The translations under genes were made by a program, and so were the position numbers. Below, in pieces: positions 1-64,000 of a DNA stretch of 64,000 bases. The stretch spans positions 31,620,001 through 31,684,000 of the forward strand of contig OZ287756.1 in the NCBI GenBank assembly GCA_965649765.1, written 5' to 3'. The first letter of the stretch is position 1. Every line of letters starts with the position of its first letter. The notes beneath the pieces were generated by a model. The model saw only the letters and a list, made by a program, of their open reading frames with translations. It was not told where the DNA came from and searched no databases. Source of the stretch: Bispira polyomma. Taxonomy: Eukaryota.

Positions 1-645
1 TCCACAAATTAATTGCGAGTTCATAATTTTCGGAAAAGACTAACTCCTTTTAGGCCCCGTAGAACACGAAATATGTAAGAAAGTCAACTTTACTCAAAAT
101 GTTGATACCAGTTTAATATAATGCTACAAGGATTCATCTCCATTTTATTTAAACAACCACAAAGTTCATTTGACACTTACAATCCCATGTAGCCTATAAT
201 TAAACTTAATCATGTAAATGTGTAGCTAGCCTTAACATATTCTAATTTTATAAATAAAATACAATTATTTGAAGTTGTAAATTTTGAGAAAAGTTTGTTG
301 TTGACTGTTTTACACCAATAAAATAGACGTGAAACCCTTTTTACCTGTTACAAGACTCTCTCTCCATTTTGTTTAAAGAACTACCAGGTTCATTTGACAA
401 TTGTAATTTCCATGTAACATATAATTCAGCTTAAGCATGTAAATTTGTGTAGCTGACTTTAATATATACTAATTTTACAAATATAATGTACTTATTTGCA
501 GTGACTCAAATTGGAGACAATCCTTTTTCCTGACTGTTTCTGTACTAATGCAATAGATTCAAAACTGTATTATCTTTATTACTATCATTTGTATTGTAAT
601 TCGAGTACAAATTACATGGTATATATACTCATACCAAGTTGGCTA

Positions 646-1068
646 CTTTATGTCGTGGTCACACTGAGTACATTCGTGTTATGTATTTTTTTTTCGTTAA
701 CGGGAGTAAATGAAGTGAAAAACCGTGGGAAAATAGAGAAACCTAGCAAAAATCTATGTATGGGCCGCTTTGTACACATTCAGTACGTATCTGTACACGT
801 TTGTACACATATTTAATAAGTTTTAATAGCTATTTCAATTATGTTGAACTCGTTAGCCACGTTTTAATATTACGTTAGCCACGTTAGCCACATTTTTAGA
901 AATAAGTTAGCCACACTTCTAAACCTATTTCATTCTCGTTCTCCTCATTTTTAATGTTTGTAAACCTATTTCGTCCTCATTCTCCTCGTCCTTAATATTT
1001 ATTTGTACGTATAGTTTGTTTTACTCCAGTCCTTTATGTCGTAAGCTCAGTGTGACCACGGCATTAGG
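646..1068. mobile_element. MITE-like non-autonomous DNA transposon (TA target site)
   Basis: ~25-bp terminal inverted repeats (tactttatgtcgtggtcacactgag / ctcagtgtgaccacggcattaggta) with TA at both outer ends; internal short repeats (gttagccac, tgtacac); no ORF. Confidence 0.7.
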
Positions 1069-2832
1069 TAATGCATCTGTTGTTAGCAAGAATATCAAAA
1101 GCATGCTAAACAATATTCAAGATTAGTAAAGATAAACTTTTTGTCACTAAGAGTAACAGTTTAATCACTGCAGTGTTCTATCATGCAATCATGCAACCTG
1201 ACAAAGCAACATTTGTGTTAATACAATTGATATGACTGGTGAAAGAAAAAACTTAAACAAAAAAACCTAAGTTGCAAACAACATCAGGAGGATATAGCCA
1301 GTTATCTAGTATGTTCAGTGCTATGGAACCAAAAACACTGTTTGAACGAAATAAAATAAATTCATCTTATTGCGATTTACACGTACTTTGTTTACCCTCA
1401 TCCAGGTGTAAACATCAGTAAGATAGGCTAAGAGAGTTGGATAAACGATTGTTTGTCTTGTATAGAAATTATACTAAACTGTTTTGAATTCTTTAATCAC
1501 TAGGTTTAGTTGGTTAGAGTACAATGATAACAATACTAAGTCCCACCAAAGCTCCACAAAGATGATACTAACAGTGTTACTAATGGCAAGTACACCACAC
1601 ACATTATAAATGCCATGTTTACAAAGGTCATATAAGTTTCTAATGAAGTAACTTCCATGAAAACTGTTTCTGTTAAAAGACAAAATTTTGCATGATGGCA
1701 TTATATATTTTGAAGAATTGGAAAAAAATGTAGCTTAAATAATAAAAAACTAATTCCAAACTAAATTATTGGAGGCCTGAAATGTCCATTACAGTATTGT
1801 ATTTATAGTTAACTAGTATTTACATAATATATAACATTGTTACACTTACCTTTGTCAAGATAAATAAACACAAAAAGATAGATAATATACCACTGAAAGT
1901 TTAATTTATACTCCATTATATATTATTATGTACACACTGCCATACTGTCAATGACATGTAATCCTTCTTATAACTTCCTTAACTTGAATGTGTATGGTGT
2001 TTTACAAAAACACTTACACATAGACTGTCATGTGAAGCCTGCGTATACGTCCTTATAGAGTACATATACCAAATAATGTAACTATTTGTTTTCACCTTAT
2101 GCTCAGTGATCCAAAAGATTCATATTCAAACAACTTTAGTTACATATTATGGCTTGTAAATATACCACATGAAACGGTAACCTTTCCAATAGCAACCATT
2201 CACTACATTACTAATTTGGATGAAATATGATTTAAAATAAACATTTAACTTCTGTGTTGAACCAAATGAAATACTTTCATGGTTTCATGTCTATAATGGT
2301 TTAGTAACAAAACCGCATAACATGATTGCCAATAAACACCAAATATATTAAATAACATATACTGCTGTTATAACTGTGTTTTAGCATTTTTAATGCAGAT
2401 ATTTATTCCTTTCAAGGTAAAGTCCTTAGATAAGATTATTCTATCAATCAAAAATGTGTTTCAACCTGAATTCAATTTATGAGCCTACTGCGATGCAAAT
2501 ATACATAACTATTGTGAATATAATATATAACAACAACAACTCATTGACAAAGAACCCACACATATAAAATTGGAATAATATTGCCACAATACAATTGATT
2601 TTAATTTAACACAAGAGAACGAGAATGCATGTGAACAAATTATAGCAAATGTTCCCACATCCCGTAAAATGTACATCCAGAAAATCCTGCATCTAATTTG
2701 CCTAAATTATTTCATTAACATAAATAAATATATATTCATAATTTTATGTACAATTTCTATATACAATTTTTCTAAATACAATTTATCAGTCAATGATCCT
2801 TCAATTTTTATTCTATAAATCAGGCCAACAGC

Positions 2833-4700
2833 AGCCCTAAGCCTATGTGAGTTCTGGAACGCATCTGAAATTTTGTAATGGTGCTGTTCCACTACCACGA
2901 ACGGTCGTGGAGAGGCCCCAATTATGCGATCGTGAGCAATCTTTGGCATTTCCCCACTATGTTTTAAAAAAAGGGCGGGAAAAAATGCGTCATTACGACC
3001 TGTTAGATAAGTCGTACTACCTCCTCGATAAGTTTTGGGCGTACTACTACGTCACAGTTTTGCGCTCCTGACATCCCAATTGGTAAAGATAAGTCGTAGG
3101 AATCTCCCGACCTCCCCGATAAGTCGTCAGCATTAAAACCAATCAGCCAAATTACTCATCAGGATCACATTTTTGGGCTCCCGACCTCGACTATTACAAA
3201 AGATAAGTTGTTGGAACTTCTTACGATCTAAGAGATAGGTTGTAAGCGCGTTACAATCCAGTCGCTGGACACTAAGATAAGTCGACCGATGGAACTGTTC
3301 ATCCAGATTGAAATTTTGGTTGTAACAATCGGTGGGTTTAAAACTTGAATCCAAGGAGTTTTCCCACAAAGAATAATTTATCTAGCAAATGGACTTAGGG
3401 CTTTATTTGCCTACATGCAACACAACTGATGGTTATTATGGACATCAAAGGTAGGATAAGACGATTAAGAAGGCAAAGGGAAGCACTGAATGTACAGCCT
3501 CAGCCTCAGGTGGCTAGAAGACGAAGGACAAGGCAAAAAAAACCCAGCTCAAACATTGTTTTTGGCTGTTTTGGGTGGCCCTTAAAAAAGCCTTTTGGTG
3601 TCTCTATAGGGACTGATGAAGCAGGAGGAGGAAGAGAGGCTGCGTCTACACGTCAGTGGTTGTAGTGCTGCTACTGGTGCTGGCTCGTGGTTGAGTACTT
3701 GGGATGACATTGGTTGGAGTGCTCAGGGTGGAATCTGTTTGCTGTGCATCTGGATTAAGAGGTGTGAACGGCTCAGGAGTGTCTATGTTCTGGTAGCTGA
3801 GACCCTCAGTCACTGACTCAAAACTTCTGAGAAGAGATGAGGCATTCAGTATGTCTAATACTCCTTCCACTGATGCTGGGTTTGTGTACTGGTGGCTGGT
3901 GCTGGCTACGGCACTTGCAGATTTCATAATAGATGGTGCGGTGTGTGGCACCTGGACTGTTGACTGTGGCCTAACAGGACAAGGCTGAATAGGTTGTGGC
4001 ACTCTTAGCTTGGGTTGCTTGGGTTGCTCTTGTACTGTGGTTGTTGCTATTGAGGTAGGTTAATGCCTCTCTGTCAACTCAGGTGTTGCCTAGCCAGACA
4101 TTCTGATGCTCAGCTTGCCATTAAAAGCACTCTATGATTGAAACAACTTGTACAATCTCTTACCCGAGCAGAACCCCAGCCACAACATGTCTTTCACCTG
4201 ATTGTTTTTGTATCGTGGGTCCCTCTTGTTGCATAGCCATTCATGGTCCCGCACAAAGTCCAATAGTGCCTCATCCTCTGCATCACTGAATATGACCTCA
4301 TGCATCTTCCCATTTTTCTGTTTCCTCAATATGGAAGCCACCTCTCCATCCCCAGCTGTGTCAATCTCATCCTCCTGGGTTCCCTCCTGTTCCATCACTG
4401 GTGTCAGTGATCACTGAGAAAGCTGTGTCGCATATATGACAAGGGGCACTCTCACATCATATTGTCGGTTCTCCTTATCCTGTGCCTACACATGCTTCTC
4501 CATCCTCATGTTTTAATCTTTCTCTTTGGTGCCACAATGCTTAAAATTTTCTAACTGTAATATGTTATTCTCAAAAAAACAACAAAGTCCTATTCTTAAT
4601 AATAATCTCTGTCTATAGAATTTTTAATTGTTGTGAAGTCTCCAAGGTGTTGTAGCTGCATGTAGATCGCTGTCACTGGCCCCCTTATATACCCTCAGAA
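2833..4700 (-). mobile_element. Degenerate PIF/Harbinger-like relic carrying a MADF (Myb/SANT-like) gene fragment; boundaries approximate
   Basis: ORF 4132-4398 (FSDAEDEALLDFVRDHEWLCNKRDPRYKNNQVKDMLW) resembles a MADF domain, followed by low-complexity P/Q/S/T coding remnants; repeated gataagtcg motifs at 3005-3285; no transposase or paired TIRs found. Confidence 0.45.
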
Positions 4701-7700
4701 TGAATTGAATGAATTAGTGGGGGAAATGCCATGTGACCAATTATTTAATTAGGGAGAAAAGGGTAAGCACTAAATACACAATGACACAAAATGTGTGGTC
4801 TCTTGGAATCTAGAATACCTTCAACAAGATAAATAAGCACACATACATGAATAGTGTAACACATTAGATTAATTTTATACTCCATTATTTTCCCAAATAT
4901 ATTGATATTTTTCTACATCAACATGTTCTCAATCGCATATATTCTTCCTTAACTTTTATAAATATATGTAATTTTACATACACATGATAGACTTCACTTC
5001 TAACCCAAATGATATTAAACCTGTTTATTACTTCCTTGTAAAATGCACTGGTCTGGTGTATGAAATAACATGAAGATCAACTTTTCCACTACGCTTAGTG
5101 AACTAGAGTATTTATTCAGACAACTTTAATCCTACATAGTGTCAACATATGTTACTTTAAAAAAATAATTTGCCACATAAAACAGTAAACCTGTTCAAGA
5201 GGACCCTTTCATGACATCACAAAATTGGATATTGGATATTTATTGTTGGTGATCATAAATAACACTTTCCTTTGTATAAGATACAGAATTGGTTCTATTG
5301 TTCACTTGCAGTAAATTCAGAATTTAGGAATACAAAAGATGCCACAGTGACATATCATATTATGCGTTAATACTTAATTGATTGCAGAAATAACTTACTA
5401 ATGGGAAAAATGTACTATTTAAATTTATATCATATAACACTTCACAATTATGTTGGGGGGGGGGGGGGGTATATCCTAATGGGTTTTAGTGGTGTATATT
5501 TGAGCATGTATGCAGCATGACAACATATGAGTCTAATGATTCAGTTCTCCTCTTTTTTCATACACTACTTCAATCCCTAGGTGCAAAGTTGAACATTATT
5601 CTTTACTCTATCCATCCTCTCTCTCATTACATTATTTTAAATTGAATGCGCTCATTATACATGACAGCATCAGCTCTCAGTTTCTAGAATTGAGGCATAA
5701 TGCAAACATGCATGTACCCAATAACTAACACACATATTAATGCCAGCCTACTGGCTGGCATAAAATCAATTTGAGTAGGGTTTGCGTGGTGTTTGAGGGA
5801 GCTGACGTAATATACATAAACATACATAACCTGACGTGAAAGATGACATGCCAGAAATTTATAATTTCCAACCATTTGAAATTTGGACACGCAAACCACA
5901 TAAGATTGATACATGGTTTACCGTAATATTTGTGTGAGGTTTGTGAGAGATGGCGTAGTATAACGTGGTTTGACGTAGCCAAACGAGTGTTAACGTAATG
6001 CACGTAATACAGCATAAGAATACATAGAAATTGACGTAGTAATATCTATATTAACATTAAAAATTCCGCCTTACGAAAGATTACATAGACATACGTACAT
6101 ATAACGTAATAAATTATGTGACTTAACATAATATTACGGCCTTCAATGTGTACAGATGTGTGCCACTTAAAACATAATTTTTATGTGAATTGTTGCAACA
6201 GCTGTGAGTCTTTACATGTATTAAAATAAAATTACGTGGATCTCTGCATAAGTTAATGCCTTTGACATAATAATAAAATATAAATTGATTACTGCATGGA
6301 CTTTTGCATCAAATATTTGCGTGGTAAACATAGGCTAACGTAAATCCAGTGGGACTGGGACATAACACTAAATTAGGGGCCACATAATGGGTTCCCACAA
6401 AAACACCCACCTTTGGAAACTCAGACCAACACTAGTCAGTCTAAAATAAATTCTGAGGCTGCAATTTTGGAAGGAAATGATTTGTTGGACCATTTACAAT
6501 TATTTTACATGTGTTTTAGTGTCTCACTCACAAGTGTTTAGTTTAATTAGGATATATATCACCTACAAGATGTAAACATATGGCTCTATAATATGGGGCC
6601 AAAGGTGCATAATACTAAATAGTGCTACCAAGGAGAAGTGCAACAAGTGTCAGAGAAGACACACACCTCCTCTGGGGGCCGAGTGTAAGTGATCCAGGCC
6701 AGAGGATCACACCATCTTAAATGCTGAGTCTGAAGGGCACACAATGGAGTCGCATATCAGTGGAGAGTTCCAATCAGGATGATGCATGTCAGAGGAAAAA
6801 GGAGGCCACTGCAAGAAGAGCCAGCAACAAGGACGTCCTCGACCAGCTCGACACCTTCATGGACAAGTTTGATAATAACGAACATAGAGTGAGTACACAA
6901 AAGTGACAGCGGGATGCAGAGCTATTTCTCCATTCAAACCCTCCACGCATAGCTCTCCTAAACCGGTGAAATCCAGTAGACATGGCATCAATTCGTGGGC
7001 GCCTCATTCAGGTGTACAGAAACTGATTCGATCATCCAGGAGGAGGTTAACCAAAGGCTGAGAGAATATGATGACTTTTTAAGGGAGGAAGCACCAGGTA
7101 CCGGAAAAAGCAAACATAATTTGAAATCAGAGAGATACAGAGTAGGGGATCAGAGAGTAAAAGTTGCCGTCCCTGCTTTGGATGCTAGAGGAAAACCTTA
7201 ACATGCCCACAAACAAAAACTATATTACAATGGGTGTAGGGCTAGATATATGCTTCACAAGAGAGATGATCAGATTCGAAAGAATATGCTGCACTACCAT
7301 TTTCTGCTTATACAGGATGCAGTGGATCTCTCATAGCGCAGGGCTAATTCAGCTTATGCTGCCATTTCGTCTGAAATAGAAAGGGGAAATTTACCATGGG
7401 ATGACAGTATAGACAGAGTTGGGCAAATATTTGCCCAGAGTCAGGAAACTGCGGACAGAAAAGATCAGAGGGTTTGATGAAATAAATAGGTATCCCTTAA
7501 GTGCAGTCAGTACACCTGGGAGGTTTTCCAATTTCCGCAGCCGCAACATAATGTGTGTGAAATAACAAGTTTTGACCTATCTCAGGTCATGTGTAGTGCT
7601 GGTAATATCAACCAAAATAGTAGTATTAGTACAGGTTGCTTTAGTCTAGGGCTTGTTAATAATGTGCAGTGTAGCTGCATTCAAAAGTTTTGTACGGTAA

Positions 7701-7887
7701 ACCAGGACATTAGCAGTCTTGATTGCTAGTATAGTTTTACTACAACAGAAGGCACACAGATTAGCTGTGAGGTCACAGGCACAGGTACACAGATACTTTT
7801 GATACCACAAGTGGGTGATAGTTTAATGTTTAGCAACATGGAAGGTTTCACTCACCTCTCACTTGCTTAGAAATTATCCAACATGAC

Positions 7888-8041
7888 CAGTCCAATGGTG
7901 GTGTGAAAAGTTATAAGTTAATAAGTAAGTTTATTATAAGACAGTAAAAGATTGCATTTGAGGTTTTTATTTACATGTTAGCTTATGTACAGGTTGACAA
8001 TCAAAGTCAGTTAAAATTTCAGGATGGAATTTTAAGCCCCA
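7888..8041 (-). repeat. E1 terminal repeat B2
   Basis: Identical to 9140-9293; contains AATAAA on the element sense strand. Confidence 0.95.
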
Positions 8042-8653
8042 TCACGGCTACCATAAAATACAGCCGGGTCAAAAATAAAAACCCATAACAAAGCTAATAA
8101 TAAGCTAAGAGACAATCACAAATATAAAGAATAGTGTAAACCCCTCAGTCACACCAGACTTTGGATTAGAACCAATAAAATAACCTCAAAAGAGGAAAAT
8201 ACATTTAAATACATTGATTACTATAAACATGACTATCATTAACATCACCTTCAACTAGTTCATTGTGTGAATAATGTACTGTAATATACAACAAAGTTAC
8301 TTTTGGTGACTAAGATACTAAGAACAATTTCAGGGGATAAACTTCCCTGTTTACTGTAAATTCTGACATGTATTTGTGATACATGGATACTAATTGACGC
8401 TAGGTGATCGTGTACAAAAAGGTGCCCTTGTGGGGACCACACGTGTACCCAAGTTATCGTCATTGTGTCTAAATTGGTACGTTGTGTTACTTATTCAACA
8501 AGTGGTATTAACTAGCTCAGTAAGCGTCCCTTGGATCGTTAACTTGAGTCATATGAAGCTGACCACTCTAATGTCGCGTATGTTATAACCCCATATGAGT
8601 CAATGTTCAACTATGCTTATAAATTGAAAATAAGTCCATGCAAGAGAGAACAT

Positions 8654-8826
8654 GCAACGTAGTAACAGCAGGACCCCGGGCCTTGGACACCAACCGCCTA
8701 GCAGGGTGAAGTCCAACCTCTCAGAGCCCCTTATTCCACTCTGGAACCCCAGTGGTGAACTCAGAGGAGGGAGTAAGAAGGAAGGACCCCAGACCCACAC
8801 AGCCCGGAGCCCGGCCGCCACGTTGC
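8654..8826 (-). ncRNA. Putative structured RNA element in the E1 A2-B2 spacer
   Basis: Long closing stem rich in G-U pairs that works only on the minus strand; homolog with retained pairing at 33362-33544. Confidence 0.6.
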
Positions 8827-8916
8827 CGTCAAACCTGCCTGGATAACCTTATGCATCAGAGAACCTTAAAATTTCTATAAATCCTTAATAACGCTGTGGT
8901 AAGGGGAGGTGGTGGG

Positions 8917-9293
8917 TTTCAATTTTCTAAATGTCCTGTCTACAGGTGAAAACACAAATTCAATATGGAGGATAGCTATCCTAGCTTAGGGGTCACTAAT
9001 AGCTAATGCTGTGATTGGACAAGGCCCAGATGGACAGAAAGTTGGATAATGCTATTGCATTCGCTAGGGATTAAGGTAGTGTGATAGAAAAAGGAGGTTG
9101 GACTGAACTAGCAGTCCCCTGGGGTGGACTTGCTATGCACAGTCCAATGGTGGTGTGAAAAGTTATAAGTTAATAAGTAAGTTTATTATAAGACAGTAAA
9201 AGATTGCATTTGAGGTTTTTATTTACATGTTAGCTTATGTACAGGTTGACAATCAAAGTCAGTTAAAATTTCAGGATGGAATTTTAAGCCCCA
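8917..9293 (-). repeat. E1 internal B1-A2 repeat (circle-junction copy), junction at 9139/9140
   Basis: A2 8917-9139 matches 15223-15445; B1 9140-9293 matches 7888-8041. Confidence 0.95.
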
Positions 9294-9300
9294 AGCCCAA

Positions 9301-10271
9301 CTAAGAAGGAGGGATAGCAGCAGCAAAGAGAGGCACCACTGAAGCAGCTTGGGAGGTCTTCTGTAGGTAGGTCCATACAGCTGAAGACCTCCACAGGCCA
9401 TGGGACATAATATTCTGCAGTGATACGTTTTTATTGAAAGCAAATGTGGCCCCCGACCTCCTAAATGTGTGGAACCCGTGTGAATGGTATGGAATGCCTA
9501 TGTGTTCTAAGACTCTCTGTAATGCGACTCTCACATGTGTCTCTATGACTGGGTAAAATGGTGGTGAGTTAACTGCAAACAGTGGTGCAGATGGAGGGAG
9601 AGGCCTAGACAAGATAAGCTGCTGTATAGCCCTTACTGGACATAAAATTTGGTTTTGAAGTGCAGGAATTTGTATAATGTGGGAGTCTGATCTGTTTTGA
9701 AGGTTCTTAGCCCATTTCAAGATGACATGGGCCCCAGGAGGGGCAAAGATAATATCCTGTCTAAGAAAGTGCCTAGATGGGTCAAACGCTGCCCTAGAGT
9801 GAGAAGCCAGATTGGAAAGTCTCAAGAAGCCGAAAAAGGCTAGAAGGAAAATAGCCCTAAAAAGTACTGGATCCTGCAATATCTGACAAGCTTGGGATAT
9901 CTGTGTTAACTGATGTATATCAAACAATCCCTTAGGTCTAGGCCTGAAAGTAGAGTTGATGGTAATGCTTCTCGTAAATAAAGAAACAGAGTTGTGTGTA
10001 AAAGGAGCCATACTCCACTGTAATTTGTTAGCCATAAATTTAAGTGATGAGAGGTAATTGGCAATGACAGCCGGTGAAAGGCTATTCTGTGCTAAGTATT
10101 CTAAGAAAGCCAGAACTGATGAAACATTAATGTGTTTAATGCCAGCAACATGTAAGAAAGCTAAAAATGTCTTGAATTGGTTACTGTAAGCTGTAGTGGT
10201 CTTTGGTCGCAGTGCCAAGTCTATTCTGTTGCAGGCTAATTGAACAAGTGTATGAGTGGAACTGGCAGAAC
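9301..10271 (-). CDS. Tyrosine recombinase of E1 (probably exon 2 of a spliced Gag-YR mRNA)
   Basis: Catalytic R (GFLRLSN), K (WAKN), HxxR (HTFRR), H (HGLW), Y (WTY) all present; frame open up to the tttcag acceptor at 10272-10273; no ATG at the start. Confidence 0.92.
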
Positions 10272-10277
10272 CTGAAA

Positions 10278-12107
10278 TTACACAGATAAGGCCAGGTCAA
10301 AGTACCTTATAGGGACCTCATTCCATTTATAACAATTTTGTAATTTAACAGTTAGCTCTGCAGTAGGAGGTTTATCTGAAAAAAGTCTAGAAAGCGCATC
10401 TGCAATCACATTATTTTTCCCTGGAATGTGTTGTATGTCAATTGTGATGTCATGTGTGGCTGCAAGCAGCCAGATATTCCTTAAACATGAGGCCAGAAAG
10501 TCATCCTTAGTTTTTTGTGAATTCACAACCAGTACTACGGCCATGTTGTCACAGTGAAACAAAACCCGTTGATGCGCCCACTTTAATGCCCATACACGCA
10601 ACGCGAGAATGATATTCAGCATCTCTAAGTGAACTATTGTCAACTCTCTGCCAAAAACATTGAAATATGGTGTAGCGTACACCTCATCTTTCCACACGCC
10701 TCCTAAACCGGTAAGGCAAGCGTCTAAATGTAACTCACTCATGTTTTGAATCATAGGATGGTCAATGAAAGTTACTCCGTTAAATGTCTGTAAGAACTGC
10801 TTGAACCACGCTAAGTCGTTCCGCATGTCTTGAGAAATAGCAAATTTTTTCTTACCCTCGTTGTTTCTAAATGCGTGAAGCAGTCTATTAATAAAAGTGC
10901 GTGCCGGCTTGACGCATTTGTGCACATACAGAAGTTTCCCTAAGAGGGACTGAAACCGACTGCGCGTTATGAAGCGCCTGTTAAACACGTCGCACACACA
11001 TTCAAGAATCTCTTCTATTTTCCCATGCTGGATGCTAATAGTACCAGCAACAGTGTCAATATTAATACCCAAACAAGTAATGCTAGTACTAGGTGGGGTG
11101 CGTTTGTTGGCATTCATGGGGAGACCTAAATAGTCTAGCAGTTTGGTCAAAATCTGAAAACCCCTGTGAGCCTCTACTCTATTGGAGACGCAAATGTAAT
11201 CGTCGATGTAGCAGAACATATTGAAACCGTTTTTGCACATATATGATGCTATTGCGTCAGAGCAGTGTTGAAACGCCGCGCTGCCATGAATCCAGCCAAA
11301 TGCCACCGCAGGATCTATGTAACTACCCTCTTCAAACTGGATTCCTAATTTTACAGCGTCGACAGGATCTACACGCAAATTACGGAAAGTGCAAGCTACG
11401 TCGATTTTAAACAATACCGGATCATCTGTGACTTTGACCGCACTAGTAATATCATCGATTGTAGGAAATTTCAGAATAAATTTTTTCCCATCAAACATAT
11501 TCTTATCAACATTCTCATTAAGCGAATTGCCTTGTGGGTATGAGAGGTTCAGAATTACCCTACGACTAGTAATGTCCTTGGGACGTGTGAGAAGTGGTGA
11601 ACAATGGTAATGTGAGGAGCTAACCTCCTTCACTGGGCCCAACATGGCACCCTTATTACTTTCTTTAACCAGATATTCTCTCACACTACTTGTGTGTTGG
11701 AGGGCAGAATAATGATTGGTAACAGAGGCATTGTTAAGCATTTCTGGATTGGTGAGAGAAAGAGGAAAGCCGAATCTAATGTACTGACACAGCAACTGGT
11801 CAGGATAATCTTGGAAAACTTCATCCCATGCATCTGGATTAAGTCCTGACACCAGGGGAACCCTTGCTTGTCTATAATTGGGAAGTGCAGTGTCTCTGAT
11901 AACAGAAGCCACTTGCAGCATGTCTTCTACTGTTTCAATTCTCTTAACAGGTTTGTCAGGACCTATGAATGTGAATGCTGTTGAGGAAAGTGCCAAGAAA
12001 CCCATGGTTTTCTCGGGGTCATTAAAGTCCTTAATTTCTTTGTACAAATCCTTGTTTGCTCGAACACTATCAACCATTTGAGTGAATTCATTGCTCGACG
12101 AGTTCAT
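10278..12107 (-). CDS. Reverse transcriptase-RNase H of E1 (C-terminal part of pol)
   Basis: 609-aa ORF with DIRS-type RT (FGW..GS..FQ, YIDD, CLGINID) and RNase H (LDAC, LEMLN, CDN, NVIADALSR). Confidence 0.95.
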   Translation of the reverse strand: MNSSSNEFTQMVDSVRANKDLYKEIKDFNDPEKTMGFLALSSTAFTFIGPDKPVKRIETVEDMLQVASVIRDTALPNYRQARVPLVSGLNPDAWDEVFQDYPDQLLCQYIRFGFPLSLTNPEMLNNASVTNHYSALQHTSSVREYLVKESNKGAMLGPVKEVSSSHYHCSPLLTRPKDITSRRVILNLSYPQGNSLNENVDKNMFDGKKFILKFPTIDDITSAVKVTDDPVLFKIDVACTFRNLRVDPVDAVKLGIQFEEGSYIDPAVAFGWIHGSAAFQHCSDAIASYMCKNGFNMFCYIDDYICVSNRVEAHRGFQILTKLLDYLGLPMNANKRTPPSTSITCLGINIDTVAGTISIQHGKIEEILECVCDVFNRRFITRSRFQSLLGKLLYVHKCVKPARTFINRLLHAFRNNEGKKKFAISQDMRNDLAWFKQFLQTFNGVTFIDHPMIQNMSELHLDACLTGLGGVWKDEVYATPYFNVFGRELTIVHLEMLNIILALRVWALKWAHQRVLFHCDNMAVVLVVNSQKTKDDFLASCLRNIWLLAATHDITIDIQHIPGKNNVIADALSRLFSDKPPTAELTVKLQNCYKWNEVPIRYFDLALSV

Positions 12108-12160
12108 CTATATTTTATCACAAATCAGACTGTTTACAGTCTCACTTGGTTTTTGTGTAC

Positions 12161-12972
12161 TGTTACGGTGACGGGAGCAAGCGCGGTAGCAATTACCGGT
12201 TGCTTTGAGGTTGTAACAGGAAAAGACAAAAAGTTTCACTTAACAAATTTATTTAACAAATAAAATAACAACTACAGAATTACAGAATTATAAAATTACA
12301 AAATTACAAAATTACAGTCAACTGAGATACCCTTAATAGCTCACACAATAATATAATAATGAAATCAATCTGACCTGACCACAGTCCTGTCCACTTAAAT
12401 AACAATTAAACCAGTTTGTCCACTGTATCCAGCAATCTGTCTTGAGATCCGCTCAATGTCCACACAATGCCTGTATCCTGTTATCTGTTCAGCGTCCACG
12501 CACACAAAATGTATATATCCAGAGAATCTGCACAACTAAGCTATCCAGTCCAGGATGCAAACAATATCCAATATGCAGTAAATCCAATCTCTGGTAGATC
12601 CACAACTTTTATCTAGTTCACTCCAATGAGTTCACCACAAAATGTATATAACAAACAGTATAGTAGTTCATATAGCATTCATATAGCACCTCAGCTCAAT
12701 TAAATCTCTTCTGTGGCCAGACTGTCAACCCTTATATATACCACTGCTAGAGAAGGTTGCTAGAATGTGTAAGCAATCGCTAGGACATTCCAGAGATGAG
12801 ATATACATATGAATACAACTTTAATAACCTTCAGAAATAAAATAGAACCGGTTTCTAGAAGCTTAGGGGTTTCCCCAAATCTATAAATAGCTCACTCCAG
12901 CAGAGTGTAAAACCATTAGTACTAACTAGACCGGTTTTTCTTCCACACACCACAATGTCCCCATATGTAACA
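12161..12972 (-). mobile_element. Solo LTR of the Gmr1-like Gypsy family, inserted in E1 pol
   Basis: Reverse-complement match to LTR 54431-55211; TGT...ACA ends; GTAC flanks both sides. Confidence 0.93.
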
Positions 12973-13895
12973 GTACTTACATTTGACAAGTCTGCACAAT
13001 TGTCTGACTTATGGCAATTGTCAGGTGTTTCGTCTTCACTGTCACTAATAAGTGCATCTACTAACCTGGTCATGTATTCAGTATAATCAAAACCCAACTG
13101 CTTGAAACAGGCATTATCTCTTTCGAAATAATAAAATGTATCAGCAGCTTGCTTGATCACAGCCTGGTGATGAGTTTCCACATTAGTATTACTGGTAGTA
13201 TTTAAAGAAACAGCCTGAACCTGGATTATGGTTTGAAAGGTTTGAATAATACAAAGGTTTTGGCTAGGTGGCAATTCAACACGAGCATATACACACTTGG
13301 CAGCAGTCACGTCATAAAACATGTGGAAATAACCTGAGAATTTTCCATCCCTATCCCTAATGTAAACAATTGGGGCCAAATTTTGAATTTCCTCACAAAA
13401 AGTTTTCCAATTGGTAACTGATACCTGACACGTGTGTGCCTCTTTGTTCCAAGCTGGTGAATTAGCATAGTGACTGCTCCCATTTGAAATGCAGGCCTCA
13501 GTGCTCCTGTCCCATCTATGGTGACCCGACTGGGTCCTGCTCTGAAATTGAATACATTCATTTACATTCTTGGTTTCATACTGGTAGTTGTCGCCAGCAT
13601 CTACTGAAACTGCAAAATTATTAAAGACATCATTATCAACAAAGTTCACCTTTATATCAGTGTTGAATACATTATTGACAAACCTTGTACTATCTGACAT
13701 TATCATCTGCTGATAATCATTACTATTGGAACTTTGCACAATTGTATTAATTTCAGACATGCCTCTGTCGCAATAACCTAATTCACTGTTTTTGTCCTTT
13801 ATATTAAACTCTTTTACAAATTTACTGTTACCGTTCATCATTGAATTACCCTTATCACTACCTAATGTTCGTCCAACTGGTTGTGAATCGTGGCC
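12973..13895 (-). CDS. N-terminal extension of E1 pol (unknown domain), cut off by the solo LTR
   Basis: Open frame from just after the gag stop; removing the LTR and one TSD copy restores frame with RT, leaving one TAG at 12108-12110; homologous residues in E2. Confidence 0.75.
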
Positions 13896-15128
13896 CTAGA
13901 TGTTACCTTGTTGTTTGTCTGGCTGTTTACTTACATTCGCTTTAAAGCATTTGAACTCTGGGTGCGACGCGTCCTTTCCTAATGTCTTATTACAATACCA
14001 ACATACATGACGATAATTGCCATGATCCGCCTTGTGAGTACACTTGCCATTATTAAACAGCTTACAGATGGATTTACTATCTGAAGAAGCCCCGTTAGCC
14101 AAGTTACTGCCATTGTTGCCTACCATAGCCATCTGGGAGGCACTGATGCGATTCAGTGCCCACTGAGTGTTGTCCTGCCAGGACAGCCTGCCTTCCTCTA
14201 TCTCATGCATACTGACAGCCCAGGCTGTCCTGACAGCAGGCCACGGAAGTGTGGCTGCATCCCGTAGTGCGTGTACCACTTGGTTCACCATAGCTTTCAT
14301 TGTTGCCGGATAACTTACTTGTAGCGAGTTGGCCAGCTGGCCAGCCGCCCACTGCGGCAACGTGAGGTCGTCAAAGACTGGCCTTCGACGAGTCGATCCC
14401 CCACCCCAACCTTCGTTAGACCATCTGAGTTGGGGATCAGCTAAAGTAATATCTGTGGAGTTATAACGACCAGACTTCTGCCTGATTGAGTGCTTACCCT
14501 GGACTAGACCCCTCTGGGCCAAGGCTTCGTAGTCAGCCAGCTGCCTGGTAACGGCCGCCTGCACATTTGGAAAAGATCTTAATGCATTGAGACTGGGGAC
14601 AATGCCATCTGTGTTGTAACCCTGACCTGTTGGTGGTTGCATCATAGGTTGAGCCAGCGGCTGCGCGACCCCGTTGTACCTGGGAGGGGGAAGAGGTAAC
14701 GAATAACCCTCGTGTCTCTGTTGGACCACCGTACCATCCCTCATGGTGTGTAATGGAGAATTAGCGGGTGTAACTGTCTGTTTGTCCTCTACAAGTTGCA
14801 ATCGCCGGGTTATGTTAGCGTTGGAGGTCTCCAGACCACGCAGAATGGAAAGAACCTCGGACATGCTTTGTGACTCGACTTGTGACTGGGGTACGGCCTG
14901 AGATGAGAGCCCGGCTTGGCTAGATGATCCATTTGAACTGGTCAGTAACTGAGAACCAATAAGAGGACACGCAGTGTCGGCAATGACTGTTCTATGTATT
15001 TCTGATTGATCGTGAGTATTAGTAGTAGTTACCTGACCAGTACCCCTTTTCTTGGCTGTACTAGTTGAAGTTGTCTTTGTGGTCCGTTTCTTGCTGTTTA
15101 ACACAGGAGTTGCTTTTGTTTTCCCCAT
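13896..15128 (-). CDS. Gag-like protein of E1
   Basis: Coiled-coil segment, KSGR motif, W-rich conserved core, C-terminal C-x4/5-C-x-H...HVC-x2-C...H..C cluster typical of DIRS/Ngaro ORF1; first ATG at 15128. Confidence 0.9.
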   Translation of the reverse strand: MGKTKATPVLNSKKRTTKTTSTSTAKKRGTGQVTTTNTHDQSEIHRTVIADTACPLIGSQLLTSSNGSSSQAGLSSQAVPQSQVESQSMSEVLSILRGLETSNANITRRLQLVEDKQTVTPANSPLHTMRDGTVVQQRHEGYSLPLPPPRYNGVAQPLAQPMMQPPTGQGYNTDGIVPSLNALRSFPNVQAAVTRQLADYEALAQRGLVQGKHSIRQKSGRYNSTDITLADPQLRWSNEGWGGGSTRRRPVFDDLTLPQWAAGQLANSLQVSYPATMKAMVNQVVHALRDAATLPWPAVRTAWAVSMHEIEEGRLSWQDNTQWALNRISASQMAMVGNNGSNLANGASSDSKSICKLFNNGKCTHKADHGNYRHVCWYCNKTLGKDASHPEFKCFKANVSKQPDKQQGNI

Positions 15129-15222
15129 TTCACACAACAATCACTAGTTCCAGTACCACGTCAGTTAATAAAAAGAAGTAAAATATAAATAAAACCAATT
15201 CAGTGTAAATACGTGGTTAAAA

Positions 15223-15445
15223 TTTCAATTTTCTAAATGTCCTGTTTACAGGTGAAAACACAAATTCAATATGGAGGATAGCTATCCTAGCTTAGGGGTC
15301 ACTAATAGCTAATGCTGTGATTGGACAAGGCCCAGATGGACAGAAAGTTGGATAATGCTATTGCATTCGCTAGGGATTAAGGTAGTGTGATAGAAAAAGG
15401 AGGTTGGACTGAACTAGCAGTCCCCTGGGGTGGACTTGCTATGCA
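15223..15445 (-). repeat. E1 5' repeat A1
   Basis: Matches 8917-9139; contains CCAAT (sense) and the palindrome aggatagctatcct. Confidence 0.95.
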
Positions 15446-18400
15446 AATCACATTCATATAGAGCAGACAATTAGCTCTGTCAGTTGTTACATGGCACCAC
15501 AGGCCATTACACAAAGCTTTAATTATAATACAAGCTCCACTAGTGTAACAAAAGGGAAAGGGCCCATTCTAGAAAACAGCCACAACAACTCTGATGTGAA
15601 CAATCATTCATTCAATGTCAGAATGGCCATTCAACTGGTGCAATTTGGAAATACAGCTGTATCTGGCTGTAAGGGGTCTCACACAAAAGAAATGTGTGAC
15701 AAAACATTTAACCCAGTCCAAGGTAGAGCCTTTTGTATAAGTGGGGGGTAGCACAAAAGAGTGGCTGGGTGGCTTTATACCCATACAAGCAATAACCTAT
15801 AAAAGCCCTAATTACTCATTTCCACTGGACAGAATTACTTACCTTATGCATCAGAATAACTATTGCGTATCCTCGTTTTTGGATGACTGTTTTGGAAAAG
15901 CTACAAATGCTTTTTTAACTTTGCAAAATCTAATAATAAACTTTAGGCTCCCAATTAATCAAGACAAGGTTGATGCACCCACTTCAAACTTTATTTGTTT
16001 AGGAATACATATTAATGCCAAAACAGGATTGTTAACAATACCCACAGATAAATTCTCAGAGGCCAAAAGTTTATGTGTCGCATGGTTGCAAAAGGGCTAT
16101 CAGGAAAAGCCTCAAAACGCTACTAGGGAAATTAATTTATATGCACCGATGTGTGAAACTAGCATGGCTATTTATTAATAGAATATTAGTAGTCCTTAGG
16201 GGACCACCCCCATGTGGCTATTAAGTTGACTCCAGGTTTCTATAAATATATTAAATGGTTCTGCCAATTTCTAGTGAAGTACAAGAGGTTACATAATACA
16301 ACAATGCACACCAAGTATTTGTGGATGCTCCACTAAGTGCAATGAGGTCATTTTAAGAGGTTCTTGGAAGGCACCTCTCCTCAAATACAAACAAAAAGGG
16401 GTCTCTGTAGCGGGAACAGCCTATAAAGTACGGGTTCACCTGGCAAGATTACTAAAGCAAATCAGCTGCTTCCAACAGAATTTGGCTTTCATTCATTGCG
16501 TAGTTAGGGGGCATCATGAGCATTTGACCATGGCGTTGACTTAGATTACATAAAGGTTCATCTGGAAATACTTGGTAGGGACCCAGTAGCAGCAGGGTTG
16601 GTAGAAAGTACCTTTTCTCAGCACCTAGCCACTCCTACAACATAAACACACACACATAATGGTTTTGGCTTGATGCATGCATTATATATGACATCATCAG
16701 ATCTCAGTTTGAGCATTGTCAGTTATCACAGTTCATTATCACACTATATTAGGGGAGCCATAATGGGTTCCCGCTAAAACACCTACCTTTGGAAACCCAG
16801 ACCAACACTGGTTAGTTTAAAATAAATCCCGAGTGTGTCAGAAAGCAAATTTCTCACCCACCCTCAGTCCCTCGGCAAGTAGGTTTCGTAGAGGCATTAG
16901 GGCTTGGACAAGTGTGCGATGTAAATGTTGGCCCATGTTAAGATTTTTTATACAGGAACATAATATAGAAAACTACTTATATAAAAGTGTATTAAAGAAA
17001 GGCATAACCTAAAAGTAATGAAAATTCAGAAGAACAATTACCTTTTTGGAATAGGTACCATCAGGATCTGATCGACACTTAATCTAGAAAGGCTTATCAC
17101 TTATTTGAAATAGTTTATTTTTCATCATGGCTTTAAATGAGGATCTCTGTTTATATCTTATTTCTTAAGTTATTCAATAATCTCTGTACCGGGTAAACTT
17201 TGCCCTATTAATAACTGGTGATGTTTTTTAAACTGTCCAGCTTTTCCATATAATCTATGTGGTCTAAAGAAGGTATTTTAAAAGTAGCCATCTTGACTTC
17301 TAGGACACTGTCGAGTTTGATTTATATAAACATCAAGAAGTCATAACTTAAATTTGCAATTACAATTCCATTTCTTTATTGGAGTTTACCCCAATGTAGT
17401 AGAAAAGCAATGTAAATTCAATTTACACCTACGTGTATGTGTGAAACGTATTAGCTTCTTGGGCTTATTACATGGGATCGTTAAATGTCCGATTTTGACA
17501 GTTATTGAGTTAACAAATCTTTTAGTACTTTACAACACTGGTGGAATCTAATGTTAAAATATTTATAAGGTCATTTTGTATTGCATAGCACATATTTGAT
17601 GCATTTCCATTATTATTATTTGCTAAACTTTCACTTGGTGGACATTATTTTGAGGTGCGGCCCACCAACGGAAATGTACAGAAATTACTGGATCACTGGG
17701 CAACCAATAGGATAATTTAGAATATTCCCATTTACTGCTGAACTTTACTTGCTCACTGGTGTAAACTGGGTTTAGTTTTGAGTAATTCAGTATTTCACTA
17801 TAAAAGCCAGTATTCTGATCAGAAACATTGCAGAGCTGGTATGAACTAATGTTCTTGATTCCCTCTGGCTGAACAATCATTTCTGATATATGATGGCAGA
17901 AAATATGTAAATGAACTAATAATGTTCTGATTAAGACTTAGCGGGATTGACTTCTTTTAATCTTAAAAGGCCACAGATTGAACTAAGTACTTGGTATAAT
18001 TTTGACTGGTAATGTTTAATATGGGAATTGTTTAGTTAGGTAAACTTAAACTCAACTTCCAGGTCAACCCCAGCTTTTGCTAGTTAGATACTAAGCTGGT
18101 ATAAGGTATAATATTATGGTTTATATCTTGGGAAGTGGGATTCTGTGGGAAATGTAGAACTAATATTCTATTTAGAATGTAGATTGTATTTTACAAAGAC
18201 TATACAACCTTCTATTATTTAATGAAATAAATATATATTAAGATAACATTACAGTTTGTTATTTGTGTATACTTGTCTCTGACTAGTAGCTTGGAATGCT
18301 ACATGTGTAAATGGATTAAAAACTGTTTTAATCACACAATTTAAATTTGGCTAGTACAAACACAAAGGAAGGAAATGGTTACTGACGCTAAATCCATTTA

Positions 18401-19579
18401 AGCTAGTTGATCACAGATCTAGTCTTTTCAAACAAATAAATTATTCCATGGCTTCCCATTACTTGGTATCAAATTAATCTGTGCAAAGAGGCATATTGAA
18501 AGGAAATGTGTATTGTGATCCTACAATAATTTAAGGCAATTTTAAAAAACAAAATACACTCCAAATATGCATTATAAATGTAAGTTTATCAGTAAAACAA
18601 GAAATAACTGGAACATTCAATAGTGAGCTTTAAACCTGTGATTACATTCAAACAATTAACAATAATTCATCATCATGTGAATTAATTATTATACAATTCA
18701 AACATTTAAGATGTTTAATTTTCAATTTTAATCCAATCTCAAGTTTGGATAGTTTCCCTTGCCAATCTAAGATGGGATAACTCATCTTAAGATAGGTTGC
18801 CAAACTTAATGGTTGGGCTATAGCCCATCTTAAGATTGGCCAATTGTAAGTTGGACTCTGACATTTACAAAATACAATGACAAATTATTGCCATACCTGT
18901 TAGTTGAGCCACTAACATTAAAAATATGTTGGAACCTGGTTGAGTTATAAAGGCTCAAAGTTCAAAACATTCCTATATTAGGATCATCATTTGATAAATG
19001 CTTTTAAGTGTTTGGATGGAATAGTCTTGATATCATATATTGTGTTTTACTTTGCTCTTTATTACTATATTTAGTGTTGCCTAGACCTGTATTGTTCACT
19101 ACATGTGGTTTAGTCTTTGTAATGTATAACGTGTACAGTATTTAAAAAAAATTGAATTTTTTTTAACTCTGTAACATCTAAACTTATAAAAATGAAAATA
19201 AATAGCTAATATTTAAAATAAAGTTATCAAGCCACAATTTTACTGTCCTCTACTAGATCTTTGACTTTCATATTATTTTACTTTTATTTGACCTTTCGAT
19301 TACATTTCATCCACTTATAGCTGGTAAAAAAAATCTGTTACATAAAAAAGTGTCAGCATTAATAGATATAGAAAAGATTGAGACATGTAAATGGTTGCTA
19401 AATCCAGTTTGACATGTCTGCTACCTAGACACTTAAACAAATATGCATGCATGCAGAACTACCAGCCACAAATAGAAACATTTTCTGTGAAGCGAAATGT
19501 GTGCATATCATACATCTATATGTAGATGATAAGAATCATAAGTACTGAATGTATATCATGCACAGAATTGTTAGTTTAA

Positions 19580-19730
19580 AAGGGTCCCAGGTTTGATCCT
19601 AACTCCAGGCCTGGAGATTTTACTTTTGGACAAGGTGTCTTTTACCAATTGTATAAATGGGTAGCTGGGCTCTAATGGGTATTAGTCTTTGTGTGGCTTA
19701 TGTGGAGGCAGAGCTAGTATGGATCCTGTG
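19580..19730 (+). mobile_element. 5'-truncated copy of the tRNA-derived SINE
   Basis: Similar to 37075-37225 (B-box remnant, ttggacaaggtg, tgtataaatggg). Confidence 0.6.
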
Positions 19731-20605
19731 GTGTGTGCTTACTGGTTCTAACTATCTGCAACATGTTAACCCAGAATTTAATTGGAATATAATTTCCTTA
19801 ATCATAAAAGGCTTAATTACCACTTAGTCCATGAGCTGAGAGGCCAAAATTGGGAAATTGGTACCAAAAAAGGCACCAAACTTTATATGTGGATGATGAG
19901 GAGTACTGAACGTATAGTATGGCACAGAAATGTAAGTTCTACAAATTGTTTTATATGCACCACAATGTGTTTACTAGTGTCAGGCGTGTGTGATGTATGT
20001 TTCGTGGTTCTAACTATCTGAAACCTGTTACCCTGGAATTAAACAGGAATACAATTTCCTCAGTCATGACAGGGTTAATTGCACATATGTCTTAGTAAGG
20101 CTTACAGTATGGAAAAAAGAGCTCAATTGAGCTCATAGTTTCAGTGTTAATATTTCTTTTAGTAACATATTCCTCTGCAAATAAACTTTGGAATATTGAA
20201 ATAAACTTCAATTGTACAACTTCATAATCAACACAGAATATCATATAAAATCACAAGCAATAATATGACAGGTCTATCACCAACAGGCAACAATAACTAT
20301 CATGTAATGCAGCACAACAAATTCTTGTTATCAGACAATCCTGCAGACATTTGACAAATGGTGCCCTTACTGCTATAGGAAACTTGCCTCCATCGAAAAT
20401 GAAATTGAATAAATGGTATGGTAAAACAAAAAAAAAAATAAAATCTACACACACATAACCTACACCTACATTCACTAATGAATAGTTATACCATACATGA
20501 GCTTCCTGAGCTTCACAATTTTCAAACTTCCCAAACTTTGGCAGCTGCCGACTAGTCACCTGTCCTCTTGTCTGGGTATATTTATTCTATAACTCACTGG
20601 TTATA

Positions 20606-20883
20606 GTACGGAAGAGTATAAGGGCCATCTTTTTTTCTTTTTTTTTTTGAATTGCCGAGATAATATCTCAATAAATCGAGATAATTTAGAAGAATTTTTT
20701 TTTTTTTTTTTTTGATTGTCGAGATAATATCTTGATAAATCGAGATAATTTAAAAATAAAATTTTTTTTGAGTTGTCGAGATAATATCTCGATAAATCGA
20801 GATAATTAAGAAGATTTTTTTTTTTGTATATTTTATTTTCCAATGTACAATAGTTGATAGCATGGCCTTTGGGCATTTTAGTA
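20606..20883. mobile_element. MITE-like element with three internal gtcgagataatatctcgataaatcgagataatt units; inverted partial copy at ~21845-21990
   Basis: Imperfect TIRs (tacggaagagtataagggcca / tggcctttgggcattttagta); palindromic internal units separated by T-runs. Confidence 0.55.
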
Positions 20884-21377
20884 AATTATGTATATAACGC
20901 ATTTGTAACATATAGTACATACTACAAGTAATCCCTTAAATATAAATGACAGTTTATTTTAAAAGGTAGCCCTTAAGGTTGCCTTAACTAAAATTGCTGA
21001 GTTATTAGTAAAGATTCAAGTAACTCAAATGCAAGATGACCTTAAGTCTCTTCTTTACTAGTGGTATGCTATAATGGGTAGATGACATTAAGTCATTCGA
21101 CTTTTCCTAATTAAAGTTACCCTTAAAAGCATGGTTATTATAGTTAATGTTAACCTTAAAGTCATTCACATTATGGTGACTTTCAGTCACCCTTGGTAAT
21201 TTAAAATGGTAATTCTCTATAGTTTAGTAAGGTGACCTCAAAGTCACTGTGTTATCTATACTCATGGTTAACTTAATTATGTTAAAGTGGCCCTAACTTC
21301 TTGGTCACCTAAAATTGTAATTAGTAAATAAAATGACAAATACTGACCAATTTTGTTGAAATTGACTTTTGTTAAAA

Positions 21378-21765
21378 GCCTGATTAACTATTTTTGACCC
21401 TAACTATGACTGTTCGTATCTTGCCCTGATTAACTACTTTTGACCCTATGACTGTTTGCTGATTAACTACTTTTGACCTCTATGACTGTTTGTGTCCAGG
21501 GGAGTAGCCAGGTCTTTTCATTTGTTACTCCCAAATTAAACCAATATATTAGGGTATATTTTGTCTTACCAAAAATTCAATTCGTGGGAGGGGGGGGGGG
21601 GGGGGGTATTGACATAATATTTTGGTTTACTTGAGGAGTACTAACATCTATGACTGTTTGTGTCTTGCCCTGATTAACTACTTTTGACCCCTTGACTGTT
21701 TGCTGATTAACCACTTTTGAACTCTGTGACTGTTTGCTGATTAACTTTGACCCGATGACTGTTTG
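21378..21765. repeat. ~33-bp minisatellite (ctgattaactacttttgaccctatgactgtttg), interrupted by a ~150-bp poly-G-containing segment
   Basis: About 3 units on each side of 21497-21647. Confidence 0.75.
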
Positions 21766-23099
21766 CGCCCTTTTCCATGTTGGCTGTTCAGTTGGCCACT
21801 CACACACCTTCTTTCTCCATGGTGGATAATTAATATCGTGACAATTAAAAAAAATTGTTTTAATTATCTCGATTTATCGAGATATTATCTCGACAATTCA
21901 AAAAAAAAAAAACTTTTAAATTATCTCGATTTATCAAGATATTATCTCGACAATTCAAAAAAAAAAAAAAAATTTTATTTCTAAATTATCCACAAAAATG
22001 GCTTATGATGATGAATAAATCAGTACTACACATCTCAGAAAAGTTTCTTTAATTAGAAAAATTCACATTATAAGAATTATAAAACAAATCTTAACAAAGA
22101 CAACTCCTTGTAACTTTAGACATATCCTGCGGGTCTTTCAAGGCTCAATAGCCAAACTGAGTCATTAAGAGTTAATAATGAGTCTGCCAAGAGTTATGCA
22201 AAGTTGATAAAGAGCCAACAAATAATCATGCAGAGCTATTCCTATGTCTCACAGACCCTTCCTGAGCTGTCAATTGCTTATCCGAAGTTTACGAAGACTA
22301 CACCCAATTTAACACCACAGGCTTGCCAGAAGCTTGTCCAGAGTTAAACAGTGCTAACAAGACCTATACTGAGTAGCTATGAATAACACTCCTGACAAGG
22401 TCCTGGTAACTCTTGGCAACTATGTAAGAGCAAATAATGGTAGACTGAATAATTCAAGACATTAAACAACTAAATATTAAATCTTGCATGATCCCAGTGT
22501 ATGGATTACATAATATGATTAAAATAATTTTACAGCTTATCCTTTCAAATAACTTATTCTCTTAGAATTAATCGATTGCAAACCATTGTTTTGTCTTTGC
22601 ACAAATAATTAAGTCAATTAGTGGCTGGGAATGCACTGATCATTACAATTGCACAAGAAAATGCAAATGAAAGGTTATTTAAGTCAATTTTGATTCCAAA
22701 ACCATTGTCTTTTTCTATATAATATGACATTGTGCCACAATAACAAATCAGGAATACTAAAATTCTAAAAACAATATTTTTTTTGTTTTGGGAAATCTCT
22801 TATTTGAACAACCAATGGTTGAAACCAACATATAGAATGTACATATAAATGTATGTCTTATTTCACAATACAAAACAATATGTAAGTATGTCTTACTTTT
22901 TTAAGTAACAATATGTATAACCCTTTGGTCATTAGATTTACATTTTTTAATACATAAGGACACAAGACCCCACAAAACACTTACAGCACAAAACAGTGGT
23001 CAATTATCACAAAACAATTATTGTTACACCCAGTTATTGAAAATACTTAACTATAAAAGTAATGTTATTAAATAACAGTATTATTATATACAATTGAAC

Positions 23100-25310
23100 A
23101 TTGCATAGTTGGTTGGATGGTTGGATGTTTTTTGTTAGTTTTGACTTCCAGATGTAATATTTAGCATAATTGTATTCATTTGATTCACAATATTATATTC
23201 ATGATCACTTTTGTTGGCAGAAGAAAAATATGTTGCCAGATATCTCCATCAAGACCATATTTCTCCGAATTTTTAATTAAACCAACTGTATTTTGTAGTT
23301 TCGTGTGCACAAAAGCATTATCTAGTGATTTAGACTTCACTGAATTAATTTCACAAGATGTATTATTTATAGTAATACATGGTGTCTGTTTTATACACAC
23401 ATTTTATACTTTGTGCATTAACCCTGAGTATTGTTTTCAATTTAGTGGGATATAATGTACTGGACTTTGCCATGAGAACCTATACTTGGAACTAATGTTA
23501 AACTTATTCTGAACTTCATTAAAAGCCATGATATTGCCATCATTATTTAAATATGTAAAATTATTATTACATGATTTTCTGCCAATTCTTTATGAAATAC
23601 TGTTGGTTCATGCACCTTATTCTATTTGTTGTACCATATAATTGAATTACATACCTCCTTATAAGTGAAATTTTCATAACATTAAGATGACCATCTTGAT
23701 CAAACTTCTTATAGAATGGATTTAACTTACTTATTATCATATTAACTTTGCATAAATATATCTGTTGTTTTGAGTAAAATTTAAACATGACTTTCCAGAT
23801 ACTATTACAATATGTGCTGATATATTTTTGCTGAATGACAGTTATTTTAGATTCCAAATCAAGTATATTTTGACCTTCAAATTCATATGTCTGTATGACA
23901 TTATCTTTAGAGCTACCTGAGAAAAATTTGTACGTCAAAGTATTTTTTTCTCTACCACCCACGATGGTATACATATGACTGAGGCCAAGTACAGAAACTC
24001 CCATTACCTTTATAATTAAAACCTTTCCTGTTAAAGACAAATTTTTCATTTTCCATGAATTCAGTGCTTTTTTTTAAGATCTGAAAGCTTTGACCCAAAA
24101 ATTTTATTGTTAGCTTCAGTTGTATTGTATGAAAAATTAACACCTAATATTTTGAAGGGCTCGTTTGGCGATTCTATATTTATATTAAAATTTTGATCAC
24201 TTGTTTATCTTGAAGATTACTCAGAAGAACTGCTTCTGTTTTTTTGCATATTAACTTAGAGAACTGATACTTTTTCTAAATCCTTCTGTATTTTGAGAAA
24301 CATTTGTGCAGATTTATTGCCTAATAATATTCCAGCGGTGTCATCTGCATACTGGAGTAACTTTATTTCCATGTTATTTATCTTGACTACACTTTTGTTT
24401 TTGTTCCCGTCTTACGGCTAAGGCTAATATTTCTACTGCTGCTTTAAATCATTATGGAGACAGTGGATCTCTTGTCATACTCCTCTAAAAAAAGCAGAAA
24501 TACCCTGACGTAAATCCATTGTCAATTATGCAACTGTAAATATATGAATACAGAATGCTCACCCATTTTCTGAATATTTTTCGTGTCTTAGTTGATTTTC
24601 ATTTATAATTTCTGGTAACACTTTCTTCATTCAAACAGCCAGTCCTTTTGTTGAAATTTTATAATCACAATTGAGTAGCGATATGAGATGCCAATGTTTC
24701 AACAAATTTCTATTCTCTTGTTTTAGGAGTGTAATAATAGCCTGCCGTCGTGATACTAAAAACATTTCTTTTTTAATTGCCTTATTAAAAGTGCTAGTCA
24801 CATTTTTCAATATTTTTCCAAAATTTTATATAAAACTCAATAGGTATACCATCATTTCCAGGGGTTTTATTTACCTAAAAAGTTTTTAAAACCTCCTCAC
24901 ATTCCTGTTTAGTTAATGTAAGACTTATTAAAAGAGCTAAAATCACAACATTTGTTCAACATAGATTTAAATAGATTTTTTTTTGTATATTCTAAAATGT
25001 CTTTATCTGTTATAACTTGTCCATCATCTAATTGCAGTTTTATCTACTTCCCTATATAATTATGTTTTTCTAAACAAAAAAAAATATTTGATGCTTTTTT
25101 TCCTTCGTCATACCATCTGACCTTTGACTTTTATAATACCCCCTAAATTTTATATTTTTCTGCCTACTTCAATAGCTGTTTGGCTCTGTCATATTTTTCT
25201 AAAATACAGCTTTGGTCTTTGTCTTCTTTATCTAGATCTTCTTTGAAATGTTGTAATTCTGCCTTTAAATTATTTTTAATTAACCTTTTCCCTTTTGCTT
25301 TTTCTATTAC
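23100..25310 (-). mobile_element. Degenerate L1/Tx1-like LINE RT fragment
   Basis: Minus-strand remnants: QYADD (ggtgtcatctgcatactg ~24340), LSLTGKVLIIK, PGNDG; many stops. Confidence 0.7.
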
Positions 25311-25345
25311 TGTATAATATACTAAATTGTCTGGTACCTATTACA

Positions 25346-25765
25346 GGTTACATTCAGCTATAAAATAATACAACAAACTGTGATAACTATGACAGCTTAC
25401 ATTCAGCTATAACATAATACAACAAACTGTGATAACTATTGCAGGTTACATTCAGCTATAAAATAATACAACAAACTGTGATAAATATAACAGGTTATAT
25501 TAAACCTTAAAAATATTACAACAAACTGTGATAAGTAATATGGTTACACAACTAAAAAAATAATACAACAAACTGAGTTAACTATTGCAGGTTACATTCA
25601 ACTGTAAAATAATACTACAAACTGAGAAAACTATTACAGTTACATACAACTATAAAATAATACAACAAACTGTCATAACTAGTAGAGGTTACATTCGACT
25701 ATAAAATAATACAACAAACTGTGATAAGTATTATATTCATCTATAAAGTAATACAACAAACTGTT
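25346..25765. repeat. 49-bp minisatellite downstream of the receptor gene A tail exon
   Basis: ~8-9 units of ggttacattcagctataaaataatacaacaaactgtgataactattgca. Confidence 0.9.
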
Positions 25766-25969
25766 TACTCATTTTGAAAAGGACAAAATGTACAGATTTT
25801 AGTATACAAAGTGCAAACTCTCTCAGTCTTACAACAGATTAAAAACAATTAATGGATGTCTGATCAATAAAACATAATTGGGTAATACCGAATCAGACTA
25901 CACATATAGTTACTGAGAAAATAAATTTAATCACTGCAGTTGTTAGATTAACAGATGTTAACTTTAAGG

Positions 25970-26215
25970 TTACATATTCAGTGGGTGTATATTTTGTCAG
26001 GAATGTTATCAATGCTACCAATTTTTTCGTAGTTAGTCTTGTCTTCATCATTCTTTATTTCTGTGTAATGCATGTCATCATACACATCCGGCTAACTTGT
26101 CTGATGCATTGTGTTCATATATTCATAATCACCACTGTGATGGCAACAATCAGAACCAGCACTGTGCTCACTGCTGCAGCAATAATTGGTGTGGATGATG
26201 GTGTGTCCTCTTTTT
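25970..26215 (-). pseudogene. Receptor gene A terminal exon (TM + cytoplasmic tail), disrupted
   Basis: Paralog of 44635-44915; post-TM deletion, in-frame TAG at 26092-26094, 1-bp frameshift near the end. Confidence 0.85.
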
Positions 26216-26973
26216 CTGATAATATTATTTAGAAAGCCAGTATTATAGTTATTTCTTTGCATATTGACATTGAAGTTGGCTACAAAGTTAGATTGTATTC
26301 AAGGTCAGAATATGTTTATTCAACTCATGAATTATCATGCAAATACAAACTGGTTAGATTTAAGTGCATATCAAGTATTTTAAAATCTTTACTATTAATT
26401 TTTAATTTTTAAATTTAACACAAACCAGTTTGTAATCATATTGTTGTATGAACCAACAATCAAATTTAATATTTTTTTCTCAATAAACTAATCTGATCTA
26501 GTCCATTTTAGGGACTAAATCGTCCCTTTGGGAGTATGCAACCATCACATTCTACTGATTTCCAAAGCCAAGGTCGAAGACAAAAACAATTAGTATTCAG
26601 CACAGGGGAAGAAGGGCTATGTTGAGAACATTTGTTAACAAAAATGTGACTTAAGATGTTTTCTAAAGGGTAAATGCTCTTTGCTGTACTTATGCATGGT
26701 GAAAAATTATTCTGTAAAGAATATTTTGCATCCTGAAAAAATTGTAATGTGTCAACCACATTTCATGTTTGGTATAACAGAGTGTGATCTAATGACTTTG
26801 CAAGAAGACACCTCTGCAAAGTATGATCTGAATAGGATAGGATTTTGACAGCAACCATGACCTAAAATAGCACATCAGCAAAGTAAACTTGTCCCGGGTT
26901 ATATTGGTTATATTGAGATTTTCATTTACAGAGTGTTTAAATAGAAGTGATAAAGTGAATCTGTTTGCCTCAC

Positions 26974-27114
26974 CCAATATACAGTCTTCTCCAGTTCTCC
27001 CAGCTATACACCCATTTGTACATGTTAGTATTTCTGAAAACTTCTCACACTTAGCATCTGTGCAGTTTTCAGAATATGGTTTACAATCTATTCCAAATGT
27101 ATCCTCTTCACATT
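26974..27114 (-). CDS. EGF-like repeat exon (MEGF10/SREC-like), gene A
   Basis: 141 bp, phase 1-1, tttcag/gtgag; CEEDTFGIDCKPYSENCTDAKCEKFSEILTCTNGCIAGRTGEDCIL. Confidence 0.85.
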
Positions 27115-27224
27115 CTGAAATGGAGTACAGTAAAAGAGTAATTTATACAGACTACTTCTGTGAATCTATATTTGCAGATAGTTTATACGTGTAATTAGGT
27201 GATTATAAATTTTTATTTTCTCCC

Positions 27225-27365
27225 CAAGTGAACAATCATCTCCAGTTCTCTCAGCTATACACCCAGCTGTACATGTTAGTGTTTCTGAAAACTTCTCACA
27301 CTTTGCATCTGTGCAGTTCTCAAAACATGGTTTACAGCCTATTACATAGGCATCCCCTTAACATT
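27225..27365 (-). pseudogene. Dead EGF exon copy
   Basis: TAA directly after the first Cys codon; donor GT mutated to GG. Confidence 0.85.
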
Positions 27366-28427
27366 CTGAAATAGAGTACAATACAAGAATAATTTGTAGA
27401 AATTTGTAGTACTATGTTTTGCATTTGAAAATGTTGTTCAAATCAGAATTCCATTGCATAACAGATAAACAATATATAACATTCCGGATGGTCACAAACT
27501 ATTCATAATCTAAATGACAGAGGTACCAGAAAATATAAGTTTAGATGCAGTTTCCAAAAAACTTTCTAGTTCTAGTTCTTTAATAGTTCTGTCAATAGGT
27601 AAACCTTGCCATATCTAATGTTCATGCGTTTTATTTTTGTTAATTACTTATTTTCTGTTATTCTGTCTCAATAAGTAGGGCTCACCATTAACATTTAGAG
27701 ATTATATCCATTGAAATAAAATGTCTATTTCTATCCATATTAAAATGGATATACTCAACATAGTATATCACTGCTCTCTTCAGATTTTGAATTTTTGAAT
27801 TGTTCAGAAACAGCCAACGAGCAACAGTAACTGTCCCACATAACCAGGTATATCACCTGGCTACTGGGAATATGTATAACAATGACAGATGTAAAACATT
27901 TAAATTATTCAATTAGTAAGCACTATAATCCTATGCAGGAATGTTACCATCTAGGCCATAGTTGAAGAACCACATATTGTTTTCTGTGGTGTGTAAGTTT
28001 AAAGTTTTGTCAATCTGCATAAGGCAAGCTAAAATAGTTCATGGAAGAGCCACACAAGTGTATTATAATGAAAACTTCCCTGTGGCATGTACACACATTT
28101 TTTGTGACATTAGAATATCAAGGATAATATACAGCTGGTGATATAAAGCATCACAAATGTTACAAAAAGTACATATTGGCAATCTAGTAATGATTTCTAG
28201 TCAGCATTACAATGCATATACGCCAGCTAAAATATCCAGTTGGAATTTGTGAGTACAAAAACACATCTCCCAAAATTACACATCATCTGTGTCAAGTTAT
28301 CTTAGTATCTTAATTTATTTTCTGTTTTATTTGAACCTAACTTATTATAATGATAATTTGGCATCTTCATTGACAGAGTGTTTATATAGGTGTGATAATG
28401 TGATTGAAATCAATTCTATTGTCTCAC

Positions 28428-28568
28428 CACTTGAACAATCATCTCCAGTTTTACCAGCTACACACCCATCTGTACAGTTCTGTGTTTCTAAAAACTTCTC
28501 ACATTTTGTATCATTGCAATTCTCAGAAGACGGTTTACAACCTATTCCATACGTATCCCCTTCACATT
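28428..28568 (-). CDS. EGF-like repeat exon, gene A
   Basis: 141 bp, phase 1-1, open; CEGDTYGIGCKPSSENCNDTKCEKFLETQNCTDGCVAGKTGDDCSS. Confidence 0.85.
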
Positions 28569-29302
28569 CTGAAATGGAGTACAGTACAAGTATTTTTTGT
28601 AGTTATGCATAGTGCAAGGTTTTGTATTTAAAATTTTTGTTAGATTCAGAATTTCATTGAATAGGAGATAAATAATAGATACAAATCTGGGAAAGTGGAC
28701 AAAACATTTAGAAATCTTTAGTTGAAAGACAGTAGTAAACATAATATAAGTTTAGATATATACCTTCCTATAACATATAACAGATTTGTAAAGGTTGAAA
28801 CTAAATATATTTCCTCTAAAGATGTCAACTACTGACTGACAGGTCACTATACATGTTTGAAAATATTGCAAATTGATTGTACAAAGGGTAATATAGGGTA
28901 TCTGCAAAATGTCTTAAGAATGCTTCTTAATTTTCTAATATACATGACTTAATGCACTTTAGTTTCAAAACAGCTCATTATTATTGAGTCTCAATAATTA
29001 GGTTGGTCCTGTACATTTAGAGAATAAGTCTATTAAAATAAAATGTTTTACTCCAGGCAGTACTTCCCTGTTCTCTGCAAATAACTGCCACACATCATCA
29101 GGGTATATCACCCTGAAACTGAGAATAAGTACAATAATGAAAGGTGTGCAACATTTAAATGGTTGACTGAGGAGACACTATAATCGTATGAAAGAATGTT
29201 TTCATCCAGGTCATGGTGGAAGAACACTTATTCCAGGTTCTATATTTTAGTGTTGGACCATGTCTGTATACTGACTACTTTAGGGGATCTTTATTTTCTC
29301 AC

Positions 29303-29443
29303 CTAGTGAACAGTCATCTCCAATTGTACCAGCTATACACCCATCTGCACAGGTCATTGTTTCTGGAAACGTCTCACACTTTGCATCTGTGCAGTTCTCA
29401 GAACATGGTTGACAACCTATTGAATAGTTATCCCCTTCACATA
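29303..29443 (-). CDS. EGF-like repeat exon, gene A
   Basis: 141 bp, phase 1-1, open; CEGDNYSIGCQPCSENCTDAKCETFPETMTCADGCIAGTIGDDCSL. Confidence 0.85.
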
Positions 29444-30429
29444 CTGCAACAGAAAGTACAAAATTTTATGGGTAAGTGGTTCTGACCAATAATGTACATT
29501 CTAACACAGAATACACGATACAATTAATTTACAGTCAGTCCACTTTAGATGGTACGATAGTATAAGGATGAGATGCAGAACATAAGTATACAAGTCAGTG
29601 AAGGAATTCTATTTTTTACATGTTAGTAATATGTACAGATTTACAATAGTAAAATTACAATGGCTACTTTAAACTGTTAAGCCCAACACAGACACATAGA
29701 ATGGTTAATACTTGAGAATATAGGATCAGCCAACCTAAATGCATATAAACAAAATAATAAAATAGTTAAATTAGCACACAAATCATAACAGAAAGTATTA
29801 TCACTGAAGTTTATGTGCATAAAATATCCGATACTGTTACATTACAAAGAATATGCAAATGACCATAGCATTGGTGTGTTATCATTGGTGAGAGCTTAAA
29901 GGCCATCAATCTGACATACAACTACATTCTGGTAAGTGCAAAAATATTGAAATTCAACTTAAACTTCATCAAAACTATAAAAGGTCCATATCCTACACTA
30001 AATGGTGTCTTTTGAATTAGCTACATTGACATTTTTACAAGGATTTGCCAACTAGTATCAACCTGGAATCAGTCCTAGTAAGTCCTGCATTACTGACTCT
30101 TCCCGACTTATGCCTAACAATGGGTTTATGTTGAACAAGATAATAATAGTCTGCCAACTGCTGGATTACTGGGGCTTTAATATTCAGGAATTATATTAAA
30201 GTCTCTACATTTGACATAATCCTATCCCTCTGAAATTTCTGGTCTAACTGGGAGTAGTGTCTACTAGTACTGGCCACTTTCCACAATTGACCGAGAAGGT
30301 TAATTTGAATGGAATATGTAGCTATTTCCTTTTGTGCTGTAGATTTATTTGCAGATCTATTGGGTTTGTTATGTAACATTCATCAAGTCTTTTTCTGAAA
30401 CGCAAAATATATCTGTATTGTCCTTAATA

Positions 30430-31510
30430 CATAATAAAGGTGAATTCACACCTCAAAAAATGATAGACCCATCAGTTTGACAAATGTTGATTATAGGATA
30501 CTCGCCTTTGCATTGTCATTACACCTTCAGAAAGTTATTACAAACATTATTTCACCTGAGCAAACCGGTTACATTAAGAGCCGTTTCATAGGAACTAATA
30601 TTAGAGCTATACTCAATATATGTGAAAATATTGAAAAAAGAAATATTGAAAAAGCCTTTGACAGTGAGGAATGGCCTTTTTTATTTTCCACTCTGAAAAA
30701 ATTCAAATTTGGTGCACAATTTATCAGATGGATAAAAATACTGTACAAAGAACCAAAAGCTATTATAAAAAATAATGGCTACCTCTCTGATAAAGTTAAT
30801 ATAATGCGTGGAATAAGACAAGGATGTTCTATACCTACTTTACTCTTCATTCTTATAGCTAAAATATTTGCCCATAAGATTAAATATTCTAACTCATTGA
30901 AAGGGGTCACTGTAAAAGAAGGGCTCAAGAAATTTGAATTTAAATCATTTTAATATGCTGATGATATTAGTTTGTTTCTTCAAAATGATAATGAAATACC
31001 TAAGGCTTTTGAAATTATATCAAAATTTACTACAGTAGCAGGCCCTAAGCTAAACATGTCAAAGACTGAAGGTATTTGGCTTGGCATCAATAAACATAAG
31101 CAACAAAATTGCCATACAGCTAGAATCAATTGGCCCACTGCCCCAGTCAAATGTCTAGGAATATATATTGGTACTGATGAAAATGAATGCATGAAATTAA
31201 ATTGGGACCACAAATTACAGAAAATTCAATCAGAACTCATTTCTTGGAAAAAGAGAAAGCTAACTCTCTTTGAAAAAATCACTATTATAAATTCCTTATT
31301 CATACCCAAACGAATCTTTCCAGCGCACTTTTTGAATGTACCATCCTACGTTATTAAAAGTATGAATAAAGTTTTATATAATTTTTATGGCATAGTCATG
31401 ACCGAATTAAAAGAAATACTCTTATTGCAGATTACAGTGAAGGTGGACTAAAAATGATAGATGCTGAATCTCAAATCCAAGCCTTGAAAGCCTCCTGGGC
31501 TCATTGGTAT
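30430..31510 (+). mobile_element. L1/Tx1-like LINE RT fragment
   Basis: LTNVDYRILA, QTGYIKSRFIG, EKAFDS, RGIRQGC, YADD, CLGIYI motifs; stops and frameshifts. Confidence 0.85.
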
Positions 31511-32293
31511 ACAAAATTTTGTATCAAGTTGTCTATCCTTAGTGTTTATAGTCTAAAGTACCAAATCAATATGGAGTACAGGGAACAAGCCTTAGGTTGA
31601 TAGGTATAATGAATTGTGATTGGATGGGAGAAGGAATAGACAGAAAGTGTTGAAAGTATAGAAAGGTGTGCAATTTTTTAAAAGTACTACAAAATTTTGG
31701 TTTGTGGACTAAAAAAGCAGTCGCCTTAAGAGGTCCTGCTTTGCATATGTACAGTAGAACTATTTGCGTGAAGATTTTGTTCAAATTAATATAAATATAA
31801 AGAAATAAATCTAGCTGTAGGTATTCCTGTAATTGATTGGATATAGGTGACAACTCAAAAATACATTTCATCACCACATGATACCACCAGTTTACGTGTA
31901 CCAAAGTCACAAATGACTTCCCTTAATATATACAGACTGGTCACATTCTTTCTTTTAGAATTCTCTCTCAACCTATTTGTTAGAAAATGCTTATCATGAT
32001 TAGCTGTCCCAAAATACCAAATTGTCATGTTCCGTAAAACAGCAAAGCCATCATTGCAGTTTACTGTGACTGTTGATCATAAAAAAAACTTTTTGTGACA
32101 CAAAATTGCTATGTAATGACCTTTCAGTGACAATCCTGAATACAATGCTTATGTAGGTACTTCTATACAGTCATTTTTAATCTGTTTGCCTTAGATGCCC
32201 TGTTTGAATGAATTGATAAATTAATTAAATGAAAATTTAGACTGTATCCTTAATTTCACTTCTGAAATATTTATGTAATATGATAATTATTAC

Positions 32294-32430
32294 CTGATTT
32301 ACAGCTTTTCCCTGTATACCGTACAACCACCAAAACAGACACCAGTCTCTGAGGTCCAGTCACACTGAGGGTTCTGACAGTGACAACACTGATTACACTG
32401 CAATAATAAATTAATGACCATTGCATTTAA
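32294..32430 (-). pseudogene. Degenerate EGF-like exon, gene A
   Basis: CNQCCHCQNPQCDWTSETGVCFGGC then frameshifted YTGKSCKS, donor gtaata; acceptor uncertain. Confidence 0.65.
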
Positions 32431-33029
32431 AACGTATGCTATTTTATGTTTTTAGACATCCTAATTCTGGTACACTATTATTAAGTATTATTTAATTTGA
32501 TCATATTTCTAAAGGCTACAAAACTTTATCACACATATGCTTTAAGAATAAATATATATACAAATTTGTAGTAAAATCTTGTTTCTATTTGATTAACATT
32601 TCCAATAAATACAATTTTTGCTACGCATAATTTTGATTAATATGCTAATTTATTCACCGAACATAAGTGTTACAGAATGAAATACAAAACAAAATAAATA
32701 GAATAGATTTTACTCATCCATTTTGTGAAAATACTTTAGTTTAATCGCATGTCAAAGTATTCACTAGTTTTGAAAAGATGCATAGTTCCAAAGGTGTTCG
32801 AATTACTGTATATTACACCATATTTTTAAATTTCAATGCATGACCAAACACTGACCTTCTATTTCTATTTAACACATATGTAAAATGTTTAAAATATCGT
32901 TTTGTCTCTCTTCTTTCTTGATCAATATGTAACTAAAAATAAGAACAAATATATGTTAAAGAAATCACTAGGTAAAATCAAATCTGCTGAAAGTAGAAAA
33001 CCTGTCCTGATATATCATTCAAATTTGAT

Positions 33030-33570
33030 GGTCTTTCAGTTCCCTTTGCTCTTTCAGTTCCCTTTTATAAAACTATCCTCGTTCCCTCCCCTGTGTTTCA
33101 CTAAATAGCTATCAACCAATTATCAATAAAAAAAATCTTATTTAGCTTGTGTGTTCCCTTAGGTACGCACTACATCGTTTTAAACCCAGGAACCCAAGGG
33201 TCCACACACAAGTTTCAAGAAATTCAGCCGCTTCCCTTTCCACTAAGTTTAAGAAAACTTACTGTGAATTTTTAATTACCATTAATATAATCTCATTGTT
33301 GTTACCCTACATTTGCCACATGCCCAATTAAGGCTTAGGATTACCTTAGCACATAATTTTTGCTGCTCTGGAGTGAAAGGATTTGGGTCTTGCGCTATGT
33401 GGAGGGTGGGTCCAGCCTTCTTAGCTCTTCCCTGAGCATCACGCTTAGGGAGCCACAGTGGAATATTGGTGCAAAGAGGCTGGACTTCCCTCTACTAGGC
33501 AACTGGGTGCCTCAGGCTCCCAATCCTTTGTCACTTCAGGTTGCCGAACAATAAGAAATTTTTTTTGCGT
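33030..33570 (+). mobile_element. Orphan 3'-end relic of a Ngaro-like element containing the structured RNA homolog
   Basis: 33362-33544 aligns with the reverse complement of 8654-8826; 33030-33250 weakly resembles repeat A and its flank. Confidence 0.55.
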
Positions 33571-34511
33571 GTCATTTTCTAATAACATTTAGCAATGTTA
33601 GCCACTATGACCTGCATGGTCAAGGTTTATGTATGATGTAGTACTATTACTACTTGCTTCTGCTGCTATCTGCTAAATACACTAGAAGGAAATGTGAACG
33701 TGAAAGAATAAATATTGCAACAATGTCCTTTGTTCAGGCATATACCATTGTTGGAATAAATAGATTTTGATATTAATACTGTTCTTGTTAAATAATTTTA
33801 TATAAAGTAAAAAGACCATATTTCAAAAGTTAACCAATTTTTAGATGGCTGTAAGATATGCCAACATTCAAATGTTACATCAATGACATTTTAAAAATAT
33901 TTAAACTTAGCTTATAATTATAAAGTAAAAATTGTTATTTGTATGAGTATGCGATCAGTGACAACATCCAAACACATTACTCTTTGTGTTGTTATAACAT
34001 ACTTACTCTATGGGGAGTGATATATTACAAATCTAGAGTGACATAAAATCCCATTCTATAAATTGCATTGATCACAAATTGCATTTATCTACATTAACAT
34101 ATCCTTTAAATCACAGCTAGTTTGGTATACTACATTAGATACACAGACAAGTGGAGAGCTATTCAGAAAGTCAGTTGCCTCAGTCGAAAATTTTAATATT
34201 GTCATCATATGATTAATGCCCTACATAGGATCACATTATAGTTTTGTATATTTATTAAATTTCATGCAATCTGTGCCAAATATAAACATCATGTAAAACT
34301 AAATTTGGCATACAATTGTAATAAATGAAAGGTAACTAATTTTACAAAAAGGAAACACAACTTTTATTAATCTCGCAGCTAAAATAATTTCTCTGTTTAA
34401 ATATCAATTAATTTCTGTTTATACGACTAATACGCTTGTTATCTTATTTCAATAATTTGTAGATAGAGTCAGATTGAAAAATGAACAAGTAGCTTTTATA
34501 TATTTTTTTAC

Positions 34512-34650
34512 CTAGCCATAATGGGTGATCTGCAAGTTATTTGGTAACTGTCTGAAACTGTATCCTCCCTATATCCACATTCTACATTGTCTTGTGAATT
34601 ATGTTGTGAAGTATTAGACCCATAAACTGTAAACTGTGAAAGTCTCTCTT
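34512..34650 (-). CDS. F-type lectin (fucolectin/FTP) domain, exon 2
   Basis: ttttcag acceptor, gtaaaa donor; ERLSQFTVYGSNT...VECGY...YQITCRSPIMAR. Confidence 0.75.
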
Positions 34651-34678
34651 CTGAAAACAATATATTACAGCATACAAA

Positions 34679-35788
34679 AACTAGACCTAGCACATTGGAA
34701 AACTCTGCGTAACCACCAGAAAGACAGAGCACCTTAGGTAGGAAGCACCCAAACTATGGCTACCCTCTTCTGACATTGAAGGAGGGGCCCAAGGTCAAAT
34801 CTGACCACATCAAAAGAATCTCAGTCCATGATTACCTATACGTTGGTTTTACATTTGAAACCTGTAGGACCAATAATAAGCGAGTTATAAGCCCTTTTAA
34901 GTTTGGCTATTAACATTTGACCTTGAACGAGGGGCCCAAGGTCAAACCTGACCACACCAGAAGACTCTCAGCACATGATTTTCTATATGTTGCTTTTACA
35001 TCTCAAAAATGTAGGACCAATACTAAGTGATTTATAAGCCCTTTTAAGTTTAACTACCCTCGTCTGACCTTGATGGAGGGGCCCACATCAGAAGATTCCC
35101 AGCCCATGATTTTTTTTAGGTAGGCTTTACATGCCAAAGCTCTATAAACAATAATAAGCGAGTTATAAGCACTTTTAAGTTTGGATACCTTGTTTGACCT
35201 TGAATGAGGGGCCCAAGTTCAAACCTAATCCCATCAGAAGATTCCTGGCCCATGATTTCCTATAGGTGGGCTTCACATACCAAACCTCTAGGACCAATAA
35301 TAAGAGAGATATAGGCACTTTTAAAGTTCGCTATGTGGAGTACTCTGGCACTCCGTGGATGGCCTTCAATTAATAGCATCAAGGTCAAATGTCTGCATGC
35401 TTGTAGAGGACATATATATCTGTTGTACATATCACCTATGAAGAGACTTAACCTTCTAGTTTCGAGAACCAGCCAGTAAAAAAAGGTGGATAATTTTCAA
35501 AGAAGTGCCGATGGCAGCCATCTTGTTTTTTAGAATGAGACTCCTTTTCAGTTGCAGAGAAGCTTACCTCCCAATGAAGATATCCTGCAAATTTGGTGAA
35601 GCTAGCTGGTCTAGTTTTCCGCTGAGAGTGTTAATGTCGAAAATCTCTCTAAAAAGGTGGATAATTTTCAAAGAAATGCCGATGGTTTAGTTTTCTGCTG
35701 AGAGTGTTAACGACGAAAATCTCTCTACGGCGGCAGCGGCATAGCCAACACTAAACCAAAGTATCCACAGGATCGGTGGATACAATTA
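34679..35788 (+). mobile_element. Helentron-associated (HINE/DINE-1/pearl-like) non-autonomous element
   Basis: aactag start, four ~146-bp core repeats (gaggggcccaaggtcaaa at ~34783, 34929, 35076, 35206), cgg microsatellite, 3' hairpin gtatccac-N7-gtggatac. Confidence 0.75.
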
Positions 35789-36071
35789 TTGAATGCAAAA
35801 TATTTATGATTCAGACAATATAAGACTCAAATAAGTAACTTAATATTATTGTTGAAATTATTGTTAAGGTGTATGAATTTATAGAATGCATGTGATTGAC
35901 TATGTCTACAGCTGTAATTCTCTCTCAAAGTGGTTTTTATCATGCATTTTATATCTGTATCATGAACAAAATGTACAATGTAGATATTAACCTGAATTTA
36001 AAACACCACTCAGATACAAAATGTGTCAGGAACATAATAACATTACAAAATAAAATTACAAAAATACTAAC

Positions 36072-36296
36072 GGTAGTTGAATCTATTGAAAACTTTGACA
36101 GAGTTTACAATGTATGCTTGTCCTAAGTCCACCCACCACCAGACTGTTCCTGAAGCTCCATTAGTGTGTGTACAACAATTATTTTCCATGTTGGGATCAT
36201 AACACCCATCAATGGCAGCAGAACTAAGGTATCTATCGTTCCTGTAGTTTGAGGACTGAGCTGTGGTCTTACCAGTTAAGTCTAGTCTTATAGGAT
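36072..36296 (-). CDS. F-type lectin (fucolectin/FTP) domain, exon 1
   Basis: 225 bp, phase 1-1; GKTTAQSS..SSAAIDG..CCTHT..WWWVDLG..VKVFNR signature. Confidence 0.88.
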
Positions 36297-37018
36297 CTGC
36301 AGTAACTGTCAATAAACAATAACATATGCGGTTATGTTCAACTACATGTTACAATACTAAATGTATGAAAATTGGTGATAGTTTTAAATAGTTAAAACCT
36401 GGTGTAAAAGTACGAAGGGCGTATTTAAACCTAAACGTGAAGTACCGTAGAGTAAAGGATAATTTGTTTCTTGTTTGTCAACATAATATCTTCATAAATG
36501 GACTTAGCAATTATTCATTGTAACCTCAGGTTCCCTAGCTGATGCCAAGGTAAGTGAAGTGACTACAAGCTGCAAGAGGGTGAGTATGGTAAGTAATGAG
36601 AAATGAAACAAGTTTATAAAACATTTGGGCTATTATGTAAACACACATAACACAACTTAAGATTACCTTAGCTTATGGTTGCATACCCTGGAGGTGGAGT
36701 ACCATGTCACCCAACCTTATGGCTACCTTAGCTTAAGTTCACTTTAAGGTTACCTTACATTAAGGGGAGTTTAGTTCAAGTTAGGACACCCTTGCATGCT
36801 GGAGTTTAAGGCTTGCTTAGGTTAGCTGGAAAAATTGCTAGATACCCTATAATGGTTTGGGTTCTGAGATCCTGCTGGACCAAGTACTATTAACAGTTAT
36901 ACAGAATAAGGAATGTGTATTTTTAAATTAGAAAAAAGGCTGTGGAAAGCCTGAACTTTGATTGATATGCTGCTGTTGTCCTTGGGCGAAACCCAGATAT
37001 TAAATGTATTAGTACTTA

Positions 37019-37355
37019 GGTCTCTGTGGCCTAATGGTTACAGTGTCAGACTTTGGATCTCATGAACCTTGAGAGCCCAGGTTCGATACTCGCTACAGGC
37101 TTGGAGATTGTACCCTTGGACAAGGTGCCTTACACAAACTTGTCCCTCTCTACCCAGGTGTATAAATGGGCACCTGGCCACTAATGGGTGTTAGTTTGAA
37201 GTTCTGTATGTGGCAGTTCGGCTAGTATGCTCCTTGAGGGAGCTGAGACTGTACAATGGTTGACAAGTTGATGATTTCAGGCTGGGGTAATAATGTCATA
37301 AGCGCATTAGTTAACAGTTATGTTGATAATGCGCTATATCAAATGAATAATAATT
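37019..37355 (+). mobile_element. tRNA-derived SINE with a conserved central domain (V/Meta-SINE-like)
   Basis: A box tggcctaatgg, B box gttcgatac, cccttggacaagg and cccaggtgtataaatggg blocks, gcgctata + (aat)n tail. Confidence 0.8.
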
Positions 37356-37862
37356 AATATTATGTGTGTTGACCCCCTTGGAATTACCTAGGGTTACCTA
37401 CAATATTATTTGTCGTGCTAATGAAAAGTTTTTAGAAATGCTCTTTTAGCATTGTTGATATTATGATCATGAGACCACTGTGATAAAAGTCTGTAAACAC
37501 ATTGCTGTTACCACTAACATGTTTAATTATTATAAGCTGTGTTAGCCTGCTGAACCCATTGAAGCATCATGTGCTATTCAATTCACATGTGTTACTGGGG
37601 GATAAAACTAATTGGACTAATTAAGTGGGATAAATGCCCTTAAGGAACGAATACATATGTCCGATTTTGCCTCATCAGGCGTCCATTTCTGTCATCCTAA
37701 AAAATCAAAATATAACAAAATAGAGAAATCGAATGCCCATTGTCACCTTGTCAAAATAACAGAATCTGCACCAGTTGTAACCTCTCTATGATGGCTTCTG
37801 CTGCCATTTTTGTGTTATTTGAGCCTAATGCACGTTGTAAACAAACAACTTATGTTTGCGAC

Positions 37863-38632
37863 TGTTACATATAAGGACATTGTGGTATGTTAAAGCACTC
37901 TGCTAGAGTGATCTATTTATATATTTGGGGAAACCCCTAAGCTTCTAGAAGCTGTTTCTATTTTGTGTTCATGTGTAAAGTTGTGTTCATATGTATATCT
38001 CATCTCTGGAATGTTCTAGCGATTGCTTACATATTCTAGAGCCTTCTCTAGCAGTTGTATATATAAGGGTTGACAGCCTGGCCACAGACCAGAGTTAATT
38101 GAGTTGAGGTGCTATATGAACTGCTATACTGTGAAACATTTTATTTCTTTTCCTGTGGGTATAAACGGATTACTACATATGTTTTTGTGGTGAACTCATT
38201 GGAGTGAACTAGATAAAAGTTGTGGATCTACCAGAGATTGGATTTACTGCATATTGGATATTGTTTGCATCCTGGACTGGATAGCTTAGTTGTGCAGACT
38301 CTCTGGATATGTACATTTTGTGTTCGTGGACACTGAACGGATAACAGGATACAGGCATTATGTGGACATTGAGCGGATCTCAAGTCAGATTGCTGGATAC
38401 AGTGGACAAACTTGTTTAATTGTTATTTATGTGGACAGGACTGTGGTCAGGTCAGATTGGTTTCATTATTGTATTATTGTGTGAACTATTAAGGGTATCT
38501 CAGTTGACTGTAATTCTGTAATTATGTAATTGTTATTTTATTTGTTAAGTAAATTTGTTAAGTGAAACTTTTTGTCTTTTCCTGTTACAACCTCAAAGCA
38601 ACCGGTAATTGCTATCGCGCTTGACCGTAACA
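37863..38632 (+). mobile_element. Solo LTR of the Gmr1-like Gypsy family
   Basis: Matches 54431-55211; TG...CA ends; 5-bp TSD GCGAC (37858-37862 / 38633-38637). Confidence 0.95.
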
Positions 38633-38701
38633 GCGACACCATATTAATTGTGCTACAATGTACCTTAGAGTACATATTAGTTCTACTACTGAAGTTAATA
38701 C

Positions 38702-39060
38702 TGTAATATCTGTGTATATCAGTGCATTAATGACTCAGGCTTTTGGGGTTTCCCTTTAGCTCAACTGTTAGTGTCCTGGAGTATTAATCTCAAGATCCAT
38801 GACAATCCAGGATCGAATCCCAGTCGTAGCAAGCCTCCTTATAAGTTTACAGCACAGTCAAAAACTTTATGTTGTTTACATGGTTGAGATTCCTAAAGAT
38901 CCCCCACTAAGTGAGTTGAGTTAGTAGAGTTCATGTGGCAGTAGTAGTATAAGATGTGAGGTCTTCGTGGAGGAGAGGCATGTAATATCTGTGTATATCA
39001 GTGCATTAAACAAACAGGCTTCTGGGTTTTCCCCTTTAGCTCAACTGTTACTGTACTGAA
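38702..39060 (+). repeat. ~280-bp tandem unit with a tRNA-like head (SINE-derived)
   Basis: tgtaatatctgtgtatatcagtgcattaa repeated at 38702 and 38981; tagctcaactgtta A box and ggatcgaatccc B box. Confidence 0.55.
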
Positions 39061-39239
39061 TTCTTAAAATTTAAAGCCACGGCAAGTTATTTCAGTCTTT
39101 TACAATACTGAATGCTACGTCTATTAGAAATATTCAAATAGCTACTTGCTATCTCATAACTATTTGTTTTGTTAATGTCTATAATGGTCTTGTATGAAAT
39201 ACTTTAACAGTACAAGTCTTATTACTGATTGACATGTAC

Positions 39240-40418
39240 CTGATGGTTTTAAAACTGTTACTCCTCTTATTAAGAAGGGTCTCATCCAGCTGATGATCTA
39301 AAGAACTACCGCCCTTCATCTGGTTTCATATTAAAACTGGTTGAACATGTTGTTGCTAAGCAACTGTTAGAACATATACATGTCCGTGATTTAGACAACC
39401 CATACCAGTCTGCATATGAAACAGGTCATTCAACTGAGACAGCTTTTCTGCCCATAAAAAAATGAAGTTCACTTATCCTTGTCAAGAGCGAACCTTCTGC
39501 CTTGGTATTGATCATTCCACTCTTCTCAGTTGTCTTCAGACTTGGTTTGGAGTTGGGGGCTCTGTCTAAATGGTTCACCTTCTACTTAACTGAGTGTTAT
39601 CAGTATATACGAATTGATTCTACTTTGTCTGATATTTGTAAACTCTTGTTTAGTGTTCCCCAAGGCTCTGTTCTAGGCCCTTTGTTATTTTCATTGTACA
39701 CTACTCCTTTCAGTTGAGTCATTAGGAGATACAAAGTTATTAAGTTTTATTTATACATAAACAACACCCAAGTTTATGTGCACTTATCCCATAAGAATAC
39801 ATCTGCTGCCTTTGAACAGTTGAACAGGTACCTCAATGATGTAAAAGCGTGGATGTCAACTAGCATGTTTCGCAATTGACATCCTGCCCAGCTAATTCAG
39901 TCAAGAACCTCTGGGTGTGGTTCGACTCTGATTTTTGCTTGTCTCAACATGATCAGAGTGTCTGCAAAAGTTGTTTTGTGCAACTCCAGGAGTTTAGACA
40001 TCAGGCAGTTTCTTACATTATGATGCTTCTATACTTTTGGCTAATGCTCTTGTCAGTAGTTGGTTGGATTACTGCAATTTCCTTTTCAGGAGTCTTTCCA
40101 AGTTCAATCTATGCAAATTACAATGTATCCAACATAGCTAGAATTGTGTCAAACACTAGTCGATACACCAGTGTAACTCCTGTACTTAAGAAATTGGTTG
40201 GCTTCCTGTTGAATATCGCTTAGTGTTTTTTTACTGTTAGAAGTGGCTTAAAACCTACCTGTACACCAAGGCATACCCACCTTGGTCTTTATCATCCCCT
40301 GGCGTTCTCTATGGTGCATTTACCCTCAATTCTGAAAATTGGTTGACTGTCTTGGTGCTGTTTCGCCTCAGTAAAGGGGAGATTAAGCGCTATAGAAGTC
40401 CAATTAGAATTAGAATTA
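39240..40418 (+). mobile_element. L2/CR1-type LINE 3' fragment
   Basis: KNYRP, GHSTET, VPQGSVLGPLLFSLYT motifs; aagcgcta + (tagaat)n tail. Confidence 0.85.
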
Positions 40419-43400
40419 CAATGGTGGTATGTCGTCCAATGAGTAATCTTCATACTGGCATAAACATCTATCCATCTAATCCTGGATAACTATGAGTCCA
40501 AAGCTTCTGTGCTGATGTATGCGGCTGACAATGTGACTCCTTCACTGCCTCTCAGACTTGCTGGGATTGGGTGACTGAAATTAACTTTCGTTCTCCAATT
40601 GCCTTTCTTGTCTGCTCAACCTCTGTTCTAACTGCTCAAATTTGTCCATCATCCAGTTTGTGACTTGTCTTGCTGCATTTGCGACTCATCCGCGCCATCC
40701 CCACATCTGTGTATTTCTCCAGCTGTGAGCTGTTGTTGAGTTTATCCCTTGCGCCCCTGCGGTTTATTCCTCGATCTGCTTCAAAAAAGGGTTAGTGTTA
40801 CCTATTCTCTCTTTTCATTCAAAGTCGTCCATATTGACACAGCACCTCTTTCTGCTGATATTGTTATACACTGTAGGTCACATACTGAGTAAAAGGCAGA
40901 TCATAGAAACACTTTTAAAACTTCTGTATGTTTGTTGTACTTTCATGTCCAATATTCTTGAAAAATAATAGTAAAAGTTTAAATGTAGTGTCTGTAAAAG
41001 TTGTTTTGTCTAAATTGTCAAACGTAAACTTACTTACAGGTACATAACTGTTATTATCAAAGTGTCTTATTCATGGCATCCAATATTTGTAATTGAAATA
41101 GAAATTATCAGTCTGCAGAGAAATGTGTAGTAATTTTATATTAATTTCAAATCTGAGCGATATAGAACTGTATTTATACTCGCAGGGTACATTTTACTAA
41201 ATATGCAATCTTTTGGGCATATATTTTTTAGAATACACTAGCTGACATTAAATTGTGCACATGGCACTGCAAATAAATTGAGATAGCTAGGTCAATTTAT
41301 CAAGACAGTAAGTTTATAAATCGAGTTAAATAAGTTGATTTCTAGAGATAGTCAGTTGACAAATAGAAACAAGATCTAAATGTCTGAACGGCGTATCATC
41401 AGCTTCCTTCTCCTCAATTACTTTGAACTTTACCACTAACATTGTGGAGTCATACAGAAATACCCAGTCAGTTCAATGACAATGACTTTTTGAGATATGA
41501 CACAAGATACTGGAAATACCTTTATCAAATTTAGAGATAAGAAAATGAGATTGAAATCTTCGACTGTTTCCTAGATATTCAAGATATTCTGGAAATTCAA
41601 GATGGTCGCCAAAATCAAAAATTTTTGGAAAGGTTTTACACTCTGGATAGGATGCCCTTTGGGCCAAGAATGAGGTTGAAATAGCACCGTTCTGAGATAG
41701 CCATCATAGTCATAAAATTTTGTAAAGATTTGTATAAAAATCTCGCACTGTTTCCATGATCATGCTAAACTTGTCTGCATGTCTTCTTCGATTTGAATCA
41801 ACAAACATGAGGGCTAGTTCTTAATTTAATAAGCAATCTGTTAATAAAGATTGTTTTGATTTGAATTGGATTTTAGAGCATTTGTAAATATAAAACAATA
41901 TGTCAAGGGCAAATAAAATTTAGTCAGTGATATCCATTTCTACATACAGTTATACATCTAATAGTTGTTCAGTCAATTGTACGTCCTCTTTAAACCGTAG
42001 CTGTGATAGCGTGTATCAATTAATCATGCAATCTAATCTAGTCGTACTTTTCTAGCGCTTAATTTTTGTACAACAAATTCTAAGGCGCAACAAACCCAAA
42101 ACGTTAATCGAAAATCAAATATAGTGGGCAGATGAATGTTATATTGCACATTACTTATGAACAATCACCTAGTAACTTTTTCCTCTTATAGTAAAACTAT
42201 AAAATTCAGAGTATCAGTATGAACCTTTAAGATTGATAAGCTGTTACCCTACTGCTAATTGCCTTGAAAACAATTAAAAACAAGACAGATACATCTACAT
42301 AAATACTATACGTATATTAATTTAATTTTGAAGGTAATCTATAATTTGATTCAAAAGACAAAAAAGACTGGCTTTTAGGAATTCAGAGAAGAATATTTAT
42401 ACAAGGATGCCTACTTTTTTGAAGCATAGGAAATTGAAAAAAATTGTAACCCGAAGGAGTTATATCCCGACTACTGAGCCACGTCTCGGAGACGGCTTTA
42501 ACATTAAGGTCCTGGGCTGTGATCAAATCAATGACTGCAGGCGCCTTGTTCCATAAGGATCGGGCACTGATTGCCCCAATAGCTTGGAAACTGGAGGGCC
42601 TGGATATGTGCTGACATATTCACAAAGAGCTGTCAGTAAAGGGATCCAGAGGCTATTTAAACAGGGGTTTAGTCGCCGAGTTATGTGCATTCGAAAACAC
42701 AAAAATGTGGTGTTGGCCTTGTCAAGAGAGGCAAGGAAGGATGAGCCTAGTTCAAATTGGGGGCGAAAAGGCTTGTGGTAAGAACATGAGTTCCAGGAAT
42801 ATAAAATTGGCCAGGACCAAGCAGGGTAACAGTATCTTAAGCATCACTTACTGGTTTGAGCAATGGTAAAAGAATCTGCAAGAGAATTTTAAAGTTGACA
42901 AGACCTCATAATTTTATTTCATCTGATTCCAGTAAGTTCTGTGTGTTGTTTGAATCCCTTAATGTATACCAGTGGGTGGCAGTCTTTAATATAATATGAG
43001 GAACGAAACATTGACACACTGCATACATCAATGCTTCTCTCAAGGTAAAACGGCAAATCATAGGACTATTCATTATACAGCTCAATCGCAAAACTAATAA
43101 AGTACTGCAATCATGAGTGTATGTGAATAACAAGTATACCAGCCATGACTTGGATACATATTGGTGCACATTGTGGACTAAAATTAAACAAAAATATGGT
43201 AGAATGGGTGGGACACTTTTTATGGGTAAAACAACCTCTGATAGCTTATTAATAGTGAAATTGTCAAACACAATGTCACAAATAGAGAAACATGCCAGTC
43301 TGGGCAATAATGAAAGTATATTTACTCTGGTGACAATAAAAATGGTTTGTAGAGGTTAAAGTACAATTTACTGCTTTTCAAGTGTATATATATATATATT

Positions 43401-44189
43401 ATATATCATTGTGTAAATGCTAACATGGGATTGTAGATATCATTTGACCATCAGGAATATGATTGAAAGTAATAAAGTGCGTCTGCTTACCAATTACTAT
43501 ACAACCCTTTCAAAAATTTCAAGACAAAAACAGCAAGCATCTATTTATAACTCAGAGCCTAAAAATGTAGAAAGATTACTTTTTTGGACCCATTGTTAAA
43601 TTTATTTACAAAGTAATAAATCACTAAAAAGATTGTTCTGATTTTGGAAAACATTTTTGTACTACATGATTGGTTAATTGATTATGTTGTTTGGCTTCAG
43701 AAGATGCCTTATGTAAATAAGGTACATTAAAAATACATAATACAATGCAAAAGGTTTAAATAATATTGTAAATTTTTCAAATAAAAATACACAAAATCAG
43801 TAAAACTTTAATACAAGCTATAAGCTATTAAGCTATAATGGAAGAATTTTTTATTTTACAAATACAGTTTGTATCACTTTACAAATGGATGATAGCATGA
43901 CATTTTTACTGATACATAAGTAAAAGGGACTTTAATTGATCATATTATATTCACAATATTATTTGATAATTTCCTGATATTCATGATATAATTACTAGTT
44001 CAGGTAGACTATTGATCAAACTATATAGTGATATTATTAACTGTGATAATAATTAATTTACTATCAGAGTAAATTAGATTAATTGTTCAATACCATAAGC
44101 TTAAAAAAAATTATTTTTGAATTGAGAATACATATTGTCACAGTTGCTAACTGTGAAACATGCTTTTATCAATAGTCATAACTAAAATG

Positions 44190-44410
44190 GGTAACATTCA
44201 GCTACAAAATAATATGATAAACTGTGGTAACTAACACAGGTTACATTCAACCTTAAAAATAATACAACCTGTGGTAACTAATACAGCTTATAGTCAACTA
44301 TAAAAAAATACAAAAAACTGTGGTAACTAAAACAGGTTATATTCAACCTTAAAAAATAATACAAAAAACTCTAATAAGTAATAAAGGTTACATTCAACTA
44401 TAAAATAGTT
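44190..44410. repeat. 49-bp minisatellite paralog downstream of the gene B tail exon
   Basis: ~4-5 units similar to 25346-25765. Confidence 0.8.
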
Positions 44411-44634
44411 TTTAAAAAATTTGTACTACCACATTTTTAAAAGAGTAAAATGTACAAATTTACGTATATAAAGTGCAAACACTCCTTCTGTCTTACAAAA
44501 AAAAAAACAAATACATAAATGTCTGATAAATACAAAAAAAATAGAGTAATAACTAATCAGAGCATGCATACAGTCACACAGAAAGTAAATTGAATCAATG
44601 CAATCGTGTTTTACGACAGATGTTAACTTTAAGC

Positions 44635-44915
44635 TTACATATTCAGTGGGGTGTATATTTTGTCAGGAATGTTATCAATGCAACCAATTTTTTCGTAGTT
44701 AGCCTTGTCTTCAGTATTCTTTGCTTCTGCTACATCATCATACACATCCGGCCCATTTGTCTGATGCATTGTGGTCATATTTTGACTATCTACCACAGGA
44801 ACATTCTGGGACCTCTTGAGTTTGATCACAATCACCACTGTGATAGCAACAATCAGAGCCAAAGCCAACACTGTGCTCACTGCTGCTGCTATAATGGGTG
44901 TGGTGTTCTCTTTTT
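44635..44915 (-). CDS. Receptor gene B terminal exon: TM helix and Tyr-motif cytoplasmic tail
   Basis: Acceptor at 44916-44917; PIIAAAVSTVLALALIVAITVVIVI-KLKR; YDDV, YEKI, YTPL; stop at 44635. Confidence 0.85.
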
Positions 44916-45545
44916 CTGATAAAATTATTTAGACAGGTTTTACAGCTATTCATTGGCATATTGACGTTAAAGTTGGCCACAAAGGCTAATTCTTCACCAT
45001 CAAAATCAGAATACATTTGTTCAATTTGTGAGTGATTATGCAAATACAAACTTCAAAATAACTGGTTAGCTTTAAGTGCTTATTAGCTTGTTATCAAATC
45101 AATTCAAAATATAAAAATTCTCAATCATTTAATTCAACAATAATAACCAATAATCAAAATTATTATTTCCGAGTAGTCTAATCATTTTTAAGTGCTAAAT
45201 CATCTGGCTAGAACTCCTAATCATTGGCAAATTTTATAATATGAGAAACATATCTAAGGTTGTCAACCAAAATATTAACATTTACCCAAGCAACAGGAGG
45301 TTATTGCTGGAAAGGCTTGGTAGATAAAAGGACACTTTGATGTTTTGTAAAAGAGGAAATGCCCATTGATGTCCTGATGTGGAGTTTTGAGACAGTATTT
45401 CAGAGAGAAGGAGCCATATATGATGCTGATTTGTCAAAATGGATACTGTCTGGATAGCTGATCTTTGTGATAAAAATTGTTGTCAAGTTACTTAAACAAG
45501 TCGCTCTGGATAAATAAACTGAACAAAATGTATAATTCAGTTGTT

Positions 45546-45711
45546 ATATCAATAAAAATGTCATGCAAAATTTTTCTATTTTAAAGCTTGGAAGACATTG
45601 GTTGTAAACTCAACTTAGTAATGAGTCAATATATCAATAAAAATGTCATGCAAAATTTTTCTATTTTAAAGCTTGGAAGACATTGGTTGTAAACTCAACT
45701 TAGTAATGAGT
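45546..45711. repeat. Near-perfect ~85-bp tandem duplication
   Basis: atatcaataaaaatgtcatgc...cttagtaatgagt occurs twice. Confidence 0.9.
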
Positions 45712-45835
45712 TGACACATGTGTTTGTGCCATGTGTAGTTTAGTAATAAGTTGACATATAACGAGTGGTTACACTGATCCATTATTTGAGAAGTCAACCT
45801 GTTGTTGAAGTATGTATAGAGGCTTTGATGCTTAC

Positions 45836-45970
45836 CTATATCACAGAATGATCCTGTCCAGCCATCCAGACAACCAACTCTACAGATACCATCCACGTGA
45901 TCACAAGGACCTTTACAGTTACCATAACACACAGAAGTACACTTCAGGCCAAACCCACCAAGAGAACATT
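45836..45970 (-). CDS. EGF-like exon, gene B
   Basis: 135 bp, phase 1-1, cag/gtaag; CSLGGFGLKCTSVCYGNCKGPCDHVDGICRVGCLDGWTGSFCDI. Confidence 0.88.
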
Positions 45971-46764
45971 CTGAAGTCAATATTATAACAAAGCATGTAT
46001 ACCATAGGTTTAGTGAAGTCATAACCACTGAAATGCAGCAATATATGTTTTATCTATTTGATTATATTGCTTAAAGTCATGATGATGTAGTGGAAAAAAA
46101 ATTGCGTAAGAACAAGATTATGAAGAAATAAAGTTGTTGTCAAGGTTTGATTGAATTTTAAATTATAGGTTCCAGCTTAATATTTATAAAATTACTCTTA
46201 TCAATAATACATACATAACAAATAAGAAAAAAAATTGCCTTTTATAATCCAAGGTTTGTGCAATGCAAAAAAAATCAGTTAAACATTTTCTTTGATGCTA
46301 GAGGGTGCCCCAGTGTGCAGGTTGGATATCAAAAAACGTTTGAGTCTTAGGTGTCAGACTTAGGTGTGCACTAATCTGGGACACTTAATTACATGTGATT
46401 GAGTTTATCTATAGTAACATGTCTTGAGACAGGTGTGTTTCTAGATTAGTAGAATCTATGGTTTTTGTCACTGATAGTTTATGCTCATATATCCTTTTTA
46501 CCAAAACCTTGTCAAGTTTAACCCACACATAAAGGATATTAAATATAAGGTATTATTTATTTTGTACAGTTAATTAAATATATGGTATTATTTATTTCAC
46601 ATGATATGTGTTTTGGGACTTCAGTAACTGTAGTTTTAGGTTATGTAATGCACAATGTATCAGGCACACAACCTTATTGTGTTAATATGCGCAGTGTGCA
46701 ATATATTATGCATATAATGGTATAAATTTAAACAATCAAATAATGTAATGCTAAAATGGTATAC

Positions 46765-46902
46765 TTTCACTGCAGTTAAGTCCAGTGAATCCAGGGTTAC
46801 ACTTTCCATCGTCACAGAATCCTGTTTCTCTATCACATGGGAGAATTTCACAGTTTGGTGAACATGCCTGACAGTTGTTACCATAGGTTTTGTGAGGACA
46901 TT
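46765..46902 (-). CDS. EGF-like exon, gene B
   Basis: 138 bp, phase 1-1; CPHKTYGNNCQACSPNCEILPCDRETGFCDDGKCNPGFTGLNCSE. Confidence 0.88.
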
Positions 46903-48632
46903 CTGACATATAGTATATAATGTTGTAAGTATAGTGGCTCATACACTAAATTATAAGTGAATTATTAACTACTAATAGTACTAGCAAAAGAATCGCAGAA
47001 TGCAATATTTTAATTCAAAGTTACACCATTGTTGTTATCTTAATATATAGGTATTTTTCAATATTTGGGGAAGCTACAAGTGTTATATACAGATATTTTG
47101 GTATCCCAAGATAGTGTAAGTACTTGCTATGTTTATTGTCGGACCTATTTCAACACTATTATCAATAACAGATAAAACAATGTCAATGCAACCTAAATAA
47201 TTGGCTTTGTAGTCTGAATTTGACAGAGGAATAAAATAAACACATACACTAACATTTAATATTCGAATATGAATTCAATTAAAGTACATCAGGTATATCC
47301 ATGCAGTGTACATGCCTTAAAGCATTGTAGACAGTTGGACAACTGAGCAACTTACTCATTCAGCCTTATGACCTGTTTTCTCAATTTTTGTATTGGCTTA
47401 TTGATTCTGATGTAGGAGATGCCTAGCATCAATAAAATGCATTAAAAATGTACAATACAATGTACAATACAATACAACTTACACATAGACAACCATAAGG
47501 ATTGCCTTCACATGCTATACCTAGAATAATTTTAACAAAACATAGCAGTAAATCAAATAAAATAATAGAAATAAAATAGACAAATTGGGTTAATATACAA
47601 ACTTAATAATCAGAAAATATGTTTAAATCTTGTTTGAGGCATCACTTTTTATCCATCTACTGCAGTATCACTGACTACTTTGAAGTATACACTGGGAATC
47701 ATCCATATAGTGTGGTATAGCAGAGTGTGATCTAATGACTCTAGAAGCAGCAACCTCTGCAATGTCTACATACTCATAAGGTCTCACGATAGACGCTTGT
47801 GAAACATTCAGCTTCAAGACAACTTCATTTTGTTGCACTCAAAATATGATTCTATTCACTTAAGTGATAACTTCATTTAAATTGATCGTGCAATCTACAT
47901 AAATGTATCTTATGATTAACAATGTAAAAGGCTACTGACAAGACTAATTTTACATGTATGCTGCATTCACCCCTGTTAGCAGCCAAAATAAGGTCGTTTT
48001 TATTAAATAACAGTGTCGGTGCTGTGATACTTTTGTTTGTATTTAATCTCTAACTACCTTGTCCAGTAATTTTGATGTAAAGATAACTAGGAGACTTTCT
48101 TTTCTAAAAGAGTTTAGTGTATTTTTTTAATATTGGGGTTACAATTGAGCGTTTGAAGATTGATGGTACACTGCCTTTTCAAGTGACAGATTGGTGATCC
48201 TTGTTAAAAAAGGTTTGAATATTGTGATAATATTTTGTGGCTGGTTACTTTGTTTCTGGCAGTCTGATACATGTAGTTATTCTGTTTTATTAGTATTATG
48301 CCCCTGTACATTTACATAATATCTCTATGAAAAGAACAATATTTGCATCTTATATCTGCTAATTTACATCATCTTAATTACACCAGAAGAGCTAACCACC
48401 ACAAAAAAAACGTCACCCATTTCCAAGGCATATTAACTTGCTGCTAAGGATAGGTACCACAATGACTAAGGCACTAAATTTGAACTGAAATAAGGGACTA
48501 TTATCATGTATAAAAATTTTACCATCAAGGCCACAGTTTTATTGTGAGACCACCTTTCTTTACTGACTACTTTCTATATTTGTATAGGTATTTCATACAT
48601 GTGATTGAGTGATTGTGTATATATTTACTCAC

Positions 48633-48773
48633 CAAGTGAACAATCTTGTCCAGTTTTACCAGCTATACACCCATCTGTACACCTCAGTGTGTCTGAAAAC
48701 TTCTCACACTTTGCATCTCTGCAGTTTTCAGAACATGGTTGGCAACCTATTCCATAGGTTTTCCCATCACATA
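48633..48773 (-). CDS. EGF-like repeat exon, gene B
   Basis: 141 bp, phase 1-1, tag/gtgag, open; CDGKTYGIGCQPCSENCRDAKCEKFSDTLRCTDGCIAGKTGQDCSL. Confidence 0.88.
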
Positions 48774-49022
48774 CTACAATAGAAAGTACAAAAATGTATG
48801 TTTTGCTATATACATCTACAGCTGTAATTATGTGTTTGATAATACCAGTTTCTTTAAGGTTTGTAATTTTGTTTCAACTGAAAAAGCAAATTATGAAATA
48901 TACTTGGACTGTTTATCATAAAAACTATTTATTGTGTCACTAAAGGGCGATATAATGACTTTAAAGAGAAATGTCCCACATTTTTTTGCTTATGTAATGA
49001 CTTCTGCACTCAAACTTAATCT

Positions 49023-52000
49023 CAGTCCCCGTTGTTAAGGTTGATATAGAAGGTCAGAGTTATATAAGTGAGTTTAAATGTGTAAGTTGTGGTGAAGTTT
49101 ATGAACACAGAGATAGTAAAAGATTTCACTTTGAGGGCTATACAAAATAGCTATACAAAATAAATATCATGGATGATCTTGGATAATATATGTTCTGTAG
49201 GAGTGTTTTATGAAATGTGATTGTAGTGTATATGTAATGTATTTTTTATGTTGAAATGTACCGTTGTAGTGTATATGTAACGTATTTTTTATATTGAGAT
49301 GTACCATTGTAGTGTATATGTAATGTATTTTTATGTTCAGATGTACCATTGTAGTATATATGTAATGTATTTTTTCTATTGCATGGCGTTAACCTTGATA
49401 ATGTATTCAGGTCTTGTAAAGCATTGTAGTGTATATGTAATTGTGCTTTTATGTTCAGATGTATGTAATGTATTCATGGCTTGTAAACCATTGTGGTGTA
49501 TATGTAATGTATTTTTGTGTTCAGATGTAATATATTCATGTCTTGTTTAAAAAAAAAAAAAAAATGGTGGTGGGAAGTTAAAATAATTTTCACTTGTTGC
49601 TTCTTCAAAGTCAATCTCAATATGGCAGTATAATCCCAAGAAAAACCAGGGAATGTTCATTAATTTAGCAATGTGATTGGCCCTAGCATAGCTATGGTAA
49701 AATGTCCTGAGGATAGCTATACCTAATTTTTAATTAAGGTGGTGTGTTGTATTTAACGTTGACTGAGATAGCAGTCTCCTGAACTAGACATGCTTAGCAC
49801 AGTCCCCGTTATTAAGGTTGATATAGAAAGTCAGAGTTATATAAATGAGTTTAAATTTGTAAGTTGTGGTGAAGTTTATGAACACAGAGATAGTAAAAGA
49901 TTTCACTTTGAGGGTTTATTTTTACATGTTAGTAGTATATGTACATGATATTATATAAAAGGTAAAATGCTTCAAAATTATATTTAAACATCACAAATCT
50001 TTACAGCCCCATGCCAAACCAAGGAATAGTGGGAGATGGCAGAGGCTAAATGGACCACTGAGGCAGCTTGTGAAGTATTTTGTAGCTATGTCCACACAGC
50101 AGATGACCTCCACAGTCCGTGGGCCATAATGTTCTGGAGTGAGACGTTTTGGTTGAATACAAAAGTGGCTCCCGACCTTCTGAATGCCTGGAATCTGTGT
50201 GAACTATGTTGAATGCCAATGTGTTGTAAAAGTTTTTGTACAGCAGATCTTACATGTGAATCAATAATTGTGTGATATGGTGGAATTTTTGATGTAAACA
50301 GTGGTGCCTTGTCCGAAATTTGTCTGGACAAAAGCAGTTTCTTAAGAGCTAAGACTGGGCAGATGTGAGAATTTTCCAGTAGTGGAATCTGAATTATATG
50401 AGTGTCAGTTCGATTTTGTAAATTTTTTTTACCCCATTTCAAGATCATATGAGCTCCTGGGAGACCAAAAATGACATCCTGTCTAAGAATATGCCTGGTA
50501 TTGTCAAACGCTGATTTTGAATGAGGAGCTATGTTTGATAACCTCAAGAAACCAAAAAAGGCTACTAAAAAAGTAGCCCTAAAGAGTAATGGATCATCCA
50601 GGATTTCACAAGCTCTAGATATGAGAATAAGCTGTTCTATGGTAAAAATACCTAAGTCTTAAATTGTGCATTGTATGCTGTAGATGTCTTTGGTCTTAAG
50701 GCTAAGTTAATTCTGGCATTGGCTGAAGCCATCAAAGCTTGGCTGATGCATGTAGAACCTCAAATTATATAGATAAGTCCAATTTGAAGTATTCAATTGG
50801 TACTTGATGCCATTTAAGACTGCTGTCTATTTTATTTGTCTCGATCCGACACCTTGTCTAAATACAATCCAGACAATGCATCTGCAATAACATTTTCCTT
50901 ACTAGGAATATATCTAATTTTAAGACTAATGTCATAAATAGCTGTTAGTAACCAGATGTTTCTTAAGCATAAGTCCAAAAATCTATTTCTGTTTTTTTGT
51001 GATTCGAAAACCAGAACCATAGCCATGTTGTCACAGTTGATCATTAGACTACCATGTCTCCACTCCTCAGCCCATACATGTAAAGCAATGATTATGTTTA
51101 ACATTTTGAGATGTACGCATATCAATTTTTACGATTGTCAATGTCCGTACATTGCTGAAAAGCCGCGCTTTCATGCACCCACCCGAATGCAATTACAGAG
51201 TCCACATAGTACTCATCTTTCCAAGAAATTCCTAGCTTTATTGCATCCACAGGGTCATCCCATAGGTTCCTAAATGCCCTGTCCACGTCAATTTTGAACA
51301 AGGTGGCATTTTCTGTATCTCGTATGGCTTGTGTGATGTCATCAATTGTTGGACATTTTAATACAAATGACACCATCGAATTTATCCCTGTCGACTTTGT
51401 AATTAAGCAAGTTGCCATATGGATGAGACAAGTTCAAAATTACTCTGCGTTTATTAATATCTTTGGGTTTAGTGAGAAGTGGCAAACAATGGTAGTCTGA
51501 AGTTTTTTCTTCCTTAACTAGACCTAACATGGCCCCTAAGCAGGTTTCTTTCCTAAGATATTCCCCAAACTCATAGGGATACTGTAAAGCTGAGTAATGA
51601 TTCTTTACCTTAACATTTTCTAACTTAGTGGGAGTCCTTAAACATAGAGGAAAACCAAATGTAATATATTGTAGTAATAGCTTGTCAGGATAATCCTGAA
51701 GCATGTGCTACCAAGCTTGTGTATTCAGCCCAGAACTTAGTGGTATTCTGGCTGATCTATAGTTTGGAACTTCTGTCTGTTTTATAATTAGAGCAGTTGT
51801 AATCATGTGTTCTACTGTTTTATATGTATTGGCTGTTTTTATGGGCCTTGAAATTCAAAGTCAGTGTCTGAAAGTGCAATGAACCCTACAGTCTTATTTT
51901 TGTCATTAATATCAGTGACCATCCTGTTGATTGGTTCACTAGCCCTTACCATATAAGTCATTTGGGAGAATTTGAACGATGCAGGGTGAGTATATTTTTC

Positions 52001-54143
52001 ATCACAATAACTTACCATGCTTATAGTACTGTCAGAGCTACTATGTCTATTCTGTACAGACTCACCTATTGACTTTACATTTACTTCAGTACTGACTATA
52101 TTTACATCTTCACAATATTCAATTAACTTGTCAATTACATTTTCTACAAATTGAGTATATGTTTTACCATTAAATTTTAAACACTGCATATCTCTTTGGT
52201 AAAAATAAAAATCATTACTGGCTTGCTTTTGTTGCTCAGCTGAAATTCATTCAATGCCATCAATGTTTATAAATGGTATCTCATTGTCTTTACTAATCAA
52301 TGTTTCAAAGACATTAATGATATACAACATACAGTTGGGTTTGAAGTCCAGAGGAGTGTAGCATTCCAATCCAGTGGCACTATCAGTGTAACTATAATAG
52401 AAACATTTTGCCAACATCACCATAGGTGTTTTCAGAAATGTTCTCAGATATTATATTTGACAAAATATTATGATTACAGTTTGACTTATTATTATCTCTC
52501 AGAAACCAATCATTTTTTTATTTTTTTTTTCTACATAACTAAAGTTGTTTTTACTTGAGAAATTGTCCTCATTTACTGTTAAATCTACAGTATTTACCAA
52601 TGTTCCTTCCTGCTTAACTGGTTGTCGAATGACTCCCTAACTGATTTTTACATTTTGGCTGTAAGATTGCTTGCTTGAGTTTGCCTTAAGACATTTAAAT
52701 TCGGGGTGACCAGATTCCTTTCCTAAAACTTTGGCACAGTACCAGCTTTGATGCTTATAGTTTCCATGATCATTTTTGTGACTGCATTTACCATTGTTAA
52801 ATAGCTTACATATTGTTTTCTGTTCTGTAGCATTGGACGTACCCTGGTGGTGGTTGTTAACCATGGCCAACTGAGTCACACTCATTCGATTCAGTGGCCA
52901 TTGCGTGCCATCTTGCCACATCAAGCGTCCCTCCTCAATTTCATGCATGTTCGATGCCCATGCCGTCCTCACCACAGGCCAAGGGAGTGACAAGGCATCT
53001 CGAAGCATGAATACTATCTGGGTCATCATGTCCCTCATTGCTGTGTTATCTGCAACAAGGAGCACATTTGAGATTTGTCCTGCCGCCCATTGTGGTAGCG
53101 ACAGGTCATCATAGGCGGGCTGTTTATGAGAAGAAGTGGTGACGTTCGTTGCTAAGCAACCCTCGTTGGGCCAACGGTATCTTGGATCAACTGTGGCAAC
53201 ATCAGTTGAATAAAACCTGCCAGACTTAACCCTTTGGTTTTGCTTAAACGACTCATAACTGGCTAACTGGCGTGTGACTGCTGACTGCACGTCAGGCATG
53301 GAGTGAAGGGTCTCTAAGTTGGGAACAATACTATCCCGGTTGTATTCGTGGTGTGTGAGCCCCAGTAGTGGTTGTTGTGTGATTCCGGCTCCCGAAGGCG
53401 GAGTGTAGCGTGGCAGTAGTAAACTGGTGGCCTTGAGACCGCCACGTCCAAGTGTTGTAGCACTGCTCATAAACTGGTTAGAATTACTGACCGAGTCGGT
53501 AGCTGTGGCCGTTTTCACTTCAACTTTTTCAAGCCTAGATTCTAATCTTCTCAGTATTTCTAGCCTCTCGTTAGGTGGATCTTTTGATGGTTGTAAATTG
53601 ATAGGTGGCTGTATAAACTGGCCTGGAACAAAGCAGCACTCGATGTAGAAGTTAACGGTTTGTCTACTTTGGCAAGATGGCTACGAAGAGCCCGAACAAT
53701 ATTATCAGTTACCTGTGAACTGTCTGCTCCTCTTGTAGCTTTCAACACCTTGGTTTTATGGTTGACTGCCTTCTTTGTCTGTAGAGGGGTTTTATTCGTC
53801 TTACGCATGGCTATATGAACACACAAATCCAGTAACACCTTCCTTATAGTATGGTAAATGATAAAATGTAAAGTTTAAAACAATTCACTAAAAACAAATC
53901 TTGTATAAATCTCCATGTAAGTTAAAATAATTTTCACTTGTTGCGTCTTCAAAGTCAATTTCAATATGGCAGTATAATCCCAAAAAAAAACGGAAAATGT
54001 TAACTAATTCAGCAATGTGATTGGCCCTAGAATAGCTATGGTAAAATGCCCTGAGGATAGCTATACCTAATTTTAAATTTAGGTGGTGTGTTCTATTTAA
54101 CGTGGACTGAGATAGCAGTCTCCTGAAGTAGACGTGCCTAGAA
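49023..54143 (-). mobile_element. Ngaro-type YR retrotransposon E2, degenerate
   Basis: A1 53919-54143 / A2 49575-49799 (225 bp); B1 49800-49914 / B2 49023-49137; gag ~52637-53808 frameshifted; RT lacks the YxDD region; YR partly deleted with its catalytic Tyr codon changed to TAG (50086-50088). Confidence 0.92.
49215..49564. repeat. ~42-bp minisatellite plus A-run in the E2 spacer
   Basis: Units of gtagtgtatatgtaatgtattttttatgttcagatgtaccatt. Confidence 0.8.
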
Positions 54144-55218
54144 GTTTGCGCAAGATATCCAGTCGCCCTTATAGAGTACCACAAATATGGCCCAAAATTA
54201 GTCTGTAAATTTGTGACAAGGTTTTATTCGTGTTTTATGTAAAACCAAATTATGCTAATGATGATTTGGGGTTTTCATTTGCAGAGTGTTTAAATAGAAG
54301 TGGTATAGTGATTGTAACCATTTCTGTTTGCCTCACCTATTGAACAGTCTTCTCCAGTTCTCCCAGTTATACACCCATCTGTACAGATCATTGTTTTTTA
54401 TAAACTTCTCACACTTTGCATCTGTGCAGTTGTTACATATAAGGACATTGTGGCATGTTAAAGCACTCTGCTAGAGTGATCTATTTATAGAATTGGGGAA
54501 ACCCCTAAGCTTCTAGAAGCCGGTTTTATTTTGTTTCTGAAGGTTATTAAAGTTGTATTCATATGTATATCTCATCTCTGGAATGTCCTAGCGATTGCTT
54601 ACATATTCTAGAGCCTTCTCTAGCAGTTGTATATATAAGGGTTGACAGCCTGGCCACAGACCAGAGTTAATTGAGTTGAGGTGCTATATGAACTGCTATA
54701 TGAACTGCTATACTGTGAGACATTTTATTTCTTTGTGGATATAAACTGATTACTACATATGTTTTGTGGTGAACTCATTGGAGTAAACTAGATAAAAGTT
54801 GTGGATCTACCAGAGATTGGATTTATTGCATATTGGATATTGTTTGCATCCTGGACTGGATAGCTTAGTTGTGCAGACTCTCTGGATATATACATTTTGT
54901 GTTCGTGGACACTGAACGGATAACAGGATACAGGCATTGTGTGGACATTGAGCGGATCTCAAGACAGATTGCTGGATACAGTGGACAAACTTGATTAATT
55001 GTTATTTATGTAGACAGGACTGTGGTCAGGTCAGATTGGTTTAATTGTTGTATTATTGTGTGAACTATTAAGGGTATCTCAGTTGACTGTAATTCTGTAA
55101 TTGTTATTTTATTTGTTAAATAAATCTGTTAAGTGAAACTTTTTGTCTTTTCCTGTTACAACCTCAAAGCAACCGGTAATTGCTACCGCGCTTGCTCCCG
55201 TGATCGTAACAGGAAAAT

Positions 55219-55240
55219 TGGGGGCTCGTCGTCCGGGATT
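55219..55240 (+). promoter_or_regulatory. Primer binding site complementary to tRNA-Pro
   Basis: tgggggctcgtc(gtc)cgggatt versus canonical TGGGGGCTCGTCCGGGATT. Confidence 0.85.
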
Positions 55241-55318
55241 TAACCATTTGATCTAACTATTTTTATAGCTTTTTGAAAAATTATTTATTTTGTTTGAAAA
55301 TATATTACAGTGCTCAAA

Positions 55319-58300
55319 ATGGCTAAAGAGTTTGTACAGTCACCATCTATTGAGGTTCTAGAAACTTTTAAAAAAGATATGTTAATGCAGATAACACAGG
55401 AATTTCAGTTAGAGGTGAAAAGGTCAACACGTAAACATGAACTTAAAAGGCTTATTGTTGAACAGTTAGTTGATGAAGACCTCTTGCATGATAGTTGTTT
55501 AGAAGTGTATAAACCTCTGCCAATGGAGCCTTCTGGGCAATTTGAACAACAGAGAAAAGAAGAGCTTGAGGCTCAAAGGCGAAAAGAAGAGCTCGAAGTT
55601 CAAAAATTTGAAAAAGAGCTTGAGCATGAAAGGGAAATGAAGGCTTTGGAACTCAATGCTCGCCGAATTGCCCATGAAGAGTCCATGGCAACCAAATTTG
55701 ATTTGGGTAAAAATATGCGACTGGTACTACCTTTCAGCGAGTCCGAAGTTGATAAATATTTTCAACACTTTGAACGAGTGGCTCAAAATTTGAAATGGCC
55801 CACAAACCAGTGGCCTTTATTGCTGCAAAGTGTTTTCAAAGGCAAAGCCCAAGAGGCATATACAGCTTTGCCAATTTCTGAATGTAGAGATTATGACTGT
55901 GTGAAAAATGCTATCTTGAAAGCATACGAGTTGGTACCAGAAGCATATCGTCAAAAATTCACAAATTACCATAAGCAAGAAAATCAAACTTATGTTGAAT
56001 TTGCCCATGAAAAAGAAGTGTACTTTGACAGATGGTGTAATTCTAGAGAAGTTGGTACAGACTTTGAAAAGCTTAGGCAAGTCATTTTTATTGAGGAGTT
56101 CAAAAGGGGTGTTCGTGATGACATTAAAACCTATCTGGATGAACAGAAAGTAGAAAATTTGCAAAAAGCAGCAGCTTATGCTGATGATTATGCGCTGACT
56201 CACAAGTCCACTCTTAACAAGAGTAAATCCTCTGGTCCCACAAAGAAGTTTTATCCTGAAGTAGGAAAGAAATTAGAAAATATAGCGCCAGAAAAGAGTT
56301 CAGATAAGTTTCAAACAACAAATCAGACAATGAGTAAGGATAGGAAACCTAGGTCCTTTGCTCCTGTGTGCCATTACTGTAAAAAACCTGGGCATGTTAT
56401 GTCTGACTGTTGGCTCCTTAAGAAAAGGAGAGAAAAGGAGGCAACACCTAATGCCTTTATTTCTAGCAAATCTAATTGGCGTTCAAATCCCAATAGAGCA
56501 GAACCTACTATTGGTTTAGACAAGTCTGAGATTAGGGATGAGTTCAAACCTTTTGTGTCTGAGGGTTTTGTGTCCTTAGAAAGTAGTTCCAGTCATGTTC
56601 CCATCAAGATATTAAGAGACACTGGGGCTACTCAGTTAACACTTTTAGAAGGTGTATTGCCATTGAGTGTAAGCACTTCTAATGGTGAGAGTATTATTGC
56701 TCAAGGTATTGAAGGAGGTTGTGTAAACATTCCCTTACATAAGGTCAACTTAGTATCAGACTTAGTTACTGGTTCTGTTGTGGTGGGTACCAGGCCCACG
56801 TTACCCATTAAAGGGGTGTCTTTGCTGTTGGGAAATGATTTGGCAGGTGGCAAGGTGATTGCTGATCCTAAGGTTACTTCTAAGCCGATCACTTTAGTTA
56901 GCACTGAGAAATTAGAAGAGGTTATTTCTGGTATTTTTCCCTCCTGTGCTGTGACTCGAGCTATGGCTAAAAAAGCGCAAGAAGAACCAAAAGATTGTAA
57001 ACAATCTACAGATGTGTTAGTAGATTTATCAGATACATTCTTAAACAACTGTGACCATGATGTGAAAAATCATACTGATACCGACCCTAAAGGTAGGGAA
57101 AATTCTGAGAAACAAGACCAATTTGATGATCCAGATGTATCGCTTTCAAAATCAAAATTGATTGTAGAGCAGGAAAATGACCCTGAATTAGCCCCTCTAT
57201 TCAAACTGGTGTTACCACCAGTAGAGCTAGATAAGGTCCCAGTAGGCTATTATATCAGAAATGGTGTGCTTATGCGAAAGTGGAGGCCGCCAAGTGTCCC
57301 TACCTCTGAGAATTGGTCAATACTTCATCAGATTGTATTACCAAAAATGTACCAAAATGGTGTATTGAGGTTAGCTCATGAGTCTTCAATGGGTGGCCAT
57401 TTAGGCATCAATAAAACCTGTGGCAAAATAACGAAGCATTTCTACTGGCCTCAAATCCGCCGCTGTGTGGCAGAATTTTGTAAAACTTGTCACATTTGTC
57501 AAGTTGTGGGGAAACCAAACCAAAAGATTCCTGTAGCTCCTCTAAAACCCATTCCAGCATTTGGAACCATTCAGCAAGGTGATAATTGATTGTGTAGGCC
57601 CCTTACTAAAGACTAAATCGAGAAACCAATATCTCTTAACCATTATGTGTGCCTCTACCAGATTCCCTGAAGCCATACCTTTGACCAACATAACAGCCCC
57701 AAAAATCTCAAAAGCTTTAGTCAATTTCTTTACTTTAGTTGGCTTACCGAAGGAGATCCAGTCAGATCAAGGGTCAAATTTTATGTCAGGATTATTCAGC
57801 AAGTCGTGTTTCAGTTAGGTGTCAAACAGATCAAATCTAGTGCTTATCACCCAGAATCACAAGGTGCCCTTGAAAGGTTCCATTCCACTTTAAAAAATAT
57901 GATTAGGACATATTGCTTAGACAATGAGAAAGATTGGGATGAAGGCATCAACTTATTATTGTTTGCAGTTAGGGAATCAGTGCAAGAGTCTTTAGGCTTT
58001 AGTCCCTTTGAGTTGGTGTTTGGTCATTCAGTCCGTGGTCCTCTCAAATTGTTAAAAGAAAATTGGTTATCTGAGAACTCTGAGAGCCTAAACCTGTTAG
58101 ATTATGTTTCAAAGTTTAGGAGTAGGCTGAAAAAGGCTTGTGAGCTAGCGCAACAAAATTTGAAACATTCTCAGTCAAAAATGAAAAGGCTTTATGATAG
58201 AAAGTCGCAAAACCGTGTTTTTAAACCGAGAGACAAGGTTTTAGTGTTATTACCAGTCCAGGGGAACACGTTACAAGCCAGATATCATGGGCCATACAAA

Positions 58301-59946
58301 GTGTTAAAAAGAGTAGGTGATCTGGATTATGTCATTGAAACCCGGGACAGAAGGAAGCCAACCCAACTGTGTCATGTAAATATGGTAAAACCATACTTTG
58401 AAAGGGGTGTGACAAAGCCTGTCATGGCTACTGACTGTAATGTGGAAAATGACAACAATCAGGAGCATGAAGCATGGGATGACACTCCTGATGTTGAAAT
58501 TAAATGTAAAATCAGGTTGAGTAATTCAGAAATTCTTGCTGATTTGGAAACCAAACTGAATCATGTACCTCCAGATAAGAGGATCCCACTTAGTGAGTTA
58601 CTCTTGAAGTATAAGTCAGTATTTCCTGATACCCCTAACAGGACCAATGTACTCATGCATGATGTTGATGTTGGCAATGCCATTCCGGTCAAACAGCACC
58701 CATATCGTGTAAACCCGATTAAACTAGAAAAATTAAGACAAGAAGTGCAATACATGTTGCACAAAGATATAATTGAACCAAGTCAAAGTAGTTGGGCATC
58801 TCCTTGTGTTTTGGTCCCAAAGCCTGATGGTTCTTTCAGATATTGCACAGACTATAGAAAGGTTAATGTTTTGAGTAAAACCGATTCATTTCCTATCCCA
58901 AGAATGGAAGACTGTATTGATCGGATTGGTAAAGCCAAATATATCACAAAGTGTGACTTATTGAAAGGTTACTGGTGTGTACCTCTTACTGAACGGGCAA
59001 AAGAAATATCAGCATTTGTAACTCCCGATGGTCTATATCAGTACAAAGTAATGTCATTCGGCATGAAAAATTCCCAAGCTACATTTCAGAGACTAATGAA
59101 TATATGTTTAAGGAACTTAGAAGGGGTTGAAGTGTATGTGGATGATATTGTCATCTTTAGTGATACTTGGGAAGAACATTTAAAAAGACTTGAACAAGTT
59201 CTGTTTCAGCTCAAGCAAGCCAACCTTACTGTGAATCTATCGAAAAGTGACTTTGTAAAAGCAAACGTTGTTTACTTAGGGCATGTAGTGGGTCATGGAG
59301 TTGTGACACCAATTAAAGCAAAAGTTGAAAACGTTATTGACTACCCTATTCCTAAAAATAAGAAAAGTTTAATGAGGTTCCTGGGAATGTCAGGTAATTA
59401 TAGAAAACTTTGTAAAAATTTCTCAGATGTCACTGCTCCACTGACTGAGCTCTTGAAAAAAAAACGTAAAATATCACTGGTCTGAAACTTGTCAAAAAGC
59501 ATTTGACAAAGTAAAAAATGTTCTCTGTTTGGAGCCTGTACTAACTGCTCCAGACTTCAGTAGACCATTTCGGTTAGCTGTGGATGCCAGTGATGTTGGG
59601 GCAGGTGCAGTTTTACTGCAGACTGATGAAGATATTGAACCTCCCATTTGTAATTTTTCAAAAAAATTTAACGTACATCAAAAAAATTACTCTACAATAG
59701 AAAAGGAATGTTTAGCCCTCATTTTAGCCATTAAACACTTTGATATATATATATATATCTTCATCATCAAAACCAACTATTGTGTACACAGATCACAACC
59801 CTTTAGTATTCTTGCACAAAATGAAAAACAAAAACAGACGTTTATTGAATTGGAGCTTGGTTTTGCAAGAATACAGTTTACAAATAGAGCATGTTAAAGG
59901 AAAGGATAACATTTGTGCTGATGCTCTATCAAGAAGTTGTAGTTAA
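55319..59946 (+). pseudogene. Gag-Pol polyprotein (SCAN-like Gag, CCHC knuckle, protease, integrase, RT, RNase H), frameshifted
   Basis: CHYCKKPGHVMSDC; LRDTGA; HHCC + DCVGP/DQGSNF/E integrase; YVDD; DASDVG/TDH RNase H; frameshifts near 57560, 57800, 59460, 59750. Confidence 0.93.
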
Positions 59947-60131
59947 AGGTTATTTTGTATGTTAGTAACTGAAAAGTAAAGTTGTAAAACTTAGATGTTT
60001 ACTTATGGATATTACTTGTGTAACTTAAAATACAATGTTCCATGGAATGTTAATACATATGTACACTGTATATTTACTTATGTTTTGTGTAATATGAAAT
60101 TTTGTAACCTTGGCTTCCAAAATTTTTCTTC

Positions 60132-60142
60132 AAGGGGGGAGG
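60132..60142 (+). promoter_or_regulatory. Polypurine tract
   Basis: aaggggggagg directly before the 3' LTR. Confidence 0.9.
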
Positions 60143-62059
60143 TGTTACATATAAGGACATTGTGGCATGTTAAAGCACTCTGCTAGAGTGATCTATTTAT
60201 AGAATTGGGGAAACCCCTAAGCTTCTAGAAGCCGGTTCTATTTTGTTTCTGAAGGTTATTAAAGTTGTATTCATATGTATATCTCATCTCTGGACTGTCC
60301 TAGCGATTGCTTACATATTCTAGAGCCTTCTCTAGCAGTTGTATATATAAGGGTTGACAGCCTGGCCACAGACCAGAGTTAATTGAGTTGAGGTGCTATA
60401 TGAACTGCTATATGAACTGCTATACTGTGAGACATTTTATTTCTTTGTGGATATAAACTGATTACTACATATGTTTTGTGGTGAACTCATTGGAGTAAAC
60501 TAGATAAAAGTTGTGGATCTACCAGAGATTGGATTTATTGCATATTGGATATTGTTTGCATCCTGGACTGGATAGCTTAGTTGTGCAGACTCTCTGGATA
60601 TATACATTTTGTGTTCGTGGACACTGAACGGATAACAGGATACAGGCATTGTGTGGACATTGAGCGAATCTCAAGACAGATTGCTGGATACAGTGGACAA
60701 ACTTGATTAATTGTCATTTATGTGGACAGGACTGTGGTCAGGTCAGATTGGTTTAATTATTGTATTATTGTGTGAACTATTAAGGGTATCTCAGTTGACT
60801 GTAATTCCGTAATTCTGTAATTGTTATTTTATTTGTTAAATAAATTTGTTAAGTGAAACTTTTTGTCTTTTCCTGTTACAACCTCAAAGCAACCGGTAAT
60901 TGCTACTGCACTTGCTCCCGTGACCGTAACAGCAGTTCTCAGAACATGGTTTACAACTTATTCCATAGGTATCCCTTCACATTTTGAAACCGAGTACAGT
61001 ATAAGAATAATTTGTAGTCTTGTGTAGTAAAATGTTTTTATTTAAATCAAAACTGTATTGCATACAGAATTAACAATAGATAAAAATTAGGAATAGTGGA
61101 CAAAACATTTATCTATGGATTAGTTGAATGACAGAAGTACAGATAATATAAGTTATGATTTCGGTGTTCTTACAACAAACTATCAAGTGTTGAAAAGAAA
61201 ATGTATTGCCAAAAAAGATGTTAACTATTTTGTACACTACATGTGTGAAAATGTTGCAATTATATGGTACACACGGTGATATAGGGTATATACAATTTGG
61301 TTTTAATATGTGTCCTCATACAGTTTCGAAAGAACTTCTGACAATGTAAAAATACTTGCCATATATCTTATCATATGGCGACTAAATGACTTTACTCATG
61401 TAACATTTCACTAGTATTATGTCTCAATAAATATGATTGGATTGTACATTTAGAGAATATGTATATTGAAATAAAATATATATTTGTATTTCTATTATAA
61501 TGTATATACTAAACACTGTATCTCTCTTCCCGGTGTCAATTGCTATTTTTTTAATTATTCAAGAATAGCCCACGTGCAATAGAAACTGTCATACATCCTA
61601 GGGTACAACATTCTGCCAGTGATGATATGTACCACAATGCCAGGTGTCTAACATTTTTGACAGAGGAGGCCCTATAATCCTATGTACAATGTTTCGGTAT
61701 AGTCCAGCTACTCATTCAAGTTGCATTGCGCCAAGAGTTATCTATATTTTATTATATGGCCATCTCTTATAGTGACTTCTTTTGGAGATTTCTATTTGTA
61801 GGTTTTTTATACATGTGGTTAAGTGATGGTATATACTTCTTAATGACCTCACTAAATTTTTCAGTTCAGTTTTGAAAACATTTTTACAATTTTAAGTACT
61901 TTTTTACAATTTAAATTTTTTTCATTAGTGTTAGTTTTTTTATACCACATCTTTACAATATCTCTATTTTGTAAAGGTTTATGTACAAATTTATGTACAA
62001 CATATTAATTAATCTGTAAATTTCACCCTAATTATATTAAACTAGTATACCACTCAAGA

Positions 62060-63360
62060 TCTAAATTTAAAAAAATTCTTTCCATTTGAATAATCTGTGT
62101 TTTATCCTTATTTACCTTTAATCCAGATATACTGCAAACTATTTGTTGGTGTTTAAGGCTGCTCTTAATGACTTTGCGGTTCTGTGTAATATTAAAGTTG
62201 TATCGTCAGAAAACTGTGTAAGCTTAAAATTATTGTCTTCACAATGGATACCAGTTATATCACAATTGTTAGTGATTATAACTGTTAAAATTTGAGCTGC
62301 TACAATAAAAAGGTATGAAAAGATCAGATATCCTTGTCTACATCTACATCTACATCTAGATCCATCTTACAAATTTGTCATCAAATTCTAGAAAATTAAA
62401 ACTTTAACAAAGACCCTGAAACAGAATCGAATGGCTTGAAGTGCATAATGTCATGAATTAGACGAGTACTTCCTCTAATACGACTTCAAGATATAAATCC
62501 ACACTGTGTTTTATCAATACAGAAGCTCAGAAAAGTGTTAATCCTGTTTGATATTGAGGCAGATGCTAGTTTATAAAGGACATTCAACATTGATACGTGT
62601 CACCATTTTTCTAGTTTTTCACATATTTTTCCCTTTTTAGGTAAGCATGCAATAATCACTGCTTGAGTGTCAATGGTATTTTTCCTTTTATGGCTTTTCT
62701 GCCAGAATTCCATCAATTCCAAGTATCATGTTATTTTTCATTGCCACAAAGCAATACCTATTTTATTTATTGATACATAGTCTCCGAAATGAGCAATTGA
62801 GTATTGTTACCTTGGGAATATCAATGTTATTGAGCCAATAATCAAGATTATACTCTCCTAAATTATGAATTTGATACTGGAAATGTTTACTGTGTAAAAC
62901 CTGTACTTCATCTAGTATTTTCTTTTAATTTCTAACAAAAGGGTTATAATTTGTTTATATTCGTTTTATGGTTTTATTAACATGATTATTGTATTCTAAA
63001 GCACAGAAATATTTTGTGTGTTTTTCTCCATCATAAAGCCATTAGAGTCTTGACTCTACCTTGCATGTTGGGTTGTGTTAAATTCTAAAGCTTTATTTCT
63101 GTAATTTCTAGACTCAATATTAATAGGTTACCACTTGTATCTTTGTTTGAATAGATAACTTTGAATTCAAATGTTTGTTTAACAATATAGCTACTCCTAC
63201 AATTACCGTTTCAAATTTATTTAACATCACTTTTCAAATTAGCTAGGTGTATCTTGAAGACAGAAAATATCTTGTGTATCTTTTAAATAATTCAGTACAT
63301 CACATTTTTTCTTCATTGTTTAAGTCACAGTTTACTCTCAACAACTTTATATTATTCTGA
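62060..63360 (-). mobile_element. Degenerate L1/Tx1-like LINE (endonuclease to RT remnants)
   Basis: Minus-strand remnants: IFCLQDTHL, GVAILL, WLYDGEKNTKYF, RQGY, QFSDDTT. Confidence 0.7.
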
Positions 63361-64000
63361 AATTTCGTACATATACTTACTAGGTTTATTCTATTTTTGT
63401 GATATCTAGAACTGTTTTTTTTTCCCAAGTTGGATGCTCACAGGGTATTAGATTGTTTGTACCTTAATAAGGTTCATAAAACATATTTTTCCAATTATGA
63501 GGGGAACGCATCCCCACCCTCTTCCTCCACACTAAAAATCTTAATAGGTAGGAATCAATCTGAAAATAAAGATGCAGTGAAAGTGTAATTTAGTTCAGTG
63601 AGTTACGTAACAGTAGAAAAGCCACTAAGAATTTTATTCTATTTGTCAACTTAATATCTAGATAAATAAACATTTCTTTTTGGACTCAGTGGGACACAAA
63701 ACAAATCAGAAAGTGAAGTTGGCTAAAAATGTTGATACCAGTAAAACATAAGGACCCATCTCCATTAAATAACTACCATGTTCATTGCACAGCACAACCC
63801 AAGTTATACCAGTAGAAATTTTTTGGCTACCTTAAAGCCCTGGTAGCAGATTTGACAAAGGAATTCACTCTGTCCATATACCCAATACTGACCAATCAGA
63901 TTACTTGAAATCTAACAACTTACCCTTCAAGATTGGGGCTTCCATTTTGGAAAAGAATCAGTAAATGGGGGCCATGACATTCCATAGGTTGAATTTTATT

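Follow-up and report, generated by a model that had tools for sequence, protein, structure and literature searches.

Ngaro-like elements are tyrosine-recombinase (YR) retrotransposons laid out as A1-[gag, RT/RH, YR]-B1-A2-B2, with YR last and no methyltransferase (PMC4157794, PMC8547959, PMC3266345). The sections of these papers that describe them report three ORFs, either separate or overlapping, and name no route by which YR is expressed; those sections of the YR retrotransposon literature are silent on how the last ORF is translated and how the recombinase meets the cDNA. In the window, the 64,000-nucleotide stretch analyzed here, we found an element for which a splicing model would give a precise answer. 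A three-product Ngaro-like plan with a spliced fusion of the Gag N-terminal part to the YR (GagN-YR) is our best explanation of its sequence, with a probability of roughly 0.82.

Structure of the minus-strand element

The minus-strand locus is a young Ngaro-like retrotransposon with the following parts.

15223..15445, minus strand: A1, 5′ split direct repeat, 223 bp, 100% identical to A2, with a 5′ boundary common to family copies
13896..15128, minus strand: gag-like ORF1, 410 aa, with basic N-terminus, coiled coil, helical motif, KSGR core and Cys/His-rich C-terminus
12973..13895, minus strand: N-terminal part of pol, in frame with gag past one TAG
12161..12972, minus strand: solo LTR belonging to the window's Ty3/gypsy element; it interrupts pol, with duplication of GTAC, and matches the LTRs at 54.4-55.2 kb and 60.1-60.9 kb in inverted orientation
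10278..12107, minus strand: RT and RNase H part of pol (RVT_1 E 4.6e-8, RVT_3 E 7.9e-8), no methyltransferase tail
9140..9293, minus strand: B1 repeat, 154 bp, 100% identical to B2
8917..9139, minus strand: A2 repeat, 223 bp, adjoining B1 and matching A1 at 100%
7888..8041, minus strand: B2, 3′ terminal repeat, 154 bp, after an 875-bp spacer without an ORF longer than 82 aa

The split direct repeats A1...B1-A2-B2 are present, with the internal repeats downstream of YR, and the ORFs follow the order gag, RT/RH, YR on one strand. Pfam matches (RVT_1, RVT_3, Phage_int_SAM) comprise RT/RNase H and a tyrosine recombinase and no DDE integrase, the domain content of the DIRS order. The Ngaro-like label rests on repeat structure, ORF order and domain content, and structure by itself can mislead, as a passage of PMC4157794 cautions. 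The element shares the repeat layout, the terminal YR and the lack of a methyltransferase with Ngaro-like elements. Compared with their description in the sections cited above, it differs in having YR as exon 2 of a predicted gag fusion, pol in frame past one TAG, no hydrolase ORF, and 875 bp between A2 and B2.

Two other affiliations were rejected. The element resembles the echinoderm form of PAT-like elements, Pat1, as characterized in part of PMC4157794, in its split direct repeats and the Cys/His motif in Gag. However, PAT elements encode a methyltransferase after RNase H, whereas here no Pfam match to one was found and pol stops ∼35 aa past the RNase H end motif ADxLSR in 4/4 copies printed. 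DIRS1-like elements have inverted terminal repeats and an ICR; here the termini are direct split repeats, and the ends are not linked by any inverted pair. The single fish gene model recovered as a possible RT reference contained too little RT (E 0.45).

The solo LTR is private to the window copy, being present in 0/20 other copies, and pol of this copy also carries a premature stop at 12108-12110. The first-pass annotation left both unmentioned. For the Gag fold, Pfam, Foldseek and VIA-align yielded nothing significant (best Z 5.3), which has no bearing on novelty, and no relative was found in viral contigs.

Candidate splice sites in gag and before YR

The features of the predicted intron and its two exons are as follows (a slash marks the exon-intron boundary).

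14498..15128, minus strand: coding part of predicted exon 1, 210 codons plus 1 nt, 631 nt from the gag ATG at 15128
14787..14864, minus strand: coiled-coil segment of exon 1 with an RhxxhE motif at its end, from the alignment
14492..14500, minus strand: 5′ splice donor AGG/GTAAGC, GT at 14497-14496, phase 1
10296..10301, minus strand: branch-point-like TTTGAC, A at -26, overlapping conserved pol Phe-Asn/Asp codons
10271..10280, minus strand: pol stop TAA and 3′ splice acceptor TTTCAG/G, AG at 10273-10272, phase 1 in the YR frame
9301..10271, minus strand: predicted exon 2, whole tyrosine recombinase, 322 codons (Phage_int_SAM_1 E 9.9e-7)

The first-pass annotation had proposed a phase-1 donor CAG G/GTAAGC in gag, a phase-1 acceptor TAA-TTTCAG/GT directly after the pol stop, and a TTTGAC branch-like motif upstream of the latter. 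All three were recovered: the donor lies 210 codons plus 1 nt from the gag ATG, 322 YR codons follow the acceptor, and TTTGAC is present at about 10301-10296. In the window copy alone, a crude weight matrix gave the donor rank 6 among 386 GT and the acceptor rank 11 among 423 AG. The single-copy sites are not outstanding; evidence beyond chance is provided by relatives. Within the window's own family, copies are 94-99% identical, and conservation among them was judged uninformative; we used diverged families of the same genome. Three of 46 loci without a YR anchor were dropped, and 3 of the 21 families, which lack a gag anchor, were left out of the donor codon count. Relatedness among the families means that their counts are not fully independent, though the control columns were saturated.

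At the donor, the Gly-Lys codons were GGT in 18/18 and AAG in 18/18 gag-anchored families, while 50 other conserved gag columns shared one codon in 0.25-0.76 of cases (0.28-0.60 for the five Gly columns among them). Third bases were fixed (19/19) at only 2 of 350 gag positions, both of them donor codons. The donor was the top-scoring GT across the 5′ region and gag in 20/21 copies, and it stood in phase 1 relative to the gag ATG in 17 of the 18 copies in which that ATG was located; the window family's own AGG/GTAAGC is weak, ranking 4 of 93. In two metagenome loci, G/GTAA was kept while Lys changed to Asn. No other conserved donor was found in gag, and a candidate right after the gag ATG was rejected because the Gly2 codons vary.

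The acceptor behaved similarly. A phase-1 NYAG/G lies exactly 21 codons upstream of the YR R-P-x-T motif in 21/21 families, and its AG is invariant although the residue varies among S, T, A, V and L (codons TCA 13, ACA 3, GCA 2, GTA 2, TTA 1). NYA/G recurred in 3/3 metagenome loci, one of which keeps the 21-codon distance though its pol ends ∼340 nt upstream, and [S/P/V]-[G/D] occurs at this distance in 21/23 unrelated database YR proteins whose N-terminus reaches far enough. In 760 alignable pol positions, among which the variable pol N-terminus is poorly covered, we found no second constrained acceptor. The TAG/G at the gag stop was set aside as an acceptor because its upstream sequence is purine-rich and it is out of frame for the gag donor. 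A GT donor in consensus context and a YAG acceptor with pyrimidines, both under nucleotide constraint, are as expected of U2 spliceosomal introns; the tract is short (TT-N-YAG). YTRAY occurs at -26 in 14/21 families, a count confounded by the overlapping conserved pol codons.

Could these motifs be chance, or simply follow from conserved protein sequence (Gly-Lys in Gag, Ile-Ser-Gly in YR)? That neither site is top-ranked in a single copy, and that the branch-like motif overlaps pol codons, would fit. However, at synonymous positions, where the first-pass annotation had suggested looking, the donor is fixed (18/18 families) and the AG is kept (21/21), such fixation is confined to the splice sites, and residues change while AG and GTAA stay. 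The codon-level comparison thus leaves this reading close to refuted.

The window holds two further elements that bear on these sites.

49575..54141, minus strand: E2, decayed element of a sister family, acceptor TTTGAG/G, donor deleted
6950..7887, plus strand: E3, from a second clade, with gag and the beginning of pol, both decayed; CCAG/GT at 7097/7098

E2 had been said to keep the acceptor context and seemingly to have lost its donor. TTTGAG/G was indeed found (AG at 50760-50759), but as a decayed form, whereas its relatives read TTTCAG; the donor was removed by a 24-bp deletion near 53246. E3, which adjoins the B2 end of the minus-strand element at 7888/7887, has the noted CCAG/GT (∼7097) and belongs to a second clade with RT ∼38% identical. 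There the donor reads CCAG/GTAC(T/G)G in all six copies tabulated (about four families), an acceptor precedes YR in 3/3 families, and both sites are phase 1.

Routes to the YR protein

The predicted YR model matches Cre over its length (TM 0.65, E 1.9e-9), and in this model the acceptor falls at the start of the full Cre-like fold; residues are invariant from codon 13 on. The YR profile found no PDB sequence match. The first-pass annotation held that the frame lacks a start ATG and has its first Met ∼60 residues in. There is no ATG at the frame start, but the first Met is codon 80 (ATG at 10035, with the junction Gly numbered 1). In 12/21 families there was neither an in-frame ATG upstream nor a Met before codon 37. 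The other nine have an ATG at or near the YR start, four with one upstream in frame and five with no more than a Met at codon 10; in total, 6/21 families, from three separate parts of the tree, have a Met there.

Those nine families would fit a reading in which the donor and acceptor are both real but not joined: the donor might bind U1 against early termination or make a short Gag RNA, and the acceptor might be joined to a non-coding exon further upstream or to a trans-spliced leader, with YR starting at its own codon. U1 protection at a retrotransposon donor is reported, in the part of the study available, for Arabidopsis EVD (PMC5580714), and we found no spliced genomic copy. We consider this reading unlikely: most of the 12 families without an early Met have none before codon 80, a start there would cut three helices of the YR N-terminal domain, neither gag nor alignable pol offers another constrained partner site, and phase is matched in both clades.

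Alternatively, unspliced RNA could be the template for YR, through a -1 frameshift where pol ends or through reinitiation at a near-cognate ATT/ATA/ATG next to the pol stop. In the window family the YR frame is -1 relative to pol and overlaps the end of pol, ATT stands two codons before the junction in 20/21 families, and ATGA overlaps the pol stop in two. However, in most families the YR frame, followed upstream from the acceptor, closes after 16-28 nt, and there is no common slippery heptamer; ATT is missing from the three metagenome loci, in one of which pol ends far upstream. This route leaves unexplained both the gag donor and an AG that stays invariant beneath five different residues, and we regard it as highly improbable. 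A join of the gag donor to the pre-YR acceptor is, from the sequence pattern, very probable.

We looked for the spliced product in reads, genomic copies and proteins. Three contig runs of one study had flat, DNA-like depth over 9300-15220; the joint 10271/14498 was absent from the 15 listed of their 45 joints, and an 816-nt skip joint across the solo LTR was recovered as a positive control. For retroposed spliced copies of the window family there were 0 exact junction matches against 52 unspliced matches, and 0 matches to a degenerate pattern that would catch ∼10/19 sampled copies. No Gag-YR fusion occurred among 132 database proteins matched by the exon-1 profile, mostly gene calls on genomic contigs. 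A YR search confined to 581-2000 aa gave two fish gene models, which join gag and YR elsewhere and have a gag unlike that of the window element. Among 120 of 395 YR matches listed, none exceeded 348 aa, so fusion-sized proteins are poorly sampled. No description of a spliced Gag-YR fusion was found in the literature covered, to which the founding Ngaro paper does not belong.

Predicted products and related expression plans

Under the splicing model, one transcription unit would yield three proteins. Unspliced RNA would give Gag (410 aa), and occasional readthrough of a single UAG probably gives Gag-Pol; the gag stop is TAG with G as the next base. A spliceosomal intron would run from the phase-1 donor inside gag to the phase-1 acceptor 6 nt past the pol stop, its removal taking out the rest of gag and all of pol. 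In the resulting fusion of ∼533 aa, residues 1-210 of Gag would precede the whole Cre-like recombinase, and the basic N-terminus and coiled coil of Gag would be kept. A spliced GagN-YR mRNA, as the first-pass annotation had proposed, is strongly supported by nucleotide constraint at both sites, by their common phase and by the fact that most families lack a usable ATG, but the splice itself was not observed, either as a listed joint or as a genomic copy.

In the predicted Gag model, the donor lies at the end of helix 15-37 and the start of a low-confidence linker. Tethering of the recombinase to Gag particles is plausible, given that the coiled coil is retained in exon 1 together with its RhxxhE motif, which is present in 16/21 related copies examined. 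There is about an even chance that the retained basic N-terminus and coiled coil let YR co-oligomerize with Gag and travel with the RNA/cDNA that is later integrated.

In the gammaretroviral and gypsy-type plan, Gag-Pol is made by UAG readthrough and a third gene is expressed by splicing out a large intron that includes pol; the donor used for env is upstream of gag, and env is translated from a start of its own. The window element would share both the readthrough and the pol-removing intron. Its earlier description as env-like holds only for the intron position: its donor lies 210 codons inside gag and its third gene is a recombinase without a start, the product being a fusion. That at least two deep clades of split-repeat YR retrotransposons express YR only as a spliced GagN-YR fusion, the coiled coil building YR into Gag oligomers for delivery in cis to circular cDNA, is a tentative proposal that we rate just short of even; together with UAG readthrough, this would be a retrovirus-like three-product plan with an integrase on a Gag anchor as third gene. 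If true in two clades, it would explain how a YR frame without an ATG is expressed in such elements. Such a retroelement would rely on splicing by the host, not on a Gag-Pol polyprotein, to attach its integrating enzyme to Gag, and YR annotations from ORF finders would miss ∼170-270 N-terminal residues or start at a false Met.

The plant Ty1/Copia elements EVD and BARE1, in the parts of their descriptions at hand, let the host spliceosome set protein ratios from a compact genome, as the window element would. Their splice yields Gag alone, whereas the one predicted here would leave out pol and link part of Gag with the integrating enzyme. The spliced BARE RNA pool is described there as serving translation, separate from the reverse-transcribed pool; by analogy, such a separation could explain the missing spliced copies of the window element.

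The basic N-terminus and coiled coil with RhxxhE recall LINE-1 ORF1p as treated in part of PMC5381506, a likeness that need not reflect homology. According to the same source, the RhxxhE motif is often tied to parallel trimers but occurs in dimers and tetramers too.

Host element and comparison set

The host element is a tyrosine-recombinase (YR) retrotransposon with split direct repeats that occupies 15445–7888 on the minus strand.

Features of the host element
15445–15223, minus strand: A1 repeat, 100% identical to A2
15128–13896, minus strand: gag, ATG at 15128 to TAG at 13896; pol continues in the gag frame
12972–12161, within pol: solo LTR (812 bp) from the gypsy element of the window; the insertion was seen in none of 20 other copies
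12108–12110, minus strand: premature pol stop
10296–9301, minus strand: YR open frame
9293–9140, minus strand: B1 repeat, 100% identical to B2
9139–8917, minus strand: A2 repeat, 100% identical to A1
8041–7888, minus strand: B2 repeat, 100% identical to B1

Its pol contains RT and RNase H, lacks a methyltransferase, and ends ∼35 aa past the RNase H end motif. This structure fits a Ngaro-like element (a structural assignment) and matches descriptions of such elements in parts of PMC4157794, PMC8547959, PMC6681497, and PMC3266345. The host copy is disabled by the solo LTR in pol and the premature stop. The window family is young: we scored 40 matches to it at 96–100%, and among 20 copies retrieved, 6 have an uninterrupted pol (928–933 aa). 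The noncoding spacer between A2 and B2 (8042–8916, 875 bp) is ∼99% identical in family copies, and no ORF of >82 aa was found in it. A further copy of the gypsy LTR lies near 37.9–38.6 kb and the gypsy element itself at 54.4–60.9 kb; summed contig depth on this LTR exceeds that of the host YR element several hundredfold.

Constraint cannot be tested with near-identical copies, and we therefore compared diverged loci. The genome is rich in related families (13,284 candidates, of which 122 were scored). We took 40 diverged loci from it, together with 3 metagenome loci and 3 found earlier; 43 of these 46 had a YR anchor and formed 24 clusters, 21 of them Bispira polyomma families, with YR DNA identity of 47–79% between clusters. 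Anchoring of gag was possible in 18 of the 21 families.

Conservation of the predicted splice sites

We found that the donor and acceptor proposed in the first-pass annotation are real sites, with nucleotide-level selection at both in many diverged relatives. Judged from sequence, the best reading, with a probability of roughly 0.8, is a spliced mRNA that would encode the whole YR behind the N-terminal half of Gag as one fusion protein. Before the donor GT (14497–14496) come 631 nt of gag; the acceptor AG (10273–10272) lies 6 nt past the pol stop. Both are in phase 1, as had been claimed, for a product of 210 + 1 + 322 = 533 aa. In the window copy taken alone, the sites are unremarkable, the donor ranking 6 of 386 and the acceptor 11 of 423 under a rough weight matrix.

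Synonymous positions across diverged families bore out the donor, with the Gly codon GGT and the Lys codon AAG each in 18 of 18 and CAA just before the Gly in 15 of 18. At the other 50 conserved gag columns, the commonest codon was present in only 0.25–0.76 of families; in control columns, one codon reached 0.28–0.60 (five other Gly) or 0.56–0.67 (two other Lys). In an unbiased scan, the third base was fixed (19/19) at only two of 350 gag positions, the donor Gly and Lys; 90% third-base identity was reached at 4 of 760 positions in pol and 3 of 317 in YR, and 100% at none. Scored against every GT in gag and the 5′ region, the donor comes first in 20 of 21 copies, the window family (rank 4 of 93) being the lone exception, and it is in phase 1 relative to the gag ATG in 17 of the 18 copies with a located ATG. 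Two metagenome elements with gag identity of 26–32% have AAG^GTAATT and CAG^GTAATA (caret, junction); therefore, the residue varies while GTAA is kept. Among 61 database Gag proteins with the KSGR motif, the residue after the first post-helix Gly is K in 40, R in 7, N in 6, Q in 3, M in 1, I in 1, and none in 3, which, at the protein level, is compatible with A at intron position +3. A donor can also be conserved for U1 protection, as reported for EVD (part of PMC5580714).

The acceptor held up in the same comparison, with one N-Y-A^G pattern in all 21 families. Immediately ahead of the junction stand ATT (20) or GTT (1) and then TCA (13), ACA (3), GCA (2), GTA (2), or TTA (1), followed by G; five different residues underlie this pattern, always 21 codons before R-P-x-T. 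At equal distance, the sequences in the three metagenome loci are TGTAG^G, TGCAG^G, and TGTAG^A, and pol ends ∼340 nt upstream in one metagenome locus, so the acceptor is independent of the pol stop. Database YR proteins with a sufficiently long N-terminus carry (S/P/V)-(G/D) at the acceptor distance in 21 of 23 cases. A YTRAY motif occurs at −26 in 14 of 21 families, overlapping conserved pol codons. A layout in which one donor serves several acceptors was not seen here, with no second constrained acceptor in the 760 alignable pol positions. Loci L072 and L107 have a short tandem duplication directly after the acceptor, with the YR frame preserved in both. The acceptor AG is lost in L051, a copy of the family of E2 (the decayed sister-family element); the five E2-family matches on contig C7, L051 included (64.0–66.6 Mb), have equal scores and a spacing of ∼0.4–1.4 Mb, which suggests a large segmental repeat.

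Recombinase start and proposed expression

The first YR Met, placed ∼60 residues in by the first-pass annotation, is in fact codon 80 from the junction. A start at YR's own ATG is possible in 9 of 21 families, 4 with an upstream in-frame ATG and 5 with only a Met at codon 10, the latter occurring in three distinct regions of the YR tree. Against such a start, the other 12 have no upstream in-frame ATG and no Met before codon 37, and most of these have none before codon 80. The YR frame has a stop 28 nt upstream of the junction in 16 of 21 families, and invariant YR residues begin at codon 13. The 322 codons past the acceptor give a two-domain model that aligns with Cre along its length (TM 0.65, E 1.9e-9), from which a start at codon 80 would cut helices 2–17, 25–42, and 49–61 and most of 66–82. 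No slippery heptamer common to the families was found.

In the proposed scheme, Gag would come from unspliced RNA, Gag-Pol from readthrough of the gag stop, and GagN-YR, the predicted fusion, from splicing. Of 15 genome copies with pol in frame (window 13893–13898; loci L066–L110), 14 end gag with TAG and then a G, and in 12 of these 14, ≥176 aa are open beyond it in the same frame; two metagenome elements have TGA, with 830 and 650 open codons behind it. Within a few codons 3′ of the TAG, a CAA/CGA-C(C/T)A motif recurs. Together with the TAG-G context, it is a candidate readthrough signal; no strong hairpin was found 3′ of the stop (80-nt MFE −6 to −13). Alternatively, pol may be reached by reinitiation at its own Met (codon 19 in the window family).

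Exon 1, the Gag part of the fusion (∼170–270 aa), comprises a Lys/Arg-rich start, a coiled coil, and a conserved helix. It keeps the coiled coil that had been noted within Gag, in which 16 of 21 copies carry RhxxhE. Modeling of Gag places the donor Gly at residue 39, directly past helix 15–37, where a low-confidence linker opens; the helical core and Cys/His domain are excluded. Although often associated with trimers, RhxxhE is also carried by dimers and tetramers (part of PMC5381506), and therefore, co-assembly of GagN-YR with Gag, given the splice, is a reasonable inference at about even odds and not a result. Exon 1 may instead provide nothing more than a start codon along with a nuclear signal, the latter suggested by the basic N terminus.

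Several searches bear against the splice. The predicted junction is absent from the 15 of 45 joints listed in three DNA-like runs. Spliced genomic copies of the window family number 0 vs. 52 unspliced, and a degenerate junction pattern, which would catch ∼10 of 19 sampled copies, also returned 0 (control, 1). An occasional retroposed copy might be expected of a spliced RNA that retains A and B. A packaging signal inside the intron would explain the absence of such copies, as would separate RNA pools like those of BARE (part of PMC3735527), each at the cost of an added assumption. No Gag-YR fusion was present among 132 database matches, although fusion-sized proteins were poorly sampled. Nothing listed by full-text literature searches dealt, in title or abstract, with a spliced Gag-YR; earlier mention is possible in Goodwin & Poulter 2004, Poulter & Butler 2015, Repbase notes, or supplements. 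Splicing terms had 0 matches in PMC3266345, PMC8547959, and bioRxiv 2021.08.05.455354 and occurred only in unrelated senses in the accessible parts of PMC7192593, PMC9341512, PMC6681497, PMC4157794, PMC1965478, and PMC12220804; those of PMC4495291 and PMC2632668 contributed nothing further.

Second clade and other features of the window

The plus-strand relic at ∼6950–7887 belongs to a second clade of YR elements, whose RT and YR are ∼38% and ∼37% identical to the window family. The B2 end of the host element adjoins the pol start of this older element at 7887/7888, where one YR element is apparently nested in another. The CCAG^GT donor noted on the plus strand recurs as CCA G^GT AC(T/G) in all 6 tabulated second-clade copies, and in 3 of 3 YR-bearing families, a phase 1 acceptor, TTGTAG^GT or TTACAG^GT, lies 20 codons before R-P-R-T; the match of this donor to consensus is weaker, and the sample is small (6 copies, 3 families with YR). 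In second-clade loci L120, L121, L123, and L124, gag and pol overlap and are not in one frame. Two families share a gag end, ...GATCAGCGAGTT-stop, a possible +1 frameshift site.

At ∼11708, 18 of 20 families encode the Ser of the pol NHYSA motif by TCT despite fourfold degeneracy; this codon is not a splice site. Elsewhere, the window contains tandem arrays of a 49-bp unit (25298–25781 and 44142–44407), a MITE-like 1.3-kb stretch with nested inverted arms (20633–21990), and, from translations, decayed LINE-like reverse transcriptase fragments (23567–24073 and 30444–31451).

Follow-up and report, generated by a model that had tools for sequence, protein, structure and literature searches.

The gammaretrovirus MuLV has a spacer of 8 bases between the stop codon and a pseudoknot (PMC8310308, PMC2194720; articles given here by PMC number are represented by parts of their text). 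Tombusvirus readthrough requires pairing over about 3.5 kb (PMC3234231), and stimulators that act on readthrough over long distances are an established feature of plant RNA viruses. In reporter tests, readthrough was not directed by the MuLV-like junction of the Candida albicans retrotransposon Tca2 (PMC2194720). The layout of the Ngaro retrotransposons is defined in PMC8547959, PMC9210276 and PMC3266345, in which the absence of a methyltransferase domain sets them apart from DIRS1-like and PAT elements. For the tyrosine recombinase (YR), frameshifting has been proposed by Poulter and Butler 2015, as quoted in the available part of PMC13003380. The expression of three proteins by elements of the DIRS order is not settled in the literature covered. 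A literature search that took in few subscription papers and reviews found no description of gag-pol readthrough in a DIRS-order element and none of a long-range readthrough stimulator in a retroelement; neither is mentioned in the available parts of PMC3783388, PMC9210276, PMC6681497, PMC7192593, PMC8547959, PMC3266345 and two preprints. The lineage described here offers signals for two of the expression steps that are testable at the level of single bases.

The window is a stretch of 64,000 nucleotides from the Bispira polyomma assembly, a eukaryotic genome of 1.04 Gb (contig OZ287756.1, positions 31,620,001 to 31,684,000). Its minus strand carries the element E1, whose repeats and single large insertion are as follows.

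15223..15445, minus strand: split direct repeat A1, the 5' end of E1 (223 nt, 100% identical to 8917-9139)
9135..9293, minus strand: repeat B1 (direct-repeat comparison)
8917..9139, minus strand: repeat A2 (223 nt, 100% identical to A1)
7883..8041, minus strand: repeat B2, the 3' end of E1 (direct-repeat comparison)
12161..12972, minus strand: solo LTR inserted in the pol gene of E1, with TG...CA ends and a 4-base GTAC duplication on both sides

The split direct repeats follow the order A1-[ORFs]-B1-A2-B2, with A (223 nt) and B (154 to 159 nt) each present twice. Pfam searches of E1 detected RVT_1 and RVT_3 as well as Phage_int_SAM and a weak Phage_integrase match; no match to rve (DDE integrase) and no methyltransferase domain was found by Pfam, and pol stops shortly past RNase H. 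The repeat order, a reverse transcriptase (RT) together with RNase H, the tyrosine recombinase and the absence of a methyltransferase match indicate that E1 is a Ngaro-like tyrosine-recombinase retrotransposon. The A1-ORFs-B1-A2-B2 arrangement, a gag-like ORF, RT/RNase H, a YR that overlaps the end of pol and the absence of a methyltransferase domain are all common to E1 and the Ngaro retrotransposons. An ORF of the size of an SGNH hydrolase 3' of YR is absent in the sister copy L031.

The E1 copy in the window is broken by the solo LTR in pol, which derives from a Gypsy-type element at 54.4-60.9 kb. This element (window 54428-60932, plus strand) has LTRs that are 99% identical and a frameshifted gag-pol, and the window holds two of its solo LTRs, at 37856-38641 and, inside E1, at 12161-12972. 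Other YR-type RT fragments adjoin E1 (15741-16178, plus strand) and the downstream parts of two sister copies (L031, L038), and a clustering of YR-type elements near these three copies is possible. Elsewhere in the window, repeated exon-sized units at 26960-29565 and 48619-48895 translate to Cys-rich EGF-like text and probably belong to a host gene on the minus strand.

The gag and pol regions of E1, and the corresponding junction of a second, decayed element (E2), are located as follows.

13896..15128, minus strand: gag-like ORF of 410 codons with a Cys/His-rich C-terminus, ending in TAG (ORF and sister-copy comparison; relatives in other assemblies)
13895..13898, minus strand: gag stop UAG with G at +1, the predicted readthrough site (sequence and junction alignment)
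12973..13895, minus strand: 5' part of pol, a variable linker in frame with gag (ORF and sister-copy alignment)
13035..13442, minus strand: conserved beta-rich and helical domain in the N-terminal region of pol (predicted structure and sister-copy conservation)
10278..12160, minus strand: 3' part of pol with reverse transcriptase and RNase H (RVT_1, RVT_3; without methyltransferase match)
52617..52639, minus strand: gag stop UAG-G and 5' helix strand of the decayed element E2 (sequence comparison)

The gag stop-to-stop frame (15140-13899, minus strand) has 414 codons, with its first ATG at 15128 and its TAG at 13898-13896, and the same frame is open for 346 codons beyond this TAG. The gag-like ORF had no Pfam family. 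An earlier note on this DNA had read the junction of E1 as ATC TAG GGC CAC GAT TCA CAA CCA GTT, with an in-frame ATG at 13841, and that of E2 as AGT TAG GGA GTC ATT CGA CAA CCA GTT, with the stop at 52639-52637; both readings are correct. The note also had the gag frame continue into pol. The two genes do occupy one frame, but in the window copy the solo LTR stops this frame before RT. In sister copies without the LTR insert (L031, L034, L035, L042-L044), the TAG is followed by 933 open codons through RT and RNase H. This differs from the overlapping gag and pol frames given for Ngaro elements in the parts of PMC8547959, PMC9210276 and PMC3266345 available, since gag and pol of E1 are in frame across a single stop. 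The N-terminal domain of pol has 136 residues, with five strands and two helices in the predicted structure (pLDDT 76), and searches of Pfam, PDB sequences and Foldseek gave it no meaningful match. It sits where retroviruses carry the protease.

The junction was followed through the first 170 loci from the same genome, which gave 133 distinct junctions; 5 of these did not align, leaving 128. TAG-G was present in 119 of the 128 aligned junctions, TAG with another base at +1 in 2, and scattered sense codons in 7 (TGG three times and four other sense codons once each). Neither TAA nor TGA was found at the gag stop in any of the 128, so that frame and stop type do not differ between copies within the lineage; a difference in either would, according to the earlier note, have refuted readthrough. 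TAG and the G at +1 were invariant in all 20 subfamily representatives, whose Gag C-termini are 56-91% identical (median, 64). The UAG-GG conservation claimed by the earlier note thus holds for UAG-G, while +2 is free (A in 10, G in 7 and T in 3 of the 20 representatives). Nine subfamilies (L031, L045, L051, L119, L131, L137, L192, L196 and L198) have 886-1015 open codons directly after the TAG; such counts lean favorable, as the representatives were chosen partly for long open frames. These nine keep pol in the gag frame with linkers that differ by many indels, indicating that the in-frame arrangement exceeds chance. The invariance of the gag stop alone is weak evidence, because the stop of YR varies almost as little (TAGT in 26 of 27 loci). 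This YR stop, TAG-T at 9301-9304 of the window (minus strand), lies a few bases before repeat B1. No fused Gag-Pol protein of 747-2130 residues scored, which counts as weak evidence, and alignment of Gag against metagenome and viral contigs gave no confirmed match.

The bases that follow the stop have a predicted partner far downstream, within pol itself.

13876..13889, minus strand: 5' strand of the predicted long-range helix, spanning +7 to +20 past the stop (covariation)
10520..10533, minus strand: 3' strand of the predicted long-range helix, in the RNase H codons V-L-V-V-N (covariation)
51002..51015, minus strand: RNase H partner strand of E2, with one mismatch; third-best partner in this decayed copy

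In a blind duplex scan of 12 loci, a single RNase H site was the best or near-best partner of the post-stop bases in each of the 10 loci that extend as far as this site. The best-partner site was common to 12 of 12 loci for the post-stop segment versus 5 of 12 for a control segment at +40. The partner is the V-L-V-V-x stretch of the RNase H motif D-N-M-A-V-V-L-V-V; the R-N-I-W codons had been considered as the partner and were rejected in favor of this stretch.

For the covariation analysis, 73 loci with a TAG junction and a colinear motif were grouped into 21 clusters, and the longest open copy stood for each; all 21 subfamilies come from one genome. From +9 to +20, 222 of 252 positions were Watson-Crick paired, a count that leans favorable in that the RNase H site was first seen in the 12-locus scan and 10 of those loci are among the 21 tested. 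Non-cognate pairs reached a Watson-Crick fraction of 0.65, and the observed 222/252 was reached by 0 of 20000 permutations, which ignore kinship. When the register was slid, 31-118 positions were Watson-Crick, versus 222 in the true register. Position +14 was paired in 21 of 21 subfamilies, as A-U in 12, U-A in 5, G-C in 3 and C-G in 1, and its partner is a synonymous third position. The pairs at +9 were U-A (12) and C-G (9), those at +17 were mainly C-G (17) and U-A (3), and those at +19 mainly G-C (16) and A-U (4).

Because the permutation ignores kinship, base changes were also counted on a tree built without the motif. Changes on this tree were common to the base and its partner in 3 of 3 cases at +9 and 4 of 4 at +14, with two such changes at +17 and two at +19. 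None of the 30-37 control RNase H columns matched the shared-change counts of these four positions; the covariation of +11 and +20 does not exceed that of control columns by the same count. By mutual information among 119 variable columns, the true partner came first at +9, +14 and +19; it was second at +11, +17 and +20, third at +8 and eighth at +10. A search of the whole element for partners placed this RNase H site first in 20 of the 21 subfamilies. Its distance from the stop is 2064-2796 bases (about 2.5 kb), and in L187 the helix register fails in part. The post-stop bases co-vary with the codons of RNase H, some 2.5 kb further downstream, to which the predicted helix pairs them. The sequence CAACCAGTT, which the earlier note regarded as conserved at a fixed distance from the stop, is accordingly not itself fixed and changes together with its RNase H partner. 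A displaced CAR-YYA (TMV-type) motif at +13 was considered and rejected, as the variants CGA CCA, CTA CCA and CCA CCA track the RNase H partner.

A downstream stem or pseudoknot, whose prediction the earlier note had proposed, was found in neither form when 20 representatives were folded. Folds of +1 to +60 and +1 to +100 gave z values of -1.7 to +2.2 and no stem common to the 20 representatives; the folding program has no pseudoknot model, though the first stem of a pseudoknot would show.

Relatives in other hosts were sought by RT alignment, which gave nine metagenome loci, three of them without the gag end and two (L174, L179) not readable as gag-stop-pol. The remaining four, Ngaro-like elements (L171, L172, L173, L177), have the gag end, a TGA, and an open in-frame pol of 718-1095 codons, and in three of them the stop is TGA-C. 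No helix with RNase H was found in these UGA-type loci.

The recombinase is encoded in a frame of its own, and conserved sites resembling splice signals occur within gag and before this frame.

9301..10271, minus strand: tyrosine recombinase frame without a conserved ATG (Pfam and locus comparison)
14492..14500, minus strand: phase-1 5' splice donor-like site AGG/GTAAGC with GT at 14497-14496, the predicted Gag-YR donor (conservation; the slash marks the splice position here and below)
10271..10300, minus strand: TTGAC branch-point-like motif (10300-10296), a T-rich tract that contains the pol stop, and a CAG/G acceptor-like site (AG 10273-10272), phase 1 (conservation)

In 34 of 35 loci, the donor-like site, mostly AAG/GTAAG, precedes the TAG by 575-617 bases; by site weights it was the best phase-1 site in 27 of 30. 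The acceptor-like YAG/G occupied one position in 29 of 31 loci, with a T fraction of 0.47, a branch-like motif in 25 of 31 and an upstream AG in only 3. Among the other-host loci examined, acceptor-like sites were present in 6 of 6 and G/GTAA sites in 3 of 3. The donor and acceptor phases match, so that a splice would join 210 Gag codons to YR. Judged by the conservation of both sites, a spliced Gag-recombinase mRNA is very probable. YR would then be made as the first 210 Gag codons joined to the start-less YR frame, and the predicted intron of about 3.4 kb would remove the gag stop, pol and both helix strands. No intron-less copy across the YR acceptor was present among the 40 best DNA matches, and three runs of unrecorded kind yielded only contigs, with even coverage and no joining at the predicted splice positions, which weighs neither for nor against expression or splicing. 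For the Ngaro YR, the conserved sites here point to splicing, whereas the review quoted in PMC13003380 proposed frameshifting.

The observed frame, stop, covariation and splice-site-like conservation are best explained by a Ngaro-like element with a conserved in-frame UAG-G, in which Gag-Pol would be made by readthrough, likely helped by the predicted helix with RNase H. A probability of roughly 0.68 is assigned to this reading. Programmed readthrough in a YR retrotransposon, as the earlier note proposed, gains support from the fixed frame, the TAG-G in 119 of 128 junctions and the absence of a conserved pol AUG, and such readthrough is quite probably the source of Gag-Pol. It is likely that the long-range helix acts as its stimulator. 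The Tca2 junction, which failed in reporters (PMC2194720), and the UGA-type loci, in which no such helix was found, count against this reading. Most ribosomes would stop at the UAG and release Gag from unspliced RNA. The predicted helix would comprise 11-14 base pairs between the post-stop bases and the RNase H codons. With the UAG in the decoding site, a helix 7-9 bases further on would sit at the mRNA entrance, the position of the MuLV pseudoknot, where it would slow termination and let a near-cognate tRNA win in a minority of cases. Since both helix strands lie inside the predicted 3.4-kb intron, synthesis of Pol would be confined to unspliced RNA in which RNase H is retained. More speculatively, ribosomes that go on into pol would open the helix and so lower readthrough for a short time.

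A different division of labor, in which the UAG-G context alone drives readthrough and the helix serves intron looping for Gag-YR splicing, packaging or cDNA folding, is unlikely. The location of both strands inside the predicted intron would suit it, and so would the UGA-type relatives, which keep an in-frame junction without the helix. G-U (10) and A-C (9) are equally common in the helix of the 21 subfamilies and favor neither strand, so that the helix could act in minus-strand RNA or single-stranded cDNA; single-stranded cDNA is made by DIRS-1 (PMC7192593, in the part available). However, 16 of 21 subfamilies begin to pair at +7 to +9, L180 among them despite its three extra bases, and an in-register extension to +5 and +6 pairs in only 5 and 2 of the 21. 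A helix for splicing or packaging has no reason to track the stop and is disfavored by this register.

Readthrough stimulated by the helix also has to be weighed against routes that bypass the stop. Pol could come from a spliced mRNA in which the gag donor is joined to a phase-1 CYAG at +16 to +19, or to the TAG itself as acceptor. Of 22 representatives, 18 do have a phase-1 YAG, in the donor's phase, between +4 and +23, but the T fraction there is 0.20 versus 0.47 at the YR acceptor, and a branch-like motif accompanies 1 of 18 sites versus 25 of 31. Where the AG is lost through an A at +19, a compensating T is found in RNase H in 4 of 5 cases. The TAG, for its part, would be an acceptor in phase 0 behind an A-rich upstream tract, and it is TGA in other hosts. 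Splicing as the source of Pol is thus very unlikely.

Initiation at an AUG of pol itself (13841 here), whether by reinitiation or on an RNA that starts internally, and with the in-frame position simply inherited, is still less likely. An in-frame ATG is always found upstream of the first conserved pol domain, and a minor promoter has been described at the Tca2 junction (PMC2194720, in part). The AUG at 13841, from which a pol start would have spoken against readthrough, is not conserved among the 20 representatives: the first in-frame ATG of pol varies from codon 2 to codon 97, and out-of-frame ATGs precede it in 16 of the 20. All 20, chosen in favor of open copies, reach their first ATG without an in-frame stop, which follows by construction, while the other two frames are stop-rich. 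The least likely route is A-to-I editing, by which some of the RNA would carry a tryptophan codon instead of the UAG, as happens at the amber site of hepatitis delta. Such editing would explain the constant UAG here and fits the TGG in 3 of 128 junctions, but the UAG lies outside the helix, the other four sense codons are found once each, as expected of ordinary decay, and other hosts have UGA.

More distant YR lineages of the same genome were sampled at 60 loci, some of which were fetched twice. No in-frame gag-stop-pol arrangement was found among these 60. In 24 of them, pol is in the -1 frame and the overlap contains A AAA AAC, a slippery sequence for -1 frameshifting. This -1 set consists of L203-L219, L241-L244, L250, L252, L253, L256 and L259, and a stop and GGCACTGC often follow the A AAA AAC. 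The loci of this set are candidates for -1 frameshifting with a downstream stem. In a further 20 of the 60 loci (L201, L220-L229, L231, L232, L234-L237, L239, L254, L255), pol is in the +1 frame and gag ends in GTT or CTT before the stop. Across diverged families of this +1 set, gag ends in Q-R-V (CAG CGR GTT, once CTT) right before the stop, and this gag end is a candidate +1 frameshift site. The remaining 16 loci were unclear or other. With -1 and +1 frameshift-type junctions in the sister lineages, a recoded Gag-Pol fusion seems to be what these lineages make in common.

On balance, a broader reading is favored, although it is less firmly held. The retrotransposon would gate the synthesis of its polymerase through a helix between the gag stop and RNase H; this helix would test the RNA for being unspliced and intact, and the ribosomes that it lets pass would melt it. 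Together with the Gag-YR splice, this would form a full three-protein plan, and the lineages of the order within one genome would switch among readthrough, -1 frameshifting and +1 frameshifting. If true, this would explain why reporters that carry only a short junction may overlook genuine readthrough, as in Tca2; other gag-stop-pol elements would be worth scanning for distant partners.

The Ngaro lineage has in common with MuLV a single UAG between gag and pol of the same frame, and a structure, predicted here, that begins about 8 bases 3' of the stop (+7 to +9 in 16 of 21 subfamilies). The in-frame gag-UAG-pol arrangement on which the earlier note based its comparison with MuLV is therefore upheld, but no local stem or pseudoknot was found, and the role of stimulator would fall to a helix whose second strand lies about 2.5 kb away. 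The conserved purine-rich spacer of MuLV has no counterpart, as +2 to +8 vary freely and are not strongly purine-rich. In place of the local pseudoknot of MuLV, the partner strand lies 2.1-2.8 kb away in RNase H, and unlike in MuLV no recognizable protease follows the stop. With the tombusvirus PRTE-DRTE interaction, the lineage shares kilobase-scale pairing 3' of the stop and a polymerase encoded downstream of it. In the tombusvirus, a plant RNA virus, the pairing partner of a large local stem-loop is a replication element at the 3' end, and the function is proven (PMC3234231), whereas the Ngaro helix starts beside the stop, has its partner in the coding sequence of the read-through gene, belongs to a retrotransposon, and has a predicted role. 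Tca2 is likewise a retrotransposon with an in-frame stop between gag and pol, and its local sequence was insufficient for bypass (PMC2194720). It differs in being an LTR element with a UGA and a proposed local pseudoknot, and the available part of PMC2194720 names no long-range partner. The signal of the Ngaro lineage combines MuLV-like readthrough with a tombusvirus-like distant partner and is a member of neither class.
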